From contig CAZUBW010000005.1 in the NCBI GenBank assembly GCA_964618645.1, positions 15,870-79,869 on the forward strand: a stretch of DNA of 64,000 nucleotides, given 5' to 3'. Below are positions 1 to 64,000 of this stretch, one piece after another. The translations under genes were made by a program, and so were the position numbers. Source of the DNA: an uncultured Bacteroidales bacterium. Its GTDB lineage: Bacteria; Bacteroidota; Bacteroidia; Bacteroidales; UBA10428. Within the stretch, counting starts at the first letter, position 1, and every line of letters begins with the position of its first letter. The notes under the pieces were generated by a model, which was not told the DNA's origin, made no database searches, and was given only the letters and a program-made list of their open reading frames with translations.

Positions 1-968
1 TTGCACCAGCCGAAAAGCGGGTCGTTCATCCACCGGAGGGAGTCCTCACGGTAATCGTTGTAGCTGTAATAATTTTTTCGTTTGGGCTCCTTGGCCAACA
101 AGGTGCGGCGAATGAATTCCCGGAAGTAGGTGGCAGGGCCTTCGTCATGACTTATCCGCTGGAAACGGGTGCCAAGTGGCAAGCCTTTGAGTGAGTCGGC
201 TATGGCTGATTGCAGGTAACCGTTTTTAACCATCTGGTTGAGTACTACGTTACGCCGACCTTTAACACGGGTACGTTTTACCGAATCGTTCGGGTTGAAA
301 TATCGTGGGTTCTTGGCCATACCCACGAGCATGGCTCCTTCTTCAATGGTCAGCGAGTCGGGTACGGTGCTGAAATATACCTGGGCGGCCGATTTAATGC
401 CAACAGCCTGGTTAAGAAAGTCGCACTGGTTAAAGTATAATGTGATAATTTCTTCTTTGGTGTAGGCTTTTTCGAGCCGTACCGCAATGATCCATTCCTT
501 TGCTTTTTGAAAACCCCTGCCGATTAGTGTTCTGGGAGGTTCGTGAAAAAGATTCTTGGCCAACTGCTGGGTGATGGTACTTCCACCTCCACTGCTGCGT
601 TGCATAAGCAAAACCGTTTTGATTACCATGCGGGCAACCCCTTTGGCATCGATGCCGGAATGGCGGTAAAACCTTTTATCCTCGGTGGCAATGAGTGCAT
701 CTACCAGGTGTTTGGGCAGTTCGTCGTAATCGACGAATGCACGGTTTTGGTTTTTGAAATAAAACGGGCCCAGAATTTTTCCGTCTTCGGAAATTACCTG
801 CGAGGCCAGGTTTATTTTGGGGTTTTCCAATGTCTGAATATCGGGCATATATCCCAGGGCGCCAAGTGCAGCCAGCAACAGCAACAAAGCAAGTATGGCA
901 AAGGGGGTGGAAAAGACAATCCAGAAGTATTTGTTGATCTTTTCCCTGCGGTTATTGGTCTTACTCAT
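1..968 (-). CDS. Class A penicillin-binding protein (PBP1A-type): N-terminal membrane anchor plus GT51 transglycosylase part; the gene continues beyond the left edge
   Basis: My own reverse-complement translation from ATG 968..966 gives MSKTNNRREKINKYFWIVFSTPFAILALLLLLAALGALGY (TM anchor). GT51 motifs follow: LIATEDKRFYRHSGID, GGSTITQQLAKNLF, KAKEWIIAVRLEKAYTKEEIITLYFN, AMLVGMAKNPRYFNP. The frame stays open to base 1. It is missing from the ORF track only because no stop lies inside the window. The + strand ORFs 210..983 are antisense shadows. Confidence 0.88.
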   Translation of the reverse strand, partial: MSKTNNRREKINKYFWIVFSTPFAILALLLLLAALGALGYMPDIQTLENPKINLASQVISEDGKILGPFYFKNQNRAFVDYDELPKHLVDALIATEDKRFYRHSGIDAKGVARMVIKTVLLMQRSSGGGSTITQQLAKNLFHEPPRTLIGRGFQKAKEWIIAVRLEKAYTKEEIITLYFNQCDFLNQAVGIKSAAQVYFSTVPDSLTIEEGAMLVGMAKNPRYFNPNDSVKRTRVKGRRNVVLNQMVKNGYLQSAIADSLKGLPLGTRFQRISHDEGPATYFREFIRRTLLAKEPKRKNYYSYNDYREDSLRWMNDPLFGWC

Positions 969-1070
969 ACAATTTTACAGTGATGAGGGTAAAAGTAGTA
1001 ATAATTTGAATTAAAATTTTGAACTTAGTGCCATTATTGATTTATTTGCACCTTTATAAACGTTTGTGGA

Positions 1071-3383
1071 ATGATAAACAACTTAGTAATTGTAGAATCC
1101 CCGGCCAAGGCCAAAACCATCGAGAAATTCCTGGGCAGGGATTTTACGGTTAAATCGAGCATGGGTCATATCCGTGATCTGGCCAAGGAAGGTTTGGGTG
1201 TTGACATTGATAACAACTTCAAGCCGAAGTATATTGTGCCGGCCGACAAAAAAAAGGTGGTGGCTGACCTGAAAGATTCGGTTAAAAAAGCTGATTTAGT
1301 GTGGCTTGCATCTGATGAGGACCGTGAGGGAGAGGCTATTGCATGGCATCTGGCCGAAGAGCTGAAACTGAAAAAAGAAAAAACACGACGTATTGTTTTT
1401 CACGAAATCACCAAAGATGCCATTATACATGCGGTTGAAAATCCCCGGTATATCGATCAGCATTTGGTAAATGCCCAACAGGCCAGGCGTATACTCGATC
1501 GTCTGGTGGGTTTCGAAATCAGTCCTGTATTGTGGAAAAAGGTTAAGCCGCAACTTTCGGCCGGACGTGTTCAGTCGGTTGCCGTAAGGCTTATCGTGGA
1601 ACGCGAGCGCGAGATCATACACTTTAAGAGCACTTCATCGTACCGGGTTACGGCCCTTTTCGAAGTAGAAAGCAAGGGTAAGGTACAGCAGGTTAAGGCT
1701 GAACTCGACGAGCGGTTTCCCGATCACAAAAAGGCCCTCGAGTTTATTGTGCATTGTAAAAATGCAACCTTTAACATCGCCGACATTGTTAAAAAGCCGG
1801 CCAAAAAGTCGCCTTCCCCGCCGTTTACCACATCAACGTTGCAGCAGGAGGCAAGCCGGAAGCTGGGCTTCTCGGTATCGCAAACCATGACTGTTGCCCA
1901 GCGTTTATACGAGGCCGGTTTGATCACCTACATGAGAACCGACTCGGTTAATCTTTCGGAGACTGCGCTGAATGCCACCGAGGAGATCATTAACAAAGAA
2001 TTCGGAAAGGATTTTGTCCATATCAGGCATTATAAAACCAAAAGCAAGGGAGCACAGGAAGCGCACGAAGCCATCAGACCCACATACCTGAACAAGCAGA
2101 AGATTGATGGCAACAATTCCGAGAAAAGGCTTTATGAACTGATCTGGAAACGCACTGTTGCCTCGCAGATGAGCGACGCCAGGCTGGAAAAGACCACTGT
2201 CACCATTGATGTTTCAGGACGAAAGGAAAAATTTATGGCCGAGGGTGAAGTGATGCTTTTCGAAGGCTTTCTGAAGGTATACCTCGAATCGTCGGACGAT
2301 GAAACCGAGGAAAACGACAGCGCCATGCTGCCGCCACTCGAAAAAGGCATGGTTCTGCCGTATATTGCCATAAATGCCACCGAAAAATTTACGCATTATC
2401 CGCCTCGTTACACCGAGGCCAGCCTGGTGAAAAAACTGGAAGAGCTTGGCATAGGAAGACCTTCAACGTATGCCCCTACCATCAGCACCATTCTTCAGCG
2501 CGGCTATGTTATCAAGGAGGAACGCCAGGGGAAGGAGCGTAACTATAAGGTTATCTCGCTCGATAAAGGGAGTATCAAAGACACGGTGGCCACAGAAATT
2601 ACCGGTGCCGAAAAGGGAAAGCTATTCCCTGATAACATTGGCATGATGGTGAATGATTTTTTGGTAGAGCATTTTCCGGAGGTACTCGACTATAATTTCA
2701 CGGCATCGGTAGAAAAAGAATTCGACGAAATTGCCGATGGAAAAGCCGACTGGGCCGACATGATCAAGCAGTTTTACACGCCCTTCCACAAGAAAATTGA
2801 GGCTACGCTGGCACGCAAGGATGTGACCAAACCCGAACGGTTACTGGGGACCGACCCGGCTTCGGGAAAGCCTGTTTACACCCGCCTGGCACGTTTCGGA
2901 GCGGTAGCCCAGATTGGCGAAACCAATGGCGAGGAAAAGCCGCGTTATGCCCAGCTCAGGGTAGGTCAGAACATAGAGTCGATTACGCTGGAGGAAGCCC
3001 TTGAACTGTTTAAACTGCCCCGTACCATCGGCACTTTCGAAGACAAGGACGTGGTGGTTTCCACAGGTCGCTTTGGACCTTATGTGCTGCACCATTCCAA
3101 GTTTTATTCGTTGCGCCGGGGCGTGGATGACCCTTATACCATTGAGCTCGACCGTGCCATTGAACTGATCAACGAAAAACGCGAAAAGGATAAGAATAAG
3201 GTTATTTCCGTTTTTAAGGAGGATAAGGATCTTTCGGTGCTGAATGGCCGGTGGGGCCCTTATATCAGCTACAAAAAGGAAAATTACAAAATTCCCAAGG
3301 GGACCGATCCCAAGGCACTGAACTATGACGATTGTATGAAAATTGTGGCAGAGGCGCCGGCAAAAAAGAAAAAGAAGAAGTAA
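1071..3383 (+). CDS. topA: DNA topoisomerase I
   Basis: 770 aa. Toprim start LVIVESPAKAKTIEKFLG, acidic DEDREGEAIAWH, active-site tyrosine block GLITYMRTDS, lysine-rich C-terminal tail. Confidence 0.96.
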   Translation: MINNLVIVESPAKAKTIEKFLGRDFTVKSSMGHIRDLAKEGLGVDIDNNFKPKYIVPADKKKVVADLKDSVKKADLVWLASDEDREGEAIAWHLAEELKLKKEKTRRIVFHEITKDAIIHAVENPRYIDQHLVNAQQARRILDRLVGFEISPVLWKKVKPQLSAGRVQSVAVRLIVEREREIIHFKSTSSYRVTALFEVESKGKVQQVKAELDERFPDHKKALEFIVHCKNATFNIADIVKKPAKKSPSPPFTTSTLQQEASRKLGFSVSQTMTVAQRLYEAGLITYMRTDSVNLSETALNATEEIINKEFGKDFVHIRHYKTKSKGAQEAHEAIRPTYLNKQKIDGNNSEKRLYELIWKRTVASQMSDARLEKTTVTIDVSGRKEKFMAEGEVMLFEGFLKVYLESSDDETEENDSAMLPPLEKGMVLPYIAINATEKFTHYPPRYTEASLVKKLEELGIGRPSTYAPTISTILQRGYVIKEERQGKERNYKVISLDKGSIKDTVATEITGAEKGKLFPDNIGMMVNDFLVEHFPEVLDYNFTASVEKEFDEIADGKADWADMIKQFYTPFHKKIEATLARKDVTKPERLLGTDPASGKPVYTRLARFGAVAQIGETNGEEKPRYAQLRVGQNIESITLEEALELFKLPRTIGTFEDKDVVVSTGRFGPYVLHHSKFYSLRRGVDDPYTIELDRAIELINEKREKDKNKVISVFKEDKDLSVLNGRWGPYISYKKENYKIPKGTDPKALNYDDCMKIVAEAPAKKKKKK

Positions 3384-3395
3384 TACCCATCCTTC

Positions 3396-4541
3396 ATGGA
3401 CCTGAATCACTATTTCGATCCGGTTTCGCTTGACAAAGCCGATGACGCAAAAATTCCCGGCGAATTGCAGTTCGGGCGGAACCTGAGGATCCACACTCCC
3501 AGTACGCCCATTGATGAGATCAGCAACTACCAGCTTGCCATACTGGGGGTACCCGAGGAGCGAAATTCGTTCAATAAAGGCGCTGCAGAAACCCCCGACC
3601 ACATAAGGCGTAAGCTGTACGACCTGTTCAGGGTTAACGACAAGCTGCGGATCATCGATCTGGGAAACCTGAAGCATACAGCCGGTGTTGAAGACACATA
3701 TTACGGGCTGCGTGACGTAATGACCGACCTGCTGAATAACCAGGTTACGGCCATTATACTGGGAGGAACCCAGGATATCACCCGGGGGTTGTTCATGGCA
3801 TATGAGCAGCGTTCCGCCAAGGTGAATGTGGTGACCGTTGATGCGCGCATTGACATGGACGAAGCATCGCTACCAGCCGATGGGTGGAACAATACGGTGA
3901 TCAACAGTCCAAAACTATTCCGGTACACAGCACTGGGGCATCAGCAATACCTGGTTAACCCCCTGCATATTGAAACGCTTGAAAAAAGAGGGTTTGACCT
4001 GGTACGGCTGGGCGCCTTACGAAATAATATCGTGGTAGCAGAGCCTTTTCTGCGCGATGCTCAACTCGTTAGCTTTGATATGGGGGCTGTGAAGCAGTCC
4101 GAAGCGCCCGGTACACGTTATGCGTCACCCAACGGTTTACTGGCCGAGGAAGCCTGTCAACTGGCCAGGTTTGCCGGGCTGAGCGACCTGGTTTCGTGTT
4201 TTGGTTTGTTTGAGGTGAACAGCAGGTACGACCGCGAAGATCAGAGCAGTCACCTTGCAGCACAGGCCATCTGGTATTTTATCGAGGGATTTGCCCAGCG
4301 CAGAAATGAAAAGCCCGCACAAGGCAGTTCCGATTTCAAGGTGTTTATGGTCAATCACCACGATATGGAGCATGCACTCACTTTTTATAAAAGCCAGGTT
4401 ACCGGCAGGTGGTGGATGGAAATTCCCGATATGAAAAACGGGGGACAGGTGTTGGTGGCCTGTTCACAGGAGGAATATCAGCAGGCCTGTAATCATGATA
4501 TACCGGAGATGTGGTGGAAGGCGTTTCAACGGATTAATTGA
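3396..4541 (+). CDS. Arginase/ureohydrolase-fold protein (formimidoylglutamase-like)
   Basis: 381 aa. Resembles the ~380-aa arginase-family proteins usually annotated as formimidoylglutamase in Bacteroidota (LAILGVPEERNS, IILGGTQDIT, VTVDARIDM). I did not verify the metal-ligand residues. Confidence 0.55.
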   Translation: MDLNHYFDPVSLDKADDAKIPGELQFGRNLRIHTPSTPIDEISNYQLAILGVPEERNSFNKGAAETPDHIRRKLYDLFRVNDKLRIIDLGNLKHTAGVEDTYYGLRDVMTDLLNNQVTAIILGGTQDITRGLFMAYEQRSAKVNVVTVDARIDMDEASLPADGWNNTVINSPKLFRYTALGHQQYLVNPLHIETLEKRGFDLVRLGALRNNIVVAEPFLRDAQLVSFDMGAVKQSEAPGTRYASPNGLLAEEACQLARFAGLSDLVSCFGLFEVNSRYDREDQSSHLAAQAIWYFIEGFAQRRNEKPAQGSSDFKVFMVNHHDMEHALTFYKSQVTGRWWMEIPDMKNGGQVLVACSQEEYQQACNHDIPEMWWKAFQRIN

Positions 4542-4549
4542 GGGGGGGG

Positions 4550-5068
4550 TGCTGGTTGCTGGGTGCTGGGTGCTGGAGGCTGGATACTGGATACTGGATA
4601 CTGGATACTGGATGCTAGATGCTGGATACTGGATGTGCGGGTATTTGGAATTGGGAATTGGGATTTGACTGCTGCTGCCGCTGCTATTGCCACTGGATAC
4701 TGGATGCTAGATGCTGGATACTTGATGTGCGGGTATTTGGAATTGGGAATTGGGATTTGACTGCTACTGCCGCTGCTACTGCCACTGGATACTGGATGCT
4801 GGATGCTGGATGTGCGGGTATTTGGAATTGGGAATTGGGATTTGACTGCTGCTGCCGCTGCTATTGCCACTGGATACTGGATGCTAGATGCTGGATACTT
4901 GATGTGCGGGTATTTGGAATTGGGATTTGACTGCCGCTGCCACTGCCGCTGCCACTGCTGCTGCCGCTTGTCTTGGCTCTTCCTGCTAATTACACAAACG
5001 CTTGCAGATTCCCGCAGACTATTCCTTCATTCCTTCATTCTTTCATTCTTTCATTCTTCATTACGCCG
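4550..5068. repeat. Composite satellite: four copies of an 85-92 bp higher-order unit, each built from (CTGGATR)n + TGTGCGGGTATTTGG + (AATTGGG)n + GATTTGACT + (GCYGCY)n, followed by (TTCATTCY)n
   Basis: Direct reading. The motif GATGTGCGGGTATTTGGAATTGGG recurs near 4633, 4725, 4810 and 4905. CCACTGG unit starts are at 4690, 4782 and 4867. The array begins 9 nt after the stop of the upstream gene and abuts the stop (5061) of the convergent gene. Confidence 0.95.
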
Positions 5069-5435
5069 CTTCTGCATATTCGTGGTAGCGGAATTCGGCT
5101 TTGTCCAGCAAATCTTCATAAATCTGGCCGCTTTCCAGCGCGTCTTCATCATCAGCTTCGTAATGCCAGTTGATAATAAATACCTTAACATCGTCGTTAC
5201 GGTCGATACTCCGGAGCAATTCAAGCAATTTCTTGGAGGAAGCACTGTTTAAATATTCCAGGTTGAGGTCCATTTTAATGACTTCACATTCTAAGGTTTT
5301 AACCCATTCGATAAGCGGGTTGAAGAATTTATTCACATTTTCAGGCAGTGATCTTCCTTCGATAAGCAATCTTCCGTCGGTTGTAAAATGAACTGCAGGG
5401 GTGCTTGTGGTTGGTTCAAGGATGATGTTATCCAT
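5061..5435 (-). CDS. DUF1987 (SiaC-like) small regulatory protein
   Basis: The ORF 5061..5507 is trimmed to the internal start MDNIILEPTTSTPAVHFTTDGRLLIEGRSLPENVNKFFNPLIEWV. That N-terminus and the ~125-aa length match the DUF1987 family as I remember it. Confidence 0.6.
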   Translation of the reverse strand: MDNIILEPTTSTPAVHFTTDGRLLIEGRSLPENVNKFFNPLIEWVKTLECEVIKMDLNLEYLNSASSKKLLELLRSIDRNDDVKVFIINWHYEADDEDALESGQIYEDLLDKAEFRYHEYAEAA

Positions 5436-5549
5436 TTTAATTGAGTTTGTTTTGCCAAGGTTTACGAAAACAGAGAAAATAAGATTGTAACTTATGACGA
5501 ACACCAAAAATTGATTGACTATATTCGTAAACGGTGTAATAAACTACCT

Positions 5550-6212
5550 ATGGCGACAGGAAAACATTCTTTGCAGGTGATCGATCTCACCCATTTGGTG
5601 ACGAATGACATGCCGGTTTTTCCGGGATCGGAATCACCTGAGGTGAACGTTATTGCCACGGTTGATTCTATGGGATATAACGAGAAACAACTACGGTTGT
5701 CTACCCATACCGGCACCCATATCGATTGTCCTTTGCACCTCCTGGCAGGGGGGCTCAGTACTTCCACCCTGCCGGCCGGGAAGTTTGCCGGCCAGGGAAC
5801 TGTAATTGACTGCCGCAATTTACCTGAACCGGTTATCTCAGCATCGTGGCTTAGGCTGCATGAAGCGCAGATCAGTCGTGCTGATTTTGTCATTTTGCAC
5901 ACCGGATGGAGTCGTTTCTGGGGCAGCGAAGCTTACTACGCCGGTTTTCCGGTTCCCGATGCAGCAGGGGCACGATACCTGGCCGGGTTTGCGCTGAAGG
6001 GCGTGGGCATTGACGCCATCAGTTTCGACAAAATTGATTCAGTTGAACTTCCGGCGCATAATGCCTTAATGTCGAAGGAACTGGTACTGATTGAAAACCT
6101 GGCACGGGTGGAGGCGCTTCCGCGTGAAGGATTTTTATTTTGCTGCCTGCCCTTGAAAATTGAAAACGGGGACGGCTCACCAGTGCGGGCTGTGGCACTG
6201 ATCAGTGAATAA
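5550..6212 (+). CDS. Cyclase-family protein (kynurenine formamidase-like)
   Basis: Signature HTGTHIDCPLH (HxGTHxDxPxH) plus GVGIDAIS. The ATG at 5550 (MATGKHSLQVIDLTH) is preferred over the TTG at 5511. Confidence 0.75.
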   Translation: MATGKHSLQVIDLTHLVTNDMPVFPGSESPEVNVIATVDSMGYNEKQLRLSTHTGTHIDCPLHLLAGGLSTSTLPAGKFAGQGTVIDCRNLPEPVISASWLRLHEAQISRADFVILHTGWSRFWGSEAYYAGFPVPDAAGARYLAGFALKGVGIDAISFDKIDSVELPAHNALMSKELVLIENLARVEALPREGFLFCCLPLKIENGDGSPVRAVALISE

Positions 6213-6333
6213 TCAGCACCGGTTAATCCGGTAGTTGCATGAATGGGTTACCAATAAACCCTTAATGTAGTATACACGGTTTCAAGTTTTTTTCTTACCT
6301 TTGTGAGAATTTTTTTAACAGCTGAAGCATTCC

Positions 6334-7152
6334 ATGACAGGGACCAGGGTTCTCTATGTTTCCCAGGAAATCACCCCATACCTTCCGGAATCGGAAATGT
6401 CGGTTATCGCAAGAAATTTGCCGCAGGCCATCCAGGAGAAGGGTAGGGAAATCAGGACGTTTATGCCAAAGTACGGTTGCATCAATGAGCGGAGAAATCA
6501 GCTTCATGAGGTGATCAGGCTTTCGGGCATGAACATAATCATTGACGATACCGATCATCCGCTGATCATTAAGGTGGCATCCATACAGGCTGCCAGGATG
6601 CAGGTTTACTTTATCGACAACGACGATTACTTCCAGCGCAAATACCTGTTCGCCGACGAGAAAGGAATGTTTTTTGACGACAATGACGAAAGGGCTATGT
6701 TTTTTTCACGCGGCGTGCTCGAAACCGTTAAGAAACTTCAGTGGGCCCCTGATATCATTCATTGTCATGGCTGGTTCTCATCCTTGCTGGCATTATACAT
6801 CAGGCGGATGTACGACGATGATCCCATATTCAGGAAATCGAAGGTGGTACTTTCGTTATACAACACTGAATTCGATCAGCCACTTAACAAGGGTTTTGTT
6901 AAAAAACTACGTCTCGATGGCGTTCCCGAAGAAGATTTAAAAATCATTGAAGCCCCCGATTATATCAATTATTGCAAGCTGGTCACAAAAATGGCCGACG
7001 GGATCATCCTCGGAAGCAATGATATTCGTAAGGAAGTGCTCAAGGTTATTGAAAAATCGAAGAAGCCCATGCTACCCTTTCAGAATGGTGACGGATACGT
7101 TGATGCCTATGCTGACTTTTACGACACAGTGCTGAAGGCTTCGCAGGGATAA
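6334..7152 (+). CDS. Short Bacteroidota-type glycogen/starch synthase-like protein (GT5 N-terminal domain only)
   Basis: 272 aa. VLYVSQEITPYLPES, IRTFMPKYGCINERRNQLHEVIRLSG and IHCHGWFSSL match the starch-synthase catalytic-domain N-terminus. Confidence 0.7.
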   Translation: MTGTRVLYVSQEITPYLPESEMSVIARNLPQAIQEKGREIRTFMPKYGCINERRNQLHEVIRLSGMNIIIDDTDHPLIIKVASIQAARMQVYFIDNDDYFQRKYLFADEKGMFFDDNDERAMFFSRGVLETVKKLQWAPDIIHCHGWFSSLLALYIRRMYDDDPIFRKSKVVLSLYNTEFDQPLNKGFVKKLRLDGVPEEDLKIIEAPDYINYCKLVTKMADGIILGSNDIRKEVLKVIEKSKKPMLPFQNGDGYVDAYADFYDTVLKASQG

Positions 7153-7172
7153 ACTTAATTACACCCAGGACT

Positions 7173-9008
7173 ATGTGCGGAATTGTTGGTTACATCGGAT
7201 ATCGTGAAGCTTATCCGGTGCTTATTAATGGATTGAAACGACTGGAATATCGTGGTTATGACTCGGCAGGTATTGCCCTGCTCGATAACGAACCCGCCAT
7301 ATTCAAATGTGTTGGAAAAGTAAGTGACCTGGAGAGCCATATTAACGGCAAGCCCAAAACCGGGCACGTTGGTATTGGCCATACACGCTGGGCCACGCAT
7401 GGCGAGCCCAACGATGTAAACGCGCACCCGCACCAGTCGATGCACGGCAAGTTTATCCTCATACACAACGGCATCATTGAAAATTATGCCGAGCTGAAAG
7501 AAAAGCTGGGTAACCGCGGATATACCTTTTACAGTCAAACCGATTCGGAAGTGCTGGTGAACCTGATTGAGTTTATCTACCAGAAAGGAAAGGTGGATGC
7601 TGAAGTGGCTGTCAGGCTTGCCCTGAACAAAGTGGAAGGCGCTTATGGCATTGTTGTGATGTGCGCCGACGAACCCGATAAGCTCATTGCCGCCCGTAAG
7701 GGAAGTCCGCTGGTTATTGGCGTCGGCAACGACGAGTACTTCCTGGCCTCGGATGCTACCCCAATTGTAGAATACACCAAGAGCGTTATTTACCTGAACG
7801 ACCAGAATGTGGCAGTGATCACCAAGGGTGAACTGGTGCTGAAAACGCTGAAGAACATACCGCTCACACCCAATATCCAGCAGCTGAATATGGACATTGG
7901 CGAAATCGACAAGGGCGGGTACGATCATTTCATGCTGAAGGAAATTTTCGAACAGCCCCGTTCGATACACGATACCTTCCGTGGCAGGGTAAACCTTGCA
8001 GAGCACACCTTACACCTGGGAGGTCTTTATCACGTTATGCCCAAAATAGTTGATGCCAAAAGGATCATCATCATCGGATGCGGAACATCGTGGCACGCGG
8101 GGTTGGTGGGGGAATACCTGTTTGAAGACCTGGCCCGCATATCGGTGGAGGTGGAATATGCCTCGGAATTTCGCTACCGCCATCCCATTATTAACAAGGG
8201 CGATGTGGTAATCGCCATCAGCCAGAGCGGGGAAACGGCAGATACGCTGGCGGCCATAAGACTGGCCAAGGAAGCCGGCGCACTGGTGTTGGGTATTTGC
8301 AACGTCGTGGGATCGAGCATACCGCGCGAGACCGACGGAGGTGTTTATACCCATGCCGGACCTGAAATTGGCGTGGCTTCCACCAAAGCCTTTACCGCCC
8401 AGGTTACCGTGCTGGCCATGATGGCCATCCAGGTAGGACGAAAGCGTAATGTCCTGACCGAAGATCAGTACCAGCTTTACATTCAGGAGCTTACACAAAT
8501 TCCCGAAAAAATCGATAAAATCCTCAAGCTCGATTCAACCATTCGCAGCCTGGCGGCAAGTTTCAAAGATGTGAACAACTTTTTATACCTGGGACGTGGT
8601 TATCTCTTCCCGGTTGCCCTCGAAGGTGCACTGAAACTGAAGGAAATTTCCTATATCCACGCCGAAGGTTACCCCGCGGCCGAAATGAAACATGGTCCCA
8701 TAGCGCTGATCGACCACCATATGCCTGTGGTGGTGCTGGCGACCAGGGACTCCTCGTACGACAAAATTGTGAGTAATATACAGGAAGTGAAAGCCCGCAA
8801 AGGAATTGTCATCGCTGTTGTCAGCGAAGGCGACACTACCATTACCGGGTTGGCCAACCATACCATTGAAATTCCTGAAACCGAAACGGTGTTTTCGCCC
8901 CTGCTGGCGGTTATCCCCTTACAACTGCTATCGTACCACATTGCCATTATGCGGGGTTGTAACGTAGATCAACCCCGAAATCTGGCCAAGTCGGTAACGG
9001 TGGAATAA
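7173..9008 (+). CDS. glmS: Glutamine--fructose-6-phosphate aminotransferase
   Basis: 611 aa. N-terminal nucleophile MCGIVGY, two SIS domains (GCGTSWHAG, SQSGETADT), canonical C-terminus LAKSVTVE. Confidence 0.97.
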   Translation: MCGIVGYIGYREAYPVLINGLKRLEYRGYDSAGIALLDNEPAIFKCVGKVSDLESHINGKPKTGHVGIGHTRWATHGEPNDVNAHPHQSMHGKFILIHNGIIENYAELKEKLGNRGYTFYSQTDSEVLVNLIEFIYQKGKVDAEVAVRLALNKVEGAYGIVVMCADEPDKLIAARKGSPLVIGVGNDEYFLASDATPIVEYTKSVIYLNDQNVAVITKGELVLKTLKNIPLTPNIQQLNMDIGEIDKGGYDHFMLKEIFEQPRSIHDTFRGRVNLAEHTLHLGGLYHVMPKIVDAKRIIIIGCGTSWHAGLVGEYLFEDLARISVEVEYASEFRYRHPIINKGDVVIAISQSGETADTLAAIRLAKEAGALVLGICNVVGSSIPRETDGGVYTHAGPEIGVASTKAFTAQVTVLAMMAIQVGRKRNVLTEDQYQLYIQELTQIPEKIDKILKLDSTIRSLAASFKDVNNFLYLGRGYLFPVALEGALKLKEISYIHAEGYPAAEMKHGPIALIDHHMPVVVLATRDSSYDKIVSNIQEVKARKGIVIAVVSEGDTTITGLANHTIEIPETETVFSPLLAVIPLQLLSYHIAIMRGCNVDQPRNLAKSVTVE

Positions 9009-10064
9009 TTACCTTTGCTGGTACTGGTTTTCGTAATATTTTTCGTATTCGCCGTTCACCACATGCTGCAACCATAACTCGTTGCTGAGGTACCAGTCTA
9101 CTGTTTTTTCGAGTCCCTGTTCAAAAGTTACGGAAGGTTCCCAACCCAACTCCTGCTTTATTTTTGAGGAATCAATGGCGTACCGCAGGTCGTGCCCGGC
9201 ACGGTCGGTGACGTAAGTGATGAGTTTTTCGGATGTTCCGGCCGGACGATTAAGTTTGGCATCCATTATGTTGCAAAGCAGGCGAATGAGATCGATGTTT
9301 TTCCACTCGTTGTGTCCGCCAATGGCATAAGTTTCTCCCATGCGGCCCTGGTGAAATATCAGGTCGATGGCACGGGCATGATCTTCGACATACAGCCAGT
9401 CGCGTATGTTTTCGCCCGCCCCGTAAACCGGGATGGGTTTCTGCTGTTTGATGTTATTAATGACCAGCGGGATGAGTTTTTCGGGAAACTGGTTCGGGCC
9501 GTAATTGTTGGAACAGTTGGAAATTTTAACCGGCAATCCGTAAGTATTGTGATAGGCCCTGACCAGGTGGTCGGAGCTGGCTTTGGATGCGGAATAGGGG
9601 CTTCGCGGATCATATGCCGTGTTTTCGGTAAAAAGGCCTGTTGCGCCCAGTGAACCAAAGACTTCGTCGGTGGAGATATGGTAGAAAACCTTCTCTTCGA
9701 AGTTGTTTTTCCAGCATTCCCTGGCAGCGTTGAGCAGGTTAACAGTACCGATGATGTTGGTATGGATGAATTCGAGCGGGTTGGTGATCGACCGGTCGAC
9801 ATGCGATTCGGCAGCCAGGTGAACTACACCGTCAAAAGCATATTCCCTGAAAAGACTTGTAATTTCATCGAGGTTGGTAATGTCGGCCCTGATGAAGCGG
9901 TAACCGGGCATCTGGTCCACATCACTTAGGTTTTCGAGATTCCCCGCGTAAGTGAGCTTATCAAGGTTATAAATGGTATAATCCGGATAATTGCGGATGA
10001 ATTGTCTTACCACGTGCGAGCCGATAAATCCTGCACCGCCTGTTATCAATATGCGCTTATTCAT
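9009..10064 (-). CDS. rfbB: dTDP-glucose 4,6-dehydratase
   Basis: 351 aa. GGAGFIGSH Rossmann motif, YSASK catalytic motif, typical RmlB length and C-terminus. Confidence 0.92.
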   Translation of the reverse strand: MNKRILITGGAGFIGSHVVRQFIRNYPDYTIYNLDKLTYAGNLENLSDVDQMPGYRFIRADITNLDEITSLFREYAFDGVVHLAAESHVDRSITNPLEFIHTNIIGTVNLLNAARECWKNNFEEKVFYHISTDEVFGSLGATGLFTENTAYDPRSPYSASKASSDHLVRAYHNTYGLPVKISNCSNNYGPNQFPEKLIPLVINNIKQQKPIPVYGAGENIRDWLYVEDHARAIDLIFHQGRMGETYAIGGHNEWKNIDLIRLLCNIMDAKLNRPAGTSEKLITYVTDRAGHDLRYAIDSSKIKQELGWEPSVTFEQGLEKTVDWYLSNELWLQHVVNGEYEKYYENQYQQR

Positions 10065-10076
10065 GATACCAACCTA

Positions 10077-11111
10077 TTATTTTTCTTTTTTACCGCGTAT
10101 GAATTTTTCCCAATTCCATGCCGAAAGCAGTGTTTCTCCAAGGGGTGTAGCAGCTTTCCAGCCCAGTTCGAGGTTGGCCAGCGTGGTATCGGCATATACC
10201 CTGGCTATATCACCGGGCCGCCTGGGAACAATGCGATAATTAACCTTTTCGCCTGTGGCTTTTTCAAAGGTTTTGATTATTTCCAAAACCGACAAACCAT
10301 TGCCGGTGCCCAGGTTAAATACCTCGTAATTACTGCGGTTCTTACCCTTCAGCAGCCTTTTGATGGCAGTGACGTGTGCCCCGGCAAGGTCCACCACGTC
10401 AATATAATCGCGGATTCCCGTACCATCGGGGGTGTCGTAATCGTCGCCAAAAACCCTGAGCTCGTCCCGCAGGCCTATTACCGTTTGGGTGATAAAGGGT
10501 ACAAGGTTAAGGGGCGTGCCTATTGGTAGTTCGCCAATGAGTGCCGATTTATGGGCGCCAATGGGATTAAAATACCGCAGCGATATGGCTTGCAGGCCTT
10601 CCGAAGCAGCAATGGTGTCGCGGATGATCTCCTCGCCGATCTGCTTGGTGTTTCCGTAGGGCGAATTGGCCGGTTTAACCGGGGAGTTTTCGGTTACAGG
10701 CAGAACGTCGGGTTGACCGTATACCGTGCACGATGACGAGAACACCAGGTTTGGAATGTTGAATTCGCGCATCACGGTGAGCAGGTTCATCAACGAAATA
10801 AGGTTGTTTCGGTAATATTCGAGGGGCTTTTCCACGGATTCACCAACTGCTTTGAAAGCAGCAAAGTGGATGATGGCTTTGATGCCGTTGTGCTGTTTGC
10901 AGCAGTCCCTGAGGGCAGGCAGGTCAGCGATATCCAGCTGGACAAAAGACGGTTTTTTCCCGGTGATCTGCTGTATGCCATCGAGAACTGTTAATTCGGA
11001 ATTCGACAAATTGTCGAGAATCACCGGTTCAAACCCGTTTTCGATGAGTTCGACAACGGTATGTGAACCAATGTAGCCTGTTCCGCCGGTAACGATAATT
11101 TTATCTGCCAT
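10077..11111 (-). CDS. galE: UDP-glucose 4-epimerase
   Basis: 344 aa. GGTGYIGSH, SSSCTVYG, YGNTK (YxxxK). Confidence 0.9.
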   Translation of the reverse strand: MADKIIVTGGTGYIGSHTVVELIENGFEPVILDNLSNSELTVLDGIQQITGKKPSFVQLDIADLPALRDCCKQHNGIKAIIHFAAFKAVGESVEKPLEYYRNNLISLMNLLTVMREFNIPNLVFSSSCTVYGQPDVLPVTENSPVKPANSPYGNTKQIGEEIIRDTIAASEGLQAISLRYFNPIGAHKSALIGELPIGTPLNLVPFITQTVIGLRDELRVFGDDYDTPDGTGIRDYIDVVDLAGAHVTAIKRLLKGKNRSNYEVFNLGTGNGLSVLEIIKTFEKATGEKVNYRIVPRRPGDIARVYADTTLANLELGWKAATPLGETLLSAWNWEKFIRGKKEK

Positions 11112-11693
11112 TTATGGTTGTAATTTAATGACCTGGTTGTTGGTTAATTTATATTTTTCATGACTTTCTGGACAAATCGCTATGCCCTCGGCATTAAAAG
11201 CAAGCCGGTGGCCGTATTCGCTCATCCAGCCCATATGACGGGCCGGGTTGCCCACCACAAGCTCATAGGGTGCCACGTTTTTGGTTACCACCGCTCCTGC
11301 TCCAATAAAAGCATACTGGCCGATGGTTACGCCACAAACTATAGTGGCATTGGCGCCTATGCTGGCGCCTTTTTCAACCAGGGTGGTTTTGTACTGGTCT
11401 TTGCGGGCAATGGCACTGCGCGGGTTGATAACGTTGGTGAACACCATCGAAGGGCCCAGGAAAACATCATCTTCGCAAATTACCCCGGTGTATATCGAAA
11501 CGTTGTTCTGTACCTTGACATTGTTCCCTAGTTTTACGCCCGGGGAGATCACCACGTTCTGCCCGAGGTTGCAGTTTTCGCCAATGTAACAGTGCTGCAT
11601 GACATGGGTAAAGTGCCATATTTTGGTCCCCTTGCCGATAACCGAACCTTCGTCGATTATGGCCGATTCGTGTGCAAAGTAAGGAGTGTTCAT
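11112..11693 (-). CDS. Left-handed beta-helix N-acetyltransferase, WbpD/WlbB-like (3-amino sugar N-acetyltransferase)
   Basis: 193 aa. Hexapeptide repeats. Strong remembered resemblance to WlbB/WbpD ([64 protein letters not shown]). Confidence 0.8.
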
Positions 11694-12826
11694 GCCTGGC
11701 TGTTTACGAAGCTTATGAGGTTTGAGGTAATGTAGTCAAGTTGTTGTTCGTCGAGTTCGGTGTGCATGGGCAGTGAGATTACCTGTTGGCAAAGCTGTTC
11801 CGATACCGGGAAATCGCCCTGCCGGTGACCGAGGTAACTGAATGCCTGTTGCAGGTGGCAGGGTACCGGGTAGTAAATCATGGCGGGAATTCCTTTGCTT
11901 TGGAGATATTGCATCAGTGCAGCACGGTCAATTCCATCGAGTTTCAGCGTGTACTGGTGAAAAACATGGGTGCTGAAAGGCACACGTTCGGGGATGATAA
12001 TACCCTTAACATCTTTCAACGTGCGGTCGTACCAGTCCGCTGCCTTATTCCGCGCGGCGGAATACACATCGAGGTATTTCAGTTTTACCCGTAAAATGGA
12101 AGCCTGGATGTTGTCAAGTCGTGAGTTGACCCCGGTAAGGTCGTAATAATACCGCTTGCGCATACCATGATGGGTTATGGCAGCCAGCGTACCTGCCAGT
12201 TCACTGTTGTTGGTCATTATGGCTCCGCCATCGCCAAAGCAGCCCAGGTTTTTCGAAGGAAAGAAGGAAGTGCAGGCAATTTGTCCCATGGTGCCGGCCT
12301 TGACGGTCCGGCCTGTTGCCAGGGTGTAGTCGGCCGACAAGGCCTGGGCAACATCTTCGATGACCACAATGTTTCGTTCGCGGGCAATGCGCATAATTTC
12401 ATCCATGTTGGAACACTGCCCGAAAAGGTGAACCGGTATAATGGCTTTGGTTCTGGGTGTTATGGCATTTTCGAGTTTTCTGACGTCGATGTTAAAGGTT
12501 CCCGGTTCCACATCTGCCAAAACAGGCTTCAACCCCAGCAGCACTGAAACCTCAACGGTTGATATGAAGGTAAAATCAGGGGTAATAACTTCGTCACCAG
12601 GTTGAAGTCCAAGTGCCATAAGGCTTATCTGCAAGGCATCGGTACCGTTCCCGCAGGCAATAACATGTTTTACGCCCAAATAATCAGCCAGTTCCTGCTC
12701 AAAGGCTTTTACCTCTTCGCCTTTGACAAAAACGGCGCTGTCGAGTACGCGCTGAATGGCTTCGTCGATTTCAGGCTTTATTTTCAGATACTGGCCGTGC
12801 AGGTCGACCATGGAGATTTTGTTCAT
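11690..12826 (-). CDS. DegT/DnrJ/EryC1/StrS-family PLP aminotransferase (WbpE/WlbC-like)
   Basis: 378 aa. GNGTDAL, PLP-lysine block [14 protein letters not shown]. It overlaps the acetyltransferase start by 4 bp. Confidence 0.88.
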
Positions 12827-12924
12827 AAACGTATTAATTCACTTGCCACGAAGATAATCATTCGGGCATTAACGTGGATATTTTATTAAATTTGACGTGT
12901 AAATATACTTCAGAAAACTTTACC

Positions 12925-13995
12925 GTGAATATCATTCCATTCATCCGAGCGTTGTTGCTGCGTAATCAGCAGATCGTGATTCCCGGTTTTGGCTCGTTTG
13001 CCATACATCAGCAACCTGCACAGCTGAACAGCATCACTGGCGAACTTTCGCCTCCGCTGCAGGAAATAAAGTTTAACCGCAATCAGCAGGATGACGACGG
13101 CGTGCTTGCAGATTACCTGGTAAAAAGCTCAAAGATGAGCAGGGCAGATGCTTTGGAGGCTATAAATAAATTTGCCGGGGAAGCAAAAAAGGAAATCGAC
13201 GAAAAGGGCGAGCTGTTACTCGAAGGATTGGGCAAGCTTATCCTGGAACGATCCGGGAACTTAGCGTTCAACCTGGACGATACGCTGCATCAACGCGAGA
13301 AGTTTGCCGAGCTTCCACGCCTGAAAGTGCCGGCCCGTCCCCAGGCTATGACGCCGCCTGCACCGTCACCTGTTCGGCCTGCACCAGCTGTTTCCGCGCC
13401 AAAACCTCCTGTAGTTCGGGTTGCACGTCGCAGGCGCAAATGGTGGATTCCTGCTGCCATATTGCTTGTATTGGCTGGCCTGGGAGCAGCAGGTTATTTA
13501 ACGGGATTTCTGGATGAACGGCTGAAGAACTTTCAGGATAACCATGCCGGAACGCAGGTTGTTGAAACAAGCGACAAGCTGGTGTTCGGGAAAAGAACCG
13601 ACACGGTTGACGTCGATACGATCCGCGAACAAATCAGCCAGGAACTTGATGAGCGTACTTCGCGACAAAAAGCATTGGCATACGACAATGTTGAGGAACA
13701 ACCGGAACCGGCCCCACAGCAAAAGGTTGAAACGCCGGCCAGGGAGACTGTCCGTCCTGCCACGGTTTACGCAAAGCCTTACCACATTATTGGCGGTGCA
13801 TTTCTGATAGAAGAAAATGCGGTAAGACAGCAAGAAAAACTGGAAAAGAAAGGGGCCAACATACAGCAATTTGCACACGGCAATTACTACATGCTGAGCC
13901 TGGGGTCATTCGATACAAAGGAGGAAGCCAAAGCTGCCATCCCCCGGTTCCGTGAGCAGTTCAACCAGGAATTCTGGGTGATGCGGAAGGAATAG
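12925..13995 (+). CDS. HU-like N-terminal domain plus SPOR-domain protein (single TM, Pro-rich linker)
   Basis: N-terminus IPFIRALLLRNQQIVIPGFGSFAI, TM segment WWIPAAILLVLAGLGAAGYL, C-terminal SPOR-like YHIIGGAFLIEENAVRQQEKLEKKG...SLGSFDTKEEA. The start is uncertain (GTG 12925 versus GTG 12874). Confidence 0.7.
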   Translation: MNIIPFIRALLLRNQQIVIPGFGSFAIHQQPAQLNSITGELSPPLQEIKFNRNQQDDDGVLADYLVKSSKMSRADALEAINKFAGEAKKEIDEKGELLLEGLGKLILERSGNLAFNLDDTLHQREKFAELPRLKVPARPQAMTPPAPSPVRPAPAVSAPKPPVVRVARRRRKWWIPAAILLVLAGLGAAGYLTGFLDERLKNFQDNHAGTQVVETSDKLVFGKRTDTVDVDTIREQISQELDERTSRQKALAYDNVEEQPEPAPQQKVETPARETVRPATVYAKPYHIIGGAFLIEENAVRQQEKLEKKGANIQQFAHGNYYMLSLGSFDTKEEAKAAIPRFREQFNQEFWVMRKE

Positions 13996-14020
13996 GATTC
14001 ATATAACATAATTTAACCCT

Positions 14021-14656
14021 ATGAGAAAATTTCTTTTTATTCTGGTCATGGCATTATTCAACGTTGCCATGACAGCGCAGGAGCCGGTTGTGGTTAAACT
14101 CCCCGAACCACAGCTTGACAAAGGCATGCCACTAATGCAAGCCTTGAAAAACCGTCAGTCGACCCGCACCTATGCTGAACGTGAACTTAGCACCCAGGAG
14201 CTGGCCAACTTGCTTTGGGCTGCCAATGGCATTAACCGTAAAGCCGATGGCAAACGTACGGCGCCAACCGCCATGAACCGGCAGGAAATTGAGGTGTATG
14301 TCAGTAGTAAGGATGGTTTGTACCGCTACGATGCGCTACAACATGCACTGATTACCATTCATAACCGTGATATCCGATCACTGACTGGAGTACAACCCTA
14401 TGTTGCGTCAGCTGCTCTCAACCTTTTACTGGTAGCCGATTTGAGCAAGCTTGGGGATGACAGACAGACAGCTTTGCAGACCGCAAATATCGATGCAGGC
14501 TTTGTCAGTCAGAATATCTATTTGTATTGTGCTTCTGAAGGATTGGCCACAGTTGTCAGGGGCTCGGTCGATCGTGAGACACTGATGCCCGAAATGAAAC
14601 TCGGATCAGGGTTTTACATTGTGGTGGCGCAATGTGTGGGGTATCCGGCGAAATAG
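14021..14656 (+). CDS. Nitroreductase-family protein with signal peptide
   Basis: 211 aa. Signal-like MRKFLFILVMALFNVAMTAQ, nitroreductase motif RQSTRTY. Confidence 0.7.
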   Translation: MRKFLFILVMALFNVAMTAQEPVVVKLPEPQLDKGMPLMQALKNRQSTRTYAERELSTQELANLLWAANGINRKADGKRTAPTAMNRQEIEVYVSSKDGLYRYDALQHALITIHNRDIRSLTGVQPYVASAALNLLLVADLSKLGDDRQTALQTANIDAGFVSQNIYLYCASEGLATVVRGSVDRETLMPEMKLGSGFYIVVAQCVGYPAK

Positions 14657-14685
14657 TTCCGGAAAGAGTCAGGAAATATCGATTA

Positions 14686-14730
14686 TTAGCTGTTGGCCAT
14701 TAGCCATTAGCCTTTGGCCAATAGCTATTA
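14686..14730. repeat. Short heptamer array (TAGCCAT/TTGGCCA variants)
   Basis: ttagctgttggccattagccattagcctttggccaatagctatta, read directly. Intergenic. Confidence 0.8.
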
Positions 14731-14765
14731 TATTCGGTAATTAAACCATTAAAAACAAAACACCC

Positions 14766-16484
14766 GTGAAAATAACCCGTAATTGTTTTACTGCATGCTT
14801 TGCTCTGGCGATAATTGCACTGGCATCGGGCTGTTCAGAAAGTGTCACCGGTCCCCGTTATGTGCTGTTCGACTGGTTTGAATACCAGGGGCAGGATTCG
14901 GTTTTTGAAGTATTCAGTCCGCAACCAGGAGAGTACCTGAACCCCATATTGCCCGGGTTTTATCCCGATCCCAGCATTTGCAGGGTGGAAAATGACTATT
15001 ACCTGGTGAATTCCACTTTTTCTTATTTCCCGGGCATTCCCATTTTCCACAGTCGCGACCTGGTGCATTGGGAACAACTGGGCCATGTGCTCGAAAGGCC
15101 TTCGCAGCTGAAACTCGATAGCCTTCCCTTGTCGGGTGGTGTTTTTGCACCGGCCATCAGCTACAACAAAGGTGTTTTTTACGTGATCAACACACTGGTG
15201 CAGGGCGGCGGCAACTTTTATGTAACGGCAACCGACCCGGGCGGACCATGGTCCGAACCCGTGTGGCTTCCCGAAATCGATGGTATTGATCCTTCCTTCT
15301 TTTTTGATGAAGATGGAAAGGCTTACGTGGTAAATAACGGGCCGCCCGAAGGAGAAGAACTTTACAGCGGTCACCGGGCTATATGGATCCAGGAGTTTTT
15401 GACCGACTCGGGGAAACTGACGGGCCCAAGGAAAGTGATTGTCAATGCAGGTGTTGACATTAGCAAAAAGCCCATATGGATTGAAGGTCCGCATATTTTT
15501 AAGAAAGACGGTTATTACTTCCTGATTGCTGCCGAAGGAGGTACCGCAACAGAACACTCCGAGGTAGTGTTCCGGTCATCATCGGTTTGGGGTCCGTATG
15601 TTCCTGCTGAAAGGAATCCGATGCTTACCCAGCGGCATCTCGATATCCGCCGCGATTTCCCGGTATCTTCAACCGGACACGCCGATTTTGTGGAAACCCA
15701 AAACGGTGAATGGTGGGCTGTATTTTTAGGTTGCCGGCCCTATATTGGCGACTTTTACAATACAGGCAGGGAGACTTTTATGCTGCCGGTGAAATGGGAA
15801 GGCGGCTGGCCCTATATCACCAACATGCCGGTTCCCTATAAAGTGAAGAAACCTGACCTTCCGGAGTATAAACCCGCCCAGCCTGTGCTGAACGGCAATT
15901 TCAACTGGCGTGATGAATTCAACGATACCACGCTGGCCATGCCGTGGAATTTCATCCGTACACCCCGCGATAAATGGTATAGTCTGAACAGCAACCCAGG
16001 CATGCTCAAAATCGATATCAGGCCGGTATCGGTCCGCGAATGGCAGAATCCGTCGTTTATCGGACGCAGGCAGCAACATACATTTTTTTCAGCTGTGGCG
16101 GCCATGCAGCCAGGAACCATGGATACCGCGCAAACGGCAGGGTTAATAGCCTTCCAGAATGAAAAGCATTACCTTTATTTGGGTTTGGAGAAAACCATCA
16201 GGGGATTCAGGCTTGTTGCTGAACGCTCGGGTTCGGATATGCTGAACGGCGAGCCACAGCAACTGGCGGTAACCGAATTGCCCATCGGGCAACAGTCGGT
16301 TATTTACCTGCGCATTACCGGCCGGGGCGATACCTACGACCTGGCCTATGCCTTGAAACAGGATGAGTGGGTTACGCTGGCAGGCGCTTTGGATGCCCGT
16401 AACCTCAGTACACGTATAGGGGGTGGCTTTGTGGGCGCCTACCTGGGTCTGTATGCCTCATCGGCTCACCGGACAACGAAGTGA
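14766..16484 (+). CDS. GH43-family glycoside hydrolase (beta-xylosidase/alpha-L-arabinofuranosidase-like) with C-terminal beta-sandwich; lipoprotein signal
   Basis: 572 aa. LASGC lipobox, NPILPGFYPDPSICRVENDYYLVNSTFSYFPGIPIFHSRDLVHWEQLGH, typical of the five-bladed GH43 fold. Confidence 0.88.
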   Translation: MKITRNCFTACFALAIIALASGCSESVTGPRYVLFDWFEYQGQDSVFEVFSPQPGEYLNPILPGFYPDPSICRVENDYYLVNSTFSYFPGIPIFHSRDLVHWEQLGHVLERPSQLKLDSLPLSGGVFAPAISYNKGVFYVINTLVQGGGNFYVTATDPGGPWSEPVWLPEIDGIDPSFFFDEDGKAYVVNNGPPEGEELYSGHRAIWIQEFLTDSGKLTGPRKVIVNAGVDISKKPIWIEGPHIFKKDGYYFLIAAEGGTATEHSEVVFRSSSVWGPYVPAERNPMLTQRHLDIRRDFPVSSTGHADFVETQNGEWWAVFLGCRPYIGDFYNTGRETFMLPVKWEGGWPYITNMPVPYKVKKPDLPEYKPAQPVLNGNFNWRDEFNDTTLAMPWNFIRTPRDKWYSLNSNPGMLKIDIRPVSVREWQNPSFIGRRQQHTFFSAVAAMQPGTMDTAQTAGLIAFQNEKHYLYLGLEKTIRGFRLVAERSGSDMLNGEPQQLAVTELPIGQQSVIYLRITGRGDTYDLAYALKQDEWVTLAGALDARNLSTRIGGGFVGAYLGLYASSAHRTTK

Positions 16485-16516
16485 ACAGTAACCCAGGCCT
16501 AAACTTTGTTAAATAG

Positions 16517-16677
16517 AGTTTGTCGATAAAGTTAGAAAAATGTTTAATTAGCCATGTGTCTGTTCAGAGAGTTCCATTTGTAAGGCTTGCGCAGTCCGAA
16601 AATGCGCAGTTTACTATTCGTAAATGAGCAATTTTCGGACAAGCGTAACGCAGCAAATGGGACTTTAAGGACAGACA
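16517..16677 (+). repeat. Dispersed hairpin element, copy 1 (left module plus ~50-bp imperfect inverted arms)
   Basis: Aligns by eye over about 150 nt with 32451..32600. One 11-nt indel sits in the central loop; otherwise identity is very high across the shared core ATGTGTCTGTTCAGAGAGTTCCATTTG.AAGGCTTGCGCAGTCCGAAAATGCG...GAGCAATTTTCGGACAAGCGTAACGCAGCAAATGGGACTTTA.GGACAGACA. It ends 16 nt before the ATG at 16694. Confidence 0.9.
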
Positions 16678-16693
16678 ATAAAAACCTGAAACC

Positions 16694-17500
16694 ATGAAAA
16701 TCCAACCAGGCACCAAGGTGCTGATCACCGGAGGCGCCTCCGGTATTGGCAAAATTATGGGCCGACTGGTCCTGCAAAAAGGTGCCGAACTCATCATCTG
16801 GGATGTGAACAAGAAAATGGCCGATGAAACCGCGGAAGAATTGTCGGTATTCGGCAAAGTTACTGTCTACGCGGTGGATATTTCCGACGCAGCGGCCGTT
16901 ACCGCTGCTGTGGCTGTCGTTAAGACCAGCCATGGCCCGGTGGATATTCTCATAAACAATGCCGGCATTGTAACCGGAAAGCTTTTTCATGAACATACCC
17001 CGGAGGAAATTAACCGCATAATGGCTATCAATGCCCTGGTGCCTATGCACCTGGCCCGGCATTTTTTACCCGACATGATCGGGCGGAAATCGGGCCATAT
17101 CTGCAACATCGCCTCTTCGGCCGGATTGACATCCAACCCGCGCATGGCGGCCTACGTAGCCAGCAAATGGGCGCTTACCGGTTGGTCCGACAGTCTCCGT
17201 ATCGAAATGGAAGAATTAAAGACCAACGTTAGGATAACCACCGTAACACCCTATTATATCAACACCGGAATGTTCGACGGGGTGCGTTCGCCCCTGATCC
17301 CCATACAGGACCCTGAGAAAGCTTCCCGGAAAATCATCCGCGGTATTGAGCGCAATAAACTTTTTGTGAGTATGCCCTGGAGCGTTCACTTTGTCAGGTT
17401 AACCCAGGGATTGTTGCCGTTCAGGGGATACGATTTCGTGGCCGGGCGGATGCTGGGCATTTATAAGACTATGGAACATTTCACCGGACGTAAAAGTTAA
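16694..17500 (+). CDS. Short-chain dehydrogenase/reductase
   Basis: 268 aa. TGGASGIGK, NNAG, YVASK. Confidence 0.88.
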   Translation: MKIQPGTKVLITGGASGIGKIMGRLVLQKGAELIIWDVNKKMADETAEELSVFGKVTVYAVDISDAAAVTAAVAVVKTSHGPVDILINNAGIVTGKLFHEHTPEEINRIMAINALVPMHLARHFLPDMIGRKSGHICNIASSAGLTSNPRMAAYVASKWALTGWSDSLRIEMEELKTNVRITTVTPYYINTGMFDGVRSPLIPIQDPEKASRKIIRGIERNKLFVSMPWSVHFVRLTQGLLPFRGYDFVAGRMLGIYKTMEHFTGRKS

Positions 17501-17511
17501 TTTGTATTCCT

Positions 17512-18888
17512 ATGGAAAACACAGCAAGGAAGACCATTGAGGATCATTTAAGCGCGCAACGCCTTTTTTTTGCATCACAGGCTACCAAAAGTATCCGGTT
17601 CAGAAAGGAAAATCTCCGCAAGTTCAGGGATGCCATTGTCAGGTACGAAAGCCGCATAGCTGAGGCGTTGTGGGCCGACCTGCGCAAATCTTATGAAGAA
17701 GCCTGGCTGACAGAGATCAGCATTGTGCTGGGCGAAATCAGAAACCACCTGCAACACCTGGGAAAATGGGCACGGAATAAACGCGTGATTACACCCCTGG
17801 TGCTTCAACCTTCGGGAAGCAGGGTTATATATGAACCACTTGGGGTGGCGCTGATCATGGCCCCGTGGAATTATCCCTTTCAGCTGTTGCTGAATCCCCT
17901 GGTGGGCGCTATCTCATCGGGCTGTTGTGCCATGCTCAAGCCTTCGCCATATACACCAACTGTGGCCGGGGTAATGGAAGAAATGCTGGCAGAAACTTTT
18001 GATTCAAAATATATTTCCGTTGCTCAGGGTAACCGCGAAGTGAACCAGGTGCTGCTTGAACAGCGATTCGATGTTATATTTTTCACAGGTAGCCCCTCTT
18101 TGGGTAAGACGGTGATGAAAGCCGCTTCGCAATACCTGACACCGGTGGTGCTTGAACTGGGAGGGAAAAGCCCCTGTATCGTCGACCGCGACGCCAATAT
18201 TTCAGTGGCCGCCAAACGGATTGCCTGGGGGAAATGCATTAACGCAGGGCAAACCTGCATTGCTCCGGATTACCTGTTCGTGCATAGAGAAGTAAAAGAG
18301 CCACTGCTTGAAAAAATGAAGGAGGCCATCAGGGATATGCACGGGGAGGATCCCCGGCACAGTAAATTTTACACCCGGATAGTCAATGAACAGGCTATGG
18401 AAAGGTTACAGCAGTTGATGAAACATGGAAAAATCCGGTTCGGGGGCGAGGTAGACATGAGTGAGAAGTACATTGCCCCAACTGTGATTGATGAAATCCA
18501 GCCTGATTTTCCGGTCATGCAGGAAGAGATTTTTGGTCCCATCCTGCCGGTGATGACTTTTGAAAATGTCAGTGAGGTGGAAAATTATGTGAACAGCCAT
18601 GAAAAACCGCTGGCCTTTTATTACTTCGGAAAGAACAGGGCCGCCAGGGAAATCTTAAGCAAAACCACATCAGGAGGCGGTTGTATCAACGATACGCTGT
18701 TGCATATCGTCAATCACCGCATGCCATTTGGCGGAGTGGGCAACAGCGGCATGGGAAAATATCATGGCAAGTACAGTTTCGAGGCATTCAGCAATGCACG
18801 GGCCATGGTTTATACGCCGGCATGGATTGAATTGCCTTTAAAGTACCCCCCTTATAAGTATTTCAAGTGGATAAAAAGAATTCTGTAA
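17512..18888 (+). CDS. Aldehyde dehydrogenase (class-3-like)
   Basis: 458 aa. LELGGKSP, catalytic Cys block NAGQTCIAPDY, EEIFGPILP. Confidence 0.9.
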   Translation: MENTARKTIEDHLSAQRLFFASQATKSIRFRKENLRKFRDAIVRYESRIAEALWADLRKSYEEAWLTEISIVLGEIRNHLQHLGKWARNKRVITPLVLQPSGSRVIYEPLGVALIMAPWNYPFQLLLNPLVGAISSGCCAMLKPSPYTPTVAGVMEEMLAETFDSKYISVAQGNREVNQVLLEQRFDVIFFTGSPSLGKTVMKAASQYLTPVVLELGGKSPCIVDRDANISVAAKRIAWGKCINAGQTCIAPDYLFVHREVKEPLLEKMKEAIRDMHGEDPRHSKFYTRIVNEQAMERLQQLMKHGKIRFGGEVDMSEKYIAPTVIDEIQPDFPVMQEEIFGPILPVMTFENVSEVENYVNSHEKPLAFYYFGKNRAAREILSKTTSGGGCINDTLLHIVNHRMPFGGVGNSGMGKYHGKYSFEAFSNARAMVYTPAWIELPLKYPPYKYFKWIKRIL

Positions 18889-18916
18889 ACATTGGGCCGA
18901 TTTTTAACTATTTTGT

Positions 18917-20680
18917 ATGATACCAACACGAACATTTGACTACCTGGAAATCCTTAGAACTAATTTTCCCAAGGATGACATCTTTGCCAAGGTGGTTAAT
19001 GGCAAATGGGTTAAATTCAGTGTCGACGATTACATTGAAGCTTCCTGGAACGTGGCTTCGGGTCTGCTGGCAAAAGGATTTCAACCGGAAGATAAGGTGA
19101 CCGTTGTTTGCAACAACTGTCCCGAATGGAATTTTATGGACATGGGTTGCACACTGTCACGCCTGATCATGGTTCCTGTTTACCAAACCCTGGGTCCCGA
19201 CGAGTTCCGGCATGTTTTCAATCACAGTGATTCAAAGCTGATTGTTGTGGGCAACAAGCTGCTGTATGACAAGTTGTCGCCTATAATAGCTGAAATGGAA
19301 CACCCTGCCGAAATGATGACCATCGACAACTGCGGTTGCGGTTTTTGTTTTGACGATTTGATGGCACTTGGAAAAAGCAACAGGGAAAGACTCAACGGTC
19401 AAATTACCAAAAATGTAAAAGAAATATCACCTGAGGATGTTGCTACCATCATATATACCTCAGGTACAACAGGTGCTTCAAAAGGCGTAATGCTCACACA
19501 CCGCAACCTTACGTTTGACTCGCGCGCACATGCCTTATTGCAGACGGCCAATTCGCAACACAAGATGTTGAGCTTTCTTCCCCTCTGTCACGCTTATGAA
19601 AGAACCATGAATTATGAGTTCCAGCAGTTGGGGATCAGCATTTATTACTCCGAGAGTATGCAGACCATACAAAGAGACCATGCCAGTTTTCACGGCGATG
19701 GGTTTTGCGCGGTTCCCCGCGTACTCGAAATGATGTACTCGAAACTGGAAGGTGCCGCCAACAACCTGAAGGGGATCAAAAAAAATATTTATAAATGGGC
19801 CTGGCGTTTTGGGAATAATTTTGATAATTCGCGGAAGGACTGGTTTTACCGGCTCAGGCACCGGCTGGCCGACAAGCTGGTTTTCAGCAAATGGCGTGGC
19901 GCATTCGGCGGTCATGAGTTGTGGGTGGTTACTGGTGGAGCGTCGATACGACCCAACATCATCAGGCTTTTTACTGCTGCCAAACTGCATTTGTACCAGG
20001 GTTATGGCATGACAGAAGCTTCACCCGTGATATCTGTGAATCCGCCTGCCAACAACCAATTGGGCACTAATGGACCTTTTATTGACGGTACAGAATATAA
20101 ATTTGCCATAGATGGCGAAATACTGGTTCGCGGTCCCCACGTGATGAAGGGTTATTATAAGGATGAGCAGGCGACCCGGGAGATCATCGATGCTGATGGA
20201 TGGCTGCACACAGGGGATATCGGGTACCTGAAGGATGGGAAGTATCTGATGATCACCGACCGGAAGAAGGAGATATTCAAGCTTTCATCGGGTAAGTATA
20301 TAGCCCCGCAGGTGCTTGAGAACAAGCTCCGCGAATCATCCTTTTTCGAGAACGCTTTTATTTTTGGATCTGATCAGAATTTTGCGTCGGCCATTATTTT
20401 ACCCAAAATAGATGCGCTGAAACAATGGTGTTCCAAAAAAGGCATCAATATTGAGGTCAGCAATGAGGAACTCATTCAGGATCCCCAGGTGGTGGATCTG
20501 CTGAATAAGGAAGTGGGCAAGGTGAATAAAACGCTGGCTGATTACGAGCGTATCCGGAAATGGTTGTTTTCAGCAGACACCTGGACCATCGACAATGGTA
20601 TGCTCTCGCAAACGCTGAAACCCAAAAGGGCGATAATTTTAGCCAGCTACAAAGCATTTGCGGAAGAAGTATACCAGTAA
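18917..20680 (+). CDS. Long-chain fatty acid--CoA ligase (AMP-forming)
   Basis: 587 aa. AMP-binding YTSGTTGASKGVMLTH, GYGMTE, GWLHTGDIGY, KPKR. Confidence 0.9.
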   Translation: MIPTRTFDYLEILRTNFPKDDIFAKVVNGKWVKFSVDDYIEASWNVASGLLAKGFQPEDKVTVVCNNCPEWNFMDMGCTLSRLIMVPVYQTLGPDEFRHVFNHSDSKLIVVGNKLLYDKLSPIIAEMEHPAEMMTIDNCGCGFCFDDLMALGKSNRERLNGQITKNVKEISPEDVATIIYTSGTTGASKGVMLTHRNLTFDSRAHALLQTANSQHKMLSFLPLCHAYERTMNYEFQQLGISIYYSESMQTIQRDHASFHGDGFCAVPRVLEMMYSKLEGAANNLKGIKKNIYKWAWRFGNNFDNSRKDWFYRLRHRLADKLVFSKWRGAFGGHELWVVTGGASIRPNIIRLFTAAKLHLYQGYGMTEASPVISVNPPANNQLGTNGPFIDGTEYKFAIDGEILVRGPHVMKGYYKDEQATREIIDADGWLHTGDIGYLKDGKYLMITDRKKEIFKLSSGKYIAPQVLENKLRESSFFENAFIFGSDQNFASAIILPKIDALKQWCSKKGINIEVSNEELIQDPQVVDLLNKEVGKVNKTLADYERIRKWLFSADTWTIDNGMLSQTLKPKRAIILASYKAFAEEVYQ

Positions 20681-20719
20681 ATCCGGAGAAGAAACAGGTA
20701 AAAATGATCCTTTGATCAT

Positions 20720-21829
20720 TCATTCTTTGCGTTGTTGCAGGTAATTATCAAGAAAGACTTTTTGTGTATTGCAGGCAGCAATGGTGTCGATAACAGCCGA
20801 CTTAATTAGCGCAATCGAAAGCGTGATGTTTGGGTCCGGCGCATGGGTTTCGTACAGCATATTCCGTGCTTGTTCCAGGACCCGACAGGACGAATCGAGC
20901 AATAGCGCCGAGTGACTGGCGTTAGGGTCGTTGCTGAACTGGTTGTTCCGGTGGCCGATAAACTGGTTGAGTAGTTGAATGCCTTTGTTGTAGAGGTCAA
21001 CAGCTGAGTCGTATCTTTCGGCGGCCATTTTGTTGCGGAGGTATTCTATATCGCCCAGGTGAATACGTAATTTTGCAGCTGTAAAGGCGTTCCCCTCACC
21101 GTTTTGCGCTATCCGCCGGGCGGCGGCCGTGGCTTTTTCCAGTTCAGTAGCATTTTCGTAGTCTTTCAGCGTATCGGTAAAACTAAAATAAGATGTTTTA
21201 GGCCGGAAATCACCTTTTTTAAAATCGTCATAGCGTACCGGGTGATGGATCAGCTGCCACAGTGGGTCGAAGGGCATATGCGTGCGTATGGCCAGGACGG
21301 GTTTTTGCATAAAAATCCGCCAGGTAGGGTCGACAATGTACCAGGTGGTGTCGGTGAAAGAGGCACACCATACATGGGGGAGATAGTCGACACGGCCGTT
21401 TTGCCGGGTATATCCCTGGATGACGTATGATTTTACGCCGGTTTTATTGGCAATTTCGTTGTACAGGTGTGCGAAGTTGAGGCATACCCCGGTGCGTGTC
21501 CGCAGGATTCGTTCACTTATTTCCGCAGGGGTTTCGTAAATGGTGTTGGTGAGGATACTGTCGAAGTTATAGCGGATGTTCCGGGTGATCCAGGTAAAGG
21601 CTGCGCGCGATTTTTCGCACGGTGTGACAAGGTTCCGGTTGATGTACCCGGCAATATCGTCGGTGGAATAAGTGAGGGAGTCGGGGATCTGACGCATGGT
21701 GCGTGCCACGGAGTAATGGCTTGCCGGTTGTTGGGCCGGTAATTCCGTTAAAACAGCAACAAGCATCAGCATGGCAAATAAACCTGTCGCTATGGCAAAT
21801 CCATATGTGTTTTGCACGGACATGGTCAA
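20720..21829 (-). CDS. Transglutaminase-like superfamily protein with N-terminal anchor and helical C-terminal domain
   Basis: 369 aa. Cys/His/Asp triad context GVCLNFAHLY ... HVWCASF ... YIVDPTW. Confidence 0.6.
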   Translation of the reverse strand: MTMSVQNTYGFAIATGLFAMLMLVAVLTELPAQQPASHYSVARTMRQIPDSLTYSTDDIAGYINRNLVTPCEKSRAAFTWITRNIRYNFDSILTNTIYETPAEISERILRTRTGVCLNFAHLYNEIANKTGVKSYVIQGYTRQNGRVDYLPHVWCASFTDTTWYIVDPTWRIFMQKPVLAIRTHMPFDPLWQLIHHPVRYDDFKKGDFRPKTSYFSFTDTLKDYENATELEKATAAARRIAQNGEGNAFTAAKLRIHLGDIEYLRNKMAAERYDSAVDLYNKGIQLLNQFIGHRNNQFSNDPNASHSALLLDSSCRVLEQARNMLYETHAPDPNITLSIALIKSAVIDTIAACNTQKVFLDNYLQQRKE

Positions 21830-22049
21830 TTAACATTTACGGGGTTTAATACCTGGTTTGAATTACGAAAGTATAACAAAAACCAGCGTGAGTTGTTTGT
21901 TGGAAGGTCCTAATAACCTGGGAATATGGCAGCATGCCAGTAAAAGCCAATTTCTTCGAAAATGGTTTTGTATTTGGTGCAAATCAGTGCTTTGCATGAG
22001 CCATTATTGACCTAAATGACCATGCTTTGCTAAGTGAATCCAAAAAGAT

Positions 22050-22088
22050 GTAAAAGAAAAATCCCCACTGATACCTGTGAGGATTTTT
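22050..22088 (-). terminator. Intrinsic terminator after the tRNA
   Basis: Minus strand: AAAAAUCCUCAC-AGGUAUC-AGUGGGGAUUUUU followed by CUUUUAC. The stem has one G.U pair. Confidence 0.65.
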
Positions 22089-22091
22089 GAG

Positions 22092-22164
<73 letters not shown>

Positions 22165-22176
22165 ATATTAGGAGGG

Positions 22177-22184
22177 CAAAGATA
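22177..22184 (-). promoter_or_regulatory. Candidate Bacteroidota -7 promoter box (TATCTTTG) for the tRNA
   Basis: Matches the TAnnTTTG consensus of Bacteroidota primary-sigma promoters. It lies 12 nt upstream of the mature tRNA 5' end. Confidence 0.45.
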
Positions 22185-22434
22185 CGCTAATTTTTTATCA
22201 GAAAAAAATTGTTTTGTAATAAAAACACATATTCATTAAATGTATCTGTGGCGAAAGGGCATACAATACCCACATCTGTTTTATTCAGTGTAGTTTTCTA
22301 AAAATTGCCCGGGTTTGTATTTTTCGTGAGGCCATTTTTCAACATATATGTAGAATATATGCCATTGGGGGATTGTATTTTACAGAAATAGCCTAAATTT
22401 GGTATGAATAGGTAAAAAATGTTTGTTGGTAATA

Positions 22435-22944
22435 ATGACCTTATATCGCAATAAATACCGTGTTGAAACCACCCGTCTGCAAAATTGGGACTATGCATCA
22501 GATGGCAGATATTACATTACCATATGCACCAAAAAACGTGAACAATTTCTGGGAAAAATTGAAAAGGGTGTAATGATATTGAACAAACGTGGACGAATTG
22601 TTGAACAATGTTGGTTTGATCTGGAAAAACATTACCATAATTTACGATTGGACGCATTCGTAATTATGCCAAATCATATTCATGGAATAATGATCATTGA
22701 CAATTCCACCATCGTAGAGACGGGTTTCAAACCCGTCTCTACCCACGGGATATTTGAATTCGTGCGTGCATTCAAAACATTTTCATCGCGGCGGATAAAT
22801 GAATTGGATAATACCCCAGGCAGAACACGATGGCAATCTCGATTTCACGACCACATCATTCGGTATGAACGGGAATTCATCAGAATTCAACAATATATAC
22901 GTGACAACCCATTGTCATGGGAAAATGATTCTATGAATTCCTAA
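22435..22944 (+). CDS. REP-associated tyrosine transposase (RAYT; IS200/IS605 Y1 HUH family, COG1943-like)
   Basis: 169 aa from the ATG at 22435. YRNKYRVETTRLQNWDYASDGRYYITICTK, HUH motif MPNHIHGIMII, C-terminal WQSRFHDHIIR and tyrosine helix IQQYIRDNP. Confidence 0.85.
   Translation: MTLYRNKYRVETTRLQNWDYASDGRYYITICTKKREQFLGKIEKGVMILNKRGRIVEQCWFDLEKHYHNLRLDAFVIMPNHIHGIMIIDNSTIVETGFKPVSTHGIFEFVRAFKTFSSRRINELDNTPGRTRWQSRFHDHIIRYEREFIRIQQYIRDNPLSWENDSMNS
22714..22742. repeat. Perfect 11-bp-stem palindrome inside the RAYT ORF (GTAGAGACGGG-TTTCAAA-CCCGTCTCTAC)
   Basis: Read directly. It encodes VETGFKPVST between the HUH and Tyr motifs and starts with GTAG. Confidence 0.95.
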
Positions 22945-22947
22945 TTT

Positions 22948-22970
22948 CTGCCCCCGCTACTAAAAACCCC
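22948..22970. repeat. Inverted copy of the tRNA-fMet 3' end and trailer
   Basis: CTGCCCCCGCTACTAAAAACCCC is the reverse complement (20/23, with a perfect 14-bp core AGTAGCGGGGGCAG) of 22081..22103, which is the tRNA 3' acceptor/T-stem plus trailer. It starts 4 nt after the RAYT stop. Confidence 0.85.
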
Positions 22971-22994
22971 TTGAGGACTTAATTCAGAAAAGAA

Positions 22995-24164
22995 TTACCC
23001 CTTTATAACCGCCAAAGGCGTTAATTCGACTACAATGTCTACCAGATCCTGCTGGTTTTTCATTACGATATCGATGTCCTTATACGCACCAGGCGCTTCG
23101 TCCAGGTCTTTTCTGTTTCGAATGGCATGTATGATATGTTGTTTATCCAGTCGTGCTATCTCCTCTTCCAGGCTTAAGGTGTTCTGAGCCATGGTTCTGC
23201 TTAAAGCCCTGCCTGCACCGTGGGAGCAGCTTTCAAAGCTCTCGGGGTTCCCTTTGCCTTTCACAATATAGCTTTTTGTGCCCTGTGAACCCGGTATAAT
23301 CCCGATTTCATCCAGCTTTGCACTTGTAGCACCTTTACGGTGCACAAGTACACTGTTGTTAAAATGGTTCTCCCAACGTGCATAGTTGTGCGCAATATTT
23401 ACAAAGTCCAGTTCAGCAAAATCTCCGCCCATTTCGGCTGTGAAAGAAGCCTTGATGTTTTCCATCATCAGCTTTCTGCTGGCAAAAGCAAAATCCACAC
23501 AGTATTGCATCTCTGTCATATAATCTTTAGCATCTTGCGACTCAATGGGCAGGAAAGCCAATTGCCATTTCGAAGATATTTGGGAATACCACCTTTCATT
23601 CAGCCTGACAGCAACCTGATTGTAATGTTCTGCAACCTTTAAACCAATATTCCGGCTACCGGAATGGATCATGATCCAGATATGACCATCAGAGCCTTTC
23701 TGAATTTCAATGAAGTGATTACCGCCACCCAGCGTTCCTACCTGTTTTAAGGATGCTTCATACTGCCTTTCAACAATTCCACCTTTTATTATATTTCCGG
23801 AATCGGGCATCAATGATTCATTTTGTTTTTCATTGTGGTGATTGAATCCTACCGGCACTTTATGGCGGATTTCACTCATTACTTTTTTCAAAACAGGTGT
23901 TTCGATAGTTGTCAGAGATGTCTTTAAGGCACACATGCCGCATCCGATATCCACACCCACAGCATTCGGAACAATTACGCCACGGGTAGCCAGTACACCT
24001 CCTATAGGCATTCCATAGCCCTGGTGACTGTCGGGCATAATGGCAATATGCCTGAATGCAAAAGGCAGGTTGGCCATATTTTTCGCCTGTTCCAAAGCAC
24101 CTGCTTCTATATCTTCAATCCAGAGTTTAATAGGGATTTTTTCTGTATTGATAATCTGTTTCAT
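22995..24164 (-). CDS. rtcB: RNA 3'-phosphate/2',3'-cyclic phosphate--5'-OH ligase RtcB
   Basis: 389 aa. MPDSHQGYGMPIGGV, GGGNHFIEIQ, HSGSRNIG, nucleophile-His block SCSHGAGR. Confidence 0.93.
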   Translation of the reverse strand: MKQIINTEKIPIKLWIEDIEAGALEQAKNMANLPFAFRHIAIMPDSHQGYGMPIGGVLATRGVIVPNAVGVDIGCGMCALKTSLTTIETPVLKKVMSEIRHKVPVGFNHHNEKQNESLMPDSGNIIKGGIVERQYEASLKQVGTLGGGNHFIEIQKGSDGHIWIMIHSGSRNIGLKVAEHYNQVAVRLNERWYSQISSKWQLAFLPIESQDAKDYMTEMQYCVDFAFASRKLMMENIKASFTAEMGGDFAELDFVNIAHNYARWENHFNNSVLVHRKGATSAKLDEIGIIPGSQGTKSYIVKGKGNPESFESCSHGAGRALSRTMAQNTLSLEEEIARLDKQHIIHAIRNRKDLDEAPGAYKDIDIVMKNQQDLVDIVVELTPLAVIKG

Positions 24165-24243
24165 CTGGTTAATTTCTGGTTTTCATAAACACTACAAGTT
24201 CTGCTTGCAGTTCTTAGTACTTTTCTGCTTGGATAACAAAGGT

Positions 24244-24275
24244 ATAAGACTTTGCCATTTGTGGCAAAGTCTTAT
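24244..24275 (-). terminator. Strong intercistronic hairpin between the slipin stop and the rtcB start (possible attenuator or processing site)
   Basis: A 14-bp perfect stem ATAAGACTTTGCCA-(4-nt loop)-TGGCAAAGTCTTAT starts 2 nt after the slipin stop. On the minus strand it is followed only by a weak U-rich tract (ACCUUUGUU). Confidence 0.4.
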
Positions 24276-24276
24276 T

Positions 24277-25377
24277 TTACCTGGAAGTCGAGAAGATTTC
24301 TTTCAATTGGGTAAGAACCTGGTTGCCCCCGGATAATGAAATGCTATTGATTTTATCTGCGATTTTTTCAATATATTCCATTTCTTTCAGTTTGAACAAC
24401 ATTTCGTTCTCCTCCAAAATTTTCGCTGTATTCAATAAACTTCTTGTAGAAGCAGTTTCTTCTCTTCTGGTTATAATATTGGCCTGAGCCTTTTTCTGTG
24501 CAATCAAAACCTGGTTCATGATATCTTTTACCTCGCCAGGTAAAACAATATCTCTTATTCCACAGTCTCTAATTTCTAAGCCAAGTTCAGCTGCTTTTCC
24601 CCTTAAAGATTCCATTACATATTTTGAGATAGATTCTTTCTTTTCGAGGATTTCATCCAAGGTTAATGTGCCAATGAATTCTCTTAAAGCTAATTGCATT
24701 AAAACATACAATTGCTTTTCATAATCCTTGTTTTCATTAATAGCCTTGACGATATCAACTACTTTGTATTGCGTGTAAAAATTAACTCTTAATGCAGCTT
24801 TATCTCTTGTCAGAATTTCCTGACCTGAGATTTCAAGTTGCAATTGCCTCATATCAGCCTTTGCAACATGAATTTTAGTTGCATTTTTCCAGTAATAATA
24901 CTCACCTGTTTCAATGGTCTTCTCGTATTTACCATCAATAAATAAGAGGGCCTTTTGATATGGTTCAACGGCAATTGTCCTTATATATGGGGCCAACTCT
25001 GGTCTCAGTAAAGTGTTCTTATCGATTTTTTCAGTAATCTCGAATTTATTCAAGTCCACATTAATGAAAGAATAGGTTGTTAAACCCTTCCAGAAGGTGT
25101 GTCTTCCTGGTGAAAGAATAGTTTTAAAGTTGCCATTTTCATACTGTAAGGCAATCTCATTATCACCCACTTCAACAACATGCAAATGTCTTGTCAATTC
25201 TTCATCCTTCAAAAGAATATTTAATTCTATTGTAGGATAGAACGGCTTGGCTAAATCATAAAGGAAAACCTTCTTGTTAGGGGTTATCCAATAGATTCCA
25301 TCGGTCAGCAATTTTTTGTAATTACCGCGTTTAAATACTAAACCAATTTTTCCTTTGTTCACAATAACTCGTTTCAT
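24277..25377 (-). CDS. SPFH/band-7 (slipin-like) protein without an obvious membrane anchor
   Basis: 366 aa. N-terminal ~170-aa beta-rich region, then an SPFH core (ISGQEILTRDKAALRVNFYTQYKVVD ... IRDCGIRDIVLPGEVKDIMNQVLIAQKKAQANIITRREETA) and a coiled-coil tail. Confidence 0.8.
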   Translation of the reverse strand: MKRVIVNKGKIGLVFKRGNYKKLLTDGIYWITPNKKVFLYDLAKPFYPTIELNILLKDEELTRHLHVVEVGDNEIALQYENGNFKTILSPGRHTFWKGLTTYSFINVDLNKFEITEKIDKNTLLRPELAPYIRTIAVEPYQKALLFIDGKYEKTIETGEYYYWKNATKIHVAKADMRQLQLEISGQEILTRDKAALRVNFYTQYKVVDIVKAINENKDYEKQLYVLMQLALREFIGTLTLDEILEKKESISKYVMESLRGKAAELGLEIRDCGIRDIVLPGEVKDIMNQVLIAQKKAQANIITRREETASTRSLLNTAKILEENEMLFKLKEMEYIEKIADKINSISLSGGNQVLTQLKEIFSTSR

Positions 25378-25761
25378 CTGATTAAATTTTAATTAAGCTG
25401 TCAAATGCAGCTTGTCCTTTCGGACTCGGTTTGAACTAATTGATAAGGTTGATAAATCAACAATAGAAAGCAGGTAAAGTAAAACCATCCTTTTTTTATG
25501 CGGAAATTCGATTAAGTAGTGCAAGTCCTTAAAGCCGCTAACATCAATAATCTGTAACAATTTGACCTAATATTATTAATGGCAGTTTGTTTAATTCTTT
25601 GCATAACTGGATCCTCAGTTTTCAAAGCATTAAAAGGACTGTTATTTAGCTCTTTAGTGATTCAAACAGGTTTGAAGAGAGAGCCAAAAACAAGTTTTGC
25701 TTTACCATGCTTTCAGGCGACAATTTTTACAAGTTGTCAGCTTAAGTTTGGATTTTTAAGT

Positions 25762-25890
25762 CCATTCCCGTGACAGGGGAGTGTAGGACTCGAACCTACT
25801 CGCCATGAGGCTTACCAATTGTTTGTTGCTCTAACCTGCTGAGCTATCCTAGAAGGTTTAGGAGAGGGAGTCGAACCCCCGACACACAAA
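25762..25890 (-). ncRNA. Candidate tRNA-like (circularly permuted, YrlA/Y-RNA-like) non-coding RNA; true ends unknown, possibly about 25700..25930
   Basis: Minus strand: TTTGT-GTGTC-GGGGG-TTCGACT-CCCTC-TCCTA-AACCTTC-TAGGA-TA-GCTC-AGCAGGTTA-GAGC-A-ACAAA. This reads as anticodon-stem 3' strand, variable loop, T-arm with canonical TTCGA loop, 5-bp acceptor-like stem capped by a 7-nt loop, U8-like TA, D-arm with a GG loop, and anticodon-stem 5' strand pairing back to TTTGT. A second T-arm (GTAGG-TTCGAGT-CCTAC) plus a capped stem (TCCC-CTGTCAC-GGGA) follows at 25799..25762. There is no ORF, and it has the same orientation as slipin-rtcB. Confidence 0.5.
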
Positions 25891-26101
25891 TGCGGGCGAA
25901 AACAAGCAAAAGGCAAAGCAGCATATTAAACCACAGTGTGAAGTAATACTATGAAGCCATTCAGAGACTTTCATCAGGTCCTGGCCTTTCTGTTTTTCCC
26001 ACTCTTCCGGTTAAGGAAGACTTTTTTCCCGAAAGCATCGGGAGATATTTTAGTTCAAAGAACGATTAACCTTTCAAATACGTGACAAAGATTATACATA
26101 A

Positions 26102-26123
26102 CTGCGCAATCAATATGCGTAGT
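26102..26123. promoter_or_regulatory. Operator-like inverted repeat in the divergent WYL/ncRNA control region
   Basis: CTGCGCA-atcaata-TGCGTAG. The half sites are CTGCGCA and CTACGCA, matching 6/7. It lies 29 nt upstream of the WYL start codon. Confidence 0.35.
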
Positions 26124-26136
26124 TGATTATTTTTTT

Positions 26137-26144
26137 TATTTTTG
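26137..26144 (+). promoter_or_regulatory. Candidate -7 box TATTTTTG for the WYL regulator gene (would give a leaderless or very short-leader mRNA)
   Basis: Exact TAnnTTTG match ending 7 nt before the ATG at 26152. Confidence 0.35.
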
Positions 26145-26151
26145 ATAAAAA

Positions 26152-27177
26152 ATGCCTTTAAATAAGAATGCACTTATACGATATAAGACTATTGATAAGT
26201 GTTTACAAAATCGCTACAGACGATGGACACTCGAAGATTTAATTGATGCATGCTCGGATGCCTTATATGAATACGAAGGGATTAATTGCAGTATTGGGAA
26301 AAGGACTATTCAGGCTGACATCCAATTAATGCGAAGTGATAAACTTGGCTATAACGCACCCATAAAAGTTACGGACAGAAAGTATTACATTTATGAAGAT
26401 CCGGATTACACTATAACAAATATCCCGCTTACGGAACAAGACTTAAACAAATTGACTGAAGTTACAGAGATACTTAAGCAGTTTAAAGGATTTTCACATT
26501 TTGGTGAGCTAAGTGTCATGGTTCAAAAACTTGAGGATAAGGTTTATGCTGAAAGAGAAAAACAAAAGCCCGTTATTGATATTGAAAAGAATGAGAATCT
26601 CAAAGGACTGGAATACCTGGAAGTTCTGTATCAGTCTATTTTAAAGAAACAAGTTTTAAATATATGGTATCAGTCGTTTAAAGCAAGAAAGTCAGGTAAA
26701 ATAGTTCTCCATCCTTATTTGCTGAAAGAATACCGGAATCGGTGGTTTATTCTAGGAAGAAAGGGCGCCCAGCAACCTATAATAACTTTAGCTCTTGATA
26801 GAATTTATGAAATTGCGCAGAATACTGAGGTTGTCTTTATAGGAGACGAAAAATTTAACCCTGATGAATATTACCGAGATGTTATTGGCGTGACTGTTAA
26901 TAGTAACCGGCCAACCAATATACATCTTTTTGTCGATAGAGAGAACGCGCCTTACATACTTACCAAACCACTGCATCATTCACAGCAAGTGATATCGGAA
27001 ACAGCGAATGGTCTTGAAGTAGTAATAAAGGTGATACCCAATTTTGAACTAGAGAGGGAGATTCTTGGTTTTGGTGAAAGTATACAAGTAATATCTCCTC
27101 TTAAGTTTAGCGTAAGAATACAACAGCGACTACAACAAGCAATTAGTAATTATGCACAAAATAGCAAGTCAATTTAA
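26152..27177 (+). CDS. wHTH-WYL-domain transcriptional regulator
   Basis: 341 aa. N-terminus MPLNKNALIRYKTIDKCLQN..WTLEDLIDAC is typical of Bacteroidota WYL regulators. WYL core IVLHPYLLKEYRNRWFILGRK. C-terminal extension domain. Confidence 0.8.
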   Translation: MPLNKNALIRYKTIDKCLQNRYRRWTLEDLIDACSDALYEYEGINCSIGKRTIQADIQLMRSDKLGYNAPIKVTDRKYYIYEDPDYTITNIPLTEQDLNKLTEVTEILKQFKGFSHFGELSVMVQKLEDKVYAEREKQKPVIDIEKNENLKGLEYLEVLYQSILKKQVLNIWYQSFKARKSGKIVLHPYLLKEYRNRWFILGRKGAQQPIITLALDRIYEIAQNTEVVFIGDEKFNPDEYYRDVIGVTVNSNRPTNIHLFVDRENAPYILTKPLHHSQQVISETANGLEVVIKVIPNFELEREILGFGESIQVISPLKFSVRIQQRLQQAISNYAQNSKSI

Positions 27178-27465
27178 TTTTTATTTAAATGAAGTTAAGC
27201 CGATGATTATCAATTTTTTCAGGGGTCAGACCAAATTATTAATCATGTATTCAATCAAATAGGCTCAATTTCAGCCCTGATTTGGCGCTTAGCAATTATT
27301 TTTTTCCTATTTTTTGGCCTGCTAAGATTCAGCCGCTGAGGATAAGAAACGCGAACTTCGAAAAATCATGACTCCTCGTCTGATAGCAGGTATTTCCTTG
27401 CCATTTGTACCAAAGACCGTGTATCATTTCCGGGAAAATAATCTGTTAAAATCCTGATGTTTTGT

Positions 27466-28323
27466 TTACATCGTCAGAGGGCCTTTCAACCTTGCTGCCA
27501 TAATCCCCGGGCAGGTGGATTTGTTGCGGAGCATTTCGAACAGGGTAACCTCAGAGATCTCCACTTTTTTGCTCAGCGAGGAGGCATGCATCAGATGCAG
27601 TTCCGAATTTACATGAACGGCTATCCCCACATGCGACACATCCAGCCCGTCAATGGACGTCACCAGGGCTACCAGGTCGCCATCTTTAATTTTATCCCCG
27701 GTCAGCAGTAATTCCTCTTTTGGCAGGTAATGCAGTTGCAGGGAACTGAGTCTTTCTTCTGCCTTTTTCACAGCCAACAGGGAACTATCCTCCTGCAGAT
27801 GCGGATATTTTGCCCTGTTTGCGGTCATTATCTGTATTTTTTTTGTAAAGGCCTTTCCGCCGATATTTGCCGTAATCGGCTCAAGGATGCCTTTCTGTGC
27901 ATTGTTCTGAATCCACTCTGAGAAATAGTGCAACCGCGATGCATAGCCATTCATTACACCATCGCGGTAACGAATGAATTGCAATTCGTGGCAAAAGTCA
28001 TCGAATTGTGTGTTGCCTTTTTGAATGGTCATCGACAAGGCAACCACACTCTCCAGGAATGTAACACAATCAAGCCGCGATAAATCCACCACCAGTTTCT
28101 CGATTTCCGGCTTGTCCAGCACACCTCCGACATACGGGGTATTTAACAATTGTTTGCCCACATGAAGGACAATGCTGCCTATGGCTGAATCGGACAAATG
28201 GGTTTTCTTTGCCTCATCCATGACAGTATTGAATACCTGAACATCGTTTGGCGCATATAAAACCTGGGCGATCAGCGGAAACGAAAGCTGCAGTGAAAAG
28301 ATCAGTGTCAGGATTGTTTTCAT
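27466..28323 (-). CDS. DUF1460 (amidase-like) secreted protein
   Basis: 285 aa. Signal peptide, then TPYVGGVLDKPEIEKLVVDLSRLDCVTFLESVVAL and HVGIAV, typical of DUF1460 as I remember it. Confidence 0.55.
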   Translation of the reverse strand: MKTILTLIFSLQLSFPLIAQVLYAPNDVQVFNTVMDEAKKTHLSDSAIGSIVLHVGKQLLNTPYVGGVLDKPEIEKLVVDLSRLDCVTFLESVVALSMTIQKGNTQFDDFCHELQFIRYRDGVMNGYASRLHYFSEWIQNNAQKGILEPITANIGGKAFTKKIQIMTANRAKYPHLQEDSSLLAVKKAEERLSSLQLHYLPKEELLLTGDKIKDGDLVALVTSIDGLDVSHVGIAVHVNSELHLMHASSLSKKVEISEVTLFEMLRNKSTCPGIMAARLKGPLTM

Positions 28324-28354
28324 GATGGATTAATTTAAGATATTATCGGTAAAT

Positions 28355-29878
28355 TTAGCGATTCACAAACTTCGTTTTGTGCTTTAGGCATAAATGCTGA
28401 ACGAGGTCATGAGACGATTTTATAACCATGGGCAATCCCCCGCCGGGAGCCGACCAGTGACTGGTATAATAAAAGTTTTTTAGTCCCGGGAGCTCGGCAG
28501 ATACCGGTGAGGATGCGATCAGGTTTTTCGAGGGAAACCAACCCTGGGCACTGCCCTTCCAGTTGCCTGTATACCGGTGATAGGTTGCCGGTGTAGCAAC
28601 ATCCGTTTCTTCGATGGATGCCTTGAGACCATTGATTTTCTCATCCAGCATCCCAATCATGGTTTCTGCAAAATCAGCTTTACAACGGTTATATGCATTC
28701 CTGTCATTTTTCCGGAGATCAATCCAGAAATCACCCTGCCTGGTGTAAAAACTTAAGGCAATTACTGTTTTGCCTTCCGGCGCCAGGTCAGGGTCGTAAT
28801 GATAAATATGCACTTCCATGCGTTCATATAGAGTCCCGTCGGGAGAACGATACCCGGTTTTCATGGGAAACCTGAAAAAGTGAGGATATTCCTTTAAATC
28901 ACGCCCGACGCCCAGTGAAATAAGAAAAATTGACGGGTAAACGGCAAGATTTCGTAAAGCGGCCAAATCACTGAGGTTACGGTTGACATATTTCCCTCCA
29001 AGGGCTTTAAAAACGGTAAAATACCAGTCAGTGGCAGAAATGGTGATGTCGGCATAAACGGGTTCCTCATCTTTTAGCAACAGGCCTTTGGCCATATTGT
29101 CCTCCACCATAATGCCTGTTACCTCTTTCCCAAAATAAATCTTGCCACCCAGCGATGCATATCTTTCAGCAATCCTGGCTGAAAACCGGGCTGATCCACC
29201 CAGCGGATAACCTGCACTGCTTTTATCATGAAAAGCCAGTGGCATAGACATTATCAGTAAATTAACCTCTTCACCATCATACAGCATGCTGAAAGCCTCC
29301 TTCAAAAAGGGACTCTTCAGCCTGCGGGCAAATGAAAAATTGGTAACCTTCTTCCATTTCAGAAACTCGATCAGCACAGGAAGGTATGTGATCATGTTAA
29401 TTTTTCTCCGCAATGACTGCATCTGACGGATACTGTCAATCATCGGGGGCATGTCAAAACGCTGAATCACCCTGATTAACCTGATCCAGCTGCGTATGAC
29501 CTTTTTATCTTCGGGACTGAGGTCGAGCAAATATGCCTCCAGTCTTGCAATATTGGTATACAAGCGGAATATCTTTTCACCGTATTTATTTGCATTTTCT
29601 TTCAGCTCAATGCTGACTTTCACTTCGTGGTTGACAAATGCAATGGATTTCATGTCGAGCAATTCCGACCAAAGCTGGTAAAACGAACTACCCTTATCAG
29701 ATCCCAGCAACCAATGCAGGCAACCGTCGAAAGTAAAAGCCCCCTTTTTCCAGCTCGTACATAGTCCGCCGGGCACAGCGTTTTTCTCATAAATAGCGGT
29801 CTCATACCCGTTCATTTGAAGGTAACAACCCAGCGACATTCCGGAAATCCCGGCCCCAATAATACTCACCTTCATCAT
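28355..29878 (-). CDS. NAD(P)/FAD-dependent oxidoreductase (phytoene-desaturase/CrtI-like fold)
   Basis: 507 aa. N-terminal dinucleotide fold VSIIGAGISGMSLGCYLQMNGYETAIYEKNAVPGG. Confidence 0.65.
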   Translation of the reverse strand: MMKVSIIGAGISGMSLGCYLQMNGYETAIYEKNAVPGGLCTSWKKGAFTFDGCLHWLLGSDKGSSFYQLWSELLDMKSIAFVNHEVKVSIELKENANKYGEKIFRLYTNIARLEAYLLDLSPEDKKVIRSWIRLIRVIQRFDMPPMIDSIRQMQSLRRKINMITYLPVLIEFLKWKKVTNFSFARRLKSPFLKEAFSMLYDGEEVNLLIMSMPLAFHDKSSAGYPLGGSARFSARIAERYASLGGKIYFGKEVTGIMVEDNMAKGLLLKDEEPVYADITISATDWYFTVFKALGGKYVNRNLSDLAALRNLAVYPSIFLISLGVGRDLKEYPHFFRFPMKTGYRSPDGTLYERMEVHIYHYDPDLAPEGKTVIALSFYTRQGDFWIDLRKNDRNAYNRCKADFAETMIGMLDEKINGLKASIEETDVATPATYHRYTGNWKGSAQGWFPSKNLIASSPVSAELPGLKNFYYTSHWSAPGGGLPMVIKSSHDLVQHLCLKHKTKFVNR

Positions 29879-30033
29879 TCAGCTGCTTTTATAACCGGCA
29901 TAAATGTACGGATAAACATGACATATCCTTTCGGTGCCATGCGAAATAGGTTAAAACCTTTATGGTAAATCCAAATCATTATATGACAGGGCATAACCCA
30001 ATTTATTGAAAAGATGGATTATATTATGCCTTG

Positions 30034-30945
30034 CTATATACTGGTTGCCATGAGCTTGCTGTTCCTGAATGCTTTTGGCGAGACCCCCATGGTTGAACTG
30101 AATAGCCGCGAAAAATAATAGGGGTCGTCCATGCCCACTGCCTGCGCAATTTCACTGATGCGTAAAGGAGAAAATCTTAAAAGATGACAGGCTTTTTGAA
30201 GTTTAAGGTGGTTGAAATAGGCAATGGGTGAATAACCTGTTTTTTCTTTAAACTTATTGCAAAAGTGAGCGGGTGAAATATTTGCCACGGAGGCAATCTC
30301 TTTCAATGTCAATGTTATGTGAATATTGTCTTTCAGAAATCGAATGACTTTTTCAATATTTTGGGTGCTGTTTGGGTTGATTTCGCCCATCTTGTCGGGG
30401 TAAAGGAATGCGGTCAGAAAATGGGAAAGCGTAAGGCCGGCATAAATCATGTTGTCGGTGCTGTAACCCATTTGCAGCGTATTGTACATCTTTTTAAAAA
30501 CTACAGGAAGATGATCTGATGGTACGATTGTATTTTTGCCCGCCAGCATACGTTTATATAAAATATCACTGATGATACCGGAATTACTTCCTCCGAAATG
30601 AATCCAGAATATGGTCCATGGGAATATACTTTCGGATTGATAAAAATGTCTTTTGCCTGCCGGAATAATAAGATAATTGTTAGCCTTTATCAGGAACTTT
30701 TTACCTTCGATTGTTGCCTGTCCTTTTCCGTCAACACAATATATCAATATGTTTTGATTGATCCCCTGTTTCCTTTCCCTGAAATGGTATTGCGCTTTCG
30801 GATAATAGCCAATATCGGTGATGAAAAGGGTGTTTACCAGGGGTGTGTTTTCGCATTGCTGCATAACCATTTTGGGAAGCACAATGGCTTCTTCCCCTAA
30901 AAAACCATCCCTTTTCCGGTATGGAGACCTTTTTGATCTGTTCAT
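30034..30945 (-). CDS. AraC-family transcriptional regulator (cupin sensor plus HTH)
   Basis: 303 aa. C-terminal LKEIASVANISPAHFCNKFKEKTGYSPIAYFNHLKLQKACHLL ... DPYYFSRLFS. Confidence 0.88.
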   Translation of the reverse strand: MNRSKRSPYRKRDGFLGEEAIVLPKMVMQQCENTPLVNTLFITDIGYYPKAQYHFRERKQGINQNILIYCVDGKGQATIEGKKFLIKANNYLIIPAGKRHFYQSESIFPWTIFWIHFGGSNSGIISDILYKRMLAGKNTIVPSDHLPVVFKKMYNTLQMGYSTDNMIYAGLTLSHFLTAFLYPDKMGEINPNSTQNIEKVIRFLKDNIHITLTLKEIASVANISPAHFCNKFKEKTGYSPIAYFNHLKLQKACHLLRFSPLRISEIAQAVGMDDPYYFSRLFSSTMGVSPKAFRNSKLMATSI

Positions 30946-30978
30946 TGTTGGTGAGGCATAAAATAGTCCATGTAATTA

Positions 30979-30986
30979 CAAAAATA
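30979..30986 (-). promoter_or_regulatory. Candidate -7 box TATTTTTG for the AraC gene
   Basis: Exact TAnnTTTG match on the minus strand, 33 nt upstream of the ATG at 30945. Confidence 0.35.
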
Positions 30987-31083
30987 TTACATTTTTATTC
31001 TGGTTTTTAACGCCATCTTTAATTCACAATTGATGCCTTTGCTTTAGCTTTTCTCTCTGCGGTAGCGCAAAAAATATTTTTCT

Positions 31084-32415
31084 ATGCACATGAAATACCA
31101 TTGGGGATTTTTACTTCGGATATCACTTGTTTCCGCCATGGGAGGCTATCTCTTTGGTTTTGACTTCGCGGTAATCACCGGAGGATTGCCATTTCTCAGA
31201 GAGCAGTTCGGACTCGACGCCTATTGGGAAGGGTTTACTACCGGTTCGCTGGCATTGGGTTGCATTGTTGGTTGCCTTGTGGCAGGGGGTCTTGCCGATA
31301 AATACGGACGTAAACCAGGTTTAATGGTTGCTGCCTTACTGTTTTTCCTCTCATCGTTGTCGATGGGCCTGGCTCCCGGTTTAAGTTATTTCATCGTTTC
31401 AAGGTTTTTTGCAGGCATTGGCGTAGGCATGGCATCCATGTTAAGTCCCATGTACATTGCAGAGATAGCACCACCAAAGGCCAGGGGTATGCTGGTGGCC
31501 ATTAACCAGCTTACCATTGTGCTGGGCCAGGTAGTTACCCACCTGGAGAATTTCGGATTGCGGGGAATGGGTCCCGAAGCCTGGCGGTGGATGTTTGGTA
31601 TGGGGGCGGTTCCGTCGCTACTTTTTTTTGCCGGGGTGATTTTTCTTCCCGAAAGTCCCCGGTGGCTGCTCAGGGCCGGGCGTGAGCATGATGCCCGAAA
31701 GGTTCTGGAACGCATTGGCCCGCCTGATTTTGTTAATACCACGGTGGATGCAATTCGTGGCACGCTACAGGGTACCACTAAGATCAACTACCGGCAGCTG
31801 CTCGATAAAGCAGTGTTTCCAATTGTACTCACCGGTATTGGCCTTGCTGTTTTCCAGCAGTTCTGCGGTATCAATGTTGTCTTTAACTACACCACCAACC
31901 TGTTTAGCAGCATTGGCGCCAATACCAGTGAGCAATTATTGCAGGCTGTATACATCAGCCTGGCCAACCTTGTATTTACCTTACTGGCTATGGCGCTGGT
32001 CGACCGGTTGGGCAGAAAACCTTTGTTGCTTTTTGGGGCGGGAGGTCTGGCCATCCTTTATGTATTCATCGGCTTTGTTCTGTCGGACGGCAAAGGAACC
32101 GGATTGTCCATGCTCATCATTTCAGCCATTGGCGTTTATGCCATGTCACTTGCCCCGCTCACCTGGGTTCTTATCTCCGAAATCTTTCCAAATCGCATCA
32201 GGGGGTTGGCCACTTCAGTTGCCGTGCTGAGCTTATGGGCAGCCTATTTTGTGCTGGTATTCACCTTTCCTGTTATCGAAAAGAACTTTGGCAGCGCCAC
32301 CGCTTTTTGGGCCTATGCCGTTATTTGCGTATTTGGTTTCGCGTTTATTTTAATCAGGGTGAGGGAAACCAAAGGTAAATCGCTGGAGGAAATTGAAGCG
32401 GATTTTGCAGGTTAA
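31084..32415 (+). CDS. MFS sugar porter (XylE/GalP-like sugar:H+ symporter)
   Basis: 443 aa, about 12 TM segments. LADKYGRKP, PESPRWL, RETKGKSLEEIE. Confidence 0.9.
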   Translation: MHMKYHWGFLLRISLVSAMGGYLFGFDFAVITGGLPFLREQFGLDAYWEGFTTGSLALGCIVGCLVAGGLADKYGRKPGLMVAALLFFLSSLSMGLAPGLSYFIVSRFFAGIGVGMASMLSPMYIAEIAPPKARGMLVAINQLTIVLGQVVTHLENFGLRGMGPEAWRWMFGMGAVPSLLFFAGVIFLPESPRWLLRAGREHDARKVLERIGPPDFVNTTVDAIRGTLQGTTKINYRQLLDKAVFPIVLTGIGLAVFQQFCGINVVFNYTTNLFSSIGANTSEQLLQAVYISLANLVFTLLAMALVDRLGRKPLLLFGAGGLAILYVFIGFVLSDGKGTGLSMLIISAIGVYAMSLAPLTWVLISEIFPNRIRGLATSVAVLSLWAAYFVLVFTFPVIEKNFGSATAFWAYAVICVFGFAFILIRVRETKGKSLEEIEADFAG

Positions 32416-32450
32416 TGATTTTAACAAGGTTATTGACGCACACTAATAAA

Positions 32451-32600
32451 AGTCTGTCAATAAAGTTGGTAAAAAGTCTAAATGGTCATGTGTCTGTTCA
32501 GAGAGTTCCATTTGCAAGGCTTGCGCAGTCCGAAAATGCGGAGTAAATGAGCAATTTTCGGACAAGCGTAACGCAGCAAATGGGACTTTATGGACAGACA
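32451..32600 (+). repeat. Dispersed hairpin element, copy 2
   Basis: See copy 1. It ends 19 nt before the ATG at 32620. The arms GTGTCTGTTCAGAGAGTTCCATTTGCAAGGCTTGCGCAGTCCGAAAAT and AATTTTCGGACAAGCGTAACGCAGCAAATGGGACTTTATGGACAGACAC are imperfect reverse complements. Confidence 0.9.
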
Positions 32601-32619
32601 CTAATTAAACAAGTATATA

Positions 32620-35600
32620 ATGGAAGTAAGGGCTTGGGAAGAAACAGTTGTTATTCCGACATATGGTACCGGATCTCCCGAGAAGAATCCGGTGTTCCTG
32701 GAAAGGAGGGTTTACCAGGGAAGCAATGGCAGCATATATCCGTATCCGGTAACGGAGAAGATACTGGATGAGAAGGAAAACAAACCGTGGCAGGCACTGT
32801 TTCTCGAAAACCGTTACCTTAAAATTTTGATTCTGCCTGAATTAGGGGGACGCATACAGATGGCCTACGACAAAATCAAGCAACGTCATTTTATATACTA
32901 TAACAGTGTTATTAAGCCTGCCTTGGTGGGATTGACCGGGCCCTGGATTTCCGGGGGCATAGAATTCAACTGGCCCCAGCATCACCGGCCCAGCACTTAT
33001 ATGCCGGTAGATTATTCCATCGAGGAACGTGCAGACGGGCGTAAAACAGTGTGGTGCAGCGAAGTTGAACGGATGTTTCGCACCCGCGGCATGACGGGCT
33101 TTACGTTGTATCCCGATAAGGCTTACCTCGAGATAAGCGTCAGCCTTTACAACAGGACACCGCATCCCCAAACCTTTTTGTGGTGGGCAAATCCGGCAGT
33201 GAAGGTAAACGATGCGTACCAGTCGGTTTTTCCACCCGATGTAAATGCTGTGTTTGATCATGGCAAAAGGGATGTATCCAGGTATCCTGTCGCTACAGGA
33301 ACGTATTATAAATACGACTATTCGGCCGGTGTGGATATATCGCGCTATAAAAACATACCGGTGCCAACGTCTTTTATGGCCATCAAATCGGCATACAACT
33401 TTGTGGGAGGGTTTGAGAATGATACCCGCGGAGGTTTGTTGCATATTGCTAATCACCATATTTCACCGGGTAAAAAGCAGTGGACCTGGGGTAATGGCGA
33501 TTTTGGCAAGGCCTGGGACCGTAACCTGACCGATTCCGATGGACCATACATTGAGCTTATGTGTGGTGTTTACACCGATAACCAGCCCGATTTTTCATGG
33601 CTCATGCCTTACGAGGAGAAGTCGTTTTGCCAGTATTTTATGCCTTATCGCGACCTGGGGGTGGTAAAGAATGCGACAAAGGAAGCCATGGTTAATCTTG
33701 AATTTGCACACGGCAAGGCCACTGTAAAGGTCTATTGCACGGCGGTGTATCCTTCAGCAAAGGTAGTACTGAAGAAAAGCGATCAGCTGTTGTTTGAAGA
33801 AACCTTTGATTTTACCCCTGAACAGTCCTTTGAAAAGATCATTGATCTGAAAGAGCCGGTTATTCCGCATGAATGGTTTGTTTTGGTGTTTTCGGAGCAA
33901 GGCAGGGAACTCGTTTGCTGGCGTCCCGAAAAAGAAGAGATCAGGCCCATACCTGACCCGGCAAAACCTGCCGGAAAACCATCCGATATTTCGAGTATTG
34001 AACAACTGTATTTAACCGGACTTCACCTGGAACAAAATCGGCACGCCACATATAATCCTATTGACTATTATCTCGAGGCGCTGGCCCGTGAACCCGGAGA
34101 TGTGCGAAATAACAATGCTATGGGCCTGTGGTTTTTACGCAGGGGCCAGTTTACCAAGGCTGAATTCTATTTCAGGGCAGCCATTGCCACGCTTACTGCC
34201 CGAAATCCCAATCCATATGACGGTGAACCCCTGTTTAACCTTGGTCTCTGCCTTAGATTTCAATACCGGTATAACGAAGCCCGGGATGCATTTTACAAAT
34301 CGGTTTGGAATGCTGCGTGGCAGGATGCCGGGTATTTTAGCCTGTCCCAGCTTGCCGCCATGGAAGGTGAATGGGAGGAAGCCCTTGAACTGGTTTGCCG
34401 GTCACTCATCCGTAACGGGCATAATCATAAGGCACGGCACCTGAAAGTTGCCATACTGCGCCATTTGAATCGCGGTGATGAGGCTTTGAAACTGGCAGAT
34501 GAATCACTGGAGATTGATAGCTTTAATTTTGGGATATTGTTTGATAAATACCTGATAACAAAGCAGAAAACCGATTTACGGGTGATTAAAAAACTGATCC
34601 GTGACAATGTCCAAAACTACATGGAATTTGCGCTAGACTATGCTGCAGCTGGTATGCTGAATGAAGCAAAGTCGTTGCTCGAAATCAGTGTAGCTGATGT
34701 TCCCGATACATACCCGATGATGTACTATTTTTTGGGCTGGTTTGACTGGCTGGCAGGTGATATTTCCGGTGCAACAGCGCGTTTTGGGGTGGCGGAAACC
34801 CAGGATCCAGCCTTTTGTTTTCCGAACAGGATTGAGGAAATGCTTGCGCTGCAATGTGCCATAAAACATAATCCAAACGAATCAAAGGCTTCCTATTATC
34901 TTGGTAATTACTGGTATGCCGGAAGGCAATTCGAAGAAGCCATTCAATGCTGGGAAAGAGCAGCTAATGCGGATGATAACTTTCCGACTGTACACCGGAA
35001 TCTGGCATTGGCATACTTCAATAAGCTGAAAGATGCAGCCCGTACAGTTGAAGAACTCGAAAAAGCTTTTTCTCTCGATACAACCGATGCCCGTATACTT
35101 ATGGAACTGGATCAGCTGTACAAAAAGCTGGGCAAATCATATGACCATCGTCTGACAAACCTTGAAAAATATGCTGAGGTTGCTGACTATCGCGATGATT
35201 TATACCTGGAGAAAGTTACCTTATACAACCTGCTGGGGAATAATGAAAAGGCCCTGGAGTTGCTTATGAGCCGGAAATTCCATCCCTGGGAAGGAGGCGA
35301 AGGCAAAGTCACCGGGCAATACCTGCTTGCATGTACCGAACTTGCCAGAAAGGCTATTGGCCTGAAGGATTATAAGCTCGCACTCTCGCACCTGAAGGCC
35401 TCACTGGTTTATCCAAACAACCTGGGCGAAGGTAAATTGTGCATGGCACAGGAAAATGACAGCTATTACTGGATGGGCTGTGCGTATGATGGACTGGGCG
35501 AAGCCGAAAAAGCGATTGCCTGTTGGGAAAAGGCTGCCGTAGGCATATCAGAACCCACCGCGGCCATGTTTTACAATGATCAGCAACCCGATAAAATCTT

Positions 35601-35913
35601 CTACCAGGGATTGGCGCTTATTAAGTTGGGAAGGACGGGTGAAGCATACAGCAGATTCAATAAGCTCAGGGACTATGGAGAGAAACATCTGTTTGACATA
35701 GTTGAAATTGATTATTTTGCCGTTTCATTGCCCGATTTGTTAATCTGGGACGATGACCTGACAAAACGCAACGAACAACATTGCCATTACCTGATGGGTT
35801 TGGGTTACCTGGGACTGGGAGCAAAAGACAAGGCAAAGGAATTCTTTACACGGGTGCTCAATGCCAACCCTTATCATACCGGCTGTTGGTTACATCGCAC
35901 CTATTGTGCCTGA
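32620..35913 (+). CDS. DUF5107 domain plus TPR-repeat protein (function unknown)
   Basis: 1097 aa. N-terminus VRAWEETVVIPTYGTGSPEKNPVFLERRVYQGSNGSIYPYPVTEKI matches the DUF5107 family start as I remember it. The C-terminal half is TPR-like. Confidence 0.7.
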   Translation: MEVRAWEETVVIPTYGTGSPEKNPVFLERRVYQGSNGSIYPYPVTEKILDEKENKPWQALFLENRYLKILILPELGGRIQMAYDKIKQRHFIYYNSVIKPALVGLTGPWISGGIEFNWPQHHRPSTYMPVDYSIEERADGRKTVWCSEVERMFRTRGMTGFTLYPDKAYLEISVSLYNRTPHPQTFLWWANPAVKVNDAYQSVFPPDVNAVFDHGKRDVSRYPVATGTYYKYDYSAGVDISRYKNIPVPTSFMAIKSAYNFVGGFENDTRGGLLHIANHHISPGKKQWTWGNGDFGKAWDRNLTDSDGPYIELMCGVYTDNQPDFSWLMPYEEKSFCQYFMPYRDLGVVKNATKEAMVNLEFAHGKATVKVYCTAVYPSAKVVLKKSDQLLFEETFDFTPEQSFEKIIDLKEPVIPHEWFVLVFSEQGRELVCWRPEKEEIRPIPDPAKPAGKPSDISSIEQLYLTGLHLEQNRHATYNPIDYYLEALAREPGDVRNNNAMGLWFLRRGQFTKAEFYFRAAIATLTARNPNPYDGEPLFNLGLCLRFQYRYNEARDAFYKSVWNAAWQDAGYFSLSQLAAMEGEWEEALELVCRSLIRNGHNHKARHLKVAILRHLNRGDEALKLADESLEIDSFNFGILFDKYLITKQKTDLRVIKKLIRDNVQNYMEFALDYAAAGMLNEAKSLLEISVADVPDTYPMMYYFLGWFDWLAGDISGATARFGVAETQDPAFCFPNRIEEMLALQCAIKHNPNESKASYYLGNYWYAGRQFEEAIQCWERAANADDNFPTVHRNLALAYFNKLKDAARTVEELEKAFSLDTTDARILMELDQLYKKLGKSYDHRLTNLEKYAEVADYRDDLYLEKVTLYNLLGNNEKALELLMSRKFHPWEGGEGKVTGQYLLACTELARKAIGLKDYKLALSHLKASLVYPNNLGEGKLCMAQENDSYYWMGCAYDGLGEAEKAIACWEKAAVGISEPTAAMFYNDQQPDKIFYQGLALIKLGRTGEAYSRFNKLRDYGEKHLFDIVEIDYFAVSLPDLLIWDDDLTKRNEQHCHYLMGLGYLGLGAKDKAKEFFTRVLNANPYHTGCWLHRTYCA

Positions 35914-35950
35914 AAAAACCGTCTGTAGTTGTAAAATAAACTATCATCCT

Positions 35951-38413
35951 ATGAAGCACAAGGCCATTCATTTCTTGAGAAGAGCGATACAATTCGTCTT
36001 TTTAGTCGCGGTTATAAGCAGTCAGGCGTACACCCAACAGACCTATGTTATTGATGTTACCGGCGCTAAGCCCGATATACTGAAGGGACATCTCGACCTT
36101 GGCGGGAAAAGCATTACCGGCGAAAGCATCGAAGTAAATAATTTTTACATTGAGCGGAATGGCAAACCATACTTCCCGGTGATGGGAGAGTTTCATTATT
36201 GCCGCTATCCGAACCAATACTGGGACGAAGAAATAAAAAAGATAAAGGCCGGCGGTGTTAATACGATTGCCACTTATGTATTCTGGATCCTGCATGAGAC
36301 AAAAGAAGGGGTCTTTAATTGGGATAATGACCTGAATCTCCGGAAATTCATTGAGTGTTGTCAGCAAAATGATGTGGAGGTAATTGTCCGCATAGGCCCC
36401 TTTGCACATGGTGAAATGCGGAACGGCGGGTTGCCGGACTGGCTTTACGGGCGTCCTTTTGAAGTTCGTTCCAACGATCGCGGCTATTTGTTTTATGCCA
36501 ACCGGCTATATCAACAAATTGCGCAGCAACTTAAGGGTTTGTATTTCAAAGATGGAGGGCCCATTATCGGCATCCAAATCGAGAATGAATACCAGCATTC
36601 GGCGGCGCCCTGGTCGCTCACGTATACCGGAAGCAAACACGAGTATACAGCAGCACGCTTTGACCGGAAAATCATTCAGGCCGGTGTAGGCGTTAATGAA
36701 ATGGGGAATGATTACAACGCTTATGGGAAAAAGCATATGGAAACCCTGAAAGAAATGGCCAAAAATGCCGGAATGGATGTGCCCATTTATACGGCAACAG
36801 GCTGGGGTTTTGCCAGTATTGTCGAAAATGGGTCTATTCCAGTTATGGCAGGATATGCCTATCCTACCTGGGTGGAAAGAGACATTCCTTCAAATTTTTA
36901 TTGTTATAAGGACTTACGCAAAACTCCCGATTATGCCCCGGTGAGTTATCATACAGATTTGTATCCCTCTTTTGCGGCAGAGCTGGGCACCGGCATGGTC
37001 GTCAGTTACAATAAGCGTCCACGGGTTCCGGGAGAAAGCTTTTTGCCCATGATGGTACGCACCCTTGGAAGTGGCACAAACGGACTTGGTTATTACATGT
37101 ACCATGGCGGAACTACGCCGTCGGACGGAAACCTTTTTTATACCGAGGGATTTGGATACCATAAAAAATCATATGACTATCAGGCACCCATTGGAGAATT
37201 CGGAACCCTCAGTACCGGTTTTTATGGCCTGAAACTGGTGAATTACTTCTTACAGCAATATGGCGACCGGTTGGCACCACTCCCCACGATATTACCGGAA
37301 ACAAACAGTAAGATATTGCCTGATGATACCGTAACGCTCCGATACGCGGTACGAAGTGATGGAAATAGGGGCTTTGTGTTTATGCACAATTTCCAGGATC
37401 ATGCGAGCATGCCTGACCTCAATAACCTGAATATTAGTATTAATACCACTGATGGGGAGATCACCATCCCCGAAAAGGGTAGTTTTGACCTGAAGACCGG
37501 CACCTCCATGATACTGCCTTTCAACCTGAACCTCGACGGATTGCAGATCAAATATGCCACTGTTCAGCCGTTGTGTTCCTTTTCAAATAATGGCAGCCTT
37601 TATCATGTGTTTTGGTCGGCTGACGGGATAATCCCGGAAATTGTTTTTTCAGGTGCTGTTCGTGTAAAAACAGTAGGGCCGGTGATTACCCGCCGATCGG
37701 GAAACACTTTTGTAACAGGGGTTAACGGTAAAACCTTTGAATGCATTGTGAATGTTTCAGGACAACCAGTGCATTTTCTTGTTTTGCCCATGGAAAAAGC
37801 ACTCCATTCGTATCTGACAGGCAATCGTGGTGGTCAGCACCTGGTGATCAGCGATGCATTGGTTTTACAGGAGAAAGATTCAGTATGCCTTATAAGCGTA
37901 GGCAAAAGCAACTGGAATATTGAAGTTTATCCGGGTGTGCGTTCTCTTCAATCACCGGAAGCAATGCTGCAGCTTATGAAAAGCGCGAACCCGGGCATGG
38001 CTGTTTGGAACATCAGCGTGAACAAAGAAATTCCGGACATTACCCTTACCCGTACCGATGACCGTCATTATGTTTTAAATGCCAGGAATCTTGATCTGAA
38101 AAACCTGAATGATGTTTTGTTGAAAATGGATTATGTGGGTGACCGTGCATTGTGTTTTATCAATGGGGAGCTTGAAACGGACAACCTGAATATTGGCGAA
38201 CCCTGGTTGATTGGATTGAAACAATATGCCAGGAAGCTTCAGACGCATGAAATGTATTTTTATTTCCTGCCTATGCAAAGTGATGCGCCTTACCTGCATT
38301 ATTTTGATAAAACCATGCTACCTGATTTTTCCCATGGGAATGACTATCTGAAAATTAACGCGCCAGAAATTATCCCGGAATATAAGGTAAGGCTACACAT
38401 AAGTTCAAATTAA
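35951..38413 (+). CDS. GH35-family beta-galactosidase-like glycoside hydrolase, secreted
   Basis: Start moved to ATG 35951 (MKHKAIHFLRRAIQFVFLVAVISSQAYT signal). GKPYFPVMGEFHYCRYP, NTIATYVFW, RIGPFAHGEMRNGGLPDWL, acid/base IQIENEY. Confidence 0.82.
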   Translation: MKHKAIHFLRRAIQFVFLVAVISSQAYTQQTYVIDVTGAKPDILKGHLDLGGKSITGESIEVNNFYIERNGKPYFPVMGEFHYCRYPNQYWDEEIKKIKAGGVNTIATYVFWILHETKEGVFNWDNDLNLRKFIECCQQNDVEVIVRIGPFAHGEMRNGGLPDWLYGRPFEVRSNDRGYLFYANRLYQQIAQQLKGLYFKDGGPIIGIQIENEYQHSAAPWSLTYTGSKHEYTAARFDRKIIQAGVGVNEMGNDYNAYGKKHMETLKEMAKNAGMDVPIYTATGWGFASIVENGSIPVMAGYAYPTWVERDIPSNFYCYKDLRKTPDYAPVSYHTDLYPSFAAELGTGMVVSYNKRPRVPGESFLPMMVRTLGSGTNGLGYYMYHGGTTPSDGNLFYTEGFGYHKKSYDYQAPIGEFGTLSTGFYGLKLVNYFLQQYGDRLAPLPTILPETNSKILPDDTVTLRYAVRSDGNRGFVFMHNFQDHASMPDLNNLNISINTTDGEITIPEKGSFDLKTGTSMILPFNLNLDGLQIKYATVQPLCSFSNNGSLYHVFWSADGIIPEIVFSGAVRVKTVGPVITRRSGNTFVTGVNGKTFECIVNVSGQPVHFLVLPMEKALHSYLTGNRGGQHLVISDALVLQEKDSVCLISVGKSNWNIEVYPGVRSLQSPEAMLQLMKSANPGMAVWNISVNKEIPDITLTRTDDRHYVLNARNLDLKNLNDVLLKMDYVGDRALCFINGELETDNLNIGEPWLIGLKQYARKLQTHEMYFYFLPMQSDAPYLHYFDKTMLPDFSHGNDYLKINAPEIIPEYKVRLHISSN

Positions 38414-38498
38414 TGCAGCAGGCGGCCAATATTTCCGTCCTTGTGAAAAACATTTTGGTTTAAAATGACCCACTGGTATTTTTTTTCACCTGTAATTA

Positions 38499-38556
38499 GT
38501 GTTTCTGAACAGACACATATCCAGTTAAGCATTTTGCCAACTATGTTGACGAACGC
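38499..38556 (-). repeat. Dispersed hairpin element, partial copy 3 (left module plus first 15 nt of the arm only), inverted orientation
   Basis: The reverse complement GCGTTCGTCAACATAGTTGGCAAAATGCTTAACTGGATATGTGTCTGTTCAGAAACAC aligns at about 80 percent (by eye) with 16517..16575. Confidence 0.7.
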
Positions 38557-38570
38557 TAATTAATAATCCT

Positions 38571-39536
38571 ATGAAAAGAAAAATCATTGACTATTCGTAC
38601 GCCCTGTTCTTTGTGGCGTTTGCATTTATGACCTCATGTGTTTCTTCACAGTCGTTTCTTCCCGTGAAGGGCAGTGGTATGGCTGTCGACAAAAATATAG
38701 CTGTTTCGGATTTTAACGGACTCGATGTCTCGGGTGGATTTGATGTTGTGCTGGTACAGGGAAATGCCGAAGGGGTCGTAATTACCGCCCAGGAGAATTT
38801 GTTCAGTTATGTTAAGGTGGAGGTGGTGCAGGGTGTCCTGAAAATATACACCGAAGCGAACATTATGCCCACCAAGCCTATGAAAGCACGGGTAAGTTTC
38901 AAAAGCATTGAAAAACTGGAGGTGTCCGGTGGCGGCGATGTGATGGCCGAAACACCTGTGAATGTTCCGGAGCTCGATGTGGCCATGAGCGGCGGAGGCG
39001 ATCTGACCCTTTCGGTAACCACGGCCGAATTGAACGCTAAGATCAGCGGGGGCGGGGATGCCCGACTTGATGGCAGCGCCGGGACCTTTGACATGGTTAT
39101 GTCGGGTGGGGGTGATCTGTCATCCAACCTGGAGTCTGGTAACATTGCCTGTACGCTTTCCGGCGGTGGCGACCTGAGTTTAAAGAACCCGGACAAGGCG
39201 TCTGCCATTGCTCTTGAAGTTAGTGGCGGAGGAGATGTGGAGGCTTCACTGGAAGCTGACCATCTCAGGTGTTCTGTATCGGGTGGCGGCAATGCCAGTT
39301 TTTCAGGACATGTCGCTGATCTTGAAATAAACGTCAGCGGCGGGGGTGATATTAATGCAGCAGGACTTGTCGCCCGTAAAGCTTCAGTGCAAGCCGGCGG
39401 AGGTTCAGATGTGCATGTGAACGTGTCGGAAGAACTGAAAGGCAATATTTCGGGTGGCGGTGATATTTATTTCGCAGGGAACCCTGCCATTGTTTCCATT
39501 GATACCAAAGGAGGGTCAGCAATACATAAGGAATAA
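38571..39536 (+). CDS. DUF2807 / head-GIN-domain (putative beta-helical adhesin-like) lipoprotein
   Basis: 321 aa. MTSC lipobox. About 10 repeats of the SGGGD motif at roughly 20-25-aa spacing. Confidence 0.75.
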   Translation: MKRKIIDYSYALFFVAFAFMTSCVSSQSFLPVKGSGMAVDKNIAVSDFNGLDVSGGFDVVLVQGNAEGVVITAQENLFSYVKVEVVQGVLKIYTEANIMPTKPMKARVSFKSIEKLEVSGGGDVMAETPVNVPELDVAMSGGGDLTLSVTTAELNAKISGGGDARLDGSAGTFDMVMSGGGDLSSNLESGNIACTLSGGGDLSLKNPDKASAIALEVSGGGDVEASLEADHLRCSVSGGGNASFSGHVADLEINVSGGGDINAAGLVARKASVQAGGGSDVHVNVSEELKGNISGGGDIYFAGNPAIVSIDTKGGSAIHKE

Positions 39537-39567
39537 GGTAATAACAATGTCGTTAACGCTGAATGCT

Positions 39568-39598
39568 AAGCGTAGTCTCCTGACTACGCTTTTTTTTA
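39568..39598 (+). terminator. Rho-independent terminator
   Basis: AAGCGTAGTC-TCCT-GACTACGCTT followed by TTTTTTT. Confidence 0.8.
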
Positions 39599-39667
39599 TG
39601 ACTTTTTACACAGCCTCTTTTTTATTAACTTTGATTGCGAATGATCAACGAAGTAAAAAAAATTTGT

Positions 39668-41191
39668 ATGATGAAATGGATGACGCTTATGATGGCCTTT
39701 GCCTTTTTCAGCCATGCCTATGCCGGTAATGGCCCGGTGGGTGTTTTTGATGACCATGCCGACGTGGGAAATCCCAAAATTGCCGGATCAACAACCTATG
39801 ATCCCAATACACAGGTTTACTCGTTGAAAGGCGGTGGGTACAACATCTGGTTCGGACGCGATGAATTTCACTATGCCTATCAGAAAATCAAAGGCGACTT
39901 TATCCTTACGGCCAACTTTGCCTTTGTGGGCAAAGGTGTGGATCCGCACCGCAAAATGGGCTGGATGGTGCGTGAAACGGTCGATGACAATTCATCGCAT
40001 TACAGTGCCGTGGTGCACGGCGATGGTCTTACCGTTATGCAGTGGCGGCCCATTAAAGGAGCTTTCATGCGCGATCCGCAGGACGAGATATTTGCTCCCA
40101 AGCCCGGTTACCAGATTATACAGCTCGAACGGCAGGGTAAAACACTTATTTTCCGCGCTGCACAGGTGGGAGAGCCGCTGCAGGTAATTGGCACCGAACG
40201 TGCCCGGGATCTTCCCGACGAGGTGCTGGCCGGGTTGTTTGTTAATTCGCATAACCCCGATGTAATGGAAGAAGCAAGGGTGTGGAACGTGCGCATTGAC
40301 AGACCTGTACCCGATACATATAACCCCGACAGGGAAGGATGGGTTGGTTGCAGGATGGAAATTCTCGACGTTTTTACCGGCATGCGCAAGGTGATTCATG
40401 AGTCATCTGGCCGGTTTGAGGCACCTAACTGGATGCCCGATGGCAGGCAGTTGTTGTTCAACCAGGACGGGTCGCTGTTTACCATTCCCATTGAAGGCGG
40501 TACGCCAGTCAAGCTGAATACCGGTTCGGCAAGCCGCCTGAATAACGATCATGGCATCTCGTTCAGCGGCAAGCAACTGGCCATAAGTCATCATCGTCAG
40601 GGATTGCCCGGCGGCGGTTCATCGGTTTATGTACTGCCACTTTCGGGGGGCGAGCCGACACTGATCACGGAAAAAACACCTTCGTACTTTCATGGTTGGA
40701 CGGGCGATGATAAGTTTGTGCTGTATGTTGCCCAGCGCGATACTGCTATTTACAACGTGTATAAAAGTCCGGTCAAAGGCGGCCCCGAAGTCCAGCTCAC
40801 CTTCTTTAAGCACGGACATGTCGACGGTCCCGAAGGTTCTCCCGACAACAAATACATCTATTATAACGGTAGCCAGACCGGAACCATGCAGCTTTACCGT
40901 ATGAGGCCCGATGGCTCGGGCATGGAACAGCTTACCTTTGATGCGTATAACGACTGGTTTCCGCACATTTCGCCCGATGGCAAGTGGATTCTTTTTATTT
41001 CATTTCCTACAGAGATCGATCCCGATGCACATCCTTCGTACAAAAGGGTTATGTTACGGGTAATGCCGGCCAACGGCGGAGCGCCCAGGGTGGTTGCTTA
41101 CCTGTACGGCGGCCAGGGAACCATAAATGTGCCTTCGTGGTCACCCGACAGCAAACGAGTGGCTTTTGTAAGCAATTCGGGGAAAGAATAG
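39668..41191 (+). CDS. Secreted two-domain protein: ConA/LamG-like N-terminal domain plus TolB-like PD40 beta-propeller
   Basis: Signal MMKWMTLMMAFAFFSHAYA. PD40-type repeats PNWMPDGRQLLF, PHISPDGKWILFIS, PSWSPDSKRVAFVS. The start choice is uncertain (39641/39668). Confidence 0.6.
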   Translation: MMKWMTLMMAFAFFSHAYAGNGPVGVFDDHADVGNPKIAGSTTYDPNTQVYSLKGGGYNIWFGRDEFHYAYQKIKGDFILTANFAFVGKGVDPHRKMGWMVRETVDDNSSHYSAVVHGDGLTVMQWRPIKGAFMRDPQDEIFAPKPGYQIIQLERQGKTLIFRAAQVGEPLQVIGTERARDLPDEVLAGLFVNSHNPDVMEEARVWNVRIDRPVPDTYNPDREGWVGCRMEILDVFTGMRKVIHESSGRFEAPNWMPDGRQLLFNQDGSLFTIPIEGGTPVKLNTGSASRLNNDHGISFSGKQLAISHHRQGLPGGGSSVYVLPLSGGEPTLITEKTPSYFHGWTGDDKFVLYVAQRDTAIYNVYKSPVKGGPEVQLTFFKHGHVDGPEGSPDNKYIYYNGSQTGTMQLYRMRPDGSGMEQLTFDAYNDWFPHISPDGKWILFISFPTEIDPDAHPSYKRVMLRVMPANGGAPRVVAYLYGGQGTINVPSWSPDSKRVAFVSNSGKE

Positions 41192-41313
41192 GTAATTAGC
41201 CTTCACGATGCGAAAGGGAAGTGCGTAATTTGAGGAGCAAAAGGTTAAAAATGGGTACTTTTTGCCTGCATTATGGTGTAACTTGCATACAATATTATTA
41301 AAACCGGATTGGT

Positions 41314-43200
41314 ATGAAGAAAATATTTGCTGGAATGATGTTTTTGTTATCCGCCCTGGGAATGTCGGCGCAACAAAACAAGGTAAGTCTGATACCGCAG
41401 CCCGTTGAACTGCAGGTAATGAATGGATCATGGACTCTCACCGGAAGCACATCGGTGGGCTACAATAAGCCGGAAGGTCGTAAAGTTGCTGAAATGCTGG
41501 TACAACAACTTAATCAGCCCACAGGGTTTAAAATTTCGGCAAAACAGGGAACAACAGCCGGCATACAGTTGAATATTAATGCCACTGCAGATACCAAGCT
41601 CGGTACCGAAGGCTATACGCTGGTTTCGGGTGCAAAAGGTGTTGTTATTACAGCCAACCAGCCGGCAGGTCTTTTTTATGGCATGCAAACCCTGCTTCAA
41701 CTATTGCCTAAGGAAATAGAGAGTAAGAAAACGGTTAAAGCCAGCTGGACAGTTCCTGCGGTGAAGATAACCGATTACCCGCGGTTTGCCTGGCGTGGAT
41801 TGATGCTCGACGTAAGCCGGCATTTCTTTACCAAAGCGGAAGTAAAGCGCTATATCGACGAGATGGTACGTTTCAAATACAATACCTTCCATTGGCACCT
41901 GACCGATGATAACGGCTGGCGTGTGGAAATAAAGTCGCTGCCAAAACTTACCGAAGTCGGTGCATGGCGTGTGGAGCGGCATGGTCAGTTTGGCAGCAGG
42001 CCCGATCCCAGGCCAGGTGAACCGGCTACATACGGCGGTTTTTATACCCACGAGGATATTCGTGAAATTGTACAATATGCCATGGACAGGCACGTCACCA
42101 TTGTTCCCGAGATTGATGTTCCGGGACACAGCATGGCTGCCATTGCAGCTTATCCCGAGCTAAGCTGCACCAAAAATCCAAATACCATGGTTAACCCGGG
42201 CACTAATTTTGCCGAATGGTATGGCAACGGCACTTTCAGGATGTTTATCGAAAACACACTGAATCCCTCGGATGAAAAGGTATATGAATTTCTCGACAAG
42301 GTATTTACCGAGCTGGCCCAATTATTCCCCAGTTCTTATATTCATGTGGGCGGCGACGAGTGTTACAAAGGCTTCTGGAAAAACGACAAGGGATGCCAGT
42401 ACCTGATGAAGAAATTGAATATCAGGCACGTTGAAGACCTTCAGGGGTATTTCATGAACCGGGTGGAAAAAATTCTCACCGACAAGGGCAAGAAGCTGTT
42501 GGGTTGGGATGAGATCCTCGAAGGCGGGATATCCCCCGGAGCAACCGTGATGAGCTGGAGAAGTATGGCCGGCGGTATTGAAGCCGCCCACATGGGTCAC
42601 GATGTGGTGATGACGCCAACCTCGCATTGTTATATCGACTATGTGCAAGGTGAGGCAACCATTGAACCTCCCATTTATGCGAGCTTGCGGATGAAGAAGA
42701 GCTACAGCCTGAATCCGGTTCCGGAAGGCGTAGATGCCAAACACATACTGGGCGGACAGGGGAATTTGTGGACCGAACAGGTAGCCACGCTACGACACGC
42801 CGAATACATGACCTGGCCGCGCGGATGGGCGTTGGCTGAAGTTTTCTGGACACCCGACGAAAACAAGAACTGGGAGAATTTTGTAAAGCGGGTGGAAAAT
42901 CAGTTTACCCGTTCGGATGTAGCTGAGGTGAAGTATTCAAAGGCTATGTACGATGCCATTATCCGTACCCGGATGAAGGATGGAAAACTGTGGGTTGAAA
43001 TGGAGCCGGAGGCACCCGGACTGGATATTTATTATACCATTGACGGCGGGATGCCTGACAATTTCTCTCCCAAATACACCCAGTCATTTGAAATTCCGGA
43101 AGGACCCGTAACGTTGCGTGTGATTACCTACCGCAACGGTGCACCCATTGGACACCTCATCACCCTGAAACCTGCCGACCTGAAGGCAAGGGCGGAGTAA
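41314..43200 (+). CDS. GH20 beta-N-acetylhexosaminidase
   Basis: 628 aa. Signal peptide, RGLMLDVSRHF, FHWHLTDDNGWR, HVGGDE, GNLW. Confidence 0.92.
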   Translation: MKKIFAGMMFLLSALGMSAQQNKVSLIPQPVELQVMNGSWTLTGSTSVGYNKPEGRKVAEMLVQQLNQPTGFKISAKQGTTAGIQLNINATADTKLGTEGYTLVSGAKGVVITANQPAGLFYGMQTLLQLLPKEIESKKTVKASWTVPAVKITDYPRFAWRGLMLDVSRHFFTKAEVKRYIDEMVRFKYNTFHWHLTDDNGWRVEIKSLPKLTEVGAWRVERHGQFGSRPDPRPGEPATYGGFYTHEDIREIVQYAMDRHVTIVPEIDVPGHSMAAIAAYPELSCTKNPNTMVNPGTNFAEWYGNGTFRMFIENTLNPSDEKVYEFLDKVFTELAQLFPSSYIHVGGDECYKGFWKNDKGCQYLMKKLNIRHVEDLQGYFMNRVEKILTDKGKKLLGWDEILEGGISPGATVMSWRSMAGGIEAAHMGHDVVMTPTSHCYIDYVQGEATIEPPIYASLRMKKSYSLNPVPEGVDAKHILGGQGNLWTEQVATLRHAEYMTWPRGWALAEVFWTPDENKNWENFVKRVENQFTRSDVAEVKYSKAMYDAIIRTRMKDGKLWVEMEPEAPGLDIYYTIDGGMPDNFSPKYTQSFEIPEGPVTLRVITYRNGAPIGHLITLKPADLKARAE

Positions 43201-43211
43201 AGTTTTATTAA

Positions 43212-44300
43212 TTAGAGTTTAGGGCTCCCTGATAATGATTCAAGGAGCCTTCGCCTGTCGGTTTTCATGGATTCGTTGCGGGGGATGTTGTCTACGATTA
43301 GCAATTCTTTGGGTCGCCAGCGAGTGGGGAGAAAGTCATCCAGCGCAGTTTTTATGGCAGACATCGGACGGTTGAGCTTTTCTTTTTCAAAAACAAGCAC
43401 CAGCTTTTGACCGAATTGTTTATCGGGCAATCCCAGTGCAATGCATTCGATGCCCGTTTTGGTCATGATAAGCGATTCCACTTCTTCGGGTACAATTTTC
43501 ACACCGCCGGAGTTGATGAGGTTATCGTAACGTCCCAACCAGGTAAAAACTCCGGGGGAGGTAAAGCGGATAATATCATTTGTAGTGACAGCGCCTGGCA
43601 GGTAAGCGGCATTGATAACAAGACATCCGCGGTCGTCGGCCGACAACGTTACACCGGGCATGGTATGGAAGGCCTTCTGTGGTGCCGGTCCGTTCAGGCG
43701 TCTGATGGCCACGTGCGAGCAGGTTTCGGTCATGCCATAGGTGGCAAAAACTTCGTTGGGTATTTTCAACAAGCTGGCTTCGAGTTCGTGGTTGATTTCG
43801 GCACCGCCGATGAGTAGCTTTTTTACGGGGTTGAGATCGGTACGACATAAAAGCAGGTTTGAAACCTGCATGGGCACCATGGCACAGAGATCGATCCGTG
43901 GGTGACCCGACAGGTCGGGGGTGCTTCTGGGCGCTGTGGTCAACAGGTTCATGTCATTAACAAAACAGCGGACGATCATCATTTTGCCGGCAATGTATTC
44001 CACTGGCATACAAAGGAGGGCTGTGTCACCAGCTTTCAGTTGCAACAGGTTGCAGGTATTCCGGGCCGATATCGTCATACTGTTCTTCATCAGCTTTATC
44101 TCTTTGGGTTTTCCGGTAGTGCCCGAAGTATAAAGCATCATGAAATCATAGTCACTAAGCCAGTTGATGATGAACCGGTGAATCTCTTTTTCCCAGGGTT
44201 CGGTATCGGCCGATACAATCTGGTCGCTGCTGAAATGCAAAAGCTCCCTGAAGTTGTAATAGGTGCCGTTGATCGTTAGTCCCTTCTGCCAGTCTCCCAT
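43212..44300 (-). CDS. menE: O-succinylbenzoate--CoA ligase
   Basis: 362 aa. Short AMP-binding enzyme (LYTSGTTGKPKEI, YGMTE) at the distal end of the men operon. Confidence 0.85.
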   Translation of the reverse strand: MGDWQKGLTINGTYYNFRELLHFSSDQIVSADTEPWEKEIHRFIINWLSDYDFMMLYTSGTTGKPKEIKLMKNSMTISARNTCNLLQLKAGDTALLCMPVEYIAGKMMIVRCFVNDMNLLTTAPRSTPDLSGHPRIDLCAMVPMQVSNLLLCRTDLNPVKKLLIGGAEINHELEASLLKIPNEVFATYGMTETCSHVAIRRLNGPAPQKAFHTMPGVTLSADDRGCLVINAAYLPGAVTTNDIIRFTSPGVFTWLGRYDNLINSGGVKIVPEEVESLIMTKTGIECIALGLPDKQFGQKLVLVFEKEKLNRPMSAIKTALDDFLPTRWRPKELLIVDNIPRNESMKTDRRRLLESLSGSPKL

Positions 44301-44303
44301 GGC

Positions 44304-45362
44304 TTATTCAAGTTCAAATGCCGAAAGTTCCCATTTGCGGTCGGGGTCGAAACACAGTCGTTCACCATGTAAAAACAGGGGCGACCGTATGTTATTCTGA
44401 TAGAGCGAGCCGGTACTGAGGCCATGGTAGATCTGATTTTGAAGGGTATAGGTCCATTGAGCAATGGCATTCAGACCAATGTTGGTTTCCAGTGCCGAGG
44501 TTATCCACCATTGGATATTTCTTTCACGTGCCAGGGTGATCCATTCCCGGGTGGAGGCCAGTCCCCCCAGCAGGCCAGGTTTCAATACCAGGTATTGTGG
44601 TTTAATGGTATTCAGCATTTTAATACGGTTGGCCATGCTGTGCAGGCCAATCATTTCTTCGTCGAGGGCAATGGGCACGGGTGACAGTTCGCACAACCTG
44701 GCCATATCGTCGACACGGCCTGCAGCAATGGGTTGTTCAATACTGTGCAGGTCAAATTCCGAGAGTAGTTTGATTATTTCGAGGGCTTCGCGGGGTTTGA
44801 AGGCTCCATTGGCATCGAGCCTGATTTCAAGTTCGTCAGGCGTACAGGCATTGCGGATGAATTTAAGCACTTCGAGCTCTTCATCGAGGTCCAGTGCCCC
44901 GATTTTCATTTTGAGGCAGGTAAAACCGTCGTTCAGTTTCTGCCGGACCTGCCTGATCATATCTTCTTTACTGCCCATCCAGATGAGCCCGTTAATGCTG
45001 ATGGTGTCGATGCCTTCGGTAAAGTCCGATGGGTATAGAATCCTGTTGCCGTTTAACCGGATGTCCTTCCAGGCTGTTTCGAGCGCAAAGCTGATGGAAG
45101 GCCATTCCGAGAGACTTGTATCGGCGAGGTAATTGCCCTGGTTAATGCGCTCCACGGTTTGATTGAGCTTATCGGTGAAGCCTTTGACGTCGTCGTAACT
45201 GAGACCGGGAAACAGTGAACATTCGCCAATTCCGGCAATGGATGGCTCCTCGGTGTGATACAACACAATAAAATGCACTTTTTTGCTGGCGTAAGTGCCG
45301 CGGGAGGTTGTTGCCGGACGCTGAAACCGAAATTCGGTGTGAATGGTTTTTGCCTTGATCAT
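44304..45362 (-). CDS. menC: o-Succinylbenzoate synthase (enolase superfamily)
   Basis: 352 aa. MR/MLE-type barrel (LKMKIG, RLDANGAF, IEQP, LDEE). Operon context. Confidence 0.82.
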   Translation of the reverse strand: MIKAKTIHTEFRFQRPATTSRGTYASKKVHFIVLYHTEEPSIAGIGECSLFPGLSYDDVKGFTDKLNQTVERINQGNYLADTSLSEWPSISFALETAWKDIRLNGNRILYPSDFTEGIDTISINGLIWMGSKEDMIRQVRQKLNDGFTCLKMKIGALDLDEELEVLKFIRNACTPDELEIRLDANGAFKPREALEIIKLLSEFDLHSIEQPIAAGRVDDMARLCELSPVPIALDEEMIGLHSMANRIKMLNTIKPQYLVLKPGLLGGLASTREWITLARERNIQWWITSALETNIGLNAIAQWTYTLQNQIYHGLSTGSLYQNNIRSPLFLHGERLCFDPDRKWELSAFELE

Positions 45363-46267
45363 GGGATGATTAAACCTAAACCAAATGTAAATGAGAATGC
45401 GAATGTCCCAATGGCCAGTTTTTTTAATTCCGGGTTCAGGTCACCCGGATTGGTGTTTTTAAGCACTACAATGGCATTATGGGCAAAAAGAGGACAGGTA
45501 AGGATAAACAGGAACTGGTAAACGGAGTGAAACCGGAGCAAGGTGTACAGGAGTGAGGAAGCAACGGAAAGTACCAGGAGTGAAAGGTGATATATTTTGG
45601 CTGCCTTGCTGCCAATATGCACTACCAGTGTGTTTTTTCCCGAGAGGGCATCATTTTCGATATCGCGCATGTTATTCAGGTTCAAAACGCCGGAACTCAG
45701 CAGACCTATGGCGGCAGCCGGCAGCAGAACCAGCGGATCGAAGGTGAGGGTGTGCAGGTAATAGGTGCCGGCCACCCCGACAATTCCAAAGTAGAGAAAA
45801 ACGAAAATATCGCCCAGCCCGATGTAACCGTAAGGATTCCTGCCAATGGTGTATTTTATGGCGGCGTAAATGGCCGAAAACCCTAGTACAAAGAAGAAAA
45901 GAATGATTTTCCAGTTGATATGATGTAAGCCGATGAAAATGAGCGTTGAACCGGTTATCAAGGCGAGGGTAACAAAAACACCGATCATGATCCGCATCTG
46001 CCTGCGGGTAACCAATCCACTTTGGGTGATCCTGAGCGGGCCAATGCGGTTTTTGCTGTCGGTACCATGGGACGCATCACCATAATCGTTGGCCAGGTTC
46101 GAAAGAACTTGCAGGAACAATGTGGTGAGGGTGGCGAGTATAAAAACATACCAGCGGAAATTACCCTGGGCATAGGCCAGAAAACTTCCGAGAATGGCAC
46201 TCGAAAGCGCCAGCGGAAGGGTGCGAAGCCTGAAGGCATGTATCCATATGTTGAGGGTGCTTGTCAT
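45359..46267 (-). CDS. menA: 1,4-dihydroxy-2-naphthoate polyprenyltransferase
   Basis: 302 aa. UbiA-family polytopic protein, [11 protein letters not shown] (NDxxD). 4-bp overlaps with both neighbours. Confidence 0.9.
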
Positions 46268-47088
46268 GGCAGCTTGGGATACTTGTTAAAATCGGGTTTT
46301 CTTTTCTCAAGAAAGGCCTTTTTTCCTTCCTGTGCTTCGTCGGTCATGTAATACAGCATGGTGGCATTGCCTGCCAGTTCCTGTATGCCTGCCTGTCCGT
46401 CGAGTTCGGCATTCAGGCCAGCTTTGATCATGCGCAGGGCAAGCGGACTGTGCTCCATCATCTTTTTGCACCAGGCCACAGTTTCGTTTTCCAGGTCGGC
46501 CAGGGGAACCACTTTGTTCACCAGGCCCATTTCCAGCGCCTCTGAGGCGGTATATTGGCGGCACAGAAACCAGATTTCACGGGCTTTTTTCTGGCCTACT
46601 ATACGGGCCAGGTACGACGATCCGAAACCGGCATCGAAACTGCCCACCCGGGGACCTGTCTGGCCGAATATGGCATTTTCCGAGGCGATGGTCAGGTCGC
46701 ACACCACATGCAAAACATGACCTCCACCAATGGCATATCCGTTTACCATGGCCACAACAGGTTTGGGAATGGAGCGAATCTGCTTCTGCAGGTCGAGTAT
46801 GTTGAGCCGGGGTACACCATCCTTGCCGATGTAACCGGCATAGCTTTTTGCGTGCTGATCGCCTCCGCTGCAAAATGCTTTATCGCCTGCCCCGGTGAGT
46901 ACAACAACTGAAATGTCAGGATTTTCGCGGCAATGGGCCATGGCATCGCACAATTCTTTTGTGGTGTCGGGGGTAAACGCATTCCGGTACCGGGGTCTGT
47001 TGATGGTGATCCGGGCAATGCCTTCGAAGTAATCGAACAGGATTTCCTCGTAATTCTTAATGGTTGTCCAGTTTCTCATGGTTGCCAT
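46264..47088 (-). CDS. menB: 1,4-dihydroxy-2-naphthoyl-CoA synthase
   Basis: 274 aa. Crotonase fold. [37 protein letters not shown]-terminal PDFNKYP. Confidence 0.95.
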
Positions 47089-47098
47089 GCAATAAAAG

Positions 47099-48769
47099 TT
47101 AACCCCACATGTTCATCAGCCTGCGAAAAGCAATTGCACCGGCCACAGGGTCTGTGTCAATCTCTAAAACGGCTGCCCCCTGGTTTTTGTTCAAAAATGC
47201 AGGCCACCGCAATAGCAGTGACGAAAGATCCCCTGCAAAAAAATACTGCAGTCCGTAAGCTTCTGCTAATTTATGAATATTTACGGGATGGTGGGCTTCA
47301 ACCAGTTTTTTAAATCCGGGCTTTTCCGACGGTCCTTTCAGAATATGAAATATGCCGCCGCCATGGTTATTCACTACTGCAATGCGGAGGTTCGGAGGCA
47401 GTTCACGGTTCCACAAGGCATTGGAATCGTATAGGAAGCTCAGGTCGCCCAGTATGGCAAGTGTTGGTTTGCCCGAAGCCATGGCAATTCCCGATGCAGT
47501 GGAAAGACAGCCATCGATGCCCGATACACCGCGGTTGGCAAAGTAACGTACCTTTGGGTTAGTGGCAAAAAGTTGTGAATAGCGTATTACACTGGAGTTG
47601 CCCAATACTACCAGTGTTTCGTCGGGAATGGAAGCACAAATGTTTGCGAATACTATGCTATCAGAGAAGGGCAATTGTAGGAGGGTTTCGGTGAGTTTCA
47701 CCCGGGTGGTTTCAGCAAGTTCATGCCATTGACGCGACCAGTTGTTTTGCTTTCCCGTTTGCCGCGAATCTGCCAGTGCCTGGTAAAAAGCATGCGCAGG
47801 CGCCTGGATATGCCGCACGGCTTGTTTATAAGTATCGATCAGCGTGCGGTCGGTTCCCACACGCCACAATTTCAAATTAGCTGCCTTGCGCAGGTATCCT
47901 GCAAGCGCTTTGGAAACCACCTGTCCGCCACTGTGGATGACCAGGTCGGGGTAAGGGGGATTGTTATCACGGGTATTGGCCAGTAACAGGTTGGAGGTGG
48001 AGATGATACCGGGCGCCGTAATATTGGATATGTTCTCGGCCAGGATTACCACACGCGGATCCGCCACCAGGGCAGGCAAAACACGGGAGGTTTCAGTATC
48101 AGGGCTATCGTGCCCGTGAATGATCAGGATGTTCCTGGCATTTTCCCATTCACTGGCGATTTCAGCGGGCAATTCAAGTCTGACGTGAGGTATTACCCGT
48201 TCAATTACCTGCGGACTACCCAGGGCAGGGGGTAGTTCGTCGTACAGCGGTTCTGCCAGTGGTACATTGATATGTACCGGTCCTTTTTCGGGGTTCATGC
48301 ACAGGTCGAATGCCTCGTTGGCGATACGGTGCGCAAACCAGAGGCTATCGGCGGAAATGGCCGTCAGGGGCATTTCAAAACCACGTTTTACAAAGGACTG
48401 GAATACGTTGTTTTGCCTGATAGTCTGATTGTCCTGCTGGTCGATCCATTCGGGCGGGCGGTCGGCAGTAATGGCCAGCAGGGGTACCTGCTGATGGAAG
48501 GCTTCGGCGAGGGCGGGCGCATAATTCAGCACTGCCGTGCCCGATGTGCAGAGAATGGCAACCGGCTTGCCTGTATAAATCGCTATACCCAGTGCATAAA
48601 ATGCTGCACTGCGCTCATCGGCAATGCTCAGGCAGTTTTCGCCAAAAACTTTGTAAAACGAAGCGATTAGCGGGGCGCTGCGCGATCCGGGTGAGATCAC
48701 GGCGTATTCAAGCCCTTTGTGCTTCAGTATGACTGGCAGGTCGGCTATATGTTGTTTTTGGTGTAGCAT
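47099..48769 (-). CDS. menD: SEPHCHC synthase (2-succinyl-5-enolpyruvyl-6-hydroxy-3-cyclohexene-1-carboxylate synthase)
   Basis: 556 aa. ThDP enzyme ([29 protein letters not shown]). Operon context. Confidence 0.92.
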
Positions 48770-49909
48770 TCAGCTTATGGATTGGATGACAGACAGCAAC
48801 GTTTCTGCTTTAATTTCGGTTTCTTCCCATTCCTCTTCGGGAACCGAGTCAGCCGTGATACCTCCGCCAACGAATAACACCAGCCTGTTCCCGTGTACTT
48901 TCAGGCACCGGAGGTTTACGAAAAGCTGCAACAGGTCGTCGATGCCGACGGGCCCCAGCAACCCGGTGTAATATTCACGGTTGTGTTTTTCGGACTGCAA
49001 AATAAAGTCAAGCGCACTTTTGGTCGACATGCCACAGATAGCAGGGGTAGGATGCAGGGCATGAATAAGCAGGGGTAAACGGTTTCCAACTGCACGGGCG
49101 GGAAAGGAAAAATCGGTGCGCAGGTGTACCAGGTTACCGGCTTTTGCTACATAGGGACCGCGGATGTTGTAGTCTGTCACCCGGAAATCGGCCAGTATGC
49201 CCGAAATATGCCGGGTAACGTAGTCCTGTTCTTTGATTTCTTTCCGGTTCCAGTTTTCAAGGGTCATGTTCCCGGGCCGGAATGGCATGGTGCCTGCCAG
49301 CGACACGGTGTTCAGCTCACCATTGCGGGCACACATAAAGGGCTCGGGCGTGGCACCGGTCCAACACTGACCGTTAACGTGGCAGAGATAAACAAAAGCG
49401 TTGGGATAGGCTTCGCAAAGCGATTCAAAAATGGCTGACAGCCTGGCGGTGTAATTACCCGGCAGTGATTTCACACGCGACAGTACCACCTTTTCAAAGG
49501 CTCCGGAACGGATGCGTGCAATAGAATCAAGTATCAGCTGCAGGTATTCCGGTTTGGCGGTGTCTTCGGGCTCTTTTGCAGTGTGTAAACACGGTGGTCT
49601 GAACGGCAGGTTTTCAAGGATGTCCATTTCCTTTTGACCCGTGTTTCCGCGAATAATGATATCCGGTCTGATCAGGTAGGCATGGTTTCCGGCAGCGGAG
49701 AAAGGGGCAATCAGAAATCCTCTTCCGGGCAGGGTGTCCACAATTTCGCCCAGGGGTGAAATTTCGGGATGGGTTTGCACCACCATTGTAACCGGATGGT
49801 CTCCGGGCAGACGGTAAGCTGCAAAGTGCACCTGTCTTCCGAGGCATAAGCGCAATGCATCATAGACAGTGAAGGTATGACTGTTTATCTCGTTCACGCC
49901 GTGGTTCAT
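48770..49909 (-). CDS. menF: Isochorismate synthase
   Basis: Chorismate-binding fold (TPEPF, HPTPAICG, GGGI). I prefer the start MNHGVNEINS at 49909 because its ATG overlaps the thioesterase TGA as ATGA. The ORF track extends to 49948. Confidence 0.85.
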   Translation of the reverse strand: MNHGVNEINSHTFTVYDALRLCLGRQVHFAAYRLPGDHPVTMVVQTHPEISPLGEIVDTLPGRGFLIAPFSAAGNHAYLIRPDIIIRGNTGQKEMDILENLPFRPPCLHTAKEPEDTAKPEYLQLILDSIARIRSGAFEKVVLSRVKSLPGNYTARLSAIFESLCEAYPNAFVYLCHVNGQCWTGATPEPFMCARNGELNTVSLAGTMPFRPGNMTLENWNRKEIKEQDYVTRHISGILADFRVTDYNIRGPYVAKAGNLVHLRTDFSFPARAVGNRLPLLIHALHPTPAICGMSTKSALDFILQSEKHNREYYTGLLGPVGIDDLLQLFVNLRCLKVHGNRLVLFVGGGITADSVPEEEWEETEIKAETLLSVIQSIS

Positions 49910-50331
49910 TTTTTCCGGACAATCATCATAGTAACCCGTGTAATGCAAATAAGTTTATTGTTTTCATCCCTGATTTTTACATCCCACACATGGGTGGTTT
50001 TCCCGCGGTGGATGATCTCTGCCCGTGCAAAAAGTGTTCCTTTGTTAACAGTGGACAGGTGATTGCCTGACACCTGCAACCCTAATACATCGTACTTCTC
50101 CGGATCAACCAACAAATACGAGCCTCCGCTGGCAATGGTTTCGGCCAGTGCAAGCGATGCTCCGCCATGCAGCAGACCCATGGGCTGTAATTTGTTGTCG
50201 ACCGGCATGGTGGCTTCAACAAAATCGCTGCCCGAGCGGGTAAATTCAATGCCCAGGAAGCTGATAAAAGTGCCGTTGCAAAGGGTGTTCAGTTTTTCAA
50301 TCATGGGAGTAGCGTTAGAATTAAGAGCCAA
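49906..50331 (-). CDS. PaaI/hotdog-fold thioesterase (probable 1,4-dihydroxy-2-naphthoyl-CoA hydrolase)
   Basis: 141 aa. MGLLHGGASLALAETIASGG hotdog motif. Embedded in the men operon. The N-terminal codons approach the heptamer array, so the start is uncertain. Confidence 0.75.
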   Translation of the reverse strand: MALNSNATPMIEKLNTLCNGTFISFLGIEFTRSGSDFVEATMPVDNKLQPMGLLHGGASLALAETIASGGSYLLVDPEKYDVLGLQVSGNHLSTVNKGTLFARAEIIHRGKTTHVWDVKIRDENNKLICITRVTMMIVRKK

Positions 50332-50417
50332 GAGTTGTGAGCTATGAGCTATGAGCTATGAGCTATGAGCTATGAGCTGCGAGCTATGAGTTGCGAGCTA
50401 TGAGCTTTGAGCGATGA
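50325..50417 (+). repeat. Heptamer array (GAGCTRT)n, about 13 units
   Basis: gagccaa gagttgt gagctat x4 gagctgc gagctat gagttgc gagctat gagcttt gagcgat gagctaa, read directly. Confidence 0.95.
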
Positions 50418-50473
50418 GCTAAAAGCAGGAACAAAGATAATATTTTGATCAGCATGGTGAAGGAAAGTTATCC

Positions 50474-51178
50474 TCAGGGTGTTTTGGTGGCCATCAGCAG
50501 ATTTACGGCGCCGAACAGAAAGTTGCGTTCTTTTTCGAGGTTGAGGCCATGGCCATAAAGCATGGCTTTCAGTTCGTCAAATGGATAAAAACCCGAAGAG
50601 GAGCCTGCCAGGTAACGGTAGGCTTCACGGTTTCCCGAAATGATGCTGCCCAGCGGAATCAGGACTCCTTTCAGGTAAAGGTCGTATAACCAGGCTATCA
50701 CCTTGTTTTGGGGCCGGGCGCTTTCGAGAATCAGTAACCGGCCTCCCGGTCTTAAAACCCTTGCCATTTCGTGGATGAAATCATCGCGTTGTTCATTTTC
50801 CCAGGTGAGGTTACGAAAGCCGAATCCAATGGTGATGCAGTCGATGGATTCACTGTCAAACGGCATGGATGCCACATCGCCCCTTATGAAGGAAGGAGGG
50901 TGCGCGAGCAGGGATGTTTTTTTCCGGGCTATTTCCAGCATTTCGACATTCAGGTCGTACCCGGTGATGGTTACCTTGTTGCCGGCCTGTTTACTGATGG
51001 CAATGGCCAGGTCGCCTGTACCGCAGCAAAGGTCGACGACCTGCCGGGGTGAGATTTCGAGGCATTTTTGTGCCGTGTAACGACGCCATTTTTTGTCGAG
51101 TCCCAGCGTAAACAAACGGTTTACCAGGTCGTACGACTTATAAATGCGTGAGTAATATGTCTGGAGCGGGTGGGGCAT
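50474..51178 (-). CDS. ubiE: Demethylmenaquinone methyltransferase
   Basis: 234 aa. YDLVNRLFTLGLDKKWR, SAM motif VVDLCCGTGDLA, LRPGGRLLILE. Confidence 0.9.
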   Translation of the reverse strand: MPHPLQTYYSRIYKSYDLVNRLFTLGLDKKWRRYTAQKCLEISPRQVVDLCCGTGDLAIAISKQAGNKVTITGYDLNVEMLEIARKKTSLLAHPPSFIRGDVASMPFDSESIDCITIGFGFRNLTWENEQRDDFIHEMARVLRPGGRLLILESARPQNKVIAWLYDLYLKGVLIPLGSIISGNREAYRYLAGSSSGFYPFDELKAMLYGHGLNLEKERNFLFGAVNLLMATKTP

Positions 51179-51204
51179 TTTTTGATAATAAAATTGCTGG
51201 AAAA

Positions 51205-51281
51205 GCTGCGAGCTGTGAGCTGTGAGCTGCGAGCTGTGAGCTGTGAGCTGTGAGCTGTGAGCTGCGAGCTATGAGATGTGG
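51205..51281 (+). repeat. Heptamer array (GCTGYGA)n, about 11 units, same orientation as 50325..50417
   Basis: gctgcga gctgtga gctgtga gctgcga gctgtga x4 gctgcga gctatga, read directly. Confidence 0.95.
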
Positions 51282-51342
51282 AGTCTGACTGTTACTGGTA
51301 CTACCACTTTATTAGCTGCTGGTTATTGGTCTTTGCTATTGA

Positions 51343-51387
51343 CTAACGGCTAATAGCTCACGGCTCAAAGCTAGCAGCTCAAAGCTC
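51343..51387 (-). repeat. Inverted partner array (CTCRNAG)n
   Basis: ctaacgg ctaatag ctcacgg ctcaaag ctagcag ctcaaag ctc is the reverse-complement flavour of the GAGCTGT family. Confidence 0.85.
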
Positions 51388-51470
51388 TTTGTTCTAAATA
51401 CAAAGATAATTGATTGCACAATAATACTACTCATGGCATCATTCACTATCTTTACTGAAAATTTGAAATA

Positions 51471-52994
51471 ATGTCCAGAAAAGTTCGTGTACGGTTTGCA
51501 CCGAGTCCTACGGGACCGCTGCACATTGGGGGAGTGAGGACAGCATTGTTCAATTACCTGTTTGCAGTGAAACACCATGGCGATTTTATCCTGCGCATCG
51601 AAGACACTGACCAGGCAAGGTTTGTCCCCGGTGCTGAGGATTATATCATTGAGTCGCTTAAATGGTGCGGTCTTGAGTATTCCGAGGGTCCCGATGTTGG
51701 CGGACCGCACGAGCCCTACCGGCAAAGCTACCGGAAGGACTTATACCGGCAATATGCCGGGGAACTGGTGAGCAGGGGCCATGCCTACTATGCCTTTGAT
51801 GAACCGGAAACACTGGATGCTTTACGTAAGCAGCATGAAACGGAAGGCAGGATATTTCAGTATGACAATAAAACCCGGTTAGTCCTTCGCAATTCGCTTA
51901 CGCTGCCGGAAACGGAGGTAACACGACTTCTGGAAACGGGTACTCCGCACGTGATCAGGTTTAAAATGCCGGAAAACCAGGAGGTGACCATTCAGGACCT
52001 GATCCGGGGCGAAGTCACTTTTCATACCAACCTGCTCGACGATAAGGTGCTTTTTAAGACCGACGGGTTGCCTACCTATCACCTGGCCAATGTTACCGAC
52101 GATTACCTCATGGAAATAACCCATGTGATCCGCGGCGAAGAATGGCTTCCTTCGCTTCCCCTGCATGCGCTGTTGTATAAGGCCCTGGGATGGGAAGATG
52201 TAATGCCACGGTTTGCGCATCTGCCGCTGATTCTGAAGCCAAGTGGGCAGGGTAAGCTGAGCAAGCGCGATGGCGATAAAATGGGGTTCCCGGTATTTCC
52301 GCTGCAATGGACGGATCCCTTTAGCGGAGAAGTTTCACCAGGTTACCGCGAATCGGGTTACATGCCCGGCGCCATGGTGAATATCCTGGCTTTCCTGGGC
52401 TGGAATCCGGGCACGGAGCAGGAATTGTTTTCGCTGGATGAACTGGCACAGGCTTTCGACCTCGAAAGGGTAGGAAAATCGGGGGCACGCTTTGACCCCG
52501 AAAAGGCAAAGTGGTATAACCAGCAATACCTTAAGGCCATAGATGATGATGACCTGGCGGCGTTGTTTGTCCCGGCGCTTCAGCAGAAAGGCCACGCCGT
52601 CCGGCTCAACTACCTGAAGAGGGTAACCACGCTGGTGAAAGAGCGACTGGTATTTCCGCAGGACTTCTGGGGCCAGGCATTTTATTTTTTTGAATCCCCA
52701 ACAATTTATGATCCTGCAATGGTAAAAAAGGTATGGAAAGAAGACACATCGCAAATCATTTCGGAGGTTAGCAACCTGTTGGGTGAAAGTACTGATTTTG
52801 CATCACCGGCGCTTGAAACGCTAATTAAGCAATATACCGAAAGTAAAAACCTGGGTTTTGGGCGTGTTGCCGCGCCACTTCGCCTGTTGGTAGTAGGTTC
52901 GGGCATGGGACCACACCTTTTTGACATCCTGGAAATGATTGGGAAAGAAGAGACCATCAGTCGTATACAAAAGGGAATAACTATTTTAAGATAG
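51471..52994 (+). CDS. gltX: Glutamate--tRNA ligase
   Basis: 507 aa. RVRFAPSPTGPLHIGGVRTALFNY (HIGH motif), KLSKRDG (KMSKS motif). Confidence 0.96.
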   Translation: MSRKVRVRFAPSPTGPLHIGGVRTALFNYLFAVKHHGDFILRIEDTDQARFVPGAEDYIIESLKWCGLEYSEGPDVGGPHEPYRQSYRKDLYRQYAGELVSRGHAYYAFDEPETLDALRKQHETEGRIFQYDNKTRLVLRNSLTLPETEVTRLLETGTPHVIRFKMPENQEVTIQDLIRGEVTFHTNLLDDKVLFKTDGLPTYHLANVTDDYLMEITHVIRGEEWLPSLPLHALLYKALGWEDVMPRFAHLPLILKPSGQGKLSKRDGDKMGFPVFPLQWTDPFSGEVSPGYRESGYMPGAMVNILAFLGWNPGTEQELFSLDELAQAFDLERVGKSGARFDPEKAKWYNQQYLKAIDDDDLAALFVPALQQKGHAVRLNYLKRVTTLVKERLVFPQDFWGQAFYFFESPTIYDPAMVKKVWKEDTSQIISEVSNLLGESTDFASPALETLIKQYTESKNLGFGRVAAPLRLLVVGSGMGPHLFDILEMIGKEETISRIQKGITILR

Positions 52995-53176
52995 TTTTTT
53001 CTTAAAATGAGAAAAGCTTCTTTTAATAAGAAAGATAAAACAAACACCTATGGCATTTCGGATCACCTAAAAGCTAGATTATAAATAAGATAATAATAAA
53101 AATGGCTGAAATACAAAAAAGAGTCTCTTTTTTGTGATGAACTCTCCTGAACACCTAACTTTCTATTCCCAACCCT

Positions 53177-54124
53177 ATGCAAGTTTCAATTGAGTTCATC
53201 AAACCATCACCTGCATTAACGCCCTTCATAAGGTATTATCTCTTTACGGATATTGCAACAACGGATAATTTGTCCGGTGATGTAAATTATAAACTTGTTG
53301 TTATACCTGACGGAGAAGTGGAATTGCACATCGGATATCATGACACCACTTCTTCATTCAGCTTTTACAATGAGCCGGCGCAGGAAATACGATCGGCAGT
53401 GGTTGGGGTAAACAGTCTGACCAAGGCAATGACCATAACTTCATTAAAGCGGCGGCACAAATGCATTGTGGTGAAATTCAGCAATTGCGGGTTTAATAAA
53501 ATATTTGGACTGCCGTTAAGTATTACATTTAATAAAATTGCTGAAGCGGAAAGCATCCTTGGAAGTAATATTAATACACTGTTTAGCCAGATTGACCATG
53601 CCAGTGACCATAAAGCCAGGGTTGAATTGCTGGAGGGCTTTTTTTTACGGCAGGCATCTTTCTCAAATCGAAAATCAAAGCAACGCCTGGAAAGAGTTGC
53701 TTCGGCGATAGAAATCATTAATCGCTACCAGGGGAAAATAACACTTCCGGAACTAATAAATGGCATGAGTATTTCAGAACGTCCACTTCAACGCGATTTC
53801 AATGAAGTGTCAGGTGTGTCACCCATTCAGTTTTGCAAAATGATTCGCTTTATGAATTTATTGAATTCGATGGAAATGCAAACCAACATGGCCATTTGTA
53901 GCGACCTGGTTTTTTACCATGGTTATTTTGATCAGGCGCATTTGATTCACGATTTTAAGAAAGCGACAACATTAACACCCAGGAGTTATCGGCGACGCAT
54001 TAATAGCAGTATATACAGGGCTTTTAATACCATTATCATACCCGACAGAGAATGTCCTGAACCTGTTGTTTCAAGGCAGATCATTGCAACAGCAGCGAAC
54101 AGTTACAGCAAATTCTTATCATAG
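53177..54124 (+). CDS. AraC-type HTH regulator with uncharacterised N-terminal sensor domain
   Basis: 315 aa. C-terminal LPELINGMSISERPLQRDFNEVSGVSPIQFCKMIRFMNLL ... GYFDQAHLIHDFKKATTLTPRSY. Confidence 0.75.
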   Translation: MQVSIEFIKPSPALTPFIRYYLFTDIATTDNLSGDVNYKLVVIPDGEVELHIGYHDTTSSFSFYNEPAQEIRSAVVGVNSLTKAMTITSLKRRHKCIVVKFSNCGFNKIFGLPLSITFNKIAEAESILGSNINTLFSQIDHASDHKARVELLEGFFLRQASFSNRKSKQRLERVASAIEIINRYQGKITLPELINGMSISERPLQRDFNEVSGVSPIQFCKMIRFMNLLNSMEMQTNMAICSDLVFYHGYFDQAHLIHDFKKATTLTPRSYRRRINSSIYRAFNTIIIPDRECPEPVVSRQIIATAANSYSKFLS

Positions 54125-54403
54125 TTAGTATTTCTGGTTGAGGTACATGGAAAACATGAAGTGGCTTGCATGATTGGCAGCGCCATGCGAAATCGACGGA
54201 TTTTTACAATTTTCATAGAAACAAGCTTTTTACTTTAGTGCTGACGAAGAGATGTAAACTGAATTTGTTGATAACTCACCATAAATCTTAGCGAACGGTT
54301 ACTTGCATATTGTAATTTTACAAATAAACAACTCAAAACCTGTTAATTGAATGTGCGCATTATTTAATCAATACACCACAATTACTAACTTAAATCTTTT
54401 ACC

Positions 54404-55057
54404 ATGAGAAAATCGTTGTTTTTATTTGCATTGCCCATGCTGGCAGTAGCGCTGTTTATTGGTTGCGAAGGCGACGAAGGACCGACTGGTCCGCAAGGCG
54501 AACAAGGTGAGCAGGGCATTCAGGGAGTCCAGGGAATACAGGGTGAACAAGGTGAGCAGGGCGAACAAGGCGAACAGGGCATCCAGGGCATCCAGGGCGA
54601 AACCGGAACTGCCAATGTTATATACTCGGAATGGGCCTCTCTTTCAGGAGGCTGGAGAGATACAGTACTGAGCTCCAATAATTTAAAGGTTAAACACATT
54701 ATTGCCGCTGGTGTTACCGCTGACATATTGAATGAGGGAGTTGTTTTGTGCTATCACAAGAAGTTATATACCTTATCCGGTAATTATTCCTTAACATATC
54801 AATTGCCTTTGACGGGTTATTTAAGTGGGGATGGGATTTACACTATTGACTACATGTTGAGCCCCGGAAAAATTTTCATTTCCTGTTTTACGCACGATAA
54901 TACAGCAAGTTTTACGCTTCCTGCAATTGCAGTGAATAATCTGTTCCGTTATGTCATTATACCCGGCGGAGTTGCCGCTACAGCAAAGAAATCCACACTC
55001 GATTTTACCAAATTGAGCTACGAAGAAGTATGCGAATTGTTTGACATTCCTGAATAG
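54404..55057 (+). CDS. Collagen-like triple-helix-repeat lipoprotein with globular C-terminal domain
   Basis: 217 aa. Lipobox LFIGC followed by 16 consecutive G-X-Y triplets (GDE GPT GPQ GEQ GEQ GIQ GVQ GIQ GEQ x4 GIQ GIQ GET GTA), then a ~140-aa non-repetitive domain. Confidence 0.8.
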   Translation: MRKSLFLFALPMLAVALFIGCEGDEGPTGPQGEQGEQGIQGVQGIQGEQGEQGEQGEQGIQGIQGETGTANVIYSEWASLSGGWRDTVLSSNNLKVKHIIAAGVTADILNEGVVLCYHKKLYTLSGNYSLTYQLPLTGYLSGDGIYTIDYMLSPGKIFISCFTHDNTASFTLPAIAVNNLFRYVIIPGGVAATAKKSTLDFTKLSYEEVCELFDIPE

Positions 55058-55078
55058 GCATTGTAAAACTGAATTATG

Positions 55079-55119
55079 AAATCCGCCGCGGGCAATCCGT
55101 TGGCGGATTTCTTGTTTTT
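55079..55119 (+). terminator. Rho-independent terminator
   Basis: AAATCCGCC-(14-nt loop)-GGCGGATTT followed by CTTGTTTTT. Confidence 0.7.
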
Positions 55120-55185
55120 ACCCCTGATAACAATCAGGGTTTATGTGGGATTTTATCTGTAATTTTTGTGAATAAAATCCCGGTT

Positions 55186-56385
55186 ATGATTCATACAGCA
55201 GGTAATCGAGGAGCAGGTATCCGGTCGGATTGTTTTGTGAGCCTCCAAACGGAGTCGGTTCACGAAACTGAAATTCACATCACCAGCAAGGTGAAAAGCA
55301 TGTATGGACATTCCATACTGGAATTGTGCCACGATATGCTGGAATTCTACAATGTCACCCGGGCAAAGCTCGAAATTGAAGATACGGGGGCCTTACCTTT
55401 TACCCTGGCTGCCCGGCTTGAAGCAGTTATCAGGAAGTGTATCAATACCGATAAGGACTACCTGTTACCCCTTCATCCAAATCACCCTTATGCAACACCC
55501 GGGGACCTCGACCGGTTTACCCGGTTATACCTGCCCGGCAACAATCCCAAGCTCATGATCAATGCCGGCATCTATGGGGCCGACGGCATCATACTCGACC
55601 TCGAAGATTCGGTGGCGCCGGAGCGGAAATACGAAGCCCGTTTCCTGGTCAGAAACGCCCTTCGTTGTGTTGATTTTTACGGCGCCGAACGCATGGTGCG
55701 CATCAACCAGCTTCCGGAAGGCATCAATGATCTGCCTTTTTGCGTGGAACATGGTGTTCACGTCATCCTGGTCCCCAAGTGCGAAGTGGCAGAACAGGTG
55801 TTGTCGGTTGATAAAGCCATTGCCGATATATTGGACGGGAAGAACGATTCCATTTACCTGATGCCCATTATTGAAAGTGCAGCAGGGGTGATGCATGCCC
55901 ATGAAATTGCCTGTTCGTCGAAACAGGTTGTTGCCCTGGCCATCGGACTCGAAGATTACACGGCCGATATAGGCGCCCAACGCACAACCGAAGGAAGCGA
56001 ATCGTTTTATGCCCGTGCTGTGATTGTGAATGCGGCAAGGGCTGCCGGAATCCAGCCTATCGATTCGGTATTTTCCGATGTGGATGATATGGAAAGCCTG
56101 GCCGGAACGGTAAAAAAGTCTAAAGCCCTGGGATTTGCAGGCATGGGGTGTATACATCCGCGACAGGTTAAGGTGATCCGGGAAAATTTCATGCCCGATA
56201 CAGGGGAGTGCGACAAGGCCCGGAAAATTGTGCTGGCATATGAAGATGCCGAAAAAGAAGGTTCCGGCGTTGTTTCCCTCAATGGCAAAATGATTGATCC
56301 CCCGGTGGTGAAACGTGCGCTGAAAACCATCGAAAGGGCCGCAAAGTATGGATTGATACCCGAAGACTGGAGGACTGCACCATGA
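55186..56385 (+). CDS. citE: Citrate lyase acyl-carrier (gamma, CitD) fused to citryl-ACP lyase (beta, CitE)
   Basis: The N-terminal ~95 aa resemble CitD (AG.IRSDCFVSL around the prosthetic-group Ser; DTGALPFTLAARLEAVIRK versus E. coli DKGALDCILRARLEA). The rest is HpcH/CitE-like (RLYLPGNNPKLM, IILDLEDSVAP, MPIIESA, GLEDYTAD). The ATG at 55186 is preferred over the GTG at 55168. Confidence 0.8.
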   Translation: MIHTAGNRGAGIRSDCFVSLQTESVHETEIHITSKVKSMYGHSILELCHDMLEFYNVTRAKLEIEDTGALPFTLAARLEAVIRKCINTDKDYLLPLHPNHPYATPGDLDRFTRLYLPGNNPKLMINAGIYGADGIILDLEDSVAPERKYEARFLVRNALRCVDFYGAERMVRINQLPEGINDLPFCVEHGVHVILVPKCEVAEQVLSVDKAIADILDGKNDSIYLMPIIESAAGVMHAHEIACSSKQVVALAIGLEDYTADIGAQRTTEGSESFYARAVIVNAARAAGIQPIDSVFSDVDDMESLAGTVKKSKALGFAGMGCIHPRQVKVIRENFMPDTGECDKARKIVLAYEDAEKEGSGVVSLNGKMIDPPVVKRALKTIERAAKYGLIPEDWRTAP

Positions 56386-57947
56386 AAGAAAAACTAGTAC
56401 AAAATGCAGCCGGCAGATGGGTACCTATTGAAATCAACGGTGAAAAAGCAATACCCTACCAGGGTGTCGGTGTTTACCGTCCACAGGGTGTTCGCCATGC
56501 GCCCAGGTTGTTTTCCAATGCTGATTATCCCGCCGACGGGAATAAAGAAGTTGCCTCGCTGAAAGAAGCGCTGCAAAAAGCCGGTCTGAAAAACGGCATG
56601 ACCATTTCGACCCATCATCACTTCCGTGAGGGCGACCTGGTGGCCAACAGGGTGTTTGATGCCGCGGCCGAACTGGGCATTAAAAACCTATGCTGGTTTC
56701 CCTCGGCTTCGTTCCCCTGTCATGCCTACCTGCTGAAATACCTCGATGACGGCACCATCAGCCACATCGAAGGCAGTATGAACGGTCCCCTGGGCCGCTA
56801 TTGTTCCGAAGGGAAAATGAAGAAAACGGCGGTGCTGCGTTCGCATGGCGGCCGTTACCAGACCATTCAGGATGGTGAAGTAAAAATTGACATAGCAGTA
56901 ATCGGCGCCGGCTGTGCCGATTCGTTTGGCAATGCCAACGGGGTTACGGGTCCTTCGGCCAGCGGCACGCTGGGTTTTGCCCTGGGCGATGCGCAATATG
57001 CCGACCGCGTAATTGTGGTTACCGACAACATGGTTCCCTTTCCGTGTGTTCCCTGGCAGATACAGGGCAACTATGTTGATTATACCGTAAAGGTCGACCG
57101 GGTAGGCATTCCCGAGAAGATCGTTTCGGGAACCACCGAGGTGACGAAGAGTCCCGACCGTCTGCTCCTGGCCGAACTTACCGCCCGCTTTTGCGAGGTG
57201 ACCGACATTATCCGCGACGGGTTTTCGTTTCAGGCCGGCGCGGGTGGAACTTCGTTGTCGGTTGGTAATTACTTTGCCGATATCATGCGAAAGAAAGGCA
57301 TTAAGGCCCGCTTTGCCCGTGGCGGCAGTAATAAATATTTGGTGCAGATGCTCGAAGAGGGCCTGGTGGAATATATCCTGGACGGGCAGACCTTTGACCT
57401 TGACGGGGTGCGGTCGATACGCGACAATCCCCGGCATGTGATGACCAGTCCCTTTACCAGCTATAACTACCACAGCAAGGGCAATATTGCCGGCATGGTG
57501 GATGTGGTGGTGCTGGGGGCCACCGAAATTGACCTGAACTTTAATGCCAACGTGGTGACGCATTCCGATGGTTACCTGTTGCACGGCATTGGCGGCTGGC
57601 AGAACTGCTTGTTTGCCAAAACGGTTATACTGCCGGTTCCCCTGTTCAGGGACAGGATTCCGGTTGTCCGCGATGAGGTTACCACGCTGTGCGGTCCGGG
57701 TGAGCTGATAGATGTGGTGGTCACCGAAAGGGGAATAGCCATTAACCCGTTACGTACTGACCTGATTGAGAAAGCAAAAGGTTCGGGATTGCCGTTGAAA
57801 ACACTGGAACAACTGAAGGAAGAGGCTGAGCAGATTTGCGGAAAGCCCCGTCCACCAGTTTTTACCGATAAAATTGTGGCCGCCATCAAGTGGGTGGACG
57901 GAACGGTGATTGATGTGGTGAGGGAAGTAGCGAGCTACGAGCTATGA
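56382..57947 (+). CDS. citF: Citrate lyase alpha subunit (citrate CoA-transferase)
   Basis: 521 aa. ISTHHHFREGD block and length typical of CitF. 4-bp overlap with the upstream gene. The last five codons (ASYEL) and the stop lie inside a heptamer array. Confidence 0.85.
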   Translation: MKEKLVQNAAGRWVPIEINGEKAIPYQGVGVYRPQGVRHAPRLFSNADYPADGNKEVASLKEALQKAGLKNGMTISTHHHFREGDLVANRVFDAAAELGIKNLCWFPSASFPCHAYLLKYLDDGTISHIEGSMNGPLGRYCSEGKMKKTAVLRSHGGRYQTIQDGEVKIDIAVIGAGCADSFGNANGVTGPSASGTLGFALGDAQYADRVIVVTDNMVPFPCVPWQIQGNYVDYTVKVDRVGIPEKIVSGTTEVTKSPDRLLLAELTARFCEVTDIIRDGFSFQAGAGGTSLSVGNYFADIMRKKGIKARFARGGSNKYLVQMLEEGLVEYILDGQTFDLDGVRSIRDNPRHVMTSPFTSYNYHSKGNIAGMVDVVVLGATEIDLNFNANVVTHSDGYLLHGIGGWQNCLFAKTVILPVPLFRDRIPVVRDEVTTLCGPGELIDVVVTERGIAINPLRTDLIEKAKGSGLPLKTLEQLKEEAEQICGKPRPPVFTDKIVAAIKWVDGTVIDVVREVASYEL

Positions 57948-58053
57948 GCTGTGAGCTGTGAGCTGTGGGCTGTGGGCTGTGAGCTGTGAGCTTTGAGCTG
58001 TGAGCTTTGAGCTGTGAGCTATGAGCTGTGAGCTATGAGCTGTGAGCTGTGAG
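57932..58053 (+). repeat. Heptamer array (GAGCTGT)n, about 17 units
   Basis: gagctac gagctat gagctgt x3 gggctgt x2 gagctgt gagcttt gagctgt gagcttt gagctgt gagctat gagctgt gagctat gagctgt x2, read directly. Confidence 0.95.
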
Positions 58054-58081
58054 GAAGTAAGAAAAATGATTAAAAATTTGA

Positions 58082-58198
58082 CTCGCAGCTCGAGGCTCGC
58101 GGCTCGCGACTAACAGCTCAAAGCTCGCAGCTAAAAGCTCACAGCTAAAAATTGATTCAGCATTTGGCTCAAAGCTCGCGGCTCGCAGCTCGCAGCTA
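58082..58198 (-). repeat. Inverted heptamer array (CTCRCAG)n; partner of 57932..58053
   Basis: ctcgcag ctcgagg ctcgcgg ctcgcga ctaacag ctcaaag ctcgcag ctaaaag ctcacag ... ctcaaag ctcgcgg ctcgcag ctcgcag. It is separated from the forward array by about 28 bp. Confidence 0.95.
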
Positions 58199-58232
58199 AG
58201 AATGGATACCATGAGTAAAGCAGTATACAACA

Positions 58233-59432
58233 ATGTCCAAACCAACTATCGTAATCATGCCCGGCGACGGAATTGGTCGCACGGTGATGCAGGAAGCCCT
58301 CAGGGTGCTTGAAGCTTCAGGATTTGAAGCCGGTTATGTTGAAGCCGATATCGGCTGGGATTTCTGGTGCCGCGAGGGCAATGCCCTTCCCGAAAGAACG
58401 GTTAAACTGCTGGCGGAACATAAGGTGGGTCTTTTTGGTGCCATCACGTCGAAACCCAAGGACGAAGCCGCCGCCGAACTGGCCGATCACCTGAAAGGCA
58501 AGGGATATGTGTACGCCAGTCCTATAGTGGGCATGCGCCAGCATTTTAACCTCGATATATGCATCAGGCCCTGCCATACCTACAAGGGTAACCCGTTAAA
58601 TTTCATCCGCAGGGGTATTCACGGCGAAATAGAGGAACCCGAAGTGGATGTGGTGATTTTCCGGCAGAATACCGAAGGACTTTATTGCGGTGTTGAATGG
58701 AACCATCCGCAGGGTGTGGTTTACGAAGCACTGAAAAGTCATAAAAGCTTTGTGAAAAATTTCGGTACGGTGCCGCCCGAAGAAATAGCTGTTTCCACGC
58801 GTATTTTCACCCGCAGGGCTACCGAAAGAATACTGCGGGCTGCGTTTGAGCATGCCGCACAATACGGTTACCGGTCGGTTACCCTGTGCGAAAAGCCCAA
58901 CGTGATACGCGAAACATCGGGCATGATGTATAATATGGCCCGGCAGATGCAACGCGAGTATCCGGCTATTGAGCTATGGAATACCAACATTGACGCACAG
59001 ATGATGTGGCTGACCAAAAATCCCGAGGACTATGGTGTGATGGTGGCGGGGAACATGTTCGGTGACATTGTTTCAGACGGGTTTGCCGGTTTGATTGGCG
59101 GGCTGGGTTTTGCCTGCAGTGCCAATATAGGCGACCAGGTAGCGGTTTTTGAACCTACACATGGCTCAGCACCAAAGTACGCTGATTATCCTGTTTCTAT
59201 TGTGAATCCCATAGCCATGATCGAGTCGGCCTGCATGATGCTCGACCACCTGAAGCAGCCGGAAAAGGCGGCGAAAATCCGTAAGGCTGTGGCTGCAGTT
59301 ATTGCCGGGGGCAGGGTACGGACATACGATATGCTGAAGATGAAAGGGAGTCCGGATGTGTTGCGCCATGGCGCAGCATCTACCAGGGAGATGGGGGATG
59401 CGGTGATTGAAGAATTGCTGAAGAGAGAATAG
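58233..59432 (+). CDS. Isocitrate/isopropylmalate dehydrogenase-family beta-decarboxylating dehydrogenase (substrate not assignable)
   Basis: 399 aa. IVIMPGDGIGRTV, IRPC, FRQNTEGLY, GNMFGDIVSDGFAGLIGGLG, HGSAP. Confidence 0.85.
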   Translation: MSKPTIVIMPGDGIGRTVMQEALRVLEASGFEAGYVEADIGWDFWCREGNALPERTVKLLAEHKVGLFGAITSKPKDEAAAELADHLKGKGYVYASPIVGMRQHFNLDICIRPCHTYKGNPLNFIRRGIHGEIEEPEVDVVIFRQNTEGLYCGVEWNHPQGVVYEALKSHKSFVKNFGTVPPEEIAVSTRIFTRRATERILRAAFEHAAQYGYRSVTLCEKPNVIRETSGMMYNMARQMQREYPAIELWNTNIDAQMMWLTKNPEDYGVMVAGNMFGDIVSDGFAGLIGGLGFACSANIGDQVAVFEPTHGSAPKYADYPVSIVNPIAMIESACMMLDHLKQPEKAAKIRKAVAAVIAGGRVRTYDMLKMKGSPDVLRHGAASTREMGDAVIEELLKRE

Positions 59433-59434
59433 AA

Positions 59435-59587
59435 AGGGACAAGGGACAAGGGACAAGGGACAAGGGACGAGCGGCAGTAGCAGTGGCAGTAGCAGCGGCA
59501 GCGGCAGTGGCAGTGGCAGTAGCAGTGGCAGTAGCAGCGGCAGTGGCATACTACACAACTCTTATCTCACAGCTCGCAGCTCGTAGC
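59435..59587. repeat. Composite array: (GGGACAA)x5 + (GGCAGY/AGCAGY)n + CTCACAGCTCGCAGCTCGTAGC
   Basis: Read directly. It starts 3 nt after the stop codon at 59432. Confidence 0.95.
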
Positions 59588-59680
59588 TTTTTCAAGACTG
59601 CATGACTGCACGACTAAAAAGACATAGAAGACCAGAAGACAATTATCTACACTGATTGAAACAACAAAAAAATACAACCC

Positions 59681-60289
59681 ATGCAGGAAATACTGACATT
59701 ATGGCCGGAACTGGAATGGATTCAGAATCCGGATCTCCGGGTAAAGGTGGCCGCCACCTGGGCATTGGCCCTGCGAAAAAGTGCGCTCACTGCCGGTGAT
59801 CTGAGCCGCATTCCGTTTACCTTACTGGCCGGGCCCGACCTGAAGGTAAGCTTTATGGACCACAAGCGGGCAGTGGTGCACATAGCCCGTGAAAGCGGGT
59901 TGAAGTTCAGGGAATTTTTCGGCACCGAAATGCCGGTTGATATGGATGTGCTGATTGCCGGCGCCATATTGGCTGATGTAGGCAAACTGCTGGAATATGA
60001 AAAAGACAAGAGCGGAAAGTGTGTCCAGGGAAAGTACGGAGCCTACCTGCGACACCCTTTTTCGGGGGTTTCACTTGCCGAACAATGCGGCGTACCGGCC
60101 GAGGTATGCCATATAATTGCAGCCCATGCCGCGGAGGGCGACCTCGTAAAGCGTACAACTGAAGCCTATATTGTGCATCATGCGGATTTTATGACGTTTC
60201 TGCCTTTTAAGAGCCAAGAGCCAAGAGCCAAGAGACAAGACAGGGACGAGGGACAAGTGACGAGTGACAAGCAAAAGAAGCAAACATGA
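59681..60289 (+). CDS. HD-domain protein (metal-dependent phosphohydrolase fold)
   Basis: 202 aa. MDHKRAVVHIA ... AILADVGK ... HIIAAHAAEGD ... IVHHADF. The C-terminal ~25 aa (SQEPRAKRQDRDEGQVTSDKQKKQT) are encoded by a heptamer array. Confidence 0.6.
   Translation: MQEILTLWPELEWIQNPDLRVKVAATWALALRKSALTAGDLSRIPFTLLAGPDLKVSFMDHKRAVVHIARESGLKFREFFGTEMPVDMDVLIAGAILADVGKLLEYEKDKSGKCVQGKYGAYLRHPFSGVSLAEQCGVPAEVCHIIAAHAAEGDLVKRTTEAYIVHHADFMTFLPFKSQEPRAKRQDRDEGQVTSDKQKKQT
60210..60272 (+). repeat. Heptamer array (GAGCCAA)x3 / GGGACGA / GGGACAA / GTGACGA variants inside the 3' end of the HD gene
   Basis: gagccaa gagccaa gagccaa gagacaa gacaggg acgaggg acaagtg acgagtg acaagc, read directly. Confidence 0.9.
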
Positions 60290-60411
60290 AAATTATTGTT
60301 GACATTTATTAGAGCGATGTCCCCCTCTGGAGGGGGCTGGGGGAGGAAAGTCAAGTATCAAGTAATCGATAATGAATATTGAAAAGGAATGAAGAAGTAA
60401 AGCAGCAAACC

Positions 60412-62346
60412 ATGACAATCATTGAAAAAATAGTAGCGGAGCATTTGAGAAATGGAAGTGGCAGCGGCAGTGGCAGTAGTAGTCAAATCTCCAATCCCGA
60501 ATCTCAAAACACACACATCCAGCATCCAGCATCCAGTATCCAGCATCCATTACCCAGTGGCAGGGTGAAGCCCGGGGACATAGTGGATGTGTTTATTGAC
60601 GTGCGGCTGGCACGCGATTTTGGCGGTGCCGGCGTGGTGAAAAATTTGCAGCAGTATAACCTGCCCATCGCCGACCGCTGCAAAACCTTTTTTACATTCG
60701 ACTGCAATCCTACGGGGTCTGATCAGCAATATGCCACCAACCAGCAGAAATGCCGCCTTTTTGCCCGGGAACATCAGATTGATGTTTACGACATTAACCA
60801 GGGTATCGGTACGCACCTGGCCATTGACCAGGGACTGGCAGTTCCGGGATCGACCCTGGTTTCAACGGATTCTCATGCCAATATGCTGGGAGCCATTGGT
60901 GCCTTCGGACAGGGCATGGGCGACAGGGATATTGCCGCAGCCTGGTCGCGCGGATCGGTATGGTTCAGAGTGCCCGAAACGGTAAAGATCACGCTTACCG
61001 GTGAGCGGCCCGAAAACATTTCGGCCAAAGATATTGTACTTAACATGCTGAAATTTTTCGGCGCTGACGGACTATTGGGTTACGCGGTTGAAATGTATGG
61101 CGAGGAAACAGAAATGCTTACCCTTGATGAGCGCATCACCATTTCGTCGATGGCTACCGAAATGGGCGCTATTGCGCTGCTTTTCCCGCCTTCGTCAGCT
61201 GTCATTGACTATTGCACCGAACGATCGTACCAGTTGATCAATCCCGTTTACGCCGACCCCGATGCCCGCTATGCCAAAACCATTGAGCTGGACATCGGAT
61301 CGTTCACGCCTGCTGTTTCGCTTCCCGGACAACCTCACCATGTAGTTCCGGTGAGTGACCTGGACCGGGTGAAAATCGATTCGGCTTTTGTGGGCAGTTG
61401 TACCAACGGGCGTCTCGAAGATATGAAGGAGGTTGCTCAGCTGCTGAAGGGCAGGAAAGTCGCCCCGGGTGTAATGCTTAAAATTGTTCCCTCCACCGAT
61501 GAAGTCTGGAATACCTGCCTGAAACTGGGCTACCTCGAAATATTCAAATCGGCCGGTGCGCTAGTGGGAAATGCTGGTTGTGCGGGGTGCGCATCGGGAC
61601 AGATTGGTCAGAACGGGCCCGGTGAAGTGACCATCAGCACCGGTAACCGCAATTTTGCAGGAAAGCAGGGGAAAGGCGACGTTTACCTGGCATCGGTTTC
61701 CACGGCAGTGGCCTCCGCCATCGCGGGGTATATCACCACGGCCGGCCAGATACCCGATCATCCGCTGATATTTGAGGCAAAAGCTGGTAAAGCTGTTTCA
61801 ACTGCCGGTTCCCAACCGGCAAGTAGCGGAGCCGGAAAGGGGAAAACGCAAAAACCCCTTATCATCGAAGGAAAGGTGTGGCTGATCCCGCGCAATAACA
61901 TCGATACCGACATGATTTACCACAACCGCCACCTGGCAGTCACCGATATCAGTGAAATGGGCCGTTATGCGCTGGGAAACCTGCCCGGCTGGGAAGATTT
62001 TTCACAAAAGGCAGAACCCGGGGATATTCTTATTACAGGAAAAAATTTTGGTTCGGGCAGTTCACGGCAACATGCGGTGGATTGTTTCAGCGCGTTGGGC
62101 GCCCAGGCTATACTGGCCGAGTCGTTTGGTGCGATATACGAGCGAAATGCCATCAATGCCGGGTTCCCGGTACTGACCTACACAAGCCTTGAAGAACTGA
62201 AACTTGCTGATCGCGACAAGGTAACCATCGACCTCGAAGGCGGCACTATTACCAACCAGCGAAATGGCAAAACAGCTGTGATAACCAGATTTTCGGATAT
62301 ACAAAAGAAGATATATAAAGCAGGCGACCTGTTGCTTGCTCCCTGA
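60412..62346 (+). CDS. Aconitase-family hydro-lyase with large (LeuC/HacA-like) and small (LeuD-like) subunits fused; carries an in-frame repeat insertion near the N-terminus
   Basis: Start MTIIEKIVAEHL is the canonical LeuC/HacA N-terminus. STDSHANMLGA, GSCTNGR, GCAGCASG (Fe-S cysteines). A linker is followed by the swivel domain GKNFGSGSSRQHA. Confidence 0.85.
   Translation: MTIIEKIVAEHLRNGSGSGSGSSSQISNPESQNTHIQHPASSIQHPLPSGRVKPGDIVDVFIDVRLARDFGGAGVVKNLQQYNLPIADRCKTFFTFDCNPTGSDQQYATNQQKCRLFAREHQIDVYDINQGIGTHLAIDQGLAVPGSTLVSTDSHANMLGAIGAFGQGMGDRDIAAAWSRGSVWFRVPETVKITLTGERPENISAKDIVLNMLKFFGADGLLGYAVEMYGEETEMLTLDERITISSMATEMGAIALLFPPSSAVIDYCTERSYQLINPVYADPDARYAKTIELDIGSFTPAVSLPGQPHHVVPVSDLDRVKIDSAFVGSCTNGRLEDMKEVAQLLKGRKVAPGVMLKIVPSTDEVWNTCLKLGYLEIFKSAGALVGNAGCAGCASGQIGQNGPGEVTISTGNRNFAGKQGKGDVYLASVSTAVASAIAGYITTAGQIPDHPLIFEAKAGKAVSTAGSQPASSGAGKGKTQKPLIIEGKVWLIPRNNIDTDMIYHNRHLAVTDISEMGRYALGNLPGWEDFSQKAEPGDILITGKNFGSGSSRQHAVDCFSALGAQAILAESFGAIYERNAINAGFPVLTYTSLEELKLADRDKVTIDLEGGTITNQRNGKTAVITRFSDIQKKIYKAGDLLLAP
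60454..60549 (-). repeat. One unit of the 4550..5068 composite satellite, opposite orientation, embedded in frame in the CDS
   Basis: The reverse complement GGATGCTGGATACTGGATGCTGGATGCTGGATGTGTGTGTTTTGAGATTCGGGATTGGAGATTTGACTACTACTGCCACTGCCGCTGCC has the same module order as the 4.6-kb unit. It is translated as GSGSGSGSSSQISNPESQNTHIQHPASSIQHP. Confidence 0.85.
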
Positions 62347-62372
62347 AAGAAAAAAACACCGGAGGACTTTAC

Positions 62373-64000
62373 ATGCCAGCACAAACTTTTGCAGAAAAGA
62401 TTTTCGGAGCACCGGCAGGTGCCATTGTTTTTCATCGGCCCGACCTGGTATTGAGTCACGATAATACCGCCAGTATCGAAAGCACTTTTCGAAAAATGGG
62501 GGGTGACCGTGTTTACGATGCCAGTCAACTGGTTATTGTACTCGATCACAATGCACCACCCACCAACAGCAAGCTGGCCAATGACTATTTCCAGATACGA
62601 AGTTTTGCGCGCAGCCAGGGTGTTAAGCGGTTTCACGATGCCGGTGAGGGCATCTGCCACCAGCTGATGAGCAGGTATGCCCTTCCGGGCATGGTGATTG
62701 TGGGAAGCGACAGCCATACATGCACTGCCGGGGCATTTAATGCTTTTGCTGCGGGAATCGACCGGACTGAAACAGCCGGCATCTGGAAAACGGGTGAAAC
62801 CTGGTTCAGGGTGCCGGACTCCTTAAAAATAGTATTGCATGGCAGGTTACCCGAGCATGTTTATGCCAAGGACCTGGCCTTGTATATCATGGGCATGATC
62901 GGATCAAGCGGAGCCGACTACCTGTCGGTTGAGTACCATGGCGACGGTGTTAAAACGCTTGGCATAGCCGACCGGATGACCATTGCCAACCTGGCTTCGG
63001 AAATGGGAGCCAAAAATGCTGTTTTCCCTGCCGATGAAGTGTTGTCAGCTTTTTTGGGAAAGGAAGTCGCTGGTGTATGGGCCGACAAAGAGGCTCATTA
63101 CACCAGAACCCTTGAAATTGATATGACGGAACTGTACCCGCTGGCAGCCTGTCCGCACCATGTGGATCATGTGAAAAGCGTTGACGAGGTAGCCGGAATA
63201 CCCATAGGCCAGGCATTGATAGGTACCTGCACCAATGGCAGAATTGAGGACCTGCGCGAAGCTGCTGCCGTACTCAAAGGAAAGCGGGTGGCCGGAGATG
63301 TGCAGTTGCTGGTTGCCCCGGCATCGCGGGATATTTATTTACAGGCTGTAAGCGAAGGATTGGTGGAAATATTTCTGCAAGCCGGCGCCAATATGCTTAG
63401 TCCTGCGTGCGGCCCATGCCTGGGAACAGGACAGGGGATACCGCCCGACGGTATTAACGTTATTTCCACCGCCAACCGTAATTTCCTGGGGCGAATGGGC
63501 AATCCCAAAGCCTCAATATACCTGGCTTCGCCTGCCACTGTGGCGCTTTCCGCCTTAAATGGTTGCATTACTTCGCCCATGATGCGCCGTATCAGGGTTC
63601 AATATCCATATCATGCCGAACAGACCGCTACCGTGGTGATTGCTGAATCGGATAACCGATATAAAAAAGGTGTATGGGATTACCATGATGCAAATAACCT
63701 GAATACCGATCAGCTGTTTGCCGGAAATCTTACCTATGAGATCAACAGCTCACAGCCCGAGAAGATCGTTCCCCATTTGCTGAAAGGTTTTGATGTTAAC
63801 TTTTCCGGAAAAGCACAACAGGGCGATGTCATCCTATGTGGTGAGAACTTTGGATGTGGCAGTTCCAGGGAACATCCTGCGGCAGGTTTGGCTTACCTGG
63901 GAATAGCTGCCGTCATTGTCAGGTCGGTATCGCGTATCTTTTTCCGGTCGGCCATTAACCAGGGATTGCCTGTGTTGGTAGTTCCCGGAGCCGTGGAAGC
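62373..64000 (+). CDS. Second fused aconitase-family hydro-lyase (large plus small subunit); runs off the right edge
   Basis: My own translation from ATG 62373: MPAQTFAEKIFGAPAGAIVFHRPDLVLSHDNTAS ..., GSDSHTCTAG, GTCTNGR, SPACGPCLG, later GENFGCGSSREHPA. Open to base 64000, and absent from the ORF track because no stop lies in the window. Confidence 0.85.
   Translation, partial: MPAQTFAEKIFGAPAGAIVFHRPDLVLSHDNTASIESTFRKMGGDRVYDASQLVIVLDHNAPPTNSKLANDYFQIRSFARSQGVKRFHDAGEGICHQLMSRYALPGMVIVGSDSHTCTAGAFNAFAAGIDRTETAGIWKTGETWFRVPDSLKIVLHGRLPEHVYAKDLALYIMGMIGSSGADYLSVEYHGDGVKTLGIADRMTIANLASEMGAKNAVFPADEVLSAFLGKEVAGVWADKEAHYTRTLEIDMTELYPLAACPHHVDHVKSVDEVAGIPIGQALIGTCTNGRIEDLREAAAVLKGKRVAGDVQLLVAPASRDIYLQAVSEGLVEIFLQAGANMLSPACGPCLGTGQGIPPDGINVISTANRNFLGRMGNPKASIYLASPATVALSALNGCITSPMMRRIRVQYPYHAEQTATVVIAESDNRYKKGVWDYHDANNLNTDQLFAGNLTYEINSSQPEKIVPHLLKGFDVNFSGKAQQGDVILCGENFGCGSSREHPAAGLAYLGIAAVIVRSVSRIFFRSAINQGLPVLVVPGAVE

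Follow-up and report, generated by a model that had tools for sequence, protein, structure and literature searches.

RtcB/Band-7 systems with a tRNA-like ncRNA (b7a-tRNA, 'band-7-associated tRNA') were predicted computationally by Burroughs and Aravind (2016, NAR 44:8525), as summarised in bioRxiv 10.1101/312249; according to the same summary, YrlA occasionally adjoins Band-7. RtcR, the regulator of the Salmonella rsr-yrlBA-rtcBA operon, senses tRNA fragments (PMC7790460). The preliminary description of the locus reported here knew of no RtcB-slipin-tRNA-like RNA system, a claim to novelty that has to be withdrawn given the 2016 prediction, as far as the summary describes it, and given that RlaP, a nucleotidyltransferase encoded in related loci, already bears the Pfam title 'RNA repair pathway DNA polymerase beta family'. 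A second accessory gene in related loci encodes an RNase-H-like protein (PF04308). What may be new is the extended RNA architecture, which is absent from Rfam 15.

Within the 64,000-nt stretch of DNA that was analysed (the window), a WYL regulator, a soluble SPFH protein, RtcB and a ∼580-nt structured RNA that contains tRNA-like modules form a real cassette that is widely conserved in Bacteroidota. On balance, we favour assigning it, as a minimal-form member under a WYL regulator, to a class of RNA-repair (tRNA-damage response) systems that combine an SPFH/Band-7 protein, a tRNA-like RNA and RtcB. The cassette is a discrete unit, with flanks that differ in its closest relatives.

The distal gene of the operon, rtcB (22995..24164, minus strand), encodes a 389-aa ligase of RNA 3'-phosphate or 2',3'-cyclic-phosphate ends to 5'-OH ends; it covers the whole Pfam model PF01139 (E=8e-112), has relatives in the PDB (E=1.5e-47) and retains the complete set of catalytic motifs (DIGCG, GGGNHF, HSGSR, AHNY and HGAGR); the enzyme looks active. 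Upstream of it, on the same strand, lies the gene for a 366-aa soluble SPFH/Band-7 protein, or slipin (24277..25377; Band_7 at residues 137-307, E=2e-33), whose PDB matches include stomatin, QmcA and HflK. The protein had been called anchorless, and indeed we found no transmembrane segment in it (maximum 19-residue Kyte-Doolittle average, 1.05); its pI is 8.9. Its architecture runs from three N-terminal five-stranded beta repeats through the SPFH core to a long C-terminal helix, with the repeats (3 x 5 strands) modelled by AlphaFold2 at a pLDDT of 89 for the N-terminal 178 aa; the full-length model is poor (pLDDT 62). The strong hairpin that had been seen between the two genes is a perfect 14-bp helix at the SPFH stop codon (24244..24275, minus strand), found in a scan for terminator-like structures. 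The T-run that follows it is weak, and the spacer between SPFH and rtcB is not conserved among relatives.

The cassette lies in an AT-rich islet (∼21.9-27.3 kb), near a tRNA-Met gene (22091..22164, minus strand). The neighbouring gene that had been read as a RAYT (22423..22944, plus strand) can be called only RAYT-like, scoring 61 bits against NCBIfam REP_Tyr_transpos, below the cut-off of 80. Pfam searches of the cassette and of 22 flanking ORFs (9-47 kb) found no Ro/TROVE, RtcA or archease, in agreement with the reported absence of the latter two. In 36 of 80 loci, the cassette includes genuine tRNA genes or arrays, often just upstream of the leader; these 36 loci hold 106 same-strand tRNA genes, mostly for Tyr, Gln, Phe, Lys, Leu, Glu, Asp and Asn.

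The structured RNA, defined by a profile HMM and by covariation, extends over ∼580 nt (25462..26045, minus strand) and comprises 19 helices and a hairpin, P0 (26045..26025), at its 5' end. The profile HMM, from whose construction the window and its close relatives were left out, matches 26025..25462 as a single hit with E=6e-59. Across 31 sequences, 87.7% of cells are paired, compared to 41-47% in slid controls, and compensatory changes on both sides occur in 92 of 106 pairs; none of 500 shuffles reached the observed values. RNAalifold results add to the case for the structure. The preliminary description had placed a ∼130-nt tRNA-like element at 25890..25762, followed by a 380-nt untranslated spacer. 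The location holds, since this interval corresponds to module 1, T-arm 2 and an anticodon-like arm (25890..25749), but its limits do not: the RNA reaches ∼135-155 nt further upstream, to ∼26025-26045, and the supposed spacer is a conserved, base-paired region that includes a covarying 18-bp long-range helix.

From 5' to 3', the RNA opens with a domain (25912..25987, minus strand, as are all of its parts) in which helix P2 closes around the hairpins GUUUC..AUGGC and AGUGU..AUAUGCUG; pairing in its helices 2-5 is 79-97%, and 19 of their 23 pairs show compensatory changes. There follows tRNA-like module 1 (25822..25890), a YrlA-type permuted cloverleaf made of a closing stem, a T-arm, a loop-closed acceptor stem and a D-arm, in which helices 6-9 are 93-100% paired. 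Its invariant columns include U8, A14, G18/19 and A21 and the T-loop GGTTCGAnTCC, which are the universal core (elbow) bases of tRNA. The tRNA-mimic character of the element is thus borne out, as the core of the RNA resembles the tRNA-mimic domain of YrlA: the Rfam YrlA model finds the module in the window with 35.8 bits (E=5e-6; gathering score, 69), and its tRNA-like core (model positions 23-88) was matched in 6 of 6 loci tested. Module 2 (25749..25799; helices 10 and 13) is shortened in the window, where a mini-hairpin replaces the acceptor stem and D-arm 2 seen in most relatives. Helices 11-12 are missing from the window and from one further locus (L003); two others (L032 and L034) have neither T-arm 2 nor the first strand of helix 11. 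The module contains T-arm 2 (25799..25783) and an anticodon-like stem-loop (25765..25749) with the loop CUUAAAA; this anticodon-loop mimic fits CU-NNN-AA, with a triplet that varies across loci. Next comes an H-type pseudoknot (25719..25744; helices 14-15), formed by UAAG/CUUG and GACAA/UUGUC with an AAAAA loop, in which AAG, CUU and AAAA show little or no variation. The 3' domain (25466..25714; ∼250 nt, helices 16-19), which is the former spacer, is closed by P16, the 18-bp long-range helix (25714..25694 with 25486..25466) identified by covariation. An example of covariation in this domain is the exchange of GAAAGCAG/CUGCUUUC for GAAAGUAG/CUACUUUC. The domain also carries the motifs GGAUCC (GGAUACCG in most relatives) and UUCCG..GAUGG, and a U-rich stretch comes after it.

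The RNA lies directly 5' of the SPFH gene, on the same strand, in all 76 informative Bacteroidota loci, which come from several orders; 80 loci were considered in total, of which the 4 non-matching ones are cut off upstream and are uninformative. Because of this linkage, we regard the cassette as a genuine syntenic unit and not a chance arrangement, and the proposed trio of genes with its RNA is recovered to differing degrees, with RtcB downstream of SPFH in 46 of 65 loci and a divergent WYL gene in 38 of 66. The remaining 19 of the 65 loci (29%) have no RtcB inside 5 kb downstream, and thus the invariant RNA-SPFH pair may serve a role that is not strictly tied to ligation. RtcB of the relatives falls into two clades, which points to ligase displacement inside a fixed syntax.

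The divergent regulator (26152..27177, plus strand) is a 341-aa WYL-WCX protein (Pfam WYL, E=1e-10; WCX, E=2e-8) that is also matched by the generic WYL models of PADLOC. It had been described as a wHTH-WYL protein; the WYL and WCX domains and the divergent orientation are confirmed, but Pfam found no HTH in residues 1-150, and no PDB relative was found by sequence. In some relatives, the WYL protein is fused to a PhyH-type dioxygenase. The inverted repeat that had been suspected of being an operator is the palindrome CTGCGCA-N7-TGCGTAG (26102..26122), present in one copy in the window between the divergent transcription units. In ∼36 of 40 related loci, it is kept as CTGCGCA-N7-TGCGYAG at 30-55 nt upstream of the WYL start codon ATG. 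The Bacteroidota -7 consensus is TAnnTTTG. Candidate -7 boxes, which are imperfect matches read from the sequence, are TAATCTTTG for the RNA-SPFH-rtcB unit (26086..26096, minus strand) and TATTTTTG for the WYL gene (26137..26144, plus strand); in relatives, TTTG occurs at a similar offset from the palindrome.

These features suggest the following scheme. A WYL-WCX dimer would bind the palindrome, which apparently overlaps the -33 regions of both promoters, and would keep both repressed until a nucleic-acid ligand that derives from damage is bound. The RNA would then be transcribed together with SPFH and rtcB, since in most loci the RNA and the ATG are just 33-88 nt apart. Either in full length or after processing, it may enter an RNP with the SPFH protein, which is basic and anchorless and would form an oligomeric ring or cage; the RNP, comparable to Ro60 with Y RNA, is a step that we infer from the strict adjacency of RNA and gene. 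The tRNA-shaped modules could bring in enzymes that handle tRNA, or display or divert substrates, so that RtcB would reseal tRNAs after cleavage by anticodon nucleases or by other ribotoxins.

The RNA might instead work for the most part in cis. It would then be a very large 5' leader of the SPFH-rtcB mRNA and serve as an attenuator or a sensor of damage: P16 with the U-rich stretch behind it would mask or terminate the transcript, and cleavage or binding of the tRNA-mimic modules by anticodon nucleases or tRNA-binding factors would alter read-through or mRNA stability. We consider this possible but rather unlikely. The RNA is always on the same strand as the genes, and the gap between P16 and the ATG is 33-40 nt in about half of the loci, too short to hold a promoter of its own; P16 ends, on its 3' strand, in GCUUUC followed by UUUU in many loci, as in a terminator, and the anticodon-loop mimic is a possible nuclease bait. 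However, the U-tract is not universal (only 6 of 31 loci have at least 5 U in the first 8 nt after P16), a length of ∼580 nt with 19 helices far exceeds the needs of known cis-regulators, and the Y RNAs of rsr-yrlBA-rtcBA set a precedent for operon-embedded RNAs that are processed into trans-acting ncRNAs. Moreover, roles in cis and in trans can coexist.

Two further readings start from the tRNA-like modules themselves. That these are circularly permuted tRNA precursors, with RtcB as the maturation ligase after cutting, strikes us as very improbable. The order of T-arm, acceptor 3' strand, loop, acceptor 5' strand, D-arm and anticodon arm is that of a permuted tRNA gene, and the anticodon-like loops have tRNA-like signatures and triplets resembling those of neighbouring tRNA arrays; but the acceptor-like stems have just 5-6 bp and short closing loops that lack CCA, an anticodon loop is altogether missing from module 1, module 2 of the window has neither acceptor stem nor D-arm, the modules sit within conserved non-tRNA domains, and RtcB is missing from the 29% of loci noted above. 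As for a chance juxtaposition, with the element a decaying remnant of a tRNA gene, the frequent position of genuine tRNA genes just upstream and the 29-47 bits that the Rfam tRNA model gives on leader parts in some loci would fit, yet this reading is effectively refuted by the covariation (compensatory changes in 92/106 pairs are not those of a decaying remnant), the 76/76 linkage across several orders and the HMM match, and ARAGORN found no tRNA in the leader. Nor does a linear tRNA reading of the leader find support, with the required pairing at background (54-59%).

Among large RNAs, ROOL and GOLLD are bacterial ncRNAs found near tRNA genes, and the RNA described here resembles them in its hundreds of nucleotides, many helices and association with tRNA genes. 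It differs in being strictly tied to one protein gene; the window RNA has no Rfam match to either, even at E≤10, and the RNA type was not found in the viral contigs searched. In the vault particle, the shoulder domain of MVP is SPFH-like, and the particle includes vault RNA and TEP1, which has a TROVE domain. By analogy only, the SPFH protein likewise passes from a beta-repeat array to an SPFH-type domain and a long helix and is coupled genetically to a structured RNA; Foldseek comparisons with MVP were not significant (E=0.01 and 0.17).

The regulator is unlike the wHTH-WYL-WCX regulators of defence and damage responses (BrxR, CapW, DriD and PafBC) in lacking a PDB sequence relative and a Pfam-detectable HTH, but shares with them the WYL and WCX domains, divergent placement and a conserved promoter palindrome. 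In contrast to the Salmonella rsr-yrlBA-rtcBA operon, no Ro/TROVE gene and no RtcA were found with the window cassette, and its regulator is a WYL protein, not a sigma54/CARF activator such as RtcR; both, however, are RtcB operons with an embedded tRNA-mimic RNA and a divergent ligand-sensing regulator. With YrlA (RF02553), the RNA shares the permuted order of T-arm, closed acceptor stem and D-arm, but it is 5x longer, scores below the gathering threshold (35.8 versus 69 bits) and, as relatives match YrlA positions 23-88 only, lacks the Ro-binding stem. Finally, b7a-tRNA, as summarised, strongly resembles an authentic tRNA, whereas the window RNA yields no ARAGORN tRNA and only 20 bits with the Rfam tRNA model, and what is conserved here is a ∼580-nt RNA with several domains, a difference that holds as far as the summary goes. 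The RtcB/Band-7 systems so summarised nevertheless share with our cassette, itself also a computational prediction, RtcB, a Band-7 protein and a tRNA-like ncRNA, and the RlaP of the same predicted repair syntax is found in relatives of the window.

Sequence similarity 5′ of the SPFH gene begins at ~26045 and stops only tens of bases short of the start codon, and this interval encodes a single, extensively base-paired RNA of ~580 nt (26045..25462, minus strand). A genome scan with the SPFH protein yielded 80 Bacteroidota loci, from Bacteroidales, Cytophagales, Chitinophagales, Flavobacteriales and Saprospiraceae, and an alignment of the full leader from 31 loci (alignment A2) was used to evaluate a structure of 19 helices and 106 pairs. 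Standard pairs occupy 87.7% of the cells in this alignment, compared to 41–47% when the partners are slid by 1–3 columns; both sides have changed in 92 of the 106 pairs, and the covariation score is 0.527, compared to 0.10–0.16 in the slid controls. Across 500 shuffles, none of the observed measures was attained. A profile HMM of the leader, built from 26 loci with the window and its four closest relatives left out, gave a single continuous match in the window (26025..25462, E=6e-59), and found no second copy of the structured RNA in the 64 kb. The preliminary description had recognized a ~130-nt tRNA-like element followed by a 380-nt untranslated spacer; the tRNA-like element is real, but its extent was misjudged, as the ‘spacer’ is the base-paired 3′ domain of the same RNA.

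The RNA begins with two hairpins, P0 (26045..26025, minus strand, as are all coordinates in this paragraph) and P1 (26019..26004), followed by a 5′ domain (25987..25912) in which a closing helix surrounds a pair of hairpins, marked by the nearly invariant strings GUUUC..GC and AGUG..AUAUGCUG. The first tRNA-like module (25890..25822) is composed of a closing stem, a T-arm, a loop-closed acceptor-like stem and a D-arm, and its universal tRNA core is invariant (U8/A9, A14, G18/19, A21 and the T-loop GGTTCGAnTCC). A second T-arm (25799..25783) is accompanied in most relatives by a second closed acceptor stem and D-arm, which are missing from the window and from one related locus (L003); in two more (L032 and L034), different parts of module 2 are absent. 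A mini-hairpin (25782..25767) takes the place of the second acceptor stem and D-arm in the window, and both the window and L003 carry a ~20-nt insertion (UGGUAAGCCUCAUGGCGA; window 25821..25800) between module 1 and the second T-arm. These changes are a lineage-specific remodelling of module 2. An anticodon-like stem-loop follows (25765..25749), with a 7-nt loop that fits CU-NNN-AA and a triplet that differs by genome (GUA, UUU, GAA, CAA, GUU and others), and then an H-type pseudoknot with an A-rich loop (25744..25719). A 5′ CUUC/GAAG long-range pairing proposed by RNAalifold was superseded by the local hairpin P1 and the pseudoknot stem S1. The 3′ domain is closed by an 18-bp long-range helix (P16; 25714..25694 with 25486..25466) that covaries from GAAAGCAG/CUGCUUUC in one group of loci to GAAAGUAG/CUACUUUC in another, with a U-rich stretch on its 3′ side. 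This helix lies 33–40 nt from the SPFH ATG in about half of the loci and 88 nt from it in the window; because the distance is so short, the RNA and the SPFH gene very probably form one transcription unit.

The association of this RNA with the SPFH gene is strict. In 76 of the 80 loci the RNA profile has a same-strand match directly 5′ of the SPFH gene, and the remaining four either have no upstream sequence or have a truncated SPFH gene, so that the linkage holds in 76/76 informative loci. The protein genes are linked less uniformly: the rtcB gene, which adjoins the SPFH gene in the window, lies downstream of it in the same orientation in 46 of the 65 loci that have at least 3.5 kb of downstream sequence, and a divergent upstream WYL gene is present in 38 of 66. 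Thus, the grouping of genes and RNA first seen in the window recurs among its relatives. The RtcB proteins of these relatives fall into two clades, with 25–37% and 63–86% identity to that of the window, which points to displacement of the ligase within a fixed syntax. Members of the distant clade are longer (466–488 aa in L004, L018 and L047) and have N-terminal extensions. No true match to either the SPFH protein or the RNA pattern was obtained among IMG/VR viral contigs.

The rtcB, SPFH and WYL genes, and the hairpin after the SPFH gene, are each found by Pfam or by a hairpin scan where the preliminary description had placed them. The rtcB gene (22995..24164, minus strand; Pfam RtcB E=8e-112) encodes a protein with complete metal- and GMP-binding motifs (DIGCG, GGGNHF, HSGSR, AHNY and HGAGR). 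The 366-residue Band_7/SPFH protein (24277..25377, minus strand; Pfam E=2e-33 over residues 137–307) has a pI of 8.9 and no hydrophobic segment, and is one member of an extensive family, the ‘slipin family protein’ of NCBI (6,763 matches at E≤1e-5). An AlphaFold2 model of its N-terminal 178 residues (pLDDT 89) contains three five-stranded beta units. The canonical SPFH domain opens with the third unit, whose sequence is repeated in the first two. The full-length model is poor (pLDDT 62), and Foldseek searches with both this and the good N-terminal model returned local SPFH matches only. The perfect 14-bp hairpin (24275..24244) overlaps the SPFH stop codon; since it is followed by a poor T-run, and the spacer between SPFH and rtcB ranges from 29 to >500 nt in relatives, it does not count among the conserved parts of the system.

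The divergent gene (26152..27177, plus strand) encodes a protein with WYL and WCX domains identified by Pfam, with no Pfam HTH match at E≤0.01; the PADLOC WYL model PDLC01457 spans residues 46–317. A sequence search of the PDB with this protein found no relative, and PADLOC reported generic WYL models and nothing else. In two Cytophagales relatives, the WYL-WCX protein is fused C-terminally to a PhyH-type Fe(II)/2-oxoglutarate dioxygenase (PF05721, E=1e-11 to 1e-13; L004:2116-4050 and L018:2387-4114, both minus strand).

The operator-like inverted repeat noted earlier from the window is real and conserved: CTGCGCA-N7-TGCG(C/T)AG lies 30–55 nt before the WYL ATG in ~36/40 loci, and occurs as a single copy in the window (26102..26122). 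This palindrome is flanked by candidate –7 boxes for the WYL gene (26137..26144; TATTTTTG) and for the RNA operon (26096..26086; an imperfect TAATCTTTG), both judged against the Bacteroidota –7 consensus. Given this placement, the putative operator would overlap both –33 regions, and from this overlap the WYL protein would be expected to repress both units. A sigma-70 promoter scan gave fewer matches than shuffled sequences and is therefore uninformative for Bacteroidota.

The cassette differs in base composition from its surroundings, with a GC content of 33–40% from ~21.9 to 27.3 kb compared to 45–53% outside, and L001 and L002, the closest relatives (70–84% identity), share nucleotide homology with the window within 22994..27098 alone, beyond which the flanks are unrelated. 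A tRNA-Met(CAT) gene on the operon strand (22091..22164, minus strand), the sole tRNA found by ARAGORN and at Rfam gathering level, is followed by a terminator-like hairpin (22088..22057), and between it and rtcB is a RAYT-like gene (REP-associated tyrosine transposase; 22423..22944, plus strand) whose scores fall short of the curated thresholds (61 bits against 80 in NCBIfam, and 22.6 against 23 for Pfam Y1_Tnp). The AT-rich islet beside a tRNA gene and a RAYT is thus recovered, with the RAYT assignment at this sub-cut-off level. Metagenome contigs with an identical cassette often stop just beyond the RAYT gene. Outside the cassette, the ORFs tested from 9 to 47 kb code for housekeeping enzymes. 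A run of genes resembling a menaquinone biosynthesis cluster (43212..47088, minus strand), with AMP-binding, enolase-C-terminal, UbiA prenyltransferase and enoyl-CoA hydratase genes (MenE/MenC/MenA/MenB-like), is ordinary chromosomal context and has no relation to the cassette.

Many relatives carry genuine tRNA genes beside the cassette. In 36 of the 80 loci, ARAGORN identified 106 tRNA genes in the 3.6 kb before SPFH and on its strand, in arrays of up to 13 genes (for instance L047:1615-3020, L048:1262-2659, L057:2303-3539, L046:2532-3330 and L068:1346-4246, with 31 other loci), and in several loci a tRNA gene abuts the 5′ end of the structured RNA; the window has no tRNA gene between the WYL gene and the RNA. 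The arrays consist mostly of Tyr, Gln, Phe, Lys, Leu, Glu, Asp and Asn tRNAs, with no Ala or Thr and a single Trp (in L040, beyond 3.6 kb). The Tyr, Gln, Lys, Glu, Asp and Asn tRNAs are classic targets of anticodon nucleases. These arrays look like a spare-tRNA set that moves with the repair cassette, and suggest that anticodon nucleases elicit a joint ‘replace and repair’ response.

We lean towards the view that this is a damage-inducible cassette, repressed by the WYL protein, in which the RNA and an SPFH oligomer aid RtcB in resealing cleaved tRNAs. The structure of the RNA, the linkage and the conservation of the operator are demonstrated; an RNP, a ligand, a direction of regulation and a set of substrates are what we infer: damage would induce the cassette, with a nucleic-acid signal relieving WYL repression at the palindrome; the structured RNA would be co-transcribed with SPFH and rtcB and, whole or processed, would associate with the basic, soluble SPFH protein in oligomeric form; the tRNA-shaped modules would recruit or present substrates, leading to resealing of cleaved tRNAs by RtcB; and the arrays of relatives would provide replacement tRNAs. 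More tentatively, the obligate partner of the SPFH protein may be, instead of a small b7a-tRNA or YrlA, an uncatalogued large structured RNA of ~560–620 nt whose 19 helices build a 5′ domain, two permuted mimics of tRNA, a pseudoknot and a 3′ domain of ~250 nt. It would form an RNP that is organelle-like, serve as bait, sensor or scaffold for damaged tRNAs, and move together with the spare tRNA arrays.

A rather doubtful alternative, although one compatible with damage-inducible tRNA repair, is that the RNA is mainly a cis-acting leader, an attenuator or a nuclease bait; its position just upstream of the SPFH gene and the U-rich stretch after P16 would suit such a leader. It is highly improbable that the tRNA-like modules are permuted tRNA precursors that RtcB matures, although they do have the permuted order. 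The linear-tRNA reading, in which the acceptor hairpins pair together, gives pairing of 54–59%, which is background; the local hairpin reaches 96%. The reading as a relic or chance juxtaposition is effectively refuted by the covariation and by the linkage in 76/76 loci.

Beside Salmonella YrlA with Ro, the RNA-SPFH family provides a second, Ro-independent version of a bacterial RtcB repair operon with a tRNA-mimicking RNA. The strict linkage of one RNA to one protein, the clear operator and the presence of members in cultivable Bacteroidota, such as Ohtaekwangia kribbensis, Chryseosolibacter histidini, Flexithrix dorotheae DSM 6795, Winogradskyella thalassocola and Myroides spp., make the scaffold, decoy and sensor hypotheses directly testable, and there is good support for proposing the structured RNA as a new Rfam family.

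Comparison with YrlA indicates a resemblance through one shared module. In sensitive mode, Rfam reports a YrlA match (RF02553; 25900..25796, minus strand; 35.8 bits, E=5e-6) below the gathering score of 69, and the YrlA model gives 31–42 bits with six relatives, over the tRNA-like core only (model positions 23–88); none of 13 loci has a match at gathering level. The Rfam tRNA model scores 20.1 bits on the window RNA, compared to a gathering score of 29, and 29–47 bits on leader pieces in some loci; ARAGORN finds no tRNA in 25300-26200. Thus, the tRNA-like element called in the preliminary description draws sub-threshold YrlA and weak tRNA matches and no other family at E≤10, and Rfam 15 contains nothing of the RNA outside the YrlA-like core. 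The RNA shares the permuted domain of YrlA (T-arm, loop-closed acceptor stem and D-arm), but the Ro-binding stem formed by the YrlA 5′ and 3′ ends is unmatched in the six relatives, and the middle stem is deleted in the window’s alignment. Given the core-only matches and the background level of linear pairing, the RNA is neither YrlA by Rfam criteria nor a tRNA. YrlA adjoins rsr (Ro60/TROVE), whereas no TROVE domain was found in the cassette or in the 22 flanking ORFs tested, a set drawn from the interval between 9 and 47 kb apart from the ORFs at 32620-38413 and 41314-43200. Ro, RtcA and archease had been described as absent, and none is found in the cassette or, together with RlaP, among the flanking ORFs tested in that interval.

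The regulator resembles the wHTH-WYL-WCX proteins of the BrxR/CapW/DriD/PafBC type in its WYL and WCX domains, and their palindromic promoter site has a probable counterpart at the divergent promoter. The Foldseek matches of the SPFH protein to major vault protein (MVP) are not significant (E=0.01 with the whole, low-pLDDT model and E=0.17 with the N-terminal model).

The preliminary description knew of no such system, but a literature search for RtcB with SPFH or a tRNA-like RNA, and for RtcB with WYL, returned one relevant source (bioRxiv 10.1101/312249), in whose summary Burroughs & Aravind (2016) predicted that in some bacteria RtcB adjoins a Band-7 protein and a predicted ncRNA, b7a-tRNA. 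The same source states that YrlA occasionally adjoins a Band-7 protein, and describes these systems as unvalidated predictions. As in that system, a tRNA-like ncRNA lies beside the Band-7 gene in the window (and in 76/76 informative loci). The b7a-tRNA, as described, ‘strongly resembles an authentic tRNA’, whereas the window RNA does not. The predicted system also includes, as summarised, RlaP and other accessory repair enzymes. These are represented in related loci by RlaP genes (PF10127, ‘RNA repair pathway DNA polymerase beta family’), two in tandem between SPFH and RtcB, and by an RNaseH_like PF04308 gene; the minimal cassette of the window has no RlaP, PF04308 or AAA ATPase gene. Such accessory genes, including tandem RlaP nucleotidyltransferases, RNaseH_like and an AAA ATPase, are seen at L047:6191-7994, L047:3867-4355, L043:7360-7929 and L043:8214-9362. 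The initial observation is therefore better supported than its reader could know, but its extent was misdescribed and its novelty overstated: judged by the 2016 prediction as summarised there, the window is of an already predicted kind, in a ‘YrlA-like next to Band-7’ flavour, and the part of the cassette that is most likely new is the large RNA.

Follow-up and report, generated by a model that had tools for sequence, protein, structure and literature searches.

What is a circularly permuted tRNA doing in front of an RNA repair operon? The question is raised by a 64,000-nt stretch of DNA from an uncultured Bacteroidales bacterium (hereafter the window; contig CAZUBW010000005.1 of assembly GCA_964618645.1), in which an initial annotation, made from the letters of the sequence, described a tRNA mimic with its halves in reversed order, followed by a second T-arm module. 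Bacterial repair operons built on the RNA ligase RtcB are widespread, yet little is known of what they act on and with which cofactors; among RNA partners, studies have dealt only with that of the Rsr/YrlA system. YrlA is a tRNA-like bacterial Y RNA of rsr-yrlBA-rtcBA operons, and YrlA and Rsr often adjoin rtcB (Chen et al. 2014, PMC4201824; Wang et al. 2018, bioRxiv 10.1101/312249).

Read on the minus strand, the first module (module 1, 25822-25890) is a complete circularly permuted tRNA body, as judged from its sequence, a covariance model and covariation. An anticodon-like closing stem (TTTGT/ACAAA, 25890-25886 with 25826-25822) encloses, in this order, a 5-nt variable loop GTGTC (GUGUC in RNA; 25885-25881), a T-arm with one G.U pair (GGGGG-TTCGACT-CCCTC, 25880-25864), a loop-capped 5-bp acceptor stem (TCCTA-AACCTTC-TAGGA, 25863-25847), the dinucleotide TA corresponding to U8-A9 (25846-25845), a D-arm (GCTC-AGCAGGTTA-GAGC, 25844-25828) and A26 (25827). 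All elements that the initial annotation had listed for this module and the next are present in the minus-strand sequence, and the order of T-arm, capped acceptor and D-arm bears out its claim that module 1 has the topology of the YrlA tRNA-like domain.

A covariance model of the permuted topology (R1), built solely from six modules of other genomes, matches module 1 with 59.9 bits (E 1.9e-14) and matches nothing else on either strand of the window; by this model, the likeness to a permuted tRNA is far above chance. At 74 of 76 related Bacteroidota loci, R1 locates one to three modules on the strand of the SPFH gene, in the 900 nt before it. Module stems are paired in 94% of cells, compared with 65% for shuffles and about 47% when partners are slid, and double changes occur at 19 of the 20 module pairs, with covariation in all four helices across Bacteroidota: in homologues, substitutions in the proposed T, D, acceptor-like and closing stems compensate. 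Conservation is complete (100%) at U8, A14, U54-U55-C56, A58 and G53-C61, and reaches 99% at G18. The Levitt pair R15-Y48, which is absent from the encoding of R1, covaries as well (73 G-C, 21 A-U, about 2 discordant; p = 6e-19). Module 1 has the fold of an L-shaped tRNA body in which the anticodon stem is replaced by a helix that joins the module to a larger RNA. The minimum free energy of a single-sequence fold of 25690-25935 is not unusual (z = -0.93), and support was therefore taken from homologues rather than from thermodynamics.

With canonical tRNA (RF00005) the locus shares the T-loop, the D-loop GG, U8, A14, R15-Y48, G53-C61 and the 5-nt variable loop, and the rules of anticodon loops hold in an accessory hairpin; unlike canonical tRNA, it is circularly permuted, has a sealed acceptor without CCA and, in module 1, has no anticodon loop. 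Acceptor caps across the modules are mostly tetraloops (range 2-10 nt), and 3 of 100 start with NCCA. Because the acceptor end of module 1 is sealed by a short loop, charging or a CCA end is impossible for it, as had been foreseen. ARAGORN, which had been predicted to fail on the permuted module, reports nothing there; the module region has no Rfam match at gathering thresholds, and the Rfam tRNA model gives 20 bits for a chimeric reading of the locus and is not called.

Module 2 (25749-25799, minus strand) is degenerate and lacks a D-arm. It consists of a T-arm (GTAGG-TTCGAGT-CCTAC, 25799-25783), a capped 4-bp acceptor (TCCC-CTGTCAC-GGGA, 25780-25766) and an anticodon-arm mimic (TGGA-CTTAAAAA-TCCA, in RNA UGGA-CUUAAAAA-UCCA; 25764-25749). 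The second T-arm module reported 3' of the first is thus present, whereas its supposed 'weak D-arm equivalent' is the anticodon-arm mimic, an element that at least 59 relatives share. A full second module is present in the close relatives L001 and L004, whereas that of the window has lost its D-arm. From 0 to 3 modules beyond the first occur in relatives, whose module 2 region passes the Rfam tRNA threshold weakly (29-38 bits). The linker between modules 1 and 2 (CAAUUGGUAAGCCUCAUGGCGA, 25800-25821, minus strand) resembles the linker of L003 only.

The anticodon-arm hairpin combines a conserved stem (ATGGA/TCCAT, 18 times) with about 30 different 'anticodons' in at least 59 loci, and these triplets differ freely among close relatives. 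The loops follow the base 37 rule of tRNAs, G36 occurring with G37 in 13 of 15 cases and A or U36 with A37 in 44 of 47 (p = 3e-9), and U32 is associated with G37 (p = 2e-8). Since they obey the rules of real tRNAs, the loops appear to be selected to imitate particular tRNAs rather than to be drifting. No internal 'codon' partner of the loop was found in the leader alignment, where the best column triple is paired in 36% of sequences, which leaves the loop free for recognition in trans. With 8 nt instead of 7, the loop of the window (25760-25753) holds the 'anticodon' UAA and one extra A. About a third of the mimic triplets (GUU, GUA, GUC, GUG, UUU, CAU) are classical targets of anticodon nucleases (colicin E5, PrrC, VapC), in an enrichment that ignores kinship. 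A simple scaffold role leaves these hypervariable, rule-obeying loops unexplained.

Comparison of leaders points to module 1 as the core of a conserved structured RNA of about 600 nt, from about 26063 to 25466 on the minus strand. In an alignment of 22 leaders made with MAFFT from sequence only (A3), evaluated by RNAalifold and pair counts, 73 pairs are supported (90.9% paired, against about 45% with slid partners), 54 of them with compensatory changes. The 5' end region (26004-26063), in which helix 1 is 82% paired, holds a 5' end element GUUCUUUGAAC (26063-26053) and the hairpins P1 (26043-26027) and P2 (CUUCC-UUAACC-GGAAG, 26019-26004). Next comes a 5' domain (25918-25978) with invariant A3 columns and helices 2-4 paired at 90-99%; it comprises a box-C-like CCUGAUGA (25978-25971), a covarying hairpin (25970-25954), a CAUAGU...hairpin...AUAUG element and the heptamer AUGCUGC (25924-25918), of which the last six bases, UGCUGC, are invariant in A3. 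On the 3' side of the modules lies an H-type pseudoknot (AAG-C-UGACAA-CUU-GUAAAAA-UUGUC, 25719-25743) with AAG/CUU as stem 1 and GACAA/UUGUC as stem 2; the corresponding helices 10-12 of A3 are 93%, 80% and 64% paired, and 5 of 9 pairs have changes on both sides. A 20-bp long-range helix then pairs GAAAGCAUGGUAAAGCAAAAC (25694-25714) with GGUUUUACUUUACCUGCUUUC (25466-25486), all of these features lying on the minus strand. RNAduplex gives this helix -23.7 kcal/mol, with z = -5.3 for the window and values from -3.3 to -9.0 over the whole set of 22 sequences, and 18 of its 20 pairs show compensatory changes. On its 3' side, the conserved RNA ends with the 3' strand of this helix; 89 nt separate it from the SPFH start codon, a spacer that elsewhere ranges from about 35 to more than 200 nt and is about 35 nt in many Cytophagales.

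The boundaries and outer helices first proposed do not survive this comparison. RNA ends had been placed near 25925 and 25700, well inside the span of conserved structure. The outer helix TGCTTTGCC/GGTAAAGCA is favourable for no sequence but that of the window (z = -3.0; the other 21 are at about 0), GGTAAAGCA pairing instead with 25486-25466 in the 20-bp helix that is significant in all 22. L001 and L003 lack the alternative TCGCC/GGCGA, whose GGCGA lies in the linker and whose downstream copy runs into the pseudoknot. A GUUUUC/GAAAAC pairing before module 1 was rejected as not significant. At the far ends, a candidate pairing of GGAAA at the 5' end with CUUUCU on the 3' side, suggested by RNAalifold, is in competition with the GAAAG/CUUUC base of the long helix; the two alternatives are alike in being sequence-conserved, and covariation is decisive for neither.

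The RNA lies between a regulator and two genes of RNA repair, in the order WYL, RNA, SPFH, RtcB that is kept across Bacteroidota. Upstream and divergent, as in most related loci, is a transcription regulator with WYL and WCX domains (26152-27177, plus strand; Pfam WYL 1.1e-10, WCX 1.7e-8; PADLOC WYL). This is the only protein matched by PADLOC, and a known defence system was rejected as a candidate. The intervening putative control region (26086-26123, minus strand), recognised from the known Bacteroidetes promoter consensus, contains two hexamers of the TGCGCA type (TACGCA-N7-TGCGCA, 26123-26101), noticed on inspection at many loci and matched by the strict pattern TGCGCA-N7-TGCGCA in about 20 of 75, directly followed by a putative Bacteroidetes-type -7 box AATCTTTG (26093-26086). 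By analogy, this region may act as promoter and operator, and transcription would start near 26080.

Downstream, the RNA is contiguous in the genome sequence with the mRNA of a soluble SPFH/Band-7 protein of 366 aa (stomatin-like, 'slipin'; 24277-25377, minus strand; Pfam Band_7 1.9e-33), which is followed by an RtcB RNA ligase of 389 aa (22995-24164, minus strand; Pfam RtcB 7.9e-112; NCBIfam RtcB family). Loci of relatives additionally carry RlaP nucleotidyltransferases and a second RtcB. Carriers available in culture include Chryseosolibacter histidini, Ohtaekwangia kribbensis, Flexithrix dorotheae DSM 6795 and Myroides albus/marinus. The SPFH protein has a 135-aa beta-rich N-terminal extension and PDB stomatin matches over residues 137-345; its AlphaFold2 model is of low quality (pLDDT 59.6). 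Homologues are widespread in Bacteroidota, and no viral relatives were found; nor was there near-identical DNA in E. coli genomes, plasmids or phages. An SPFH gene also lies inside the rtc locus of P. aeruginosa (PMC13086221). The contiguity with the SPFH mRNA, together with the short distance of the 3' helix from the start codon in many Cytophagales, fits a purely cis-regulatory leader too.

How, then, does this RNA relate to YrlA? YrlA (RF02553) is the best family match in Rfam, but at 35.8 bits (E 6e-6) it stays well below the gathering score of 69. Eight relatives score 31-47 bits, with mostly model positions of about 23-85 aligned, and neither the window nor 18 loci give a match at the gathering threshold. 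What is shared is substantial: the permuted T-arm, loop-capped acceptor and D-arm, an anticodon stem continued into another helix, the same conserved nucleotides for tertiary contacts of tRNA, placement in an operon together with rtcB and, in many cases, more than one copy. In contrast, YrlA exists as a free RNA, about 110 nt long, whereas the present module sits inside an RNA of about 600 nt with a pseudoknot, an anticodon-arm mimic and long-range helices, and the partner is SPFH/Band-7 and the regulator WYL, where the YrlA system has Rsr and RtcR/sigma-54. YrlA itself is bound by Rsr and modified by TruB and DusA. A Y RNA of this family should have an rsr (TROVE) gene no more than about 4 kb away; here, no TROVE domain (Pfam) is found in the locus neighbours or in the 11 window ORFs of 458-655 aa, and no TROVE/rsr gene among the neighbours sampled in relatives. 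The conserved Rsr/Ro60-binding helix, in which the two ends of YrlA pair, is missing too, YrlA model positions 13-19 and 92-98 being deleted or mismatched in the window. With neither this stem nor an rsr gene, the RNA resembles YrlA in topology but does not belong to the Y RNAs.

A closer counterpart is the b7a-tRNA, predicted by Burroughs and Aravind in 2016 next to Band-7-RtcB genes, YrlA being found occasionally next to Band-7; in the account of Wang et al. (bioRxiv 10.1101/312249), b7a-tRNA was without experimental validation as of 2018. We found hardly any literature on it. As far as that account describes it, the two have in common an RtcB, a Band-7 protein and a tRNA-like non-coding RNA, a combination seen at 74 of 76 loci, as well as a predicted tRNA-like fold and a proposed role in RNA repair as the RNA cognate to a scaffold protein. 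Compared by description, they differ in that b7a-tRNA is said to strongly resemble authentic tRNA, whereas the constant element here is the permuted, capped form, within a conserved RNA that measures about 600 nt in all.

We regard it as very probable that the sequence is the tRNA-like core of an RNA of about 600 nt which, with a putative promoter beside a WYL site, leads the SPFH-RtcB operon and is the Band-7 counterpart of Rsr/YrlA, in the class described, on that partial account, by Burroughs and Aravind. That it serves the SPFH-RtcB repair system as a tRNA mimic that binds proteins, by analogy with YrlA and other Y RNAs, has at best an even chance, and probably a little less. In such a mechanism, the WYL regulator would respond to damage so that the RNA is made together with SPFH and RtcB; the RNA would present one or more tRNA bodies and a realistic anticodon loop to tRNA-recognising proteins, and would thereby anchor or arrange the SPFH oligomer and RtcB on broken substrates that resemble tRNA. 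We infer the transcription start, the processing and the RNA-protein contacts of this scheme, and hold identity and mechanism together, as the best explanation, to be somewhat more probable than its alternatives combined. The locus shows an Rsr-less, Band-7-linked form of RNA repair with phylum-wide conservation, a complete three-dimensional tRNA core at the centre of an ornate RNA missing from Rfam, and an anticodon-loop mimic that switches its triplet between lineages while keeping the rules of tRNA loops. It gives testable handles on tRNA mimics in RNA repair, on the WYL ligand and on soluble SPFH cages with RNA.

Three other origins for the tRNA-like core have to be weighed against this. 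A genuine YrlA-family Y RNA, binding an Rsr (Ro60) encoded elsewhere in the genome, would agree with the best Rfam match and with the frequent position of YrlA and Rsr beside rtcB, but the score is half of the gathering threshold, only the tRNA-like core aligns in relatives, TROVE is missing from all the proteins covered by our searches, and the module is embedded in a large RNA with its flanks paired elsewhere; we consider this very unlikely. Even less credible is a permuted tRNA gene of the Cyanidioschyzon merolae type, whose transcript would be circularised by RtcB and re-opened to a functional tRNA. It would explain the 3' half before the 5' half, the adjacent RNA ligase gene and the full anticodon arm on module 2 of relatives, but module 1 offers no anticodon loop, the caps have no discriminator and CCA and no leader or trailer for RNase P or Z, and the 'anticodons' change between close relatives in a way that those of a decoding tRNA do not. 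Bacteria, moreover, are not known to have the splicing endonuclease of the permuted-tRNA pathway. Equally improbable is a functionless relic, in which the T-arm of one decayed tRNA gene and the D-arm of the next in tandem would meet at a junction. Chen et al. (2014, PMC4201824) caution that a dimeric tRNA gene may pass for YrlA, several relatives have arrays of real tRNA genes immediately before the leader, and a few acceptor caps still read ACCA, hinting at a tandem-tRNA origin. However, there is no 5' half upstream and no 3' half downstream, the caps are short loops, and different orders of Bacteroidota share the topology, each stem, the closing helix included, showing compensatory changes; together, the R1 matches, this covariation and the fixed position before SPFH effectively refute it.

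The main rival concerns function. The tRNA mimic and its anticodon arm could be bait for tRNA-targeting (anticodon) nucleases, cleavage either freeing the SPFH-rtcB message from an inhibitory fold or yielding fragments with 2',3'-cyclic phosphates that are sensed by WYL, after which RtcB would re-seal the leader and reset the switch; in a weaker version, the RNA simply inhibits the nuclease competitively by soaking it up. In favour of this reading, the element is the 5' leader of the repair genes and lies directly before them, and the anticodon arm shows many 'anticodons' on one conserved stem, loops that obey tRNA rules and are free of an internal partner, and about a third of the triplets among classical nuclease targets. 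Precedents exist in Salmonella RtcR, which is activated by tRNA halves with cyclic phosphate ends, and in the proposal that the YrlA tRNA-like domain is a competitive inhibitor of an anticodon nuclease (PMC7790460). The same work, however, found Salmonella YrlA uncut by a RecA-dependent nuclease (PMC7790460). A conserved architecture of about 600 nt with a pseudoknot and several long-range helices also exceeds the needs of a bait, the variable spacer before the start codon argues against a tight translational switch, the enrichment of known targets disregards kinship, and the loop of the window is one nucleotide too long. On balance, we think a bait leader unlikely, if clearly less so than the origins dismissed above. 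Its most elaborate form, a self-reporting damage sensor, is somewhat less likely again: the tRNA bodies and the species-specific anticodon-loop mimic would lure anticodon nucleases that phages, plasmids or competitors deliver, the cutting of this bait, or cyclic-phosphate fragments reaching the WYL regulator, would switch the SPFH-RtcB operon on, and re-ligation by RtcB would switch it off. If this were true, the hypervariable but rule-obeying 'anticodons' would be a record of an arms race with nucleases of different specificity.

Returning to the RNA of about 600 nt that we favour as leader and partner of the SPFH-RtcB system, two further groups of known RNAs invite comparison. Like tmRNA, it combines a tRNA-like element with pseudoknots, and a permuted gene order is known from two-piece tmRNA; unlike tmRNA, it has no free acceptor or CCA and no tag reading frame, and on the locus ARAGORN finds no tmRNA, while the Rfam tmRNA match is an 18-nt T-arm only (13 bits). 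The ornate RNAs ROOL, GOLLD and OLE are several hundred nucleotides long, with many covarying helices and pseudoknots, and ROOL and GOLLD often lie beside tRNA genes. The present RNA shares their size, their many covarying helices and their pseudoknots; it gives no Rfam match to any of the three and differs from them in its internal tRNA mimics and its fixed position before SPFH-rtcB. Its size and rigidity make it a good target for cryo-EM.

Read over 25600-26050, the minus strand of the window carries every element listed in the initial annotation. The permuted tRNA body (module 1) opens with the 5′ strand of its closing stem, TTTGT (25890-25886), and continues through a variable loop, GTGTC (25885-25881), a T-arm, GGGGG-TTCGACT-CCCTC (25880-25864), a capped acceptor stem, TCCTA-AACCTTC-TAGGA (25863-25847), U8-A9 as TA (25846-25845), a D-arm, GCTC-AGCAGGTTA-GAGC (25844-25828), and an A at position 26 (25827) to the 3′ strand of the closing stem, ACAAA (25826-25822). 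A second T-arm, GTAGG-TTCGAGT-CCTAC (25799-25783), and a second capped stem, TCCC-CTGTCAC-GGGA (25780-25766), follow on the same strand. ARAGORN, which had been predicted to fail on the mimic, is silent there, its sole result in the window being a tRNA-Met (22091-22164, on the minus strand, as the operon); at gathering thresholds, Rfam also leaves the RNA unmatched in the window and returns only this tRNA-Met. In a permissive scan of 25300-26300, the top Rfam match is YrlA (RF02553), at 35.8 bits (E = 6e-6; 25796-25900, minus strand), for a model with a gathering score of 69 bits. The minimum-free-energy fold of the region is unremarkable (z = -0.93), so the case for the RNA rests on its homologues.

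Close relatives of the SPFH protein encoded downstream number in the thousands, and a scan limited to a single genome for each species yielded 80 loci. All belong to Bacteroidota, and they represent Bacteroidales, Cytophagales, Chitinophagales, Flavobacteriales and Saprospiraceae. In nearly every one, between one and four copies of the T-loop motif GGTTCRANYC occur 300-750 nt upstream of SPFH, and a simple parser recovered the permuted architecture in related loci despite quite different stem sequences. The recurrent order is a divergent WYL gene, the RNA, SPFH, sometimes one to three further genes, and RtcB. In relatives, the neighbouring genes encode, among others, RlaP nucleotidyltransferases, another RtcB, and TPR and HEAT proteins, a set that fits the RNA-repair 'syntax' reportedly described by Burroughs and Aravind. 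In two of the homologous loci (L047 4691-6494 and L001 4944-7964, locus coordinates), RlaP-family nucleotidyltransferases (PF10127) and a longer second RtcB paralogue lie downstream of SPFH; in the window, the short, 389-aa type of RtcB is the only one.

A covariance model of six equal-length modules from other genomes, given the proposed structure, matches 25822-25890 with 59.9 bits (E = 1.9e-14), its sole match in the window. Across the loci it yields 143 matches, all on the SPFH strand, and at least one module lies less than 900 nt from SPFH in 74 of the 76 loci with enough upstream sequence (one module in 38, two in 31 and three in 5). In the alignment to the model, pairing holds for 94% of cells (shuffles, 65%; slid partners, about 47%), and 19 of 20 pairs show two-sided changes. 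As this alignment is biased towards the model, two independent checks matter, namely the tertiary nucleotides and the Levitt pair. U8, A14, U54-U55-C56, A58 and G53-C61 are 100% conserved, G18 is at 99%, A21 at 98%, A26 at 90% and G46 at 85%. The Levitt pair R15-Y48, which lies outside the model, covaries, with 73 G-C, 21 A-U and about 2 discordant cases (Fisher p = 6e-19, a statistic that ignores relatedness). The acceptors are capped, mostly by tetraloops, and the caps start with NCCA in 3 of 100, so the tRNA body cannot be charged. Model match, tertiary nucleotides, R15-Y48 and caps together uphold the core reading of a permuted, non-chargeable tRNA mimic. A few capping loops (for example, L001 2890-2898 and L017 ~3084-3087) carry ACCA directly after the 3′ acceptor strand, which hints at an origin of the modules from one tRNA gene copied in tandem.

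The second T-arm module (module 2) is likewise present, but the weak D-arm ascribed to it is not one: that hairpin is an anticodon-arm mimic, as in relatives. In L001 and L004, to name two close relatives, the permuted tRNA of module 2 is complete, and one base separates it from a hairpin (5-bp stem, 7-nt loop) that resembles an anticodon arm exactly. In the window, module 2 has no D-arm, and its capped stem directly precedes UGGA-CUUAAAAA-UCCA (25764-25749, minus strand), with an 8-nt loop. The hairpin persists in L007 and L015, which lack module 2; the constant components are therefore module 1 and the anticodon-arm mimic, and any further module is optional. The hairpin stands about 50-80 nt past the last T-loop in related loci.

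U33 and purine 37 are kept in this hairpin across 59 loci; both served as filters for these loci and hence are not independent evidence. Over the same 59 loci, about 30 different triplets occur at 34-36, often on one identical stem, and the stem ATGGA/TCCAT occurs 18 times among the hairpins. G37 follows G36 in 13 of 15 loops, A37 follows an A or U at 36 in 44 of 47 (p = 3e-9), and U32 goes with G37 (p = 2e-8). The loops follow real tRNA rules while the triplet differs between lineages on an unchanged stem, a pattern of sequence change that suggests selection to mimic particular tRNAs. About one-third of the triplets are classical anticodon-nuclease targets, a figure that ignores relatedness. 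Among the leader's aligned column triples, none complements the loop triplet (the best pairs in 36% of sequences), so the loop is probably free of an internal partner.

The tRNA-like body is the centre of a large structured RNA absent from Rfam, the other parts of which match no Rfam family, either in the window or in relatives. Conserved blocks extend from just past a promoter-like region almost to the SPFH start, and a MAFFT alignment of 22 leaders analysed with RNAalifold gives a multi-domain structure. The 73 pairs tested on this sequence-only alignment are formed in 90.9% of cells, compared with about 45% for slid partners and 77% for shuffles, and 54 of them show compensatory changes. 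On the minus strand, the elements other than the two modules and the anticodon-arm mimic comprise GUUCUUUGAAC (26063-26053), hairpins P1 (26043-26027) and P2 (26019-26004), a box-C-like CCUGAUGA (25978-25971), a covarying hairpin (25970-25954) and after it a CAUAGU...AUAUG hairpin, AUGCUGC (25924-25918; final six bases UGCUGC invariant), an H-type pseudoknot (25743-25719) and a helix of about 20 bp (25714-25694 with 25486-25466). This long helix is significant by RNAduplex in all 22 leaders (z from -3.3 to -9.0), formed by very different sequences. The outer closing helices proposed earlier do not hold: TGCTTTGCC/GGTAAAGCA is favourable in the window only (z = -3.0, and about 0 in the others), and TCGCC/GGCGA is missing in L001 and L003, its downstream copy overlapping the pseudoknot. 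The initial annotation is thus confirmed as an observation, with an interpretation right at its core and wrong at its periphery. The box-C-like CCUGAUGA and AUGCUGC could constitute a k-turn-like motif, make a tertiary contact or serve as a protein site. The 3′ CUUUC(U) can pair in two ways, with GAAAG at the long helix's base or with a conserved GGAAA close to the RNA's 5′ end (25466-25471, 25709-25714 and ~25990-25998, respectively, minus strand), possibly an alternative pairing and maybe a switch. A 64-codon open reading frame (25579-25773, plus strand) overlaps the RNA on the opposite strand and, given the structural conservation pattern, is probably spurious.

In the window, a divergent WYL-WCX regulator (26152-27177, plus strand) is followed by the RNA, the SPFH/Band-7 protein (24277-25377, minus strand) and RtcB (22995-24164, minus strand), all three proteins assigned by Pfam, and then by an IS200/REP-type tyrosine transposase gene (22423-22944, plus strand) and the tRNA-Met. 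G+C content is 36-41% at about 22-28 kb, compared with about 47-52% over most other parts of the window; this repair locus (22000-28000), flanked on one side by the tRNA-Met and the IS200/REP-associated transposase, looks horizontally acquired. Elsewhere the window holds genes of an ordinary chromosomal kind (GlmS, GltX and glycosidases, for example). The interval separating the WYL gene from the RNA contains TACGCA-N7-TGCGCA (26123-26101) and then AATCTTTG (26093-26086), which matches the Bacteroidetes -7 box, TAnnTTTG, and many related loci show a comparable hexamer pair and box. Judging from these motifs, the WYL protein would bind the hexamer region and transcription would start near 26080. 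Residues 137-345 of the SPFH protein are stomatin-like; the protein shows no obvious membrane segment and bears an N-terminal extension of 135 residues (24970-25377). This extension apparently consists of three tandem β-hairpin repeats, each of about 65 residues, the spacing at which the conserved G27/W30, G91/W96 and G158/W163 recur; the AlphaFold model scores a pLDDT of about 75-82 in the extension and is poor over the SPFH part.

As to class, a tRNA is ruled out by ARAGORN, Rfam and the capped acceptors, a permuted tRNA gene by capped acceptors without CCA, and tmRNA by ARAGORN and Rfam. YrlA is a tRNA-mimicking Y RNA encoded within 4 kb of rsr, described with a caution about tandem tRNA artefacts (Chen et al. 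2014; PMC4201824). The window RNA shares its tRNA-like topology but falls below the Rfam threshold and has neither the Rsr-binding stem nor rsr adjacency; Pfam found no TROVE/Rsr protein among the neighbours or the 11 window ORFs of 458-655 aa. [quoted passage not shown] The Discussion of that preprint (Wang et al. 2018) describes b7a-tRNA as then without experimental validation, and our literature search found nothing on it beyond the preprint, our source for the 2016 prediction. Matched to this description, the window RNA has both the genomic association and the tRNA-like fold and is a further form of the predicted, experimentally unvalidated Band-7-associated class.

A conserved RNA with true tRNA-body mimics is thus fixed before SPFH-rtcB and beside a WYL regulator. 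It would be co-expressed with the repair proteins and may act through protein recognition of its tRNA-like parts. Its size and complexity, the precedent of YrlA and a distance to the start codon that varies lead us tentatively to favour, at somewhat below an even chance, a role as a Y-RNA-like cofactor or scaffold of the SPFH-RtcB system. Its main rival, a sentinel or decoy for anticodon nucleases, strikes us as rather unlikely, but best accounts for the hypervariable, tRNA-rule-obeying anticodon mimic and for the leader position. In Salmonella, RtcR senses damaged tRNA and YrlA has been suggested as a possible competitive inhibitor of anticodon nuclease (PMC7790460); the P. aeruginosa rtc locus also contains an SPFH gene (PMC13086221). 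Cofactor and decoy roles are compatible rather than mutually exclusive, and the RNA is of relevance to specialists in both RNA repair and structured RNAs.

In several relatives, arrays of two to eight real tRNA genes stand immediately upstream of the leader, on its strand (L021 2200-2839; L046 1032-1830; L050 2165-2524; L065 2609-2763; L009 1766-1931), for Tyr, Asp, Asn, Glu, Gln, Leu, Phe, Met and Ile. These arrays might be a damage-inducible supply of spare tRNAs, or the 'b7a-tRNA' of the literature. L055, from Saprospiraceae, has, besides three tandem permuted modules in its leader, four extra ones up to 3 kb upstream (551-622, 1829-1900, 2096-2169 and 2423-2529), interspersed with real tRNA-Glu and tRNA-Asp genes.

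What the first reader, a model, noticed from the sequence alone, without database searches (positions are those of the whole stretch)
60454..60549. A full unit of the intergenic composite satellite is inserted in frame into a conserved aconitase-family enzyme
The protein starts with the canonical LeuC/HacA N-terminus MTIIEKIVAEHLRN and resumes with the canonical GRVKPGDIVDV. In between are 32 codons (GSGSGSGSSSQISNPESQNTHIQHPASSIQHP). Their DNA is one unit of the 4550..5068 satellite in reverse orientation: (GGCAGY)n, CAAATCTCCAATCCCGAATC, (ATCCAGY)n. The insertion is 96 bp, a multiple of 3, has no stops, and leaves both flanks in frame.

This shows that the repeat family is (or was) mobile or expandable, and that it can be exapted as a peptide linker. 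It may also make the enzyme length-variable through slippage.
Basis: seen in the sequence. Interest (0 to 1): 0.65.

Follow-up and report, generated by a model that had tools for sequence, protein, structure and literature searches.

The report
Translated microsatellite insertion in an aconitase-family enzyme
A piece of the short-repeat DNA that fills this bacterium's intergenic spaces sits in frame inside a conserved metabolic enzyme, where it probably encodes a floppy surface loop; near-identical strains differ by having or lacking it, so it looks like a tolerated, unstable passenger with no shown function.

Summary
Window 60454-60549 lies in frame in a 644-aa fused LeuC/LeuD-type aconitase-family gene (60412-62346, +). 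Its reverse complement matches one unit of the 4550-5062 satellite, with the same module order (hexamers, degenerate heptamer "core", ATCCAGY heptamers).

Against orthologues the net insertion is 35 codons (60454-60558). Ninety of 95 other orthologous loci keep an invariant 5-residue loop here. Only one Bacteroidales clade has an expanded loop. All its members carry (GGCAGY)n, giving Gly/Ser. The window, L001 and L025 carry the full composite with a shared in-gene core variant.

That points to one old insertion followed by repeated loss of the heptamer part, though short-patch recombination between lineages is not excluded. Public metagenomes hold three in-frame alleles: the composite, an 84-nt deletion and a 75-nt deletion.

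AlphaFold2 predicts residues 16-48 as disordered, between the N-terminal helix and the first strand. The N-terminal codons show only synonymous changes, so the gene is probably read from ATG 60412 through the insert.

No evidence was found for transposition, an adaptive role or frameshift switching. One puzzle remains: the insert is more conserved between species than synonymous sites in the same gene.

The parts
60412..62346 (+). Host gene: a 644-aa aconitase-family hydro-lyase with fused LeuC-like and LeuD-like domains. The three Fe-S cysteines (C330, C390, C393) are invariant.
   Evidence: Pfam PF00330 plus PF00694. NCBIfam NF001614, 390 bits against a cut-off of 385. Closest solved structures are 4kp1 and 4kp2. 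Invariant columns.
60412..60453 (+). Conserved N-terminal helix codons, MTIIEKIVAEHLRN.
   Evidence: M1-I7 are 90% or more conserved, and E5, K6 and H11 are invariant in 61 orthologues. Codons 2-7 carry only synonymous differences among six insertion-bearing lineages. AF2 predicts a helix at residues 3-10.
60454..60483 (+). Hexamer module (GGCAGY)n, read as Gly-Ser repeats. It is present in every member of the insertion-bearing clade.
   Evidence: TRF period 6. Orthologue N-termini.
60484..60515 (+). 'Core' module (QISNPESQNTH), a degenerate heptamer array. It is homologous to the (GGGAATT)n-containing core of the satellite on the opposite strand.
   Evidence: 26 of 36 positions match the intergenic core (my own ungapped comparison of the two cores listed). 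31-33 of 36 match the in-gene cores of L025 and L001. Alignments.
60516..60558 (+). Heptamer module (ATCCAGY), about 6 units. The 21-nt period gives IQHPASS IQHPLPS.
   Evidence: TRF period 7/14/21. Pattern search. Word depth up to 18,000 against 27 for the gene in run X1 shows the unit is very abundant in the community.
60556..60564 (+). Right-hand leftover of the hexamer tract (AGTGGCAGG; codons S-G-R). It overlaps the last degenerate heptamer unit by 3 nt (60556-60558). The heptamer modules therefore sit inside a hexamer tract.
   Evidence: The 75-nt deletion allele reads GGCAG-CGG-CAGTGGCAGG GTG, a seamless hexamer tract. L025 has AGCAGCAGC at the same place.
60481..60564 (+). The segment missing in the 84-nt (28-codon) in-frame deletion allele of otherwise near-identical strains.
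   Evidence: A joint 60480>60565 is seen at full gene depth in X2, X3, X4, X5 and X6, with 1 mismatch in the next 369 nt. L081 shows the same junction.
4550..5062 (-). Intergenic composite satellite lying between convergent genes. About 4 units of heptamers, core and hexamers, in the opposite orientation to the in-gene copy. In the matching frame it would translate to GSSSGSSSQIPIPNSKYPHIKYPASSIQYP.
59473..59548 (+). Intergenic (GGCAGY)12.7 array about 0.9 kb upstream, in the same orientation as the in-gene hexamers. A possible recombination partner.
   Evidence: L002 has the same arrangement.

Best explanation
A composite microsatellite has been copied, in frame, into the codons for the short loop between the N-terminal helix and the first beta strand of a fused LeuC/LeuD-type aconitase-family enzyme. 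The composite is a (GGCAGY)n hexamer tract enclosing two heptamer arrays. It belongs to the same repeat family that fills intergenic spaces in this uncultured Bacteroidales lineage.

Shown:
- The homology to the satellite, the exact site, and the in-frame state.
- The expansion is restricted to one clade.
- The core variant is shared across three species.
- Deletion alleles exist.
- The loop is predicted to be disordered.

Inferred:
- The insertion happened once, in or near the ancestor of the clade. The likely route was recombination or template switching between repeat tracts, not transposition.
- The gene is translated from ATG 60412 straight through the insert, giving a Gly/Ser/Pro/Gln-rich disordered surface loop that the enzyme tolerates.
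- The only selection that need be invoked is the enzyme's own selection against frameshifts and stops.
- The insert decays by deletion between the hexamer tracts on either side (the 84- and 75-nt alleles, and hexamer-only species) and by hexamer slippage.

On this reading it is a passenger, not a device. The unexplained DNA-level conservation listed in the Against line is the main caveat.
For: - Homology: score 102 against a null mean of 16.8, maximum 62. The satellite translated in the matching frame gives a near-identical peptide.
- Site: 90 of 95 other orthologous loci have V at position 17. Only L001, L025, L002, L003 and L007, plus the window, are expanded. P0004-P0008 are expanded as well.
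- Phylogeny: the expanded sequences form one clade in an NJ tree built without the insert.
- Single origin: the in-gene cores of the window, L001 and L025 differ at 3-5 of 36 positions. They differ at 7-10 of 36 from intergenic cores (window in-gene versus window intergenic counted by hand).
- Alleles: composite in X1, X8 and X7; 84-nt deletion in X2-X6 and L081; 75-nt deletion in X13 and X21-24. All are in frame.
- Structure: pTM 0.80; residues 16-48 have pLDDT below 50, between helix 3-10 and strand 57-61. The fold matches 4kp1 and 4kp2.
- Translation: codons 2-7 vary only synonymously in six lineages.
- Not a hairpin element: RNA z-score +2.34.
- Rarity: of 159 period-6/7 arrays in 162 sequences, the only ones inside a real gene are at this site.
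Against: - There is no protein-level evidence that the insert is translated. Two automatic gene calls (P0001, P0002) start downstream of it.
- The insert is more conserved between species than a neutral passenger should be. Its DNA identity is 0.80-0.89 and its third-position identity 0.85-0.88, against 0.51-0.63 at four-fold sites and 0.48-0.78 at third positions elsewhere in the gene. Part of this may come from free choice of register when aligning repeats.
- The composite has a patchy distribution (two subclades, with hexamer-only sisters). That needs either at least 4-5 independent losses or recombination between lineages.
- Whether the hexamer tract came before the heptamer modules cannot be decided.
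Confidence: 0.7

Rival explanations
1. Repeated, independent insertion or exchange. The in-gene hexamer tract acts as a homology 'landing pad', so the heptamer modules were gained more than once or passed between lineages by short-patch recombination. On this view the composite was not inherited from one ancestor.
For: - The composite is scattered: window/L001 in one subclade and L025 in the other, each with hexamer-only sisters.
- The insert is far more similar between species than synonymous sites are.
- Third positions of codons 1-14 match at 12/14 between the window and L025.
- L001's copy carries an extra palindrome module that is also seen in other genomic copies of the family.
- A same-orientation hexamer array lies 0.9 kb upstream.
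Against: - In-gene cores share a variant (CCCGWATCTCAAWACACACAC) that was not seen in the intergenic cores sampled, and those are very variable.
- The flanking codons 52-90 show no raised identity between the window and L025 (0.56).
Confidence: 0.15
2. The insert has been exapted. The disordered Gly/Ser/Pro/Gln loop, or the DNA/RNA that encodes it, has a function: for example tethering, partner binding, or a site for whatever recognises these arrays genome-wide.
For: - All three codon positions in the insert are conserved above the synonymous level.
- The heptamer count is kept at about six units in three species.
- The mRNA segment is unusually unstructured.
Against: - Near-identical strains lack 25-28 of the codons and reach comparable depth in the same kinds of bioreactor.
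- Most clade members have only 8-15 Gly/Ser residues.
- Amino-acid differences in the core are mostly non-synonymous (S/T/P, E/V, N/Y).
- 90 of 95 other orthologues manage with a 5-residue loop.
Confidence: 0.08
3. It is a contingency (phase-variation) locus. Slippage of the 7-nt units near the 5' end would switch the enzyme on and off by frameshift.
For: A tract of five to six heptamer units lies 105 nt into the ORF. Heptamers change the reading frame unless they slip in threes.
Against: - No out-of-frame joint at gene depth was seen in the 17 runs laid.
- The only non-multiple-of-three joint (skips 38) has a depth unlike the gene's in X1 and X4 and is flagged as unplaced.
- All alleles and species are in frame.
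- The gene is a core metabolic enzyme in a citrate lyase / isocitrate-dehydrogenase-family cluster.
- Logan contigs drop rare variants, so this test is weak.
Confidence: 0.04
4. The insert is not translated. The real start is downstream (GTG at V52, or TTG within the insert), and the conserved ATG plus 14 codons is a relic.
For: The gene callers began P0001 at GTG (V52) and P0002 at a TTG inside the insert.
Against: - Codons 2-7 show six synonymous and no non-synonymous differences among six insertion-bearing lineages.
- E5, K6 and H11 are invariant in 61 orthologues.
- Every allele keeps the frame between the ATG and V52.
- L081's upstream part is probably a chimeric unitig joined through the hexamer array.
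Confidence: 0.03

Closest known systems
Rickettsia palindromic elements (RPEs) inserted in frame in protein-coding genes (as summarised in PMC10969869)
   Same: Both are dispersed repeat families found in intergenic DNA and, in frame, inside conserved metabolic genes. Both are read through as extra peptide at a structurally tolerant place and are retained across species.
   Different: RPEs are palindromic MITE-like elements of about 150 bp, and they have inserted in many different genes. This element is a mosaic of hexamer and heptamer tandem arrays with no hairpin (z = +2.34). It was found in a gene at only one site among 159 arrays examined.
Long simple sequence repeats / heptanucleotide arrays of bacteria (Mrazek 2007 as cited in PMC4679880; TAACTGA arrays, PMC4679880; GGGAATC and GGGGAYT arrays of Xanthomonas and Nostoc, PMC4692102; cyanobacterial STRR)
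   Same: Both are abundant tandem heptamers, almost all intergenic, with several different units side by side and with length and sequence variation between close relatives. The satellite core contains (GGGAATT)n, close to the Xanthomonas GGGAATC unit.
   Different: Those arrays are described as intergenic. Units whose length is not a multiple of three are rarely found in coding sequence. Here two heptamer arrays are carried inside an ORF, kept in frame by their total length (75 nt), and nested in a hexamer tract.
Simple-sequence contingency loci of Haemophilus, Neisseria and Campylobacter (PMC2651432, PMC4235727)
   Same: Both have a tandem repeat tract near the 5' end of an ORF, with length polymorphism between strains.
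   Different: Contingency loci switch surface or restriction genes on and off by frameshift. Here every allele seen is in frame, and the host is a core metabolic enzyme.
Archaeal-type isopropylmalate/homoaconitate isomerase large subunits (M. jannaschii MJ0499 4kp1, MJ1003 4kp2) and small subunits (3vba, 2pkp)
   Same: The host protein shares their fold and the Fe-S cysteine motifs.
   Different: The host has its large and small subunits fused into one chain. It sits in a cluster with citrate lyase and an isocitrate-dehydrogenase-family gene. It carries the 35-codon loop expansion that the solved structures and 90 of 95 orthologues lack.

Membership tests
Aconitase / 3-isopropylmalate dehydratase large-subunit family (NF001614, PF00330) fused to a LeuD-type swivel domain (PF00694) | Profile match above the curated cut-off | tested here: met
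   NF001614 scores 390.4 bits against a cut-off of 385. PF00330 scores 273.8 against 28.7. PF00694 scores 54.4 against 22.8. The equivalog models (LEU2, HacA_Meth, aconitate hydratase PRK07229) all fall below their cut-offs, so the substrate is not assigned.
Aconitase / 3-isopropylmalate dehydratase large-subunit family (NF001614, PF00330) fused to a LeuD-type swivel domain (PF00694) | Three cysteine ligands of the 4Fe-4S cluster | tested here: met
   C330 (GSCTNGR), C390 and C393 (GCAGCASGQ) are invariant in 61 orthologues. Their role is assigned from established knowledge of the family.
Aconitase / 3-isopropylmalate dehydratase large-subunit family (NF001614, PF00330) fused to a LeuD-type swivel domain (PF00694) | Fold | tested here: met
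   AF2 pTM 0.80. Foldseek hits 4kp1 at E = 9e-36 with target TM-score 0.86, and 3vba with target TM-score 0.87.
Aconitase / 3-isopropylmalate dehydratase large-subunit family (NF001614, PF00330) fused to a LeuD-type swivel domain (PF00694) | Catalytic activity and substrate (citrate, homocitrate or isopropylmalate) | not testable with these tools
   Only the context is available: citrate lyase genes, an isocitrate/isopropylmalate-dehydrogenase-family gene and a paralogous aconitase-family gene are adjacent.
In-frame MITE / RPE-like elements | Dispersed multi-copy family that also occurs in intergenic DNA | tested here: met
   There is a satellite at 4550-5062 and a second composite in L001 at 1190-1256. 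Many variant hexamer-core-heptamer junctions appear in the metagenome unitigs.
In-frame MITE / RPE-like elements | Palindromic or terminal-inverted-repeat structure able to form a hairpin | tested here: not met
   RNA fold of 60440-60580 gives z = +2.34; 199 of 200 shuffles fold at least as well. The sequence shows no terminal inverted repeats.
In-frame MITE / RPE-like elements | Target-site duplication, or insertion in many unrelated genes | tested here: not met
   The only duplication at the borders is the hexamer tract itself. No other genuine in-gene copy was found among 159 arrays.
Simple-sequence contingency locus | Tandem short-unit tract inside or just upstream of an ORF | tested here: met
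   TRF finds period 6 (60453-60477) and period 7 (60516-60549).
Simple-sequence contingency locus | Copy-number variants that shift the frame and switch the gene off | tested here: inconclusive
   Only in-frame alleles were found at gene depth in the 17 runs laid. These are Logan contigs, which drop rare variants.
Bacterial long SSR / heptanucleotide array families | Head-to-tail heptamer units, mostly intergenic, variable between relatives | tested here: met
   Arrays lie in 7 intergenic regions of the window (gene map). Related MAG loci hold up to 49 bp of such arrays per kb.

The most novel reading that the evidence does not exclude
The composite is not junk. These hexamer/heptamer mosaics would be a functional genome-wide element of this uncultured Bacteroidales lineage, for example a protein-binding or recombination-organising sequence, conserved at the DNA level. 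One copy would have been kept inside a coding sequence because the DNA or RNA element itself is under selection. That would explain why its third codon positions are far more conserved between species than synonymous sites elsewhere in the gene.
Probability: 0.1. Interest if true: 0.7.

Novelty: new variant of a known kind. Interest (0 to 1): 0.45.

Why it matters
- It is a clean natural case of intergenic microsatellite DNA carried in frame through a core metabolic enzyme. That includes units of 7 nt, which are normally excluded from coding sequence. It comes with a datable history (one clade) and living presence/absence alleles.
- It marks a tolerant insertion site in LeuC/HacA/aconitase-type enzymes, in the loop between the N-terminal helix and the first strand.
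- It gives a simple length marker (644, 619 or 616 aa) for tracking strains of an uncultured Bacteroidales in anaerobic digesters.
- It shows how such repeats mislead gene callers about start codons.
- It points to a lineage whose intergenic DNA is packed with hexamer, heptamer and mini-palindrome repeats. I found no description of this lineage's repeats in the literature I could search.

Tried and rejected
- **Assembly artefact:** rejected. Independent unitigs from three studies reproduce the composite allele.
- **Hexamer tract born in place from ancestral Ser-Gly codons:** no support. Canonical orthologues mostly use TCN GGR, not AGC GGC.
- **Larger insertions in orthologues with very long tblastn spans (L013, L040, L052, L075, L091, L114, L121, L123):** these are just the adjacent paralogous aconitase-family gene.
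- **Other in-gene arrays (L008, L017, L019/L096, L027, L042):** these were spurious antisense or upstream stop-free stretches, or a weak chance repeat.
- **Interdomain linker (residues 458-478), also disordered and 7 residues longer in the clade:** its DNA contains no such array.
- **Rfam:** only a tRNA was found in the window.
- **JGI metagenome scan:** no member of the insertion-bearing clade; the best hit was 75% identical.
- **Metatranscriptome runs X21-24:** they hold a related strain with the 75-nt deletion allele. Their contigs start inside the hexamer tract and may include DNA, so they say nothing firm about transcription or translation of the insert.
- **The 8 differences of the 84-nt deletion allele in 60409-60480:** these could not be read out.
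- **Literature:** a full-text search for heptamer arrays in Bacteroidales found nothing.
Full report
**1. The observation**

The ORF at 60412-62346 (+) encodes 644 aa. It begins MTIIEKIVAEHLRN, continues GSGSGSGSSSQISNPESQNTHIQHPASSIQHP (60454-60549), and resumes LPSGRVKPGDIVDV. The intergenic stretch 4550-5062 is a composite satellite. TRF finds 7-nt and 6-nt arrays there, nested in higher-order units of 85, 92 and 177 nt, about four copies in all.

The reverse complement of the 96 nt aligns to 4785-4871 with score 102. For 984 random 96-nt windows the mean score was 16.8 (sd 3.3) and the maximum 62. The forward strand scores 11. The module order is the same in both: (GGCAGY)n, a 'core', then (ATCCAGY)n. 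In the window, three consecutive ATCCAGY units occur only at these two places. Translated in the matching frame, the satellite units read GSSSGSSSQIPIPNSKYPHIKYPASSIQYP, nearly the in-gene peptide.

**2. The host gene**

Pfam finds Aconitase (PF00330) plus Aconitase_C (PF00694). NCBIfam NF001614 ('aconitase/3-isopropylmalate dehydratase large subunit family') scores 390 bits against a cut-off of 385, and no equivalog model passes. The profile alignments start at residue 51, so they skip the insert.

The closest solved structures are the M. jannaschii isomerase large subunits 4kp1/4nqy and 4kp2, and the small subunit 3vba. The three Fe-S cysteines are invariant.

The gene sits in a cluster:
- a citrate lyase beta subunit fused to its acyl carrier protein, and CitF;
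- an isocitrate/isopropylmalate-dehydrogenase-family gene;
- an HD-domain gene;
- this gene;
- a paralogous fused aconitase-family gene.

The closest relatives are Bacteroidales MAGs from bioreactors, digesters and sediments.

**3. Boundaries and distribution**

The canonical orthologue is 601 aa and reads MTIIEKILASHSGKxxVxPGEIVDV. In 90 of 95 other orthologous loci the V is at position 17. Only one clade, 77-89% identical to the window protein, has an expanded loop:
- Hexamer-only, giving 8-15 Gly/Ser-rich residues: L002, L003, L007 and P0005-P0008.
- Full composite: the window, L001 (86-89% identical) and L025/P0003 (81-83% identical).

Against the canonical loop the net insertion in the window is 35 codons, 60454-60558. 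An NJ tree built without the insert makes all expanded sequences one clade with two subclades. The composite occurs in both: window and L001 in one, L025 in the other.

**4. One origin or several**

The in-gene cores of the window, L001 and L025 differ at 3-5 of 36 positions and share CCCGWATCTCAAWACACACAC. The intergenic cores (window 4635-4847, L001 1190-1225) differ from the in-gene cores at 7-10 of 36 (plus my own hand count for the window pair). Cores seen as loose ends in metagenome unitigs are very diverse.

All three in-gene composites end in a leftover of the hexamer tract, so the heptamer modules lie inside a hexamer tract. I conclude that a single old insertion, followed by repeated deletion of the heptamer modules, is the most likely history. 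Short-patch recombination between lineages cannot be excluded. Third positions of codons 1-14 match at 12/14 between the window and L025, but codons 52-90 match at only 0.56.

**5. Living polymorphism**

Logan unitigs show three in-frame alleles:
- **Composite.** Exact in X1 (60375-60538) and X8 (60395-60545). In a different study it appears as a 235-nt unitig of X7 that spans 60456-60690 with 8 mismatches.
- **84-nt deletion (60481-60564, 28 codons).** At full gene depth in X2-X6, with 1 mismatch in the following 369 nt. The same junction is in L081/P0001, which is 97% identical.
- **75-nt deletion.** Reads GGCAG-CGG-CAGTGGCAGG, in X13 and in the metatranscriptome-labelled runs X21-24.

The predicted proteins are therefore 644, 616 and 619 aa. 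No out-of-frame joint at gene depth was seen. Logan contigs would miss rare variants, so that absence is weak evidence.

The upstream part of L081 is probably a chimeric path through the hexamer array. The ATCCAGY tract reaches a word depth of 18,000 against 27 for the gene in X1, so these units are extremely abundant in the community.

**6. Is it translated, and where does it sit**

Among six insertion-bearing lineages, codons 2-7 differ at six codons and every difference is synonymous. E5, K6 and H11 are invariant in 61 orthologues. Every allele preserves the frame. This argues that translation starts at 60412 and runs through the insert. It is indirect evidence, and two gene callers chose downstream starts.

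AlphaFold2 (61-sequence alignment, pTM 0.80) gives pLDDT below 50 for residues 16-48, with no secondary structure, between helix 3-10 and strand 57-61. The only other long low-confidence stretch is the interdomain linker at 458-478. Its DNA holds no such array.

**7. How it evolves**

The segment is not hairpin-forming: the RNA z-score is +2.34. There are no terminal inverted repeats and no target duplication apart from the hexamers. In the gene's orientation two of three frames are stop-free, in the insert and in the satellite units alike, so an in-frame, open insertion is not very improbable.

Differences in the core peptide are mostly non-synonymous (S/T/P, E/V, N/Y), so nothing indicates selection on the peptide.

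One result is unexpected. The insert's DNA identity between species (0.80-0.89) and its third-position identity (0.85-0.88) are well above those of four-fold sites (0.51-0.63) and of third positions elsewhere in the gene (0.48-0.78). Free choice of register when aligning repeats inflates this, and the core alone has only 11 codons. It still points to one of three things: homogenisation by slippage, exchange between lineages, or a DNA-level constraint. I leave it unexplained.

**8. Rarity**

I found 159 period-6/7 arrays of at least 24 nt in the window plus 161 related loci. The only ones inside a genuine gene are the three at this site.

**9. Comparison with what is known**

In effect, the closest analogue is the in-frame Rickettsia palindromic elements (PMC10969869). 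This element fails the palindrome and many-targets criteria, so it is not a member of that family.

In sequence type it belongs with bacterial long simple sequence repeats and heptanucleotide arrays (PMC4679880, PMC4692102). Those are described as intergenic.

It resembles contingency loci only in having a 5'-proximal tract. No frameshift alleles were seen.

I rate it a new variant of a known kind.

**10. Verdict**

The insertion is real, well-bounded and old, still polymorphic, and very probably translated. It is most likely a tolerated passenger. 'Mobile' and 'exapted linker' are not supported; 'length-variable' is supported. Interest is moderate (0.45). The wider repeat landscape of this lineage, and the excess conservation of the insert, are the parts worth following up.

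Noticed in passing
L001 2188-2217 (in-gene); L001 1293-1338; L007 2403-2422, 2488-2507, 3278-3297; L012 11306-11326; L090 3877-3896, 9306-9326; L100 610-630: A 20-nt perfect palindrome, CCTGCCTGCCGGCAGGCAGG (REP-like), sits nested inside heptamer arrays in related Bacteroidales MAGs. A 30-nt variant lies in frame inside L001's in-gene composite, adding TGLPKPRRRQV. The window has none (0 matches).
   Followed up: partly
window 60308-60346: TAGAGCGATGTCCCCCTCTGGAGGGGGCTGGGGGAGG, just upstream of the gene, has word depth about 1,500 against 27 for the gene in run X1. It is therefore another dispersed repeat in the community. L007 has two copies with the GC palindrome nested inside. The window has a single copy.
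   Followed up: partly
window 4550-5062, 14685-14730, 50338-50421, 51204-51387, 57931-58197, 59434-59615, 60209-60271: Seven intergenic regions of the window carry side-by-side arrays of different heptamers (TGAGCTA, AGCTGTG, GAGCTGT, AAGGGAC, AAGAGCC and others) and of hexamers. The same array types recur at orthologous intergenic positions in L001, L002, L003, L007 and L025. I found no description of this for Bacteroidales in the searchable literature.
   Followed up: partly
window 60209-60289: The last 26 residues or so of the HD-domain protein (KSQEPRAKRQDRDEGQVTSDKQKKQT) are read from the AAGAGCC/AGGGACG heptamer arrays. The gene's C-terminal tail is therefore repeat-derived too.
   Followed up: no
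window 55186-64000: The gene cluster holds a citrate lyase beta subunit fused to its acyl carrier protein, CitF, an isocitrate/isopropylmalate-dehydrogenase-family gene, an HD-domain gene, and two paralogous fused aconitase-family genes (about 30% identical to each other). The second starts at 62373 and runs off the window.
   Followed up: partly
window 54404-55057 (array 54500-54598); L002 53-140: A small ORF has a collagen triple-helix repeat (Pfam PF01391) encoded by 9-nt tandem units. Similar 9-nt arrays occur in related loci.
   Followed up: no
P0001 (L081 177-1958) and P0002 (L001): Automatic gene calls for two close orthologues start downstream of the conserved ATG, at GTG = V52 and at a TTG inside the insert. 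This cuts off the conserved N-terminal helix. L081's first 170 nt look like a chimeric unitig joined through the hexamer array.
   Followed up: yes
window 61780-61850 (residues 458-478): The linker between the LeuC-like and LeuD-like domains is 7 residues longer in the insertion-bearing clade than in canonical orthologues, and it is also predicted to be disordered. Its DNA holds no such array.
   Followed up: yes
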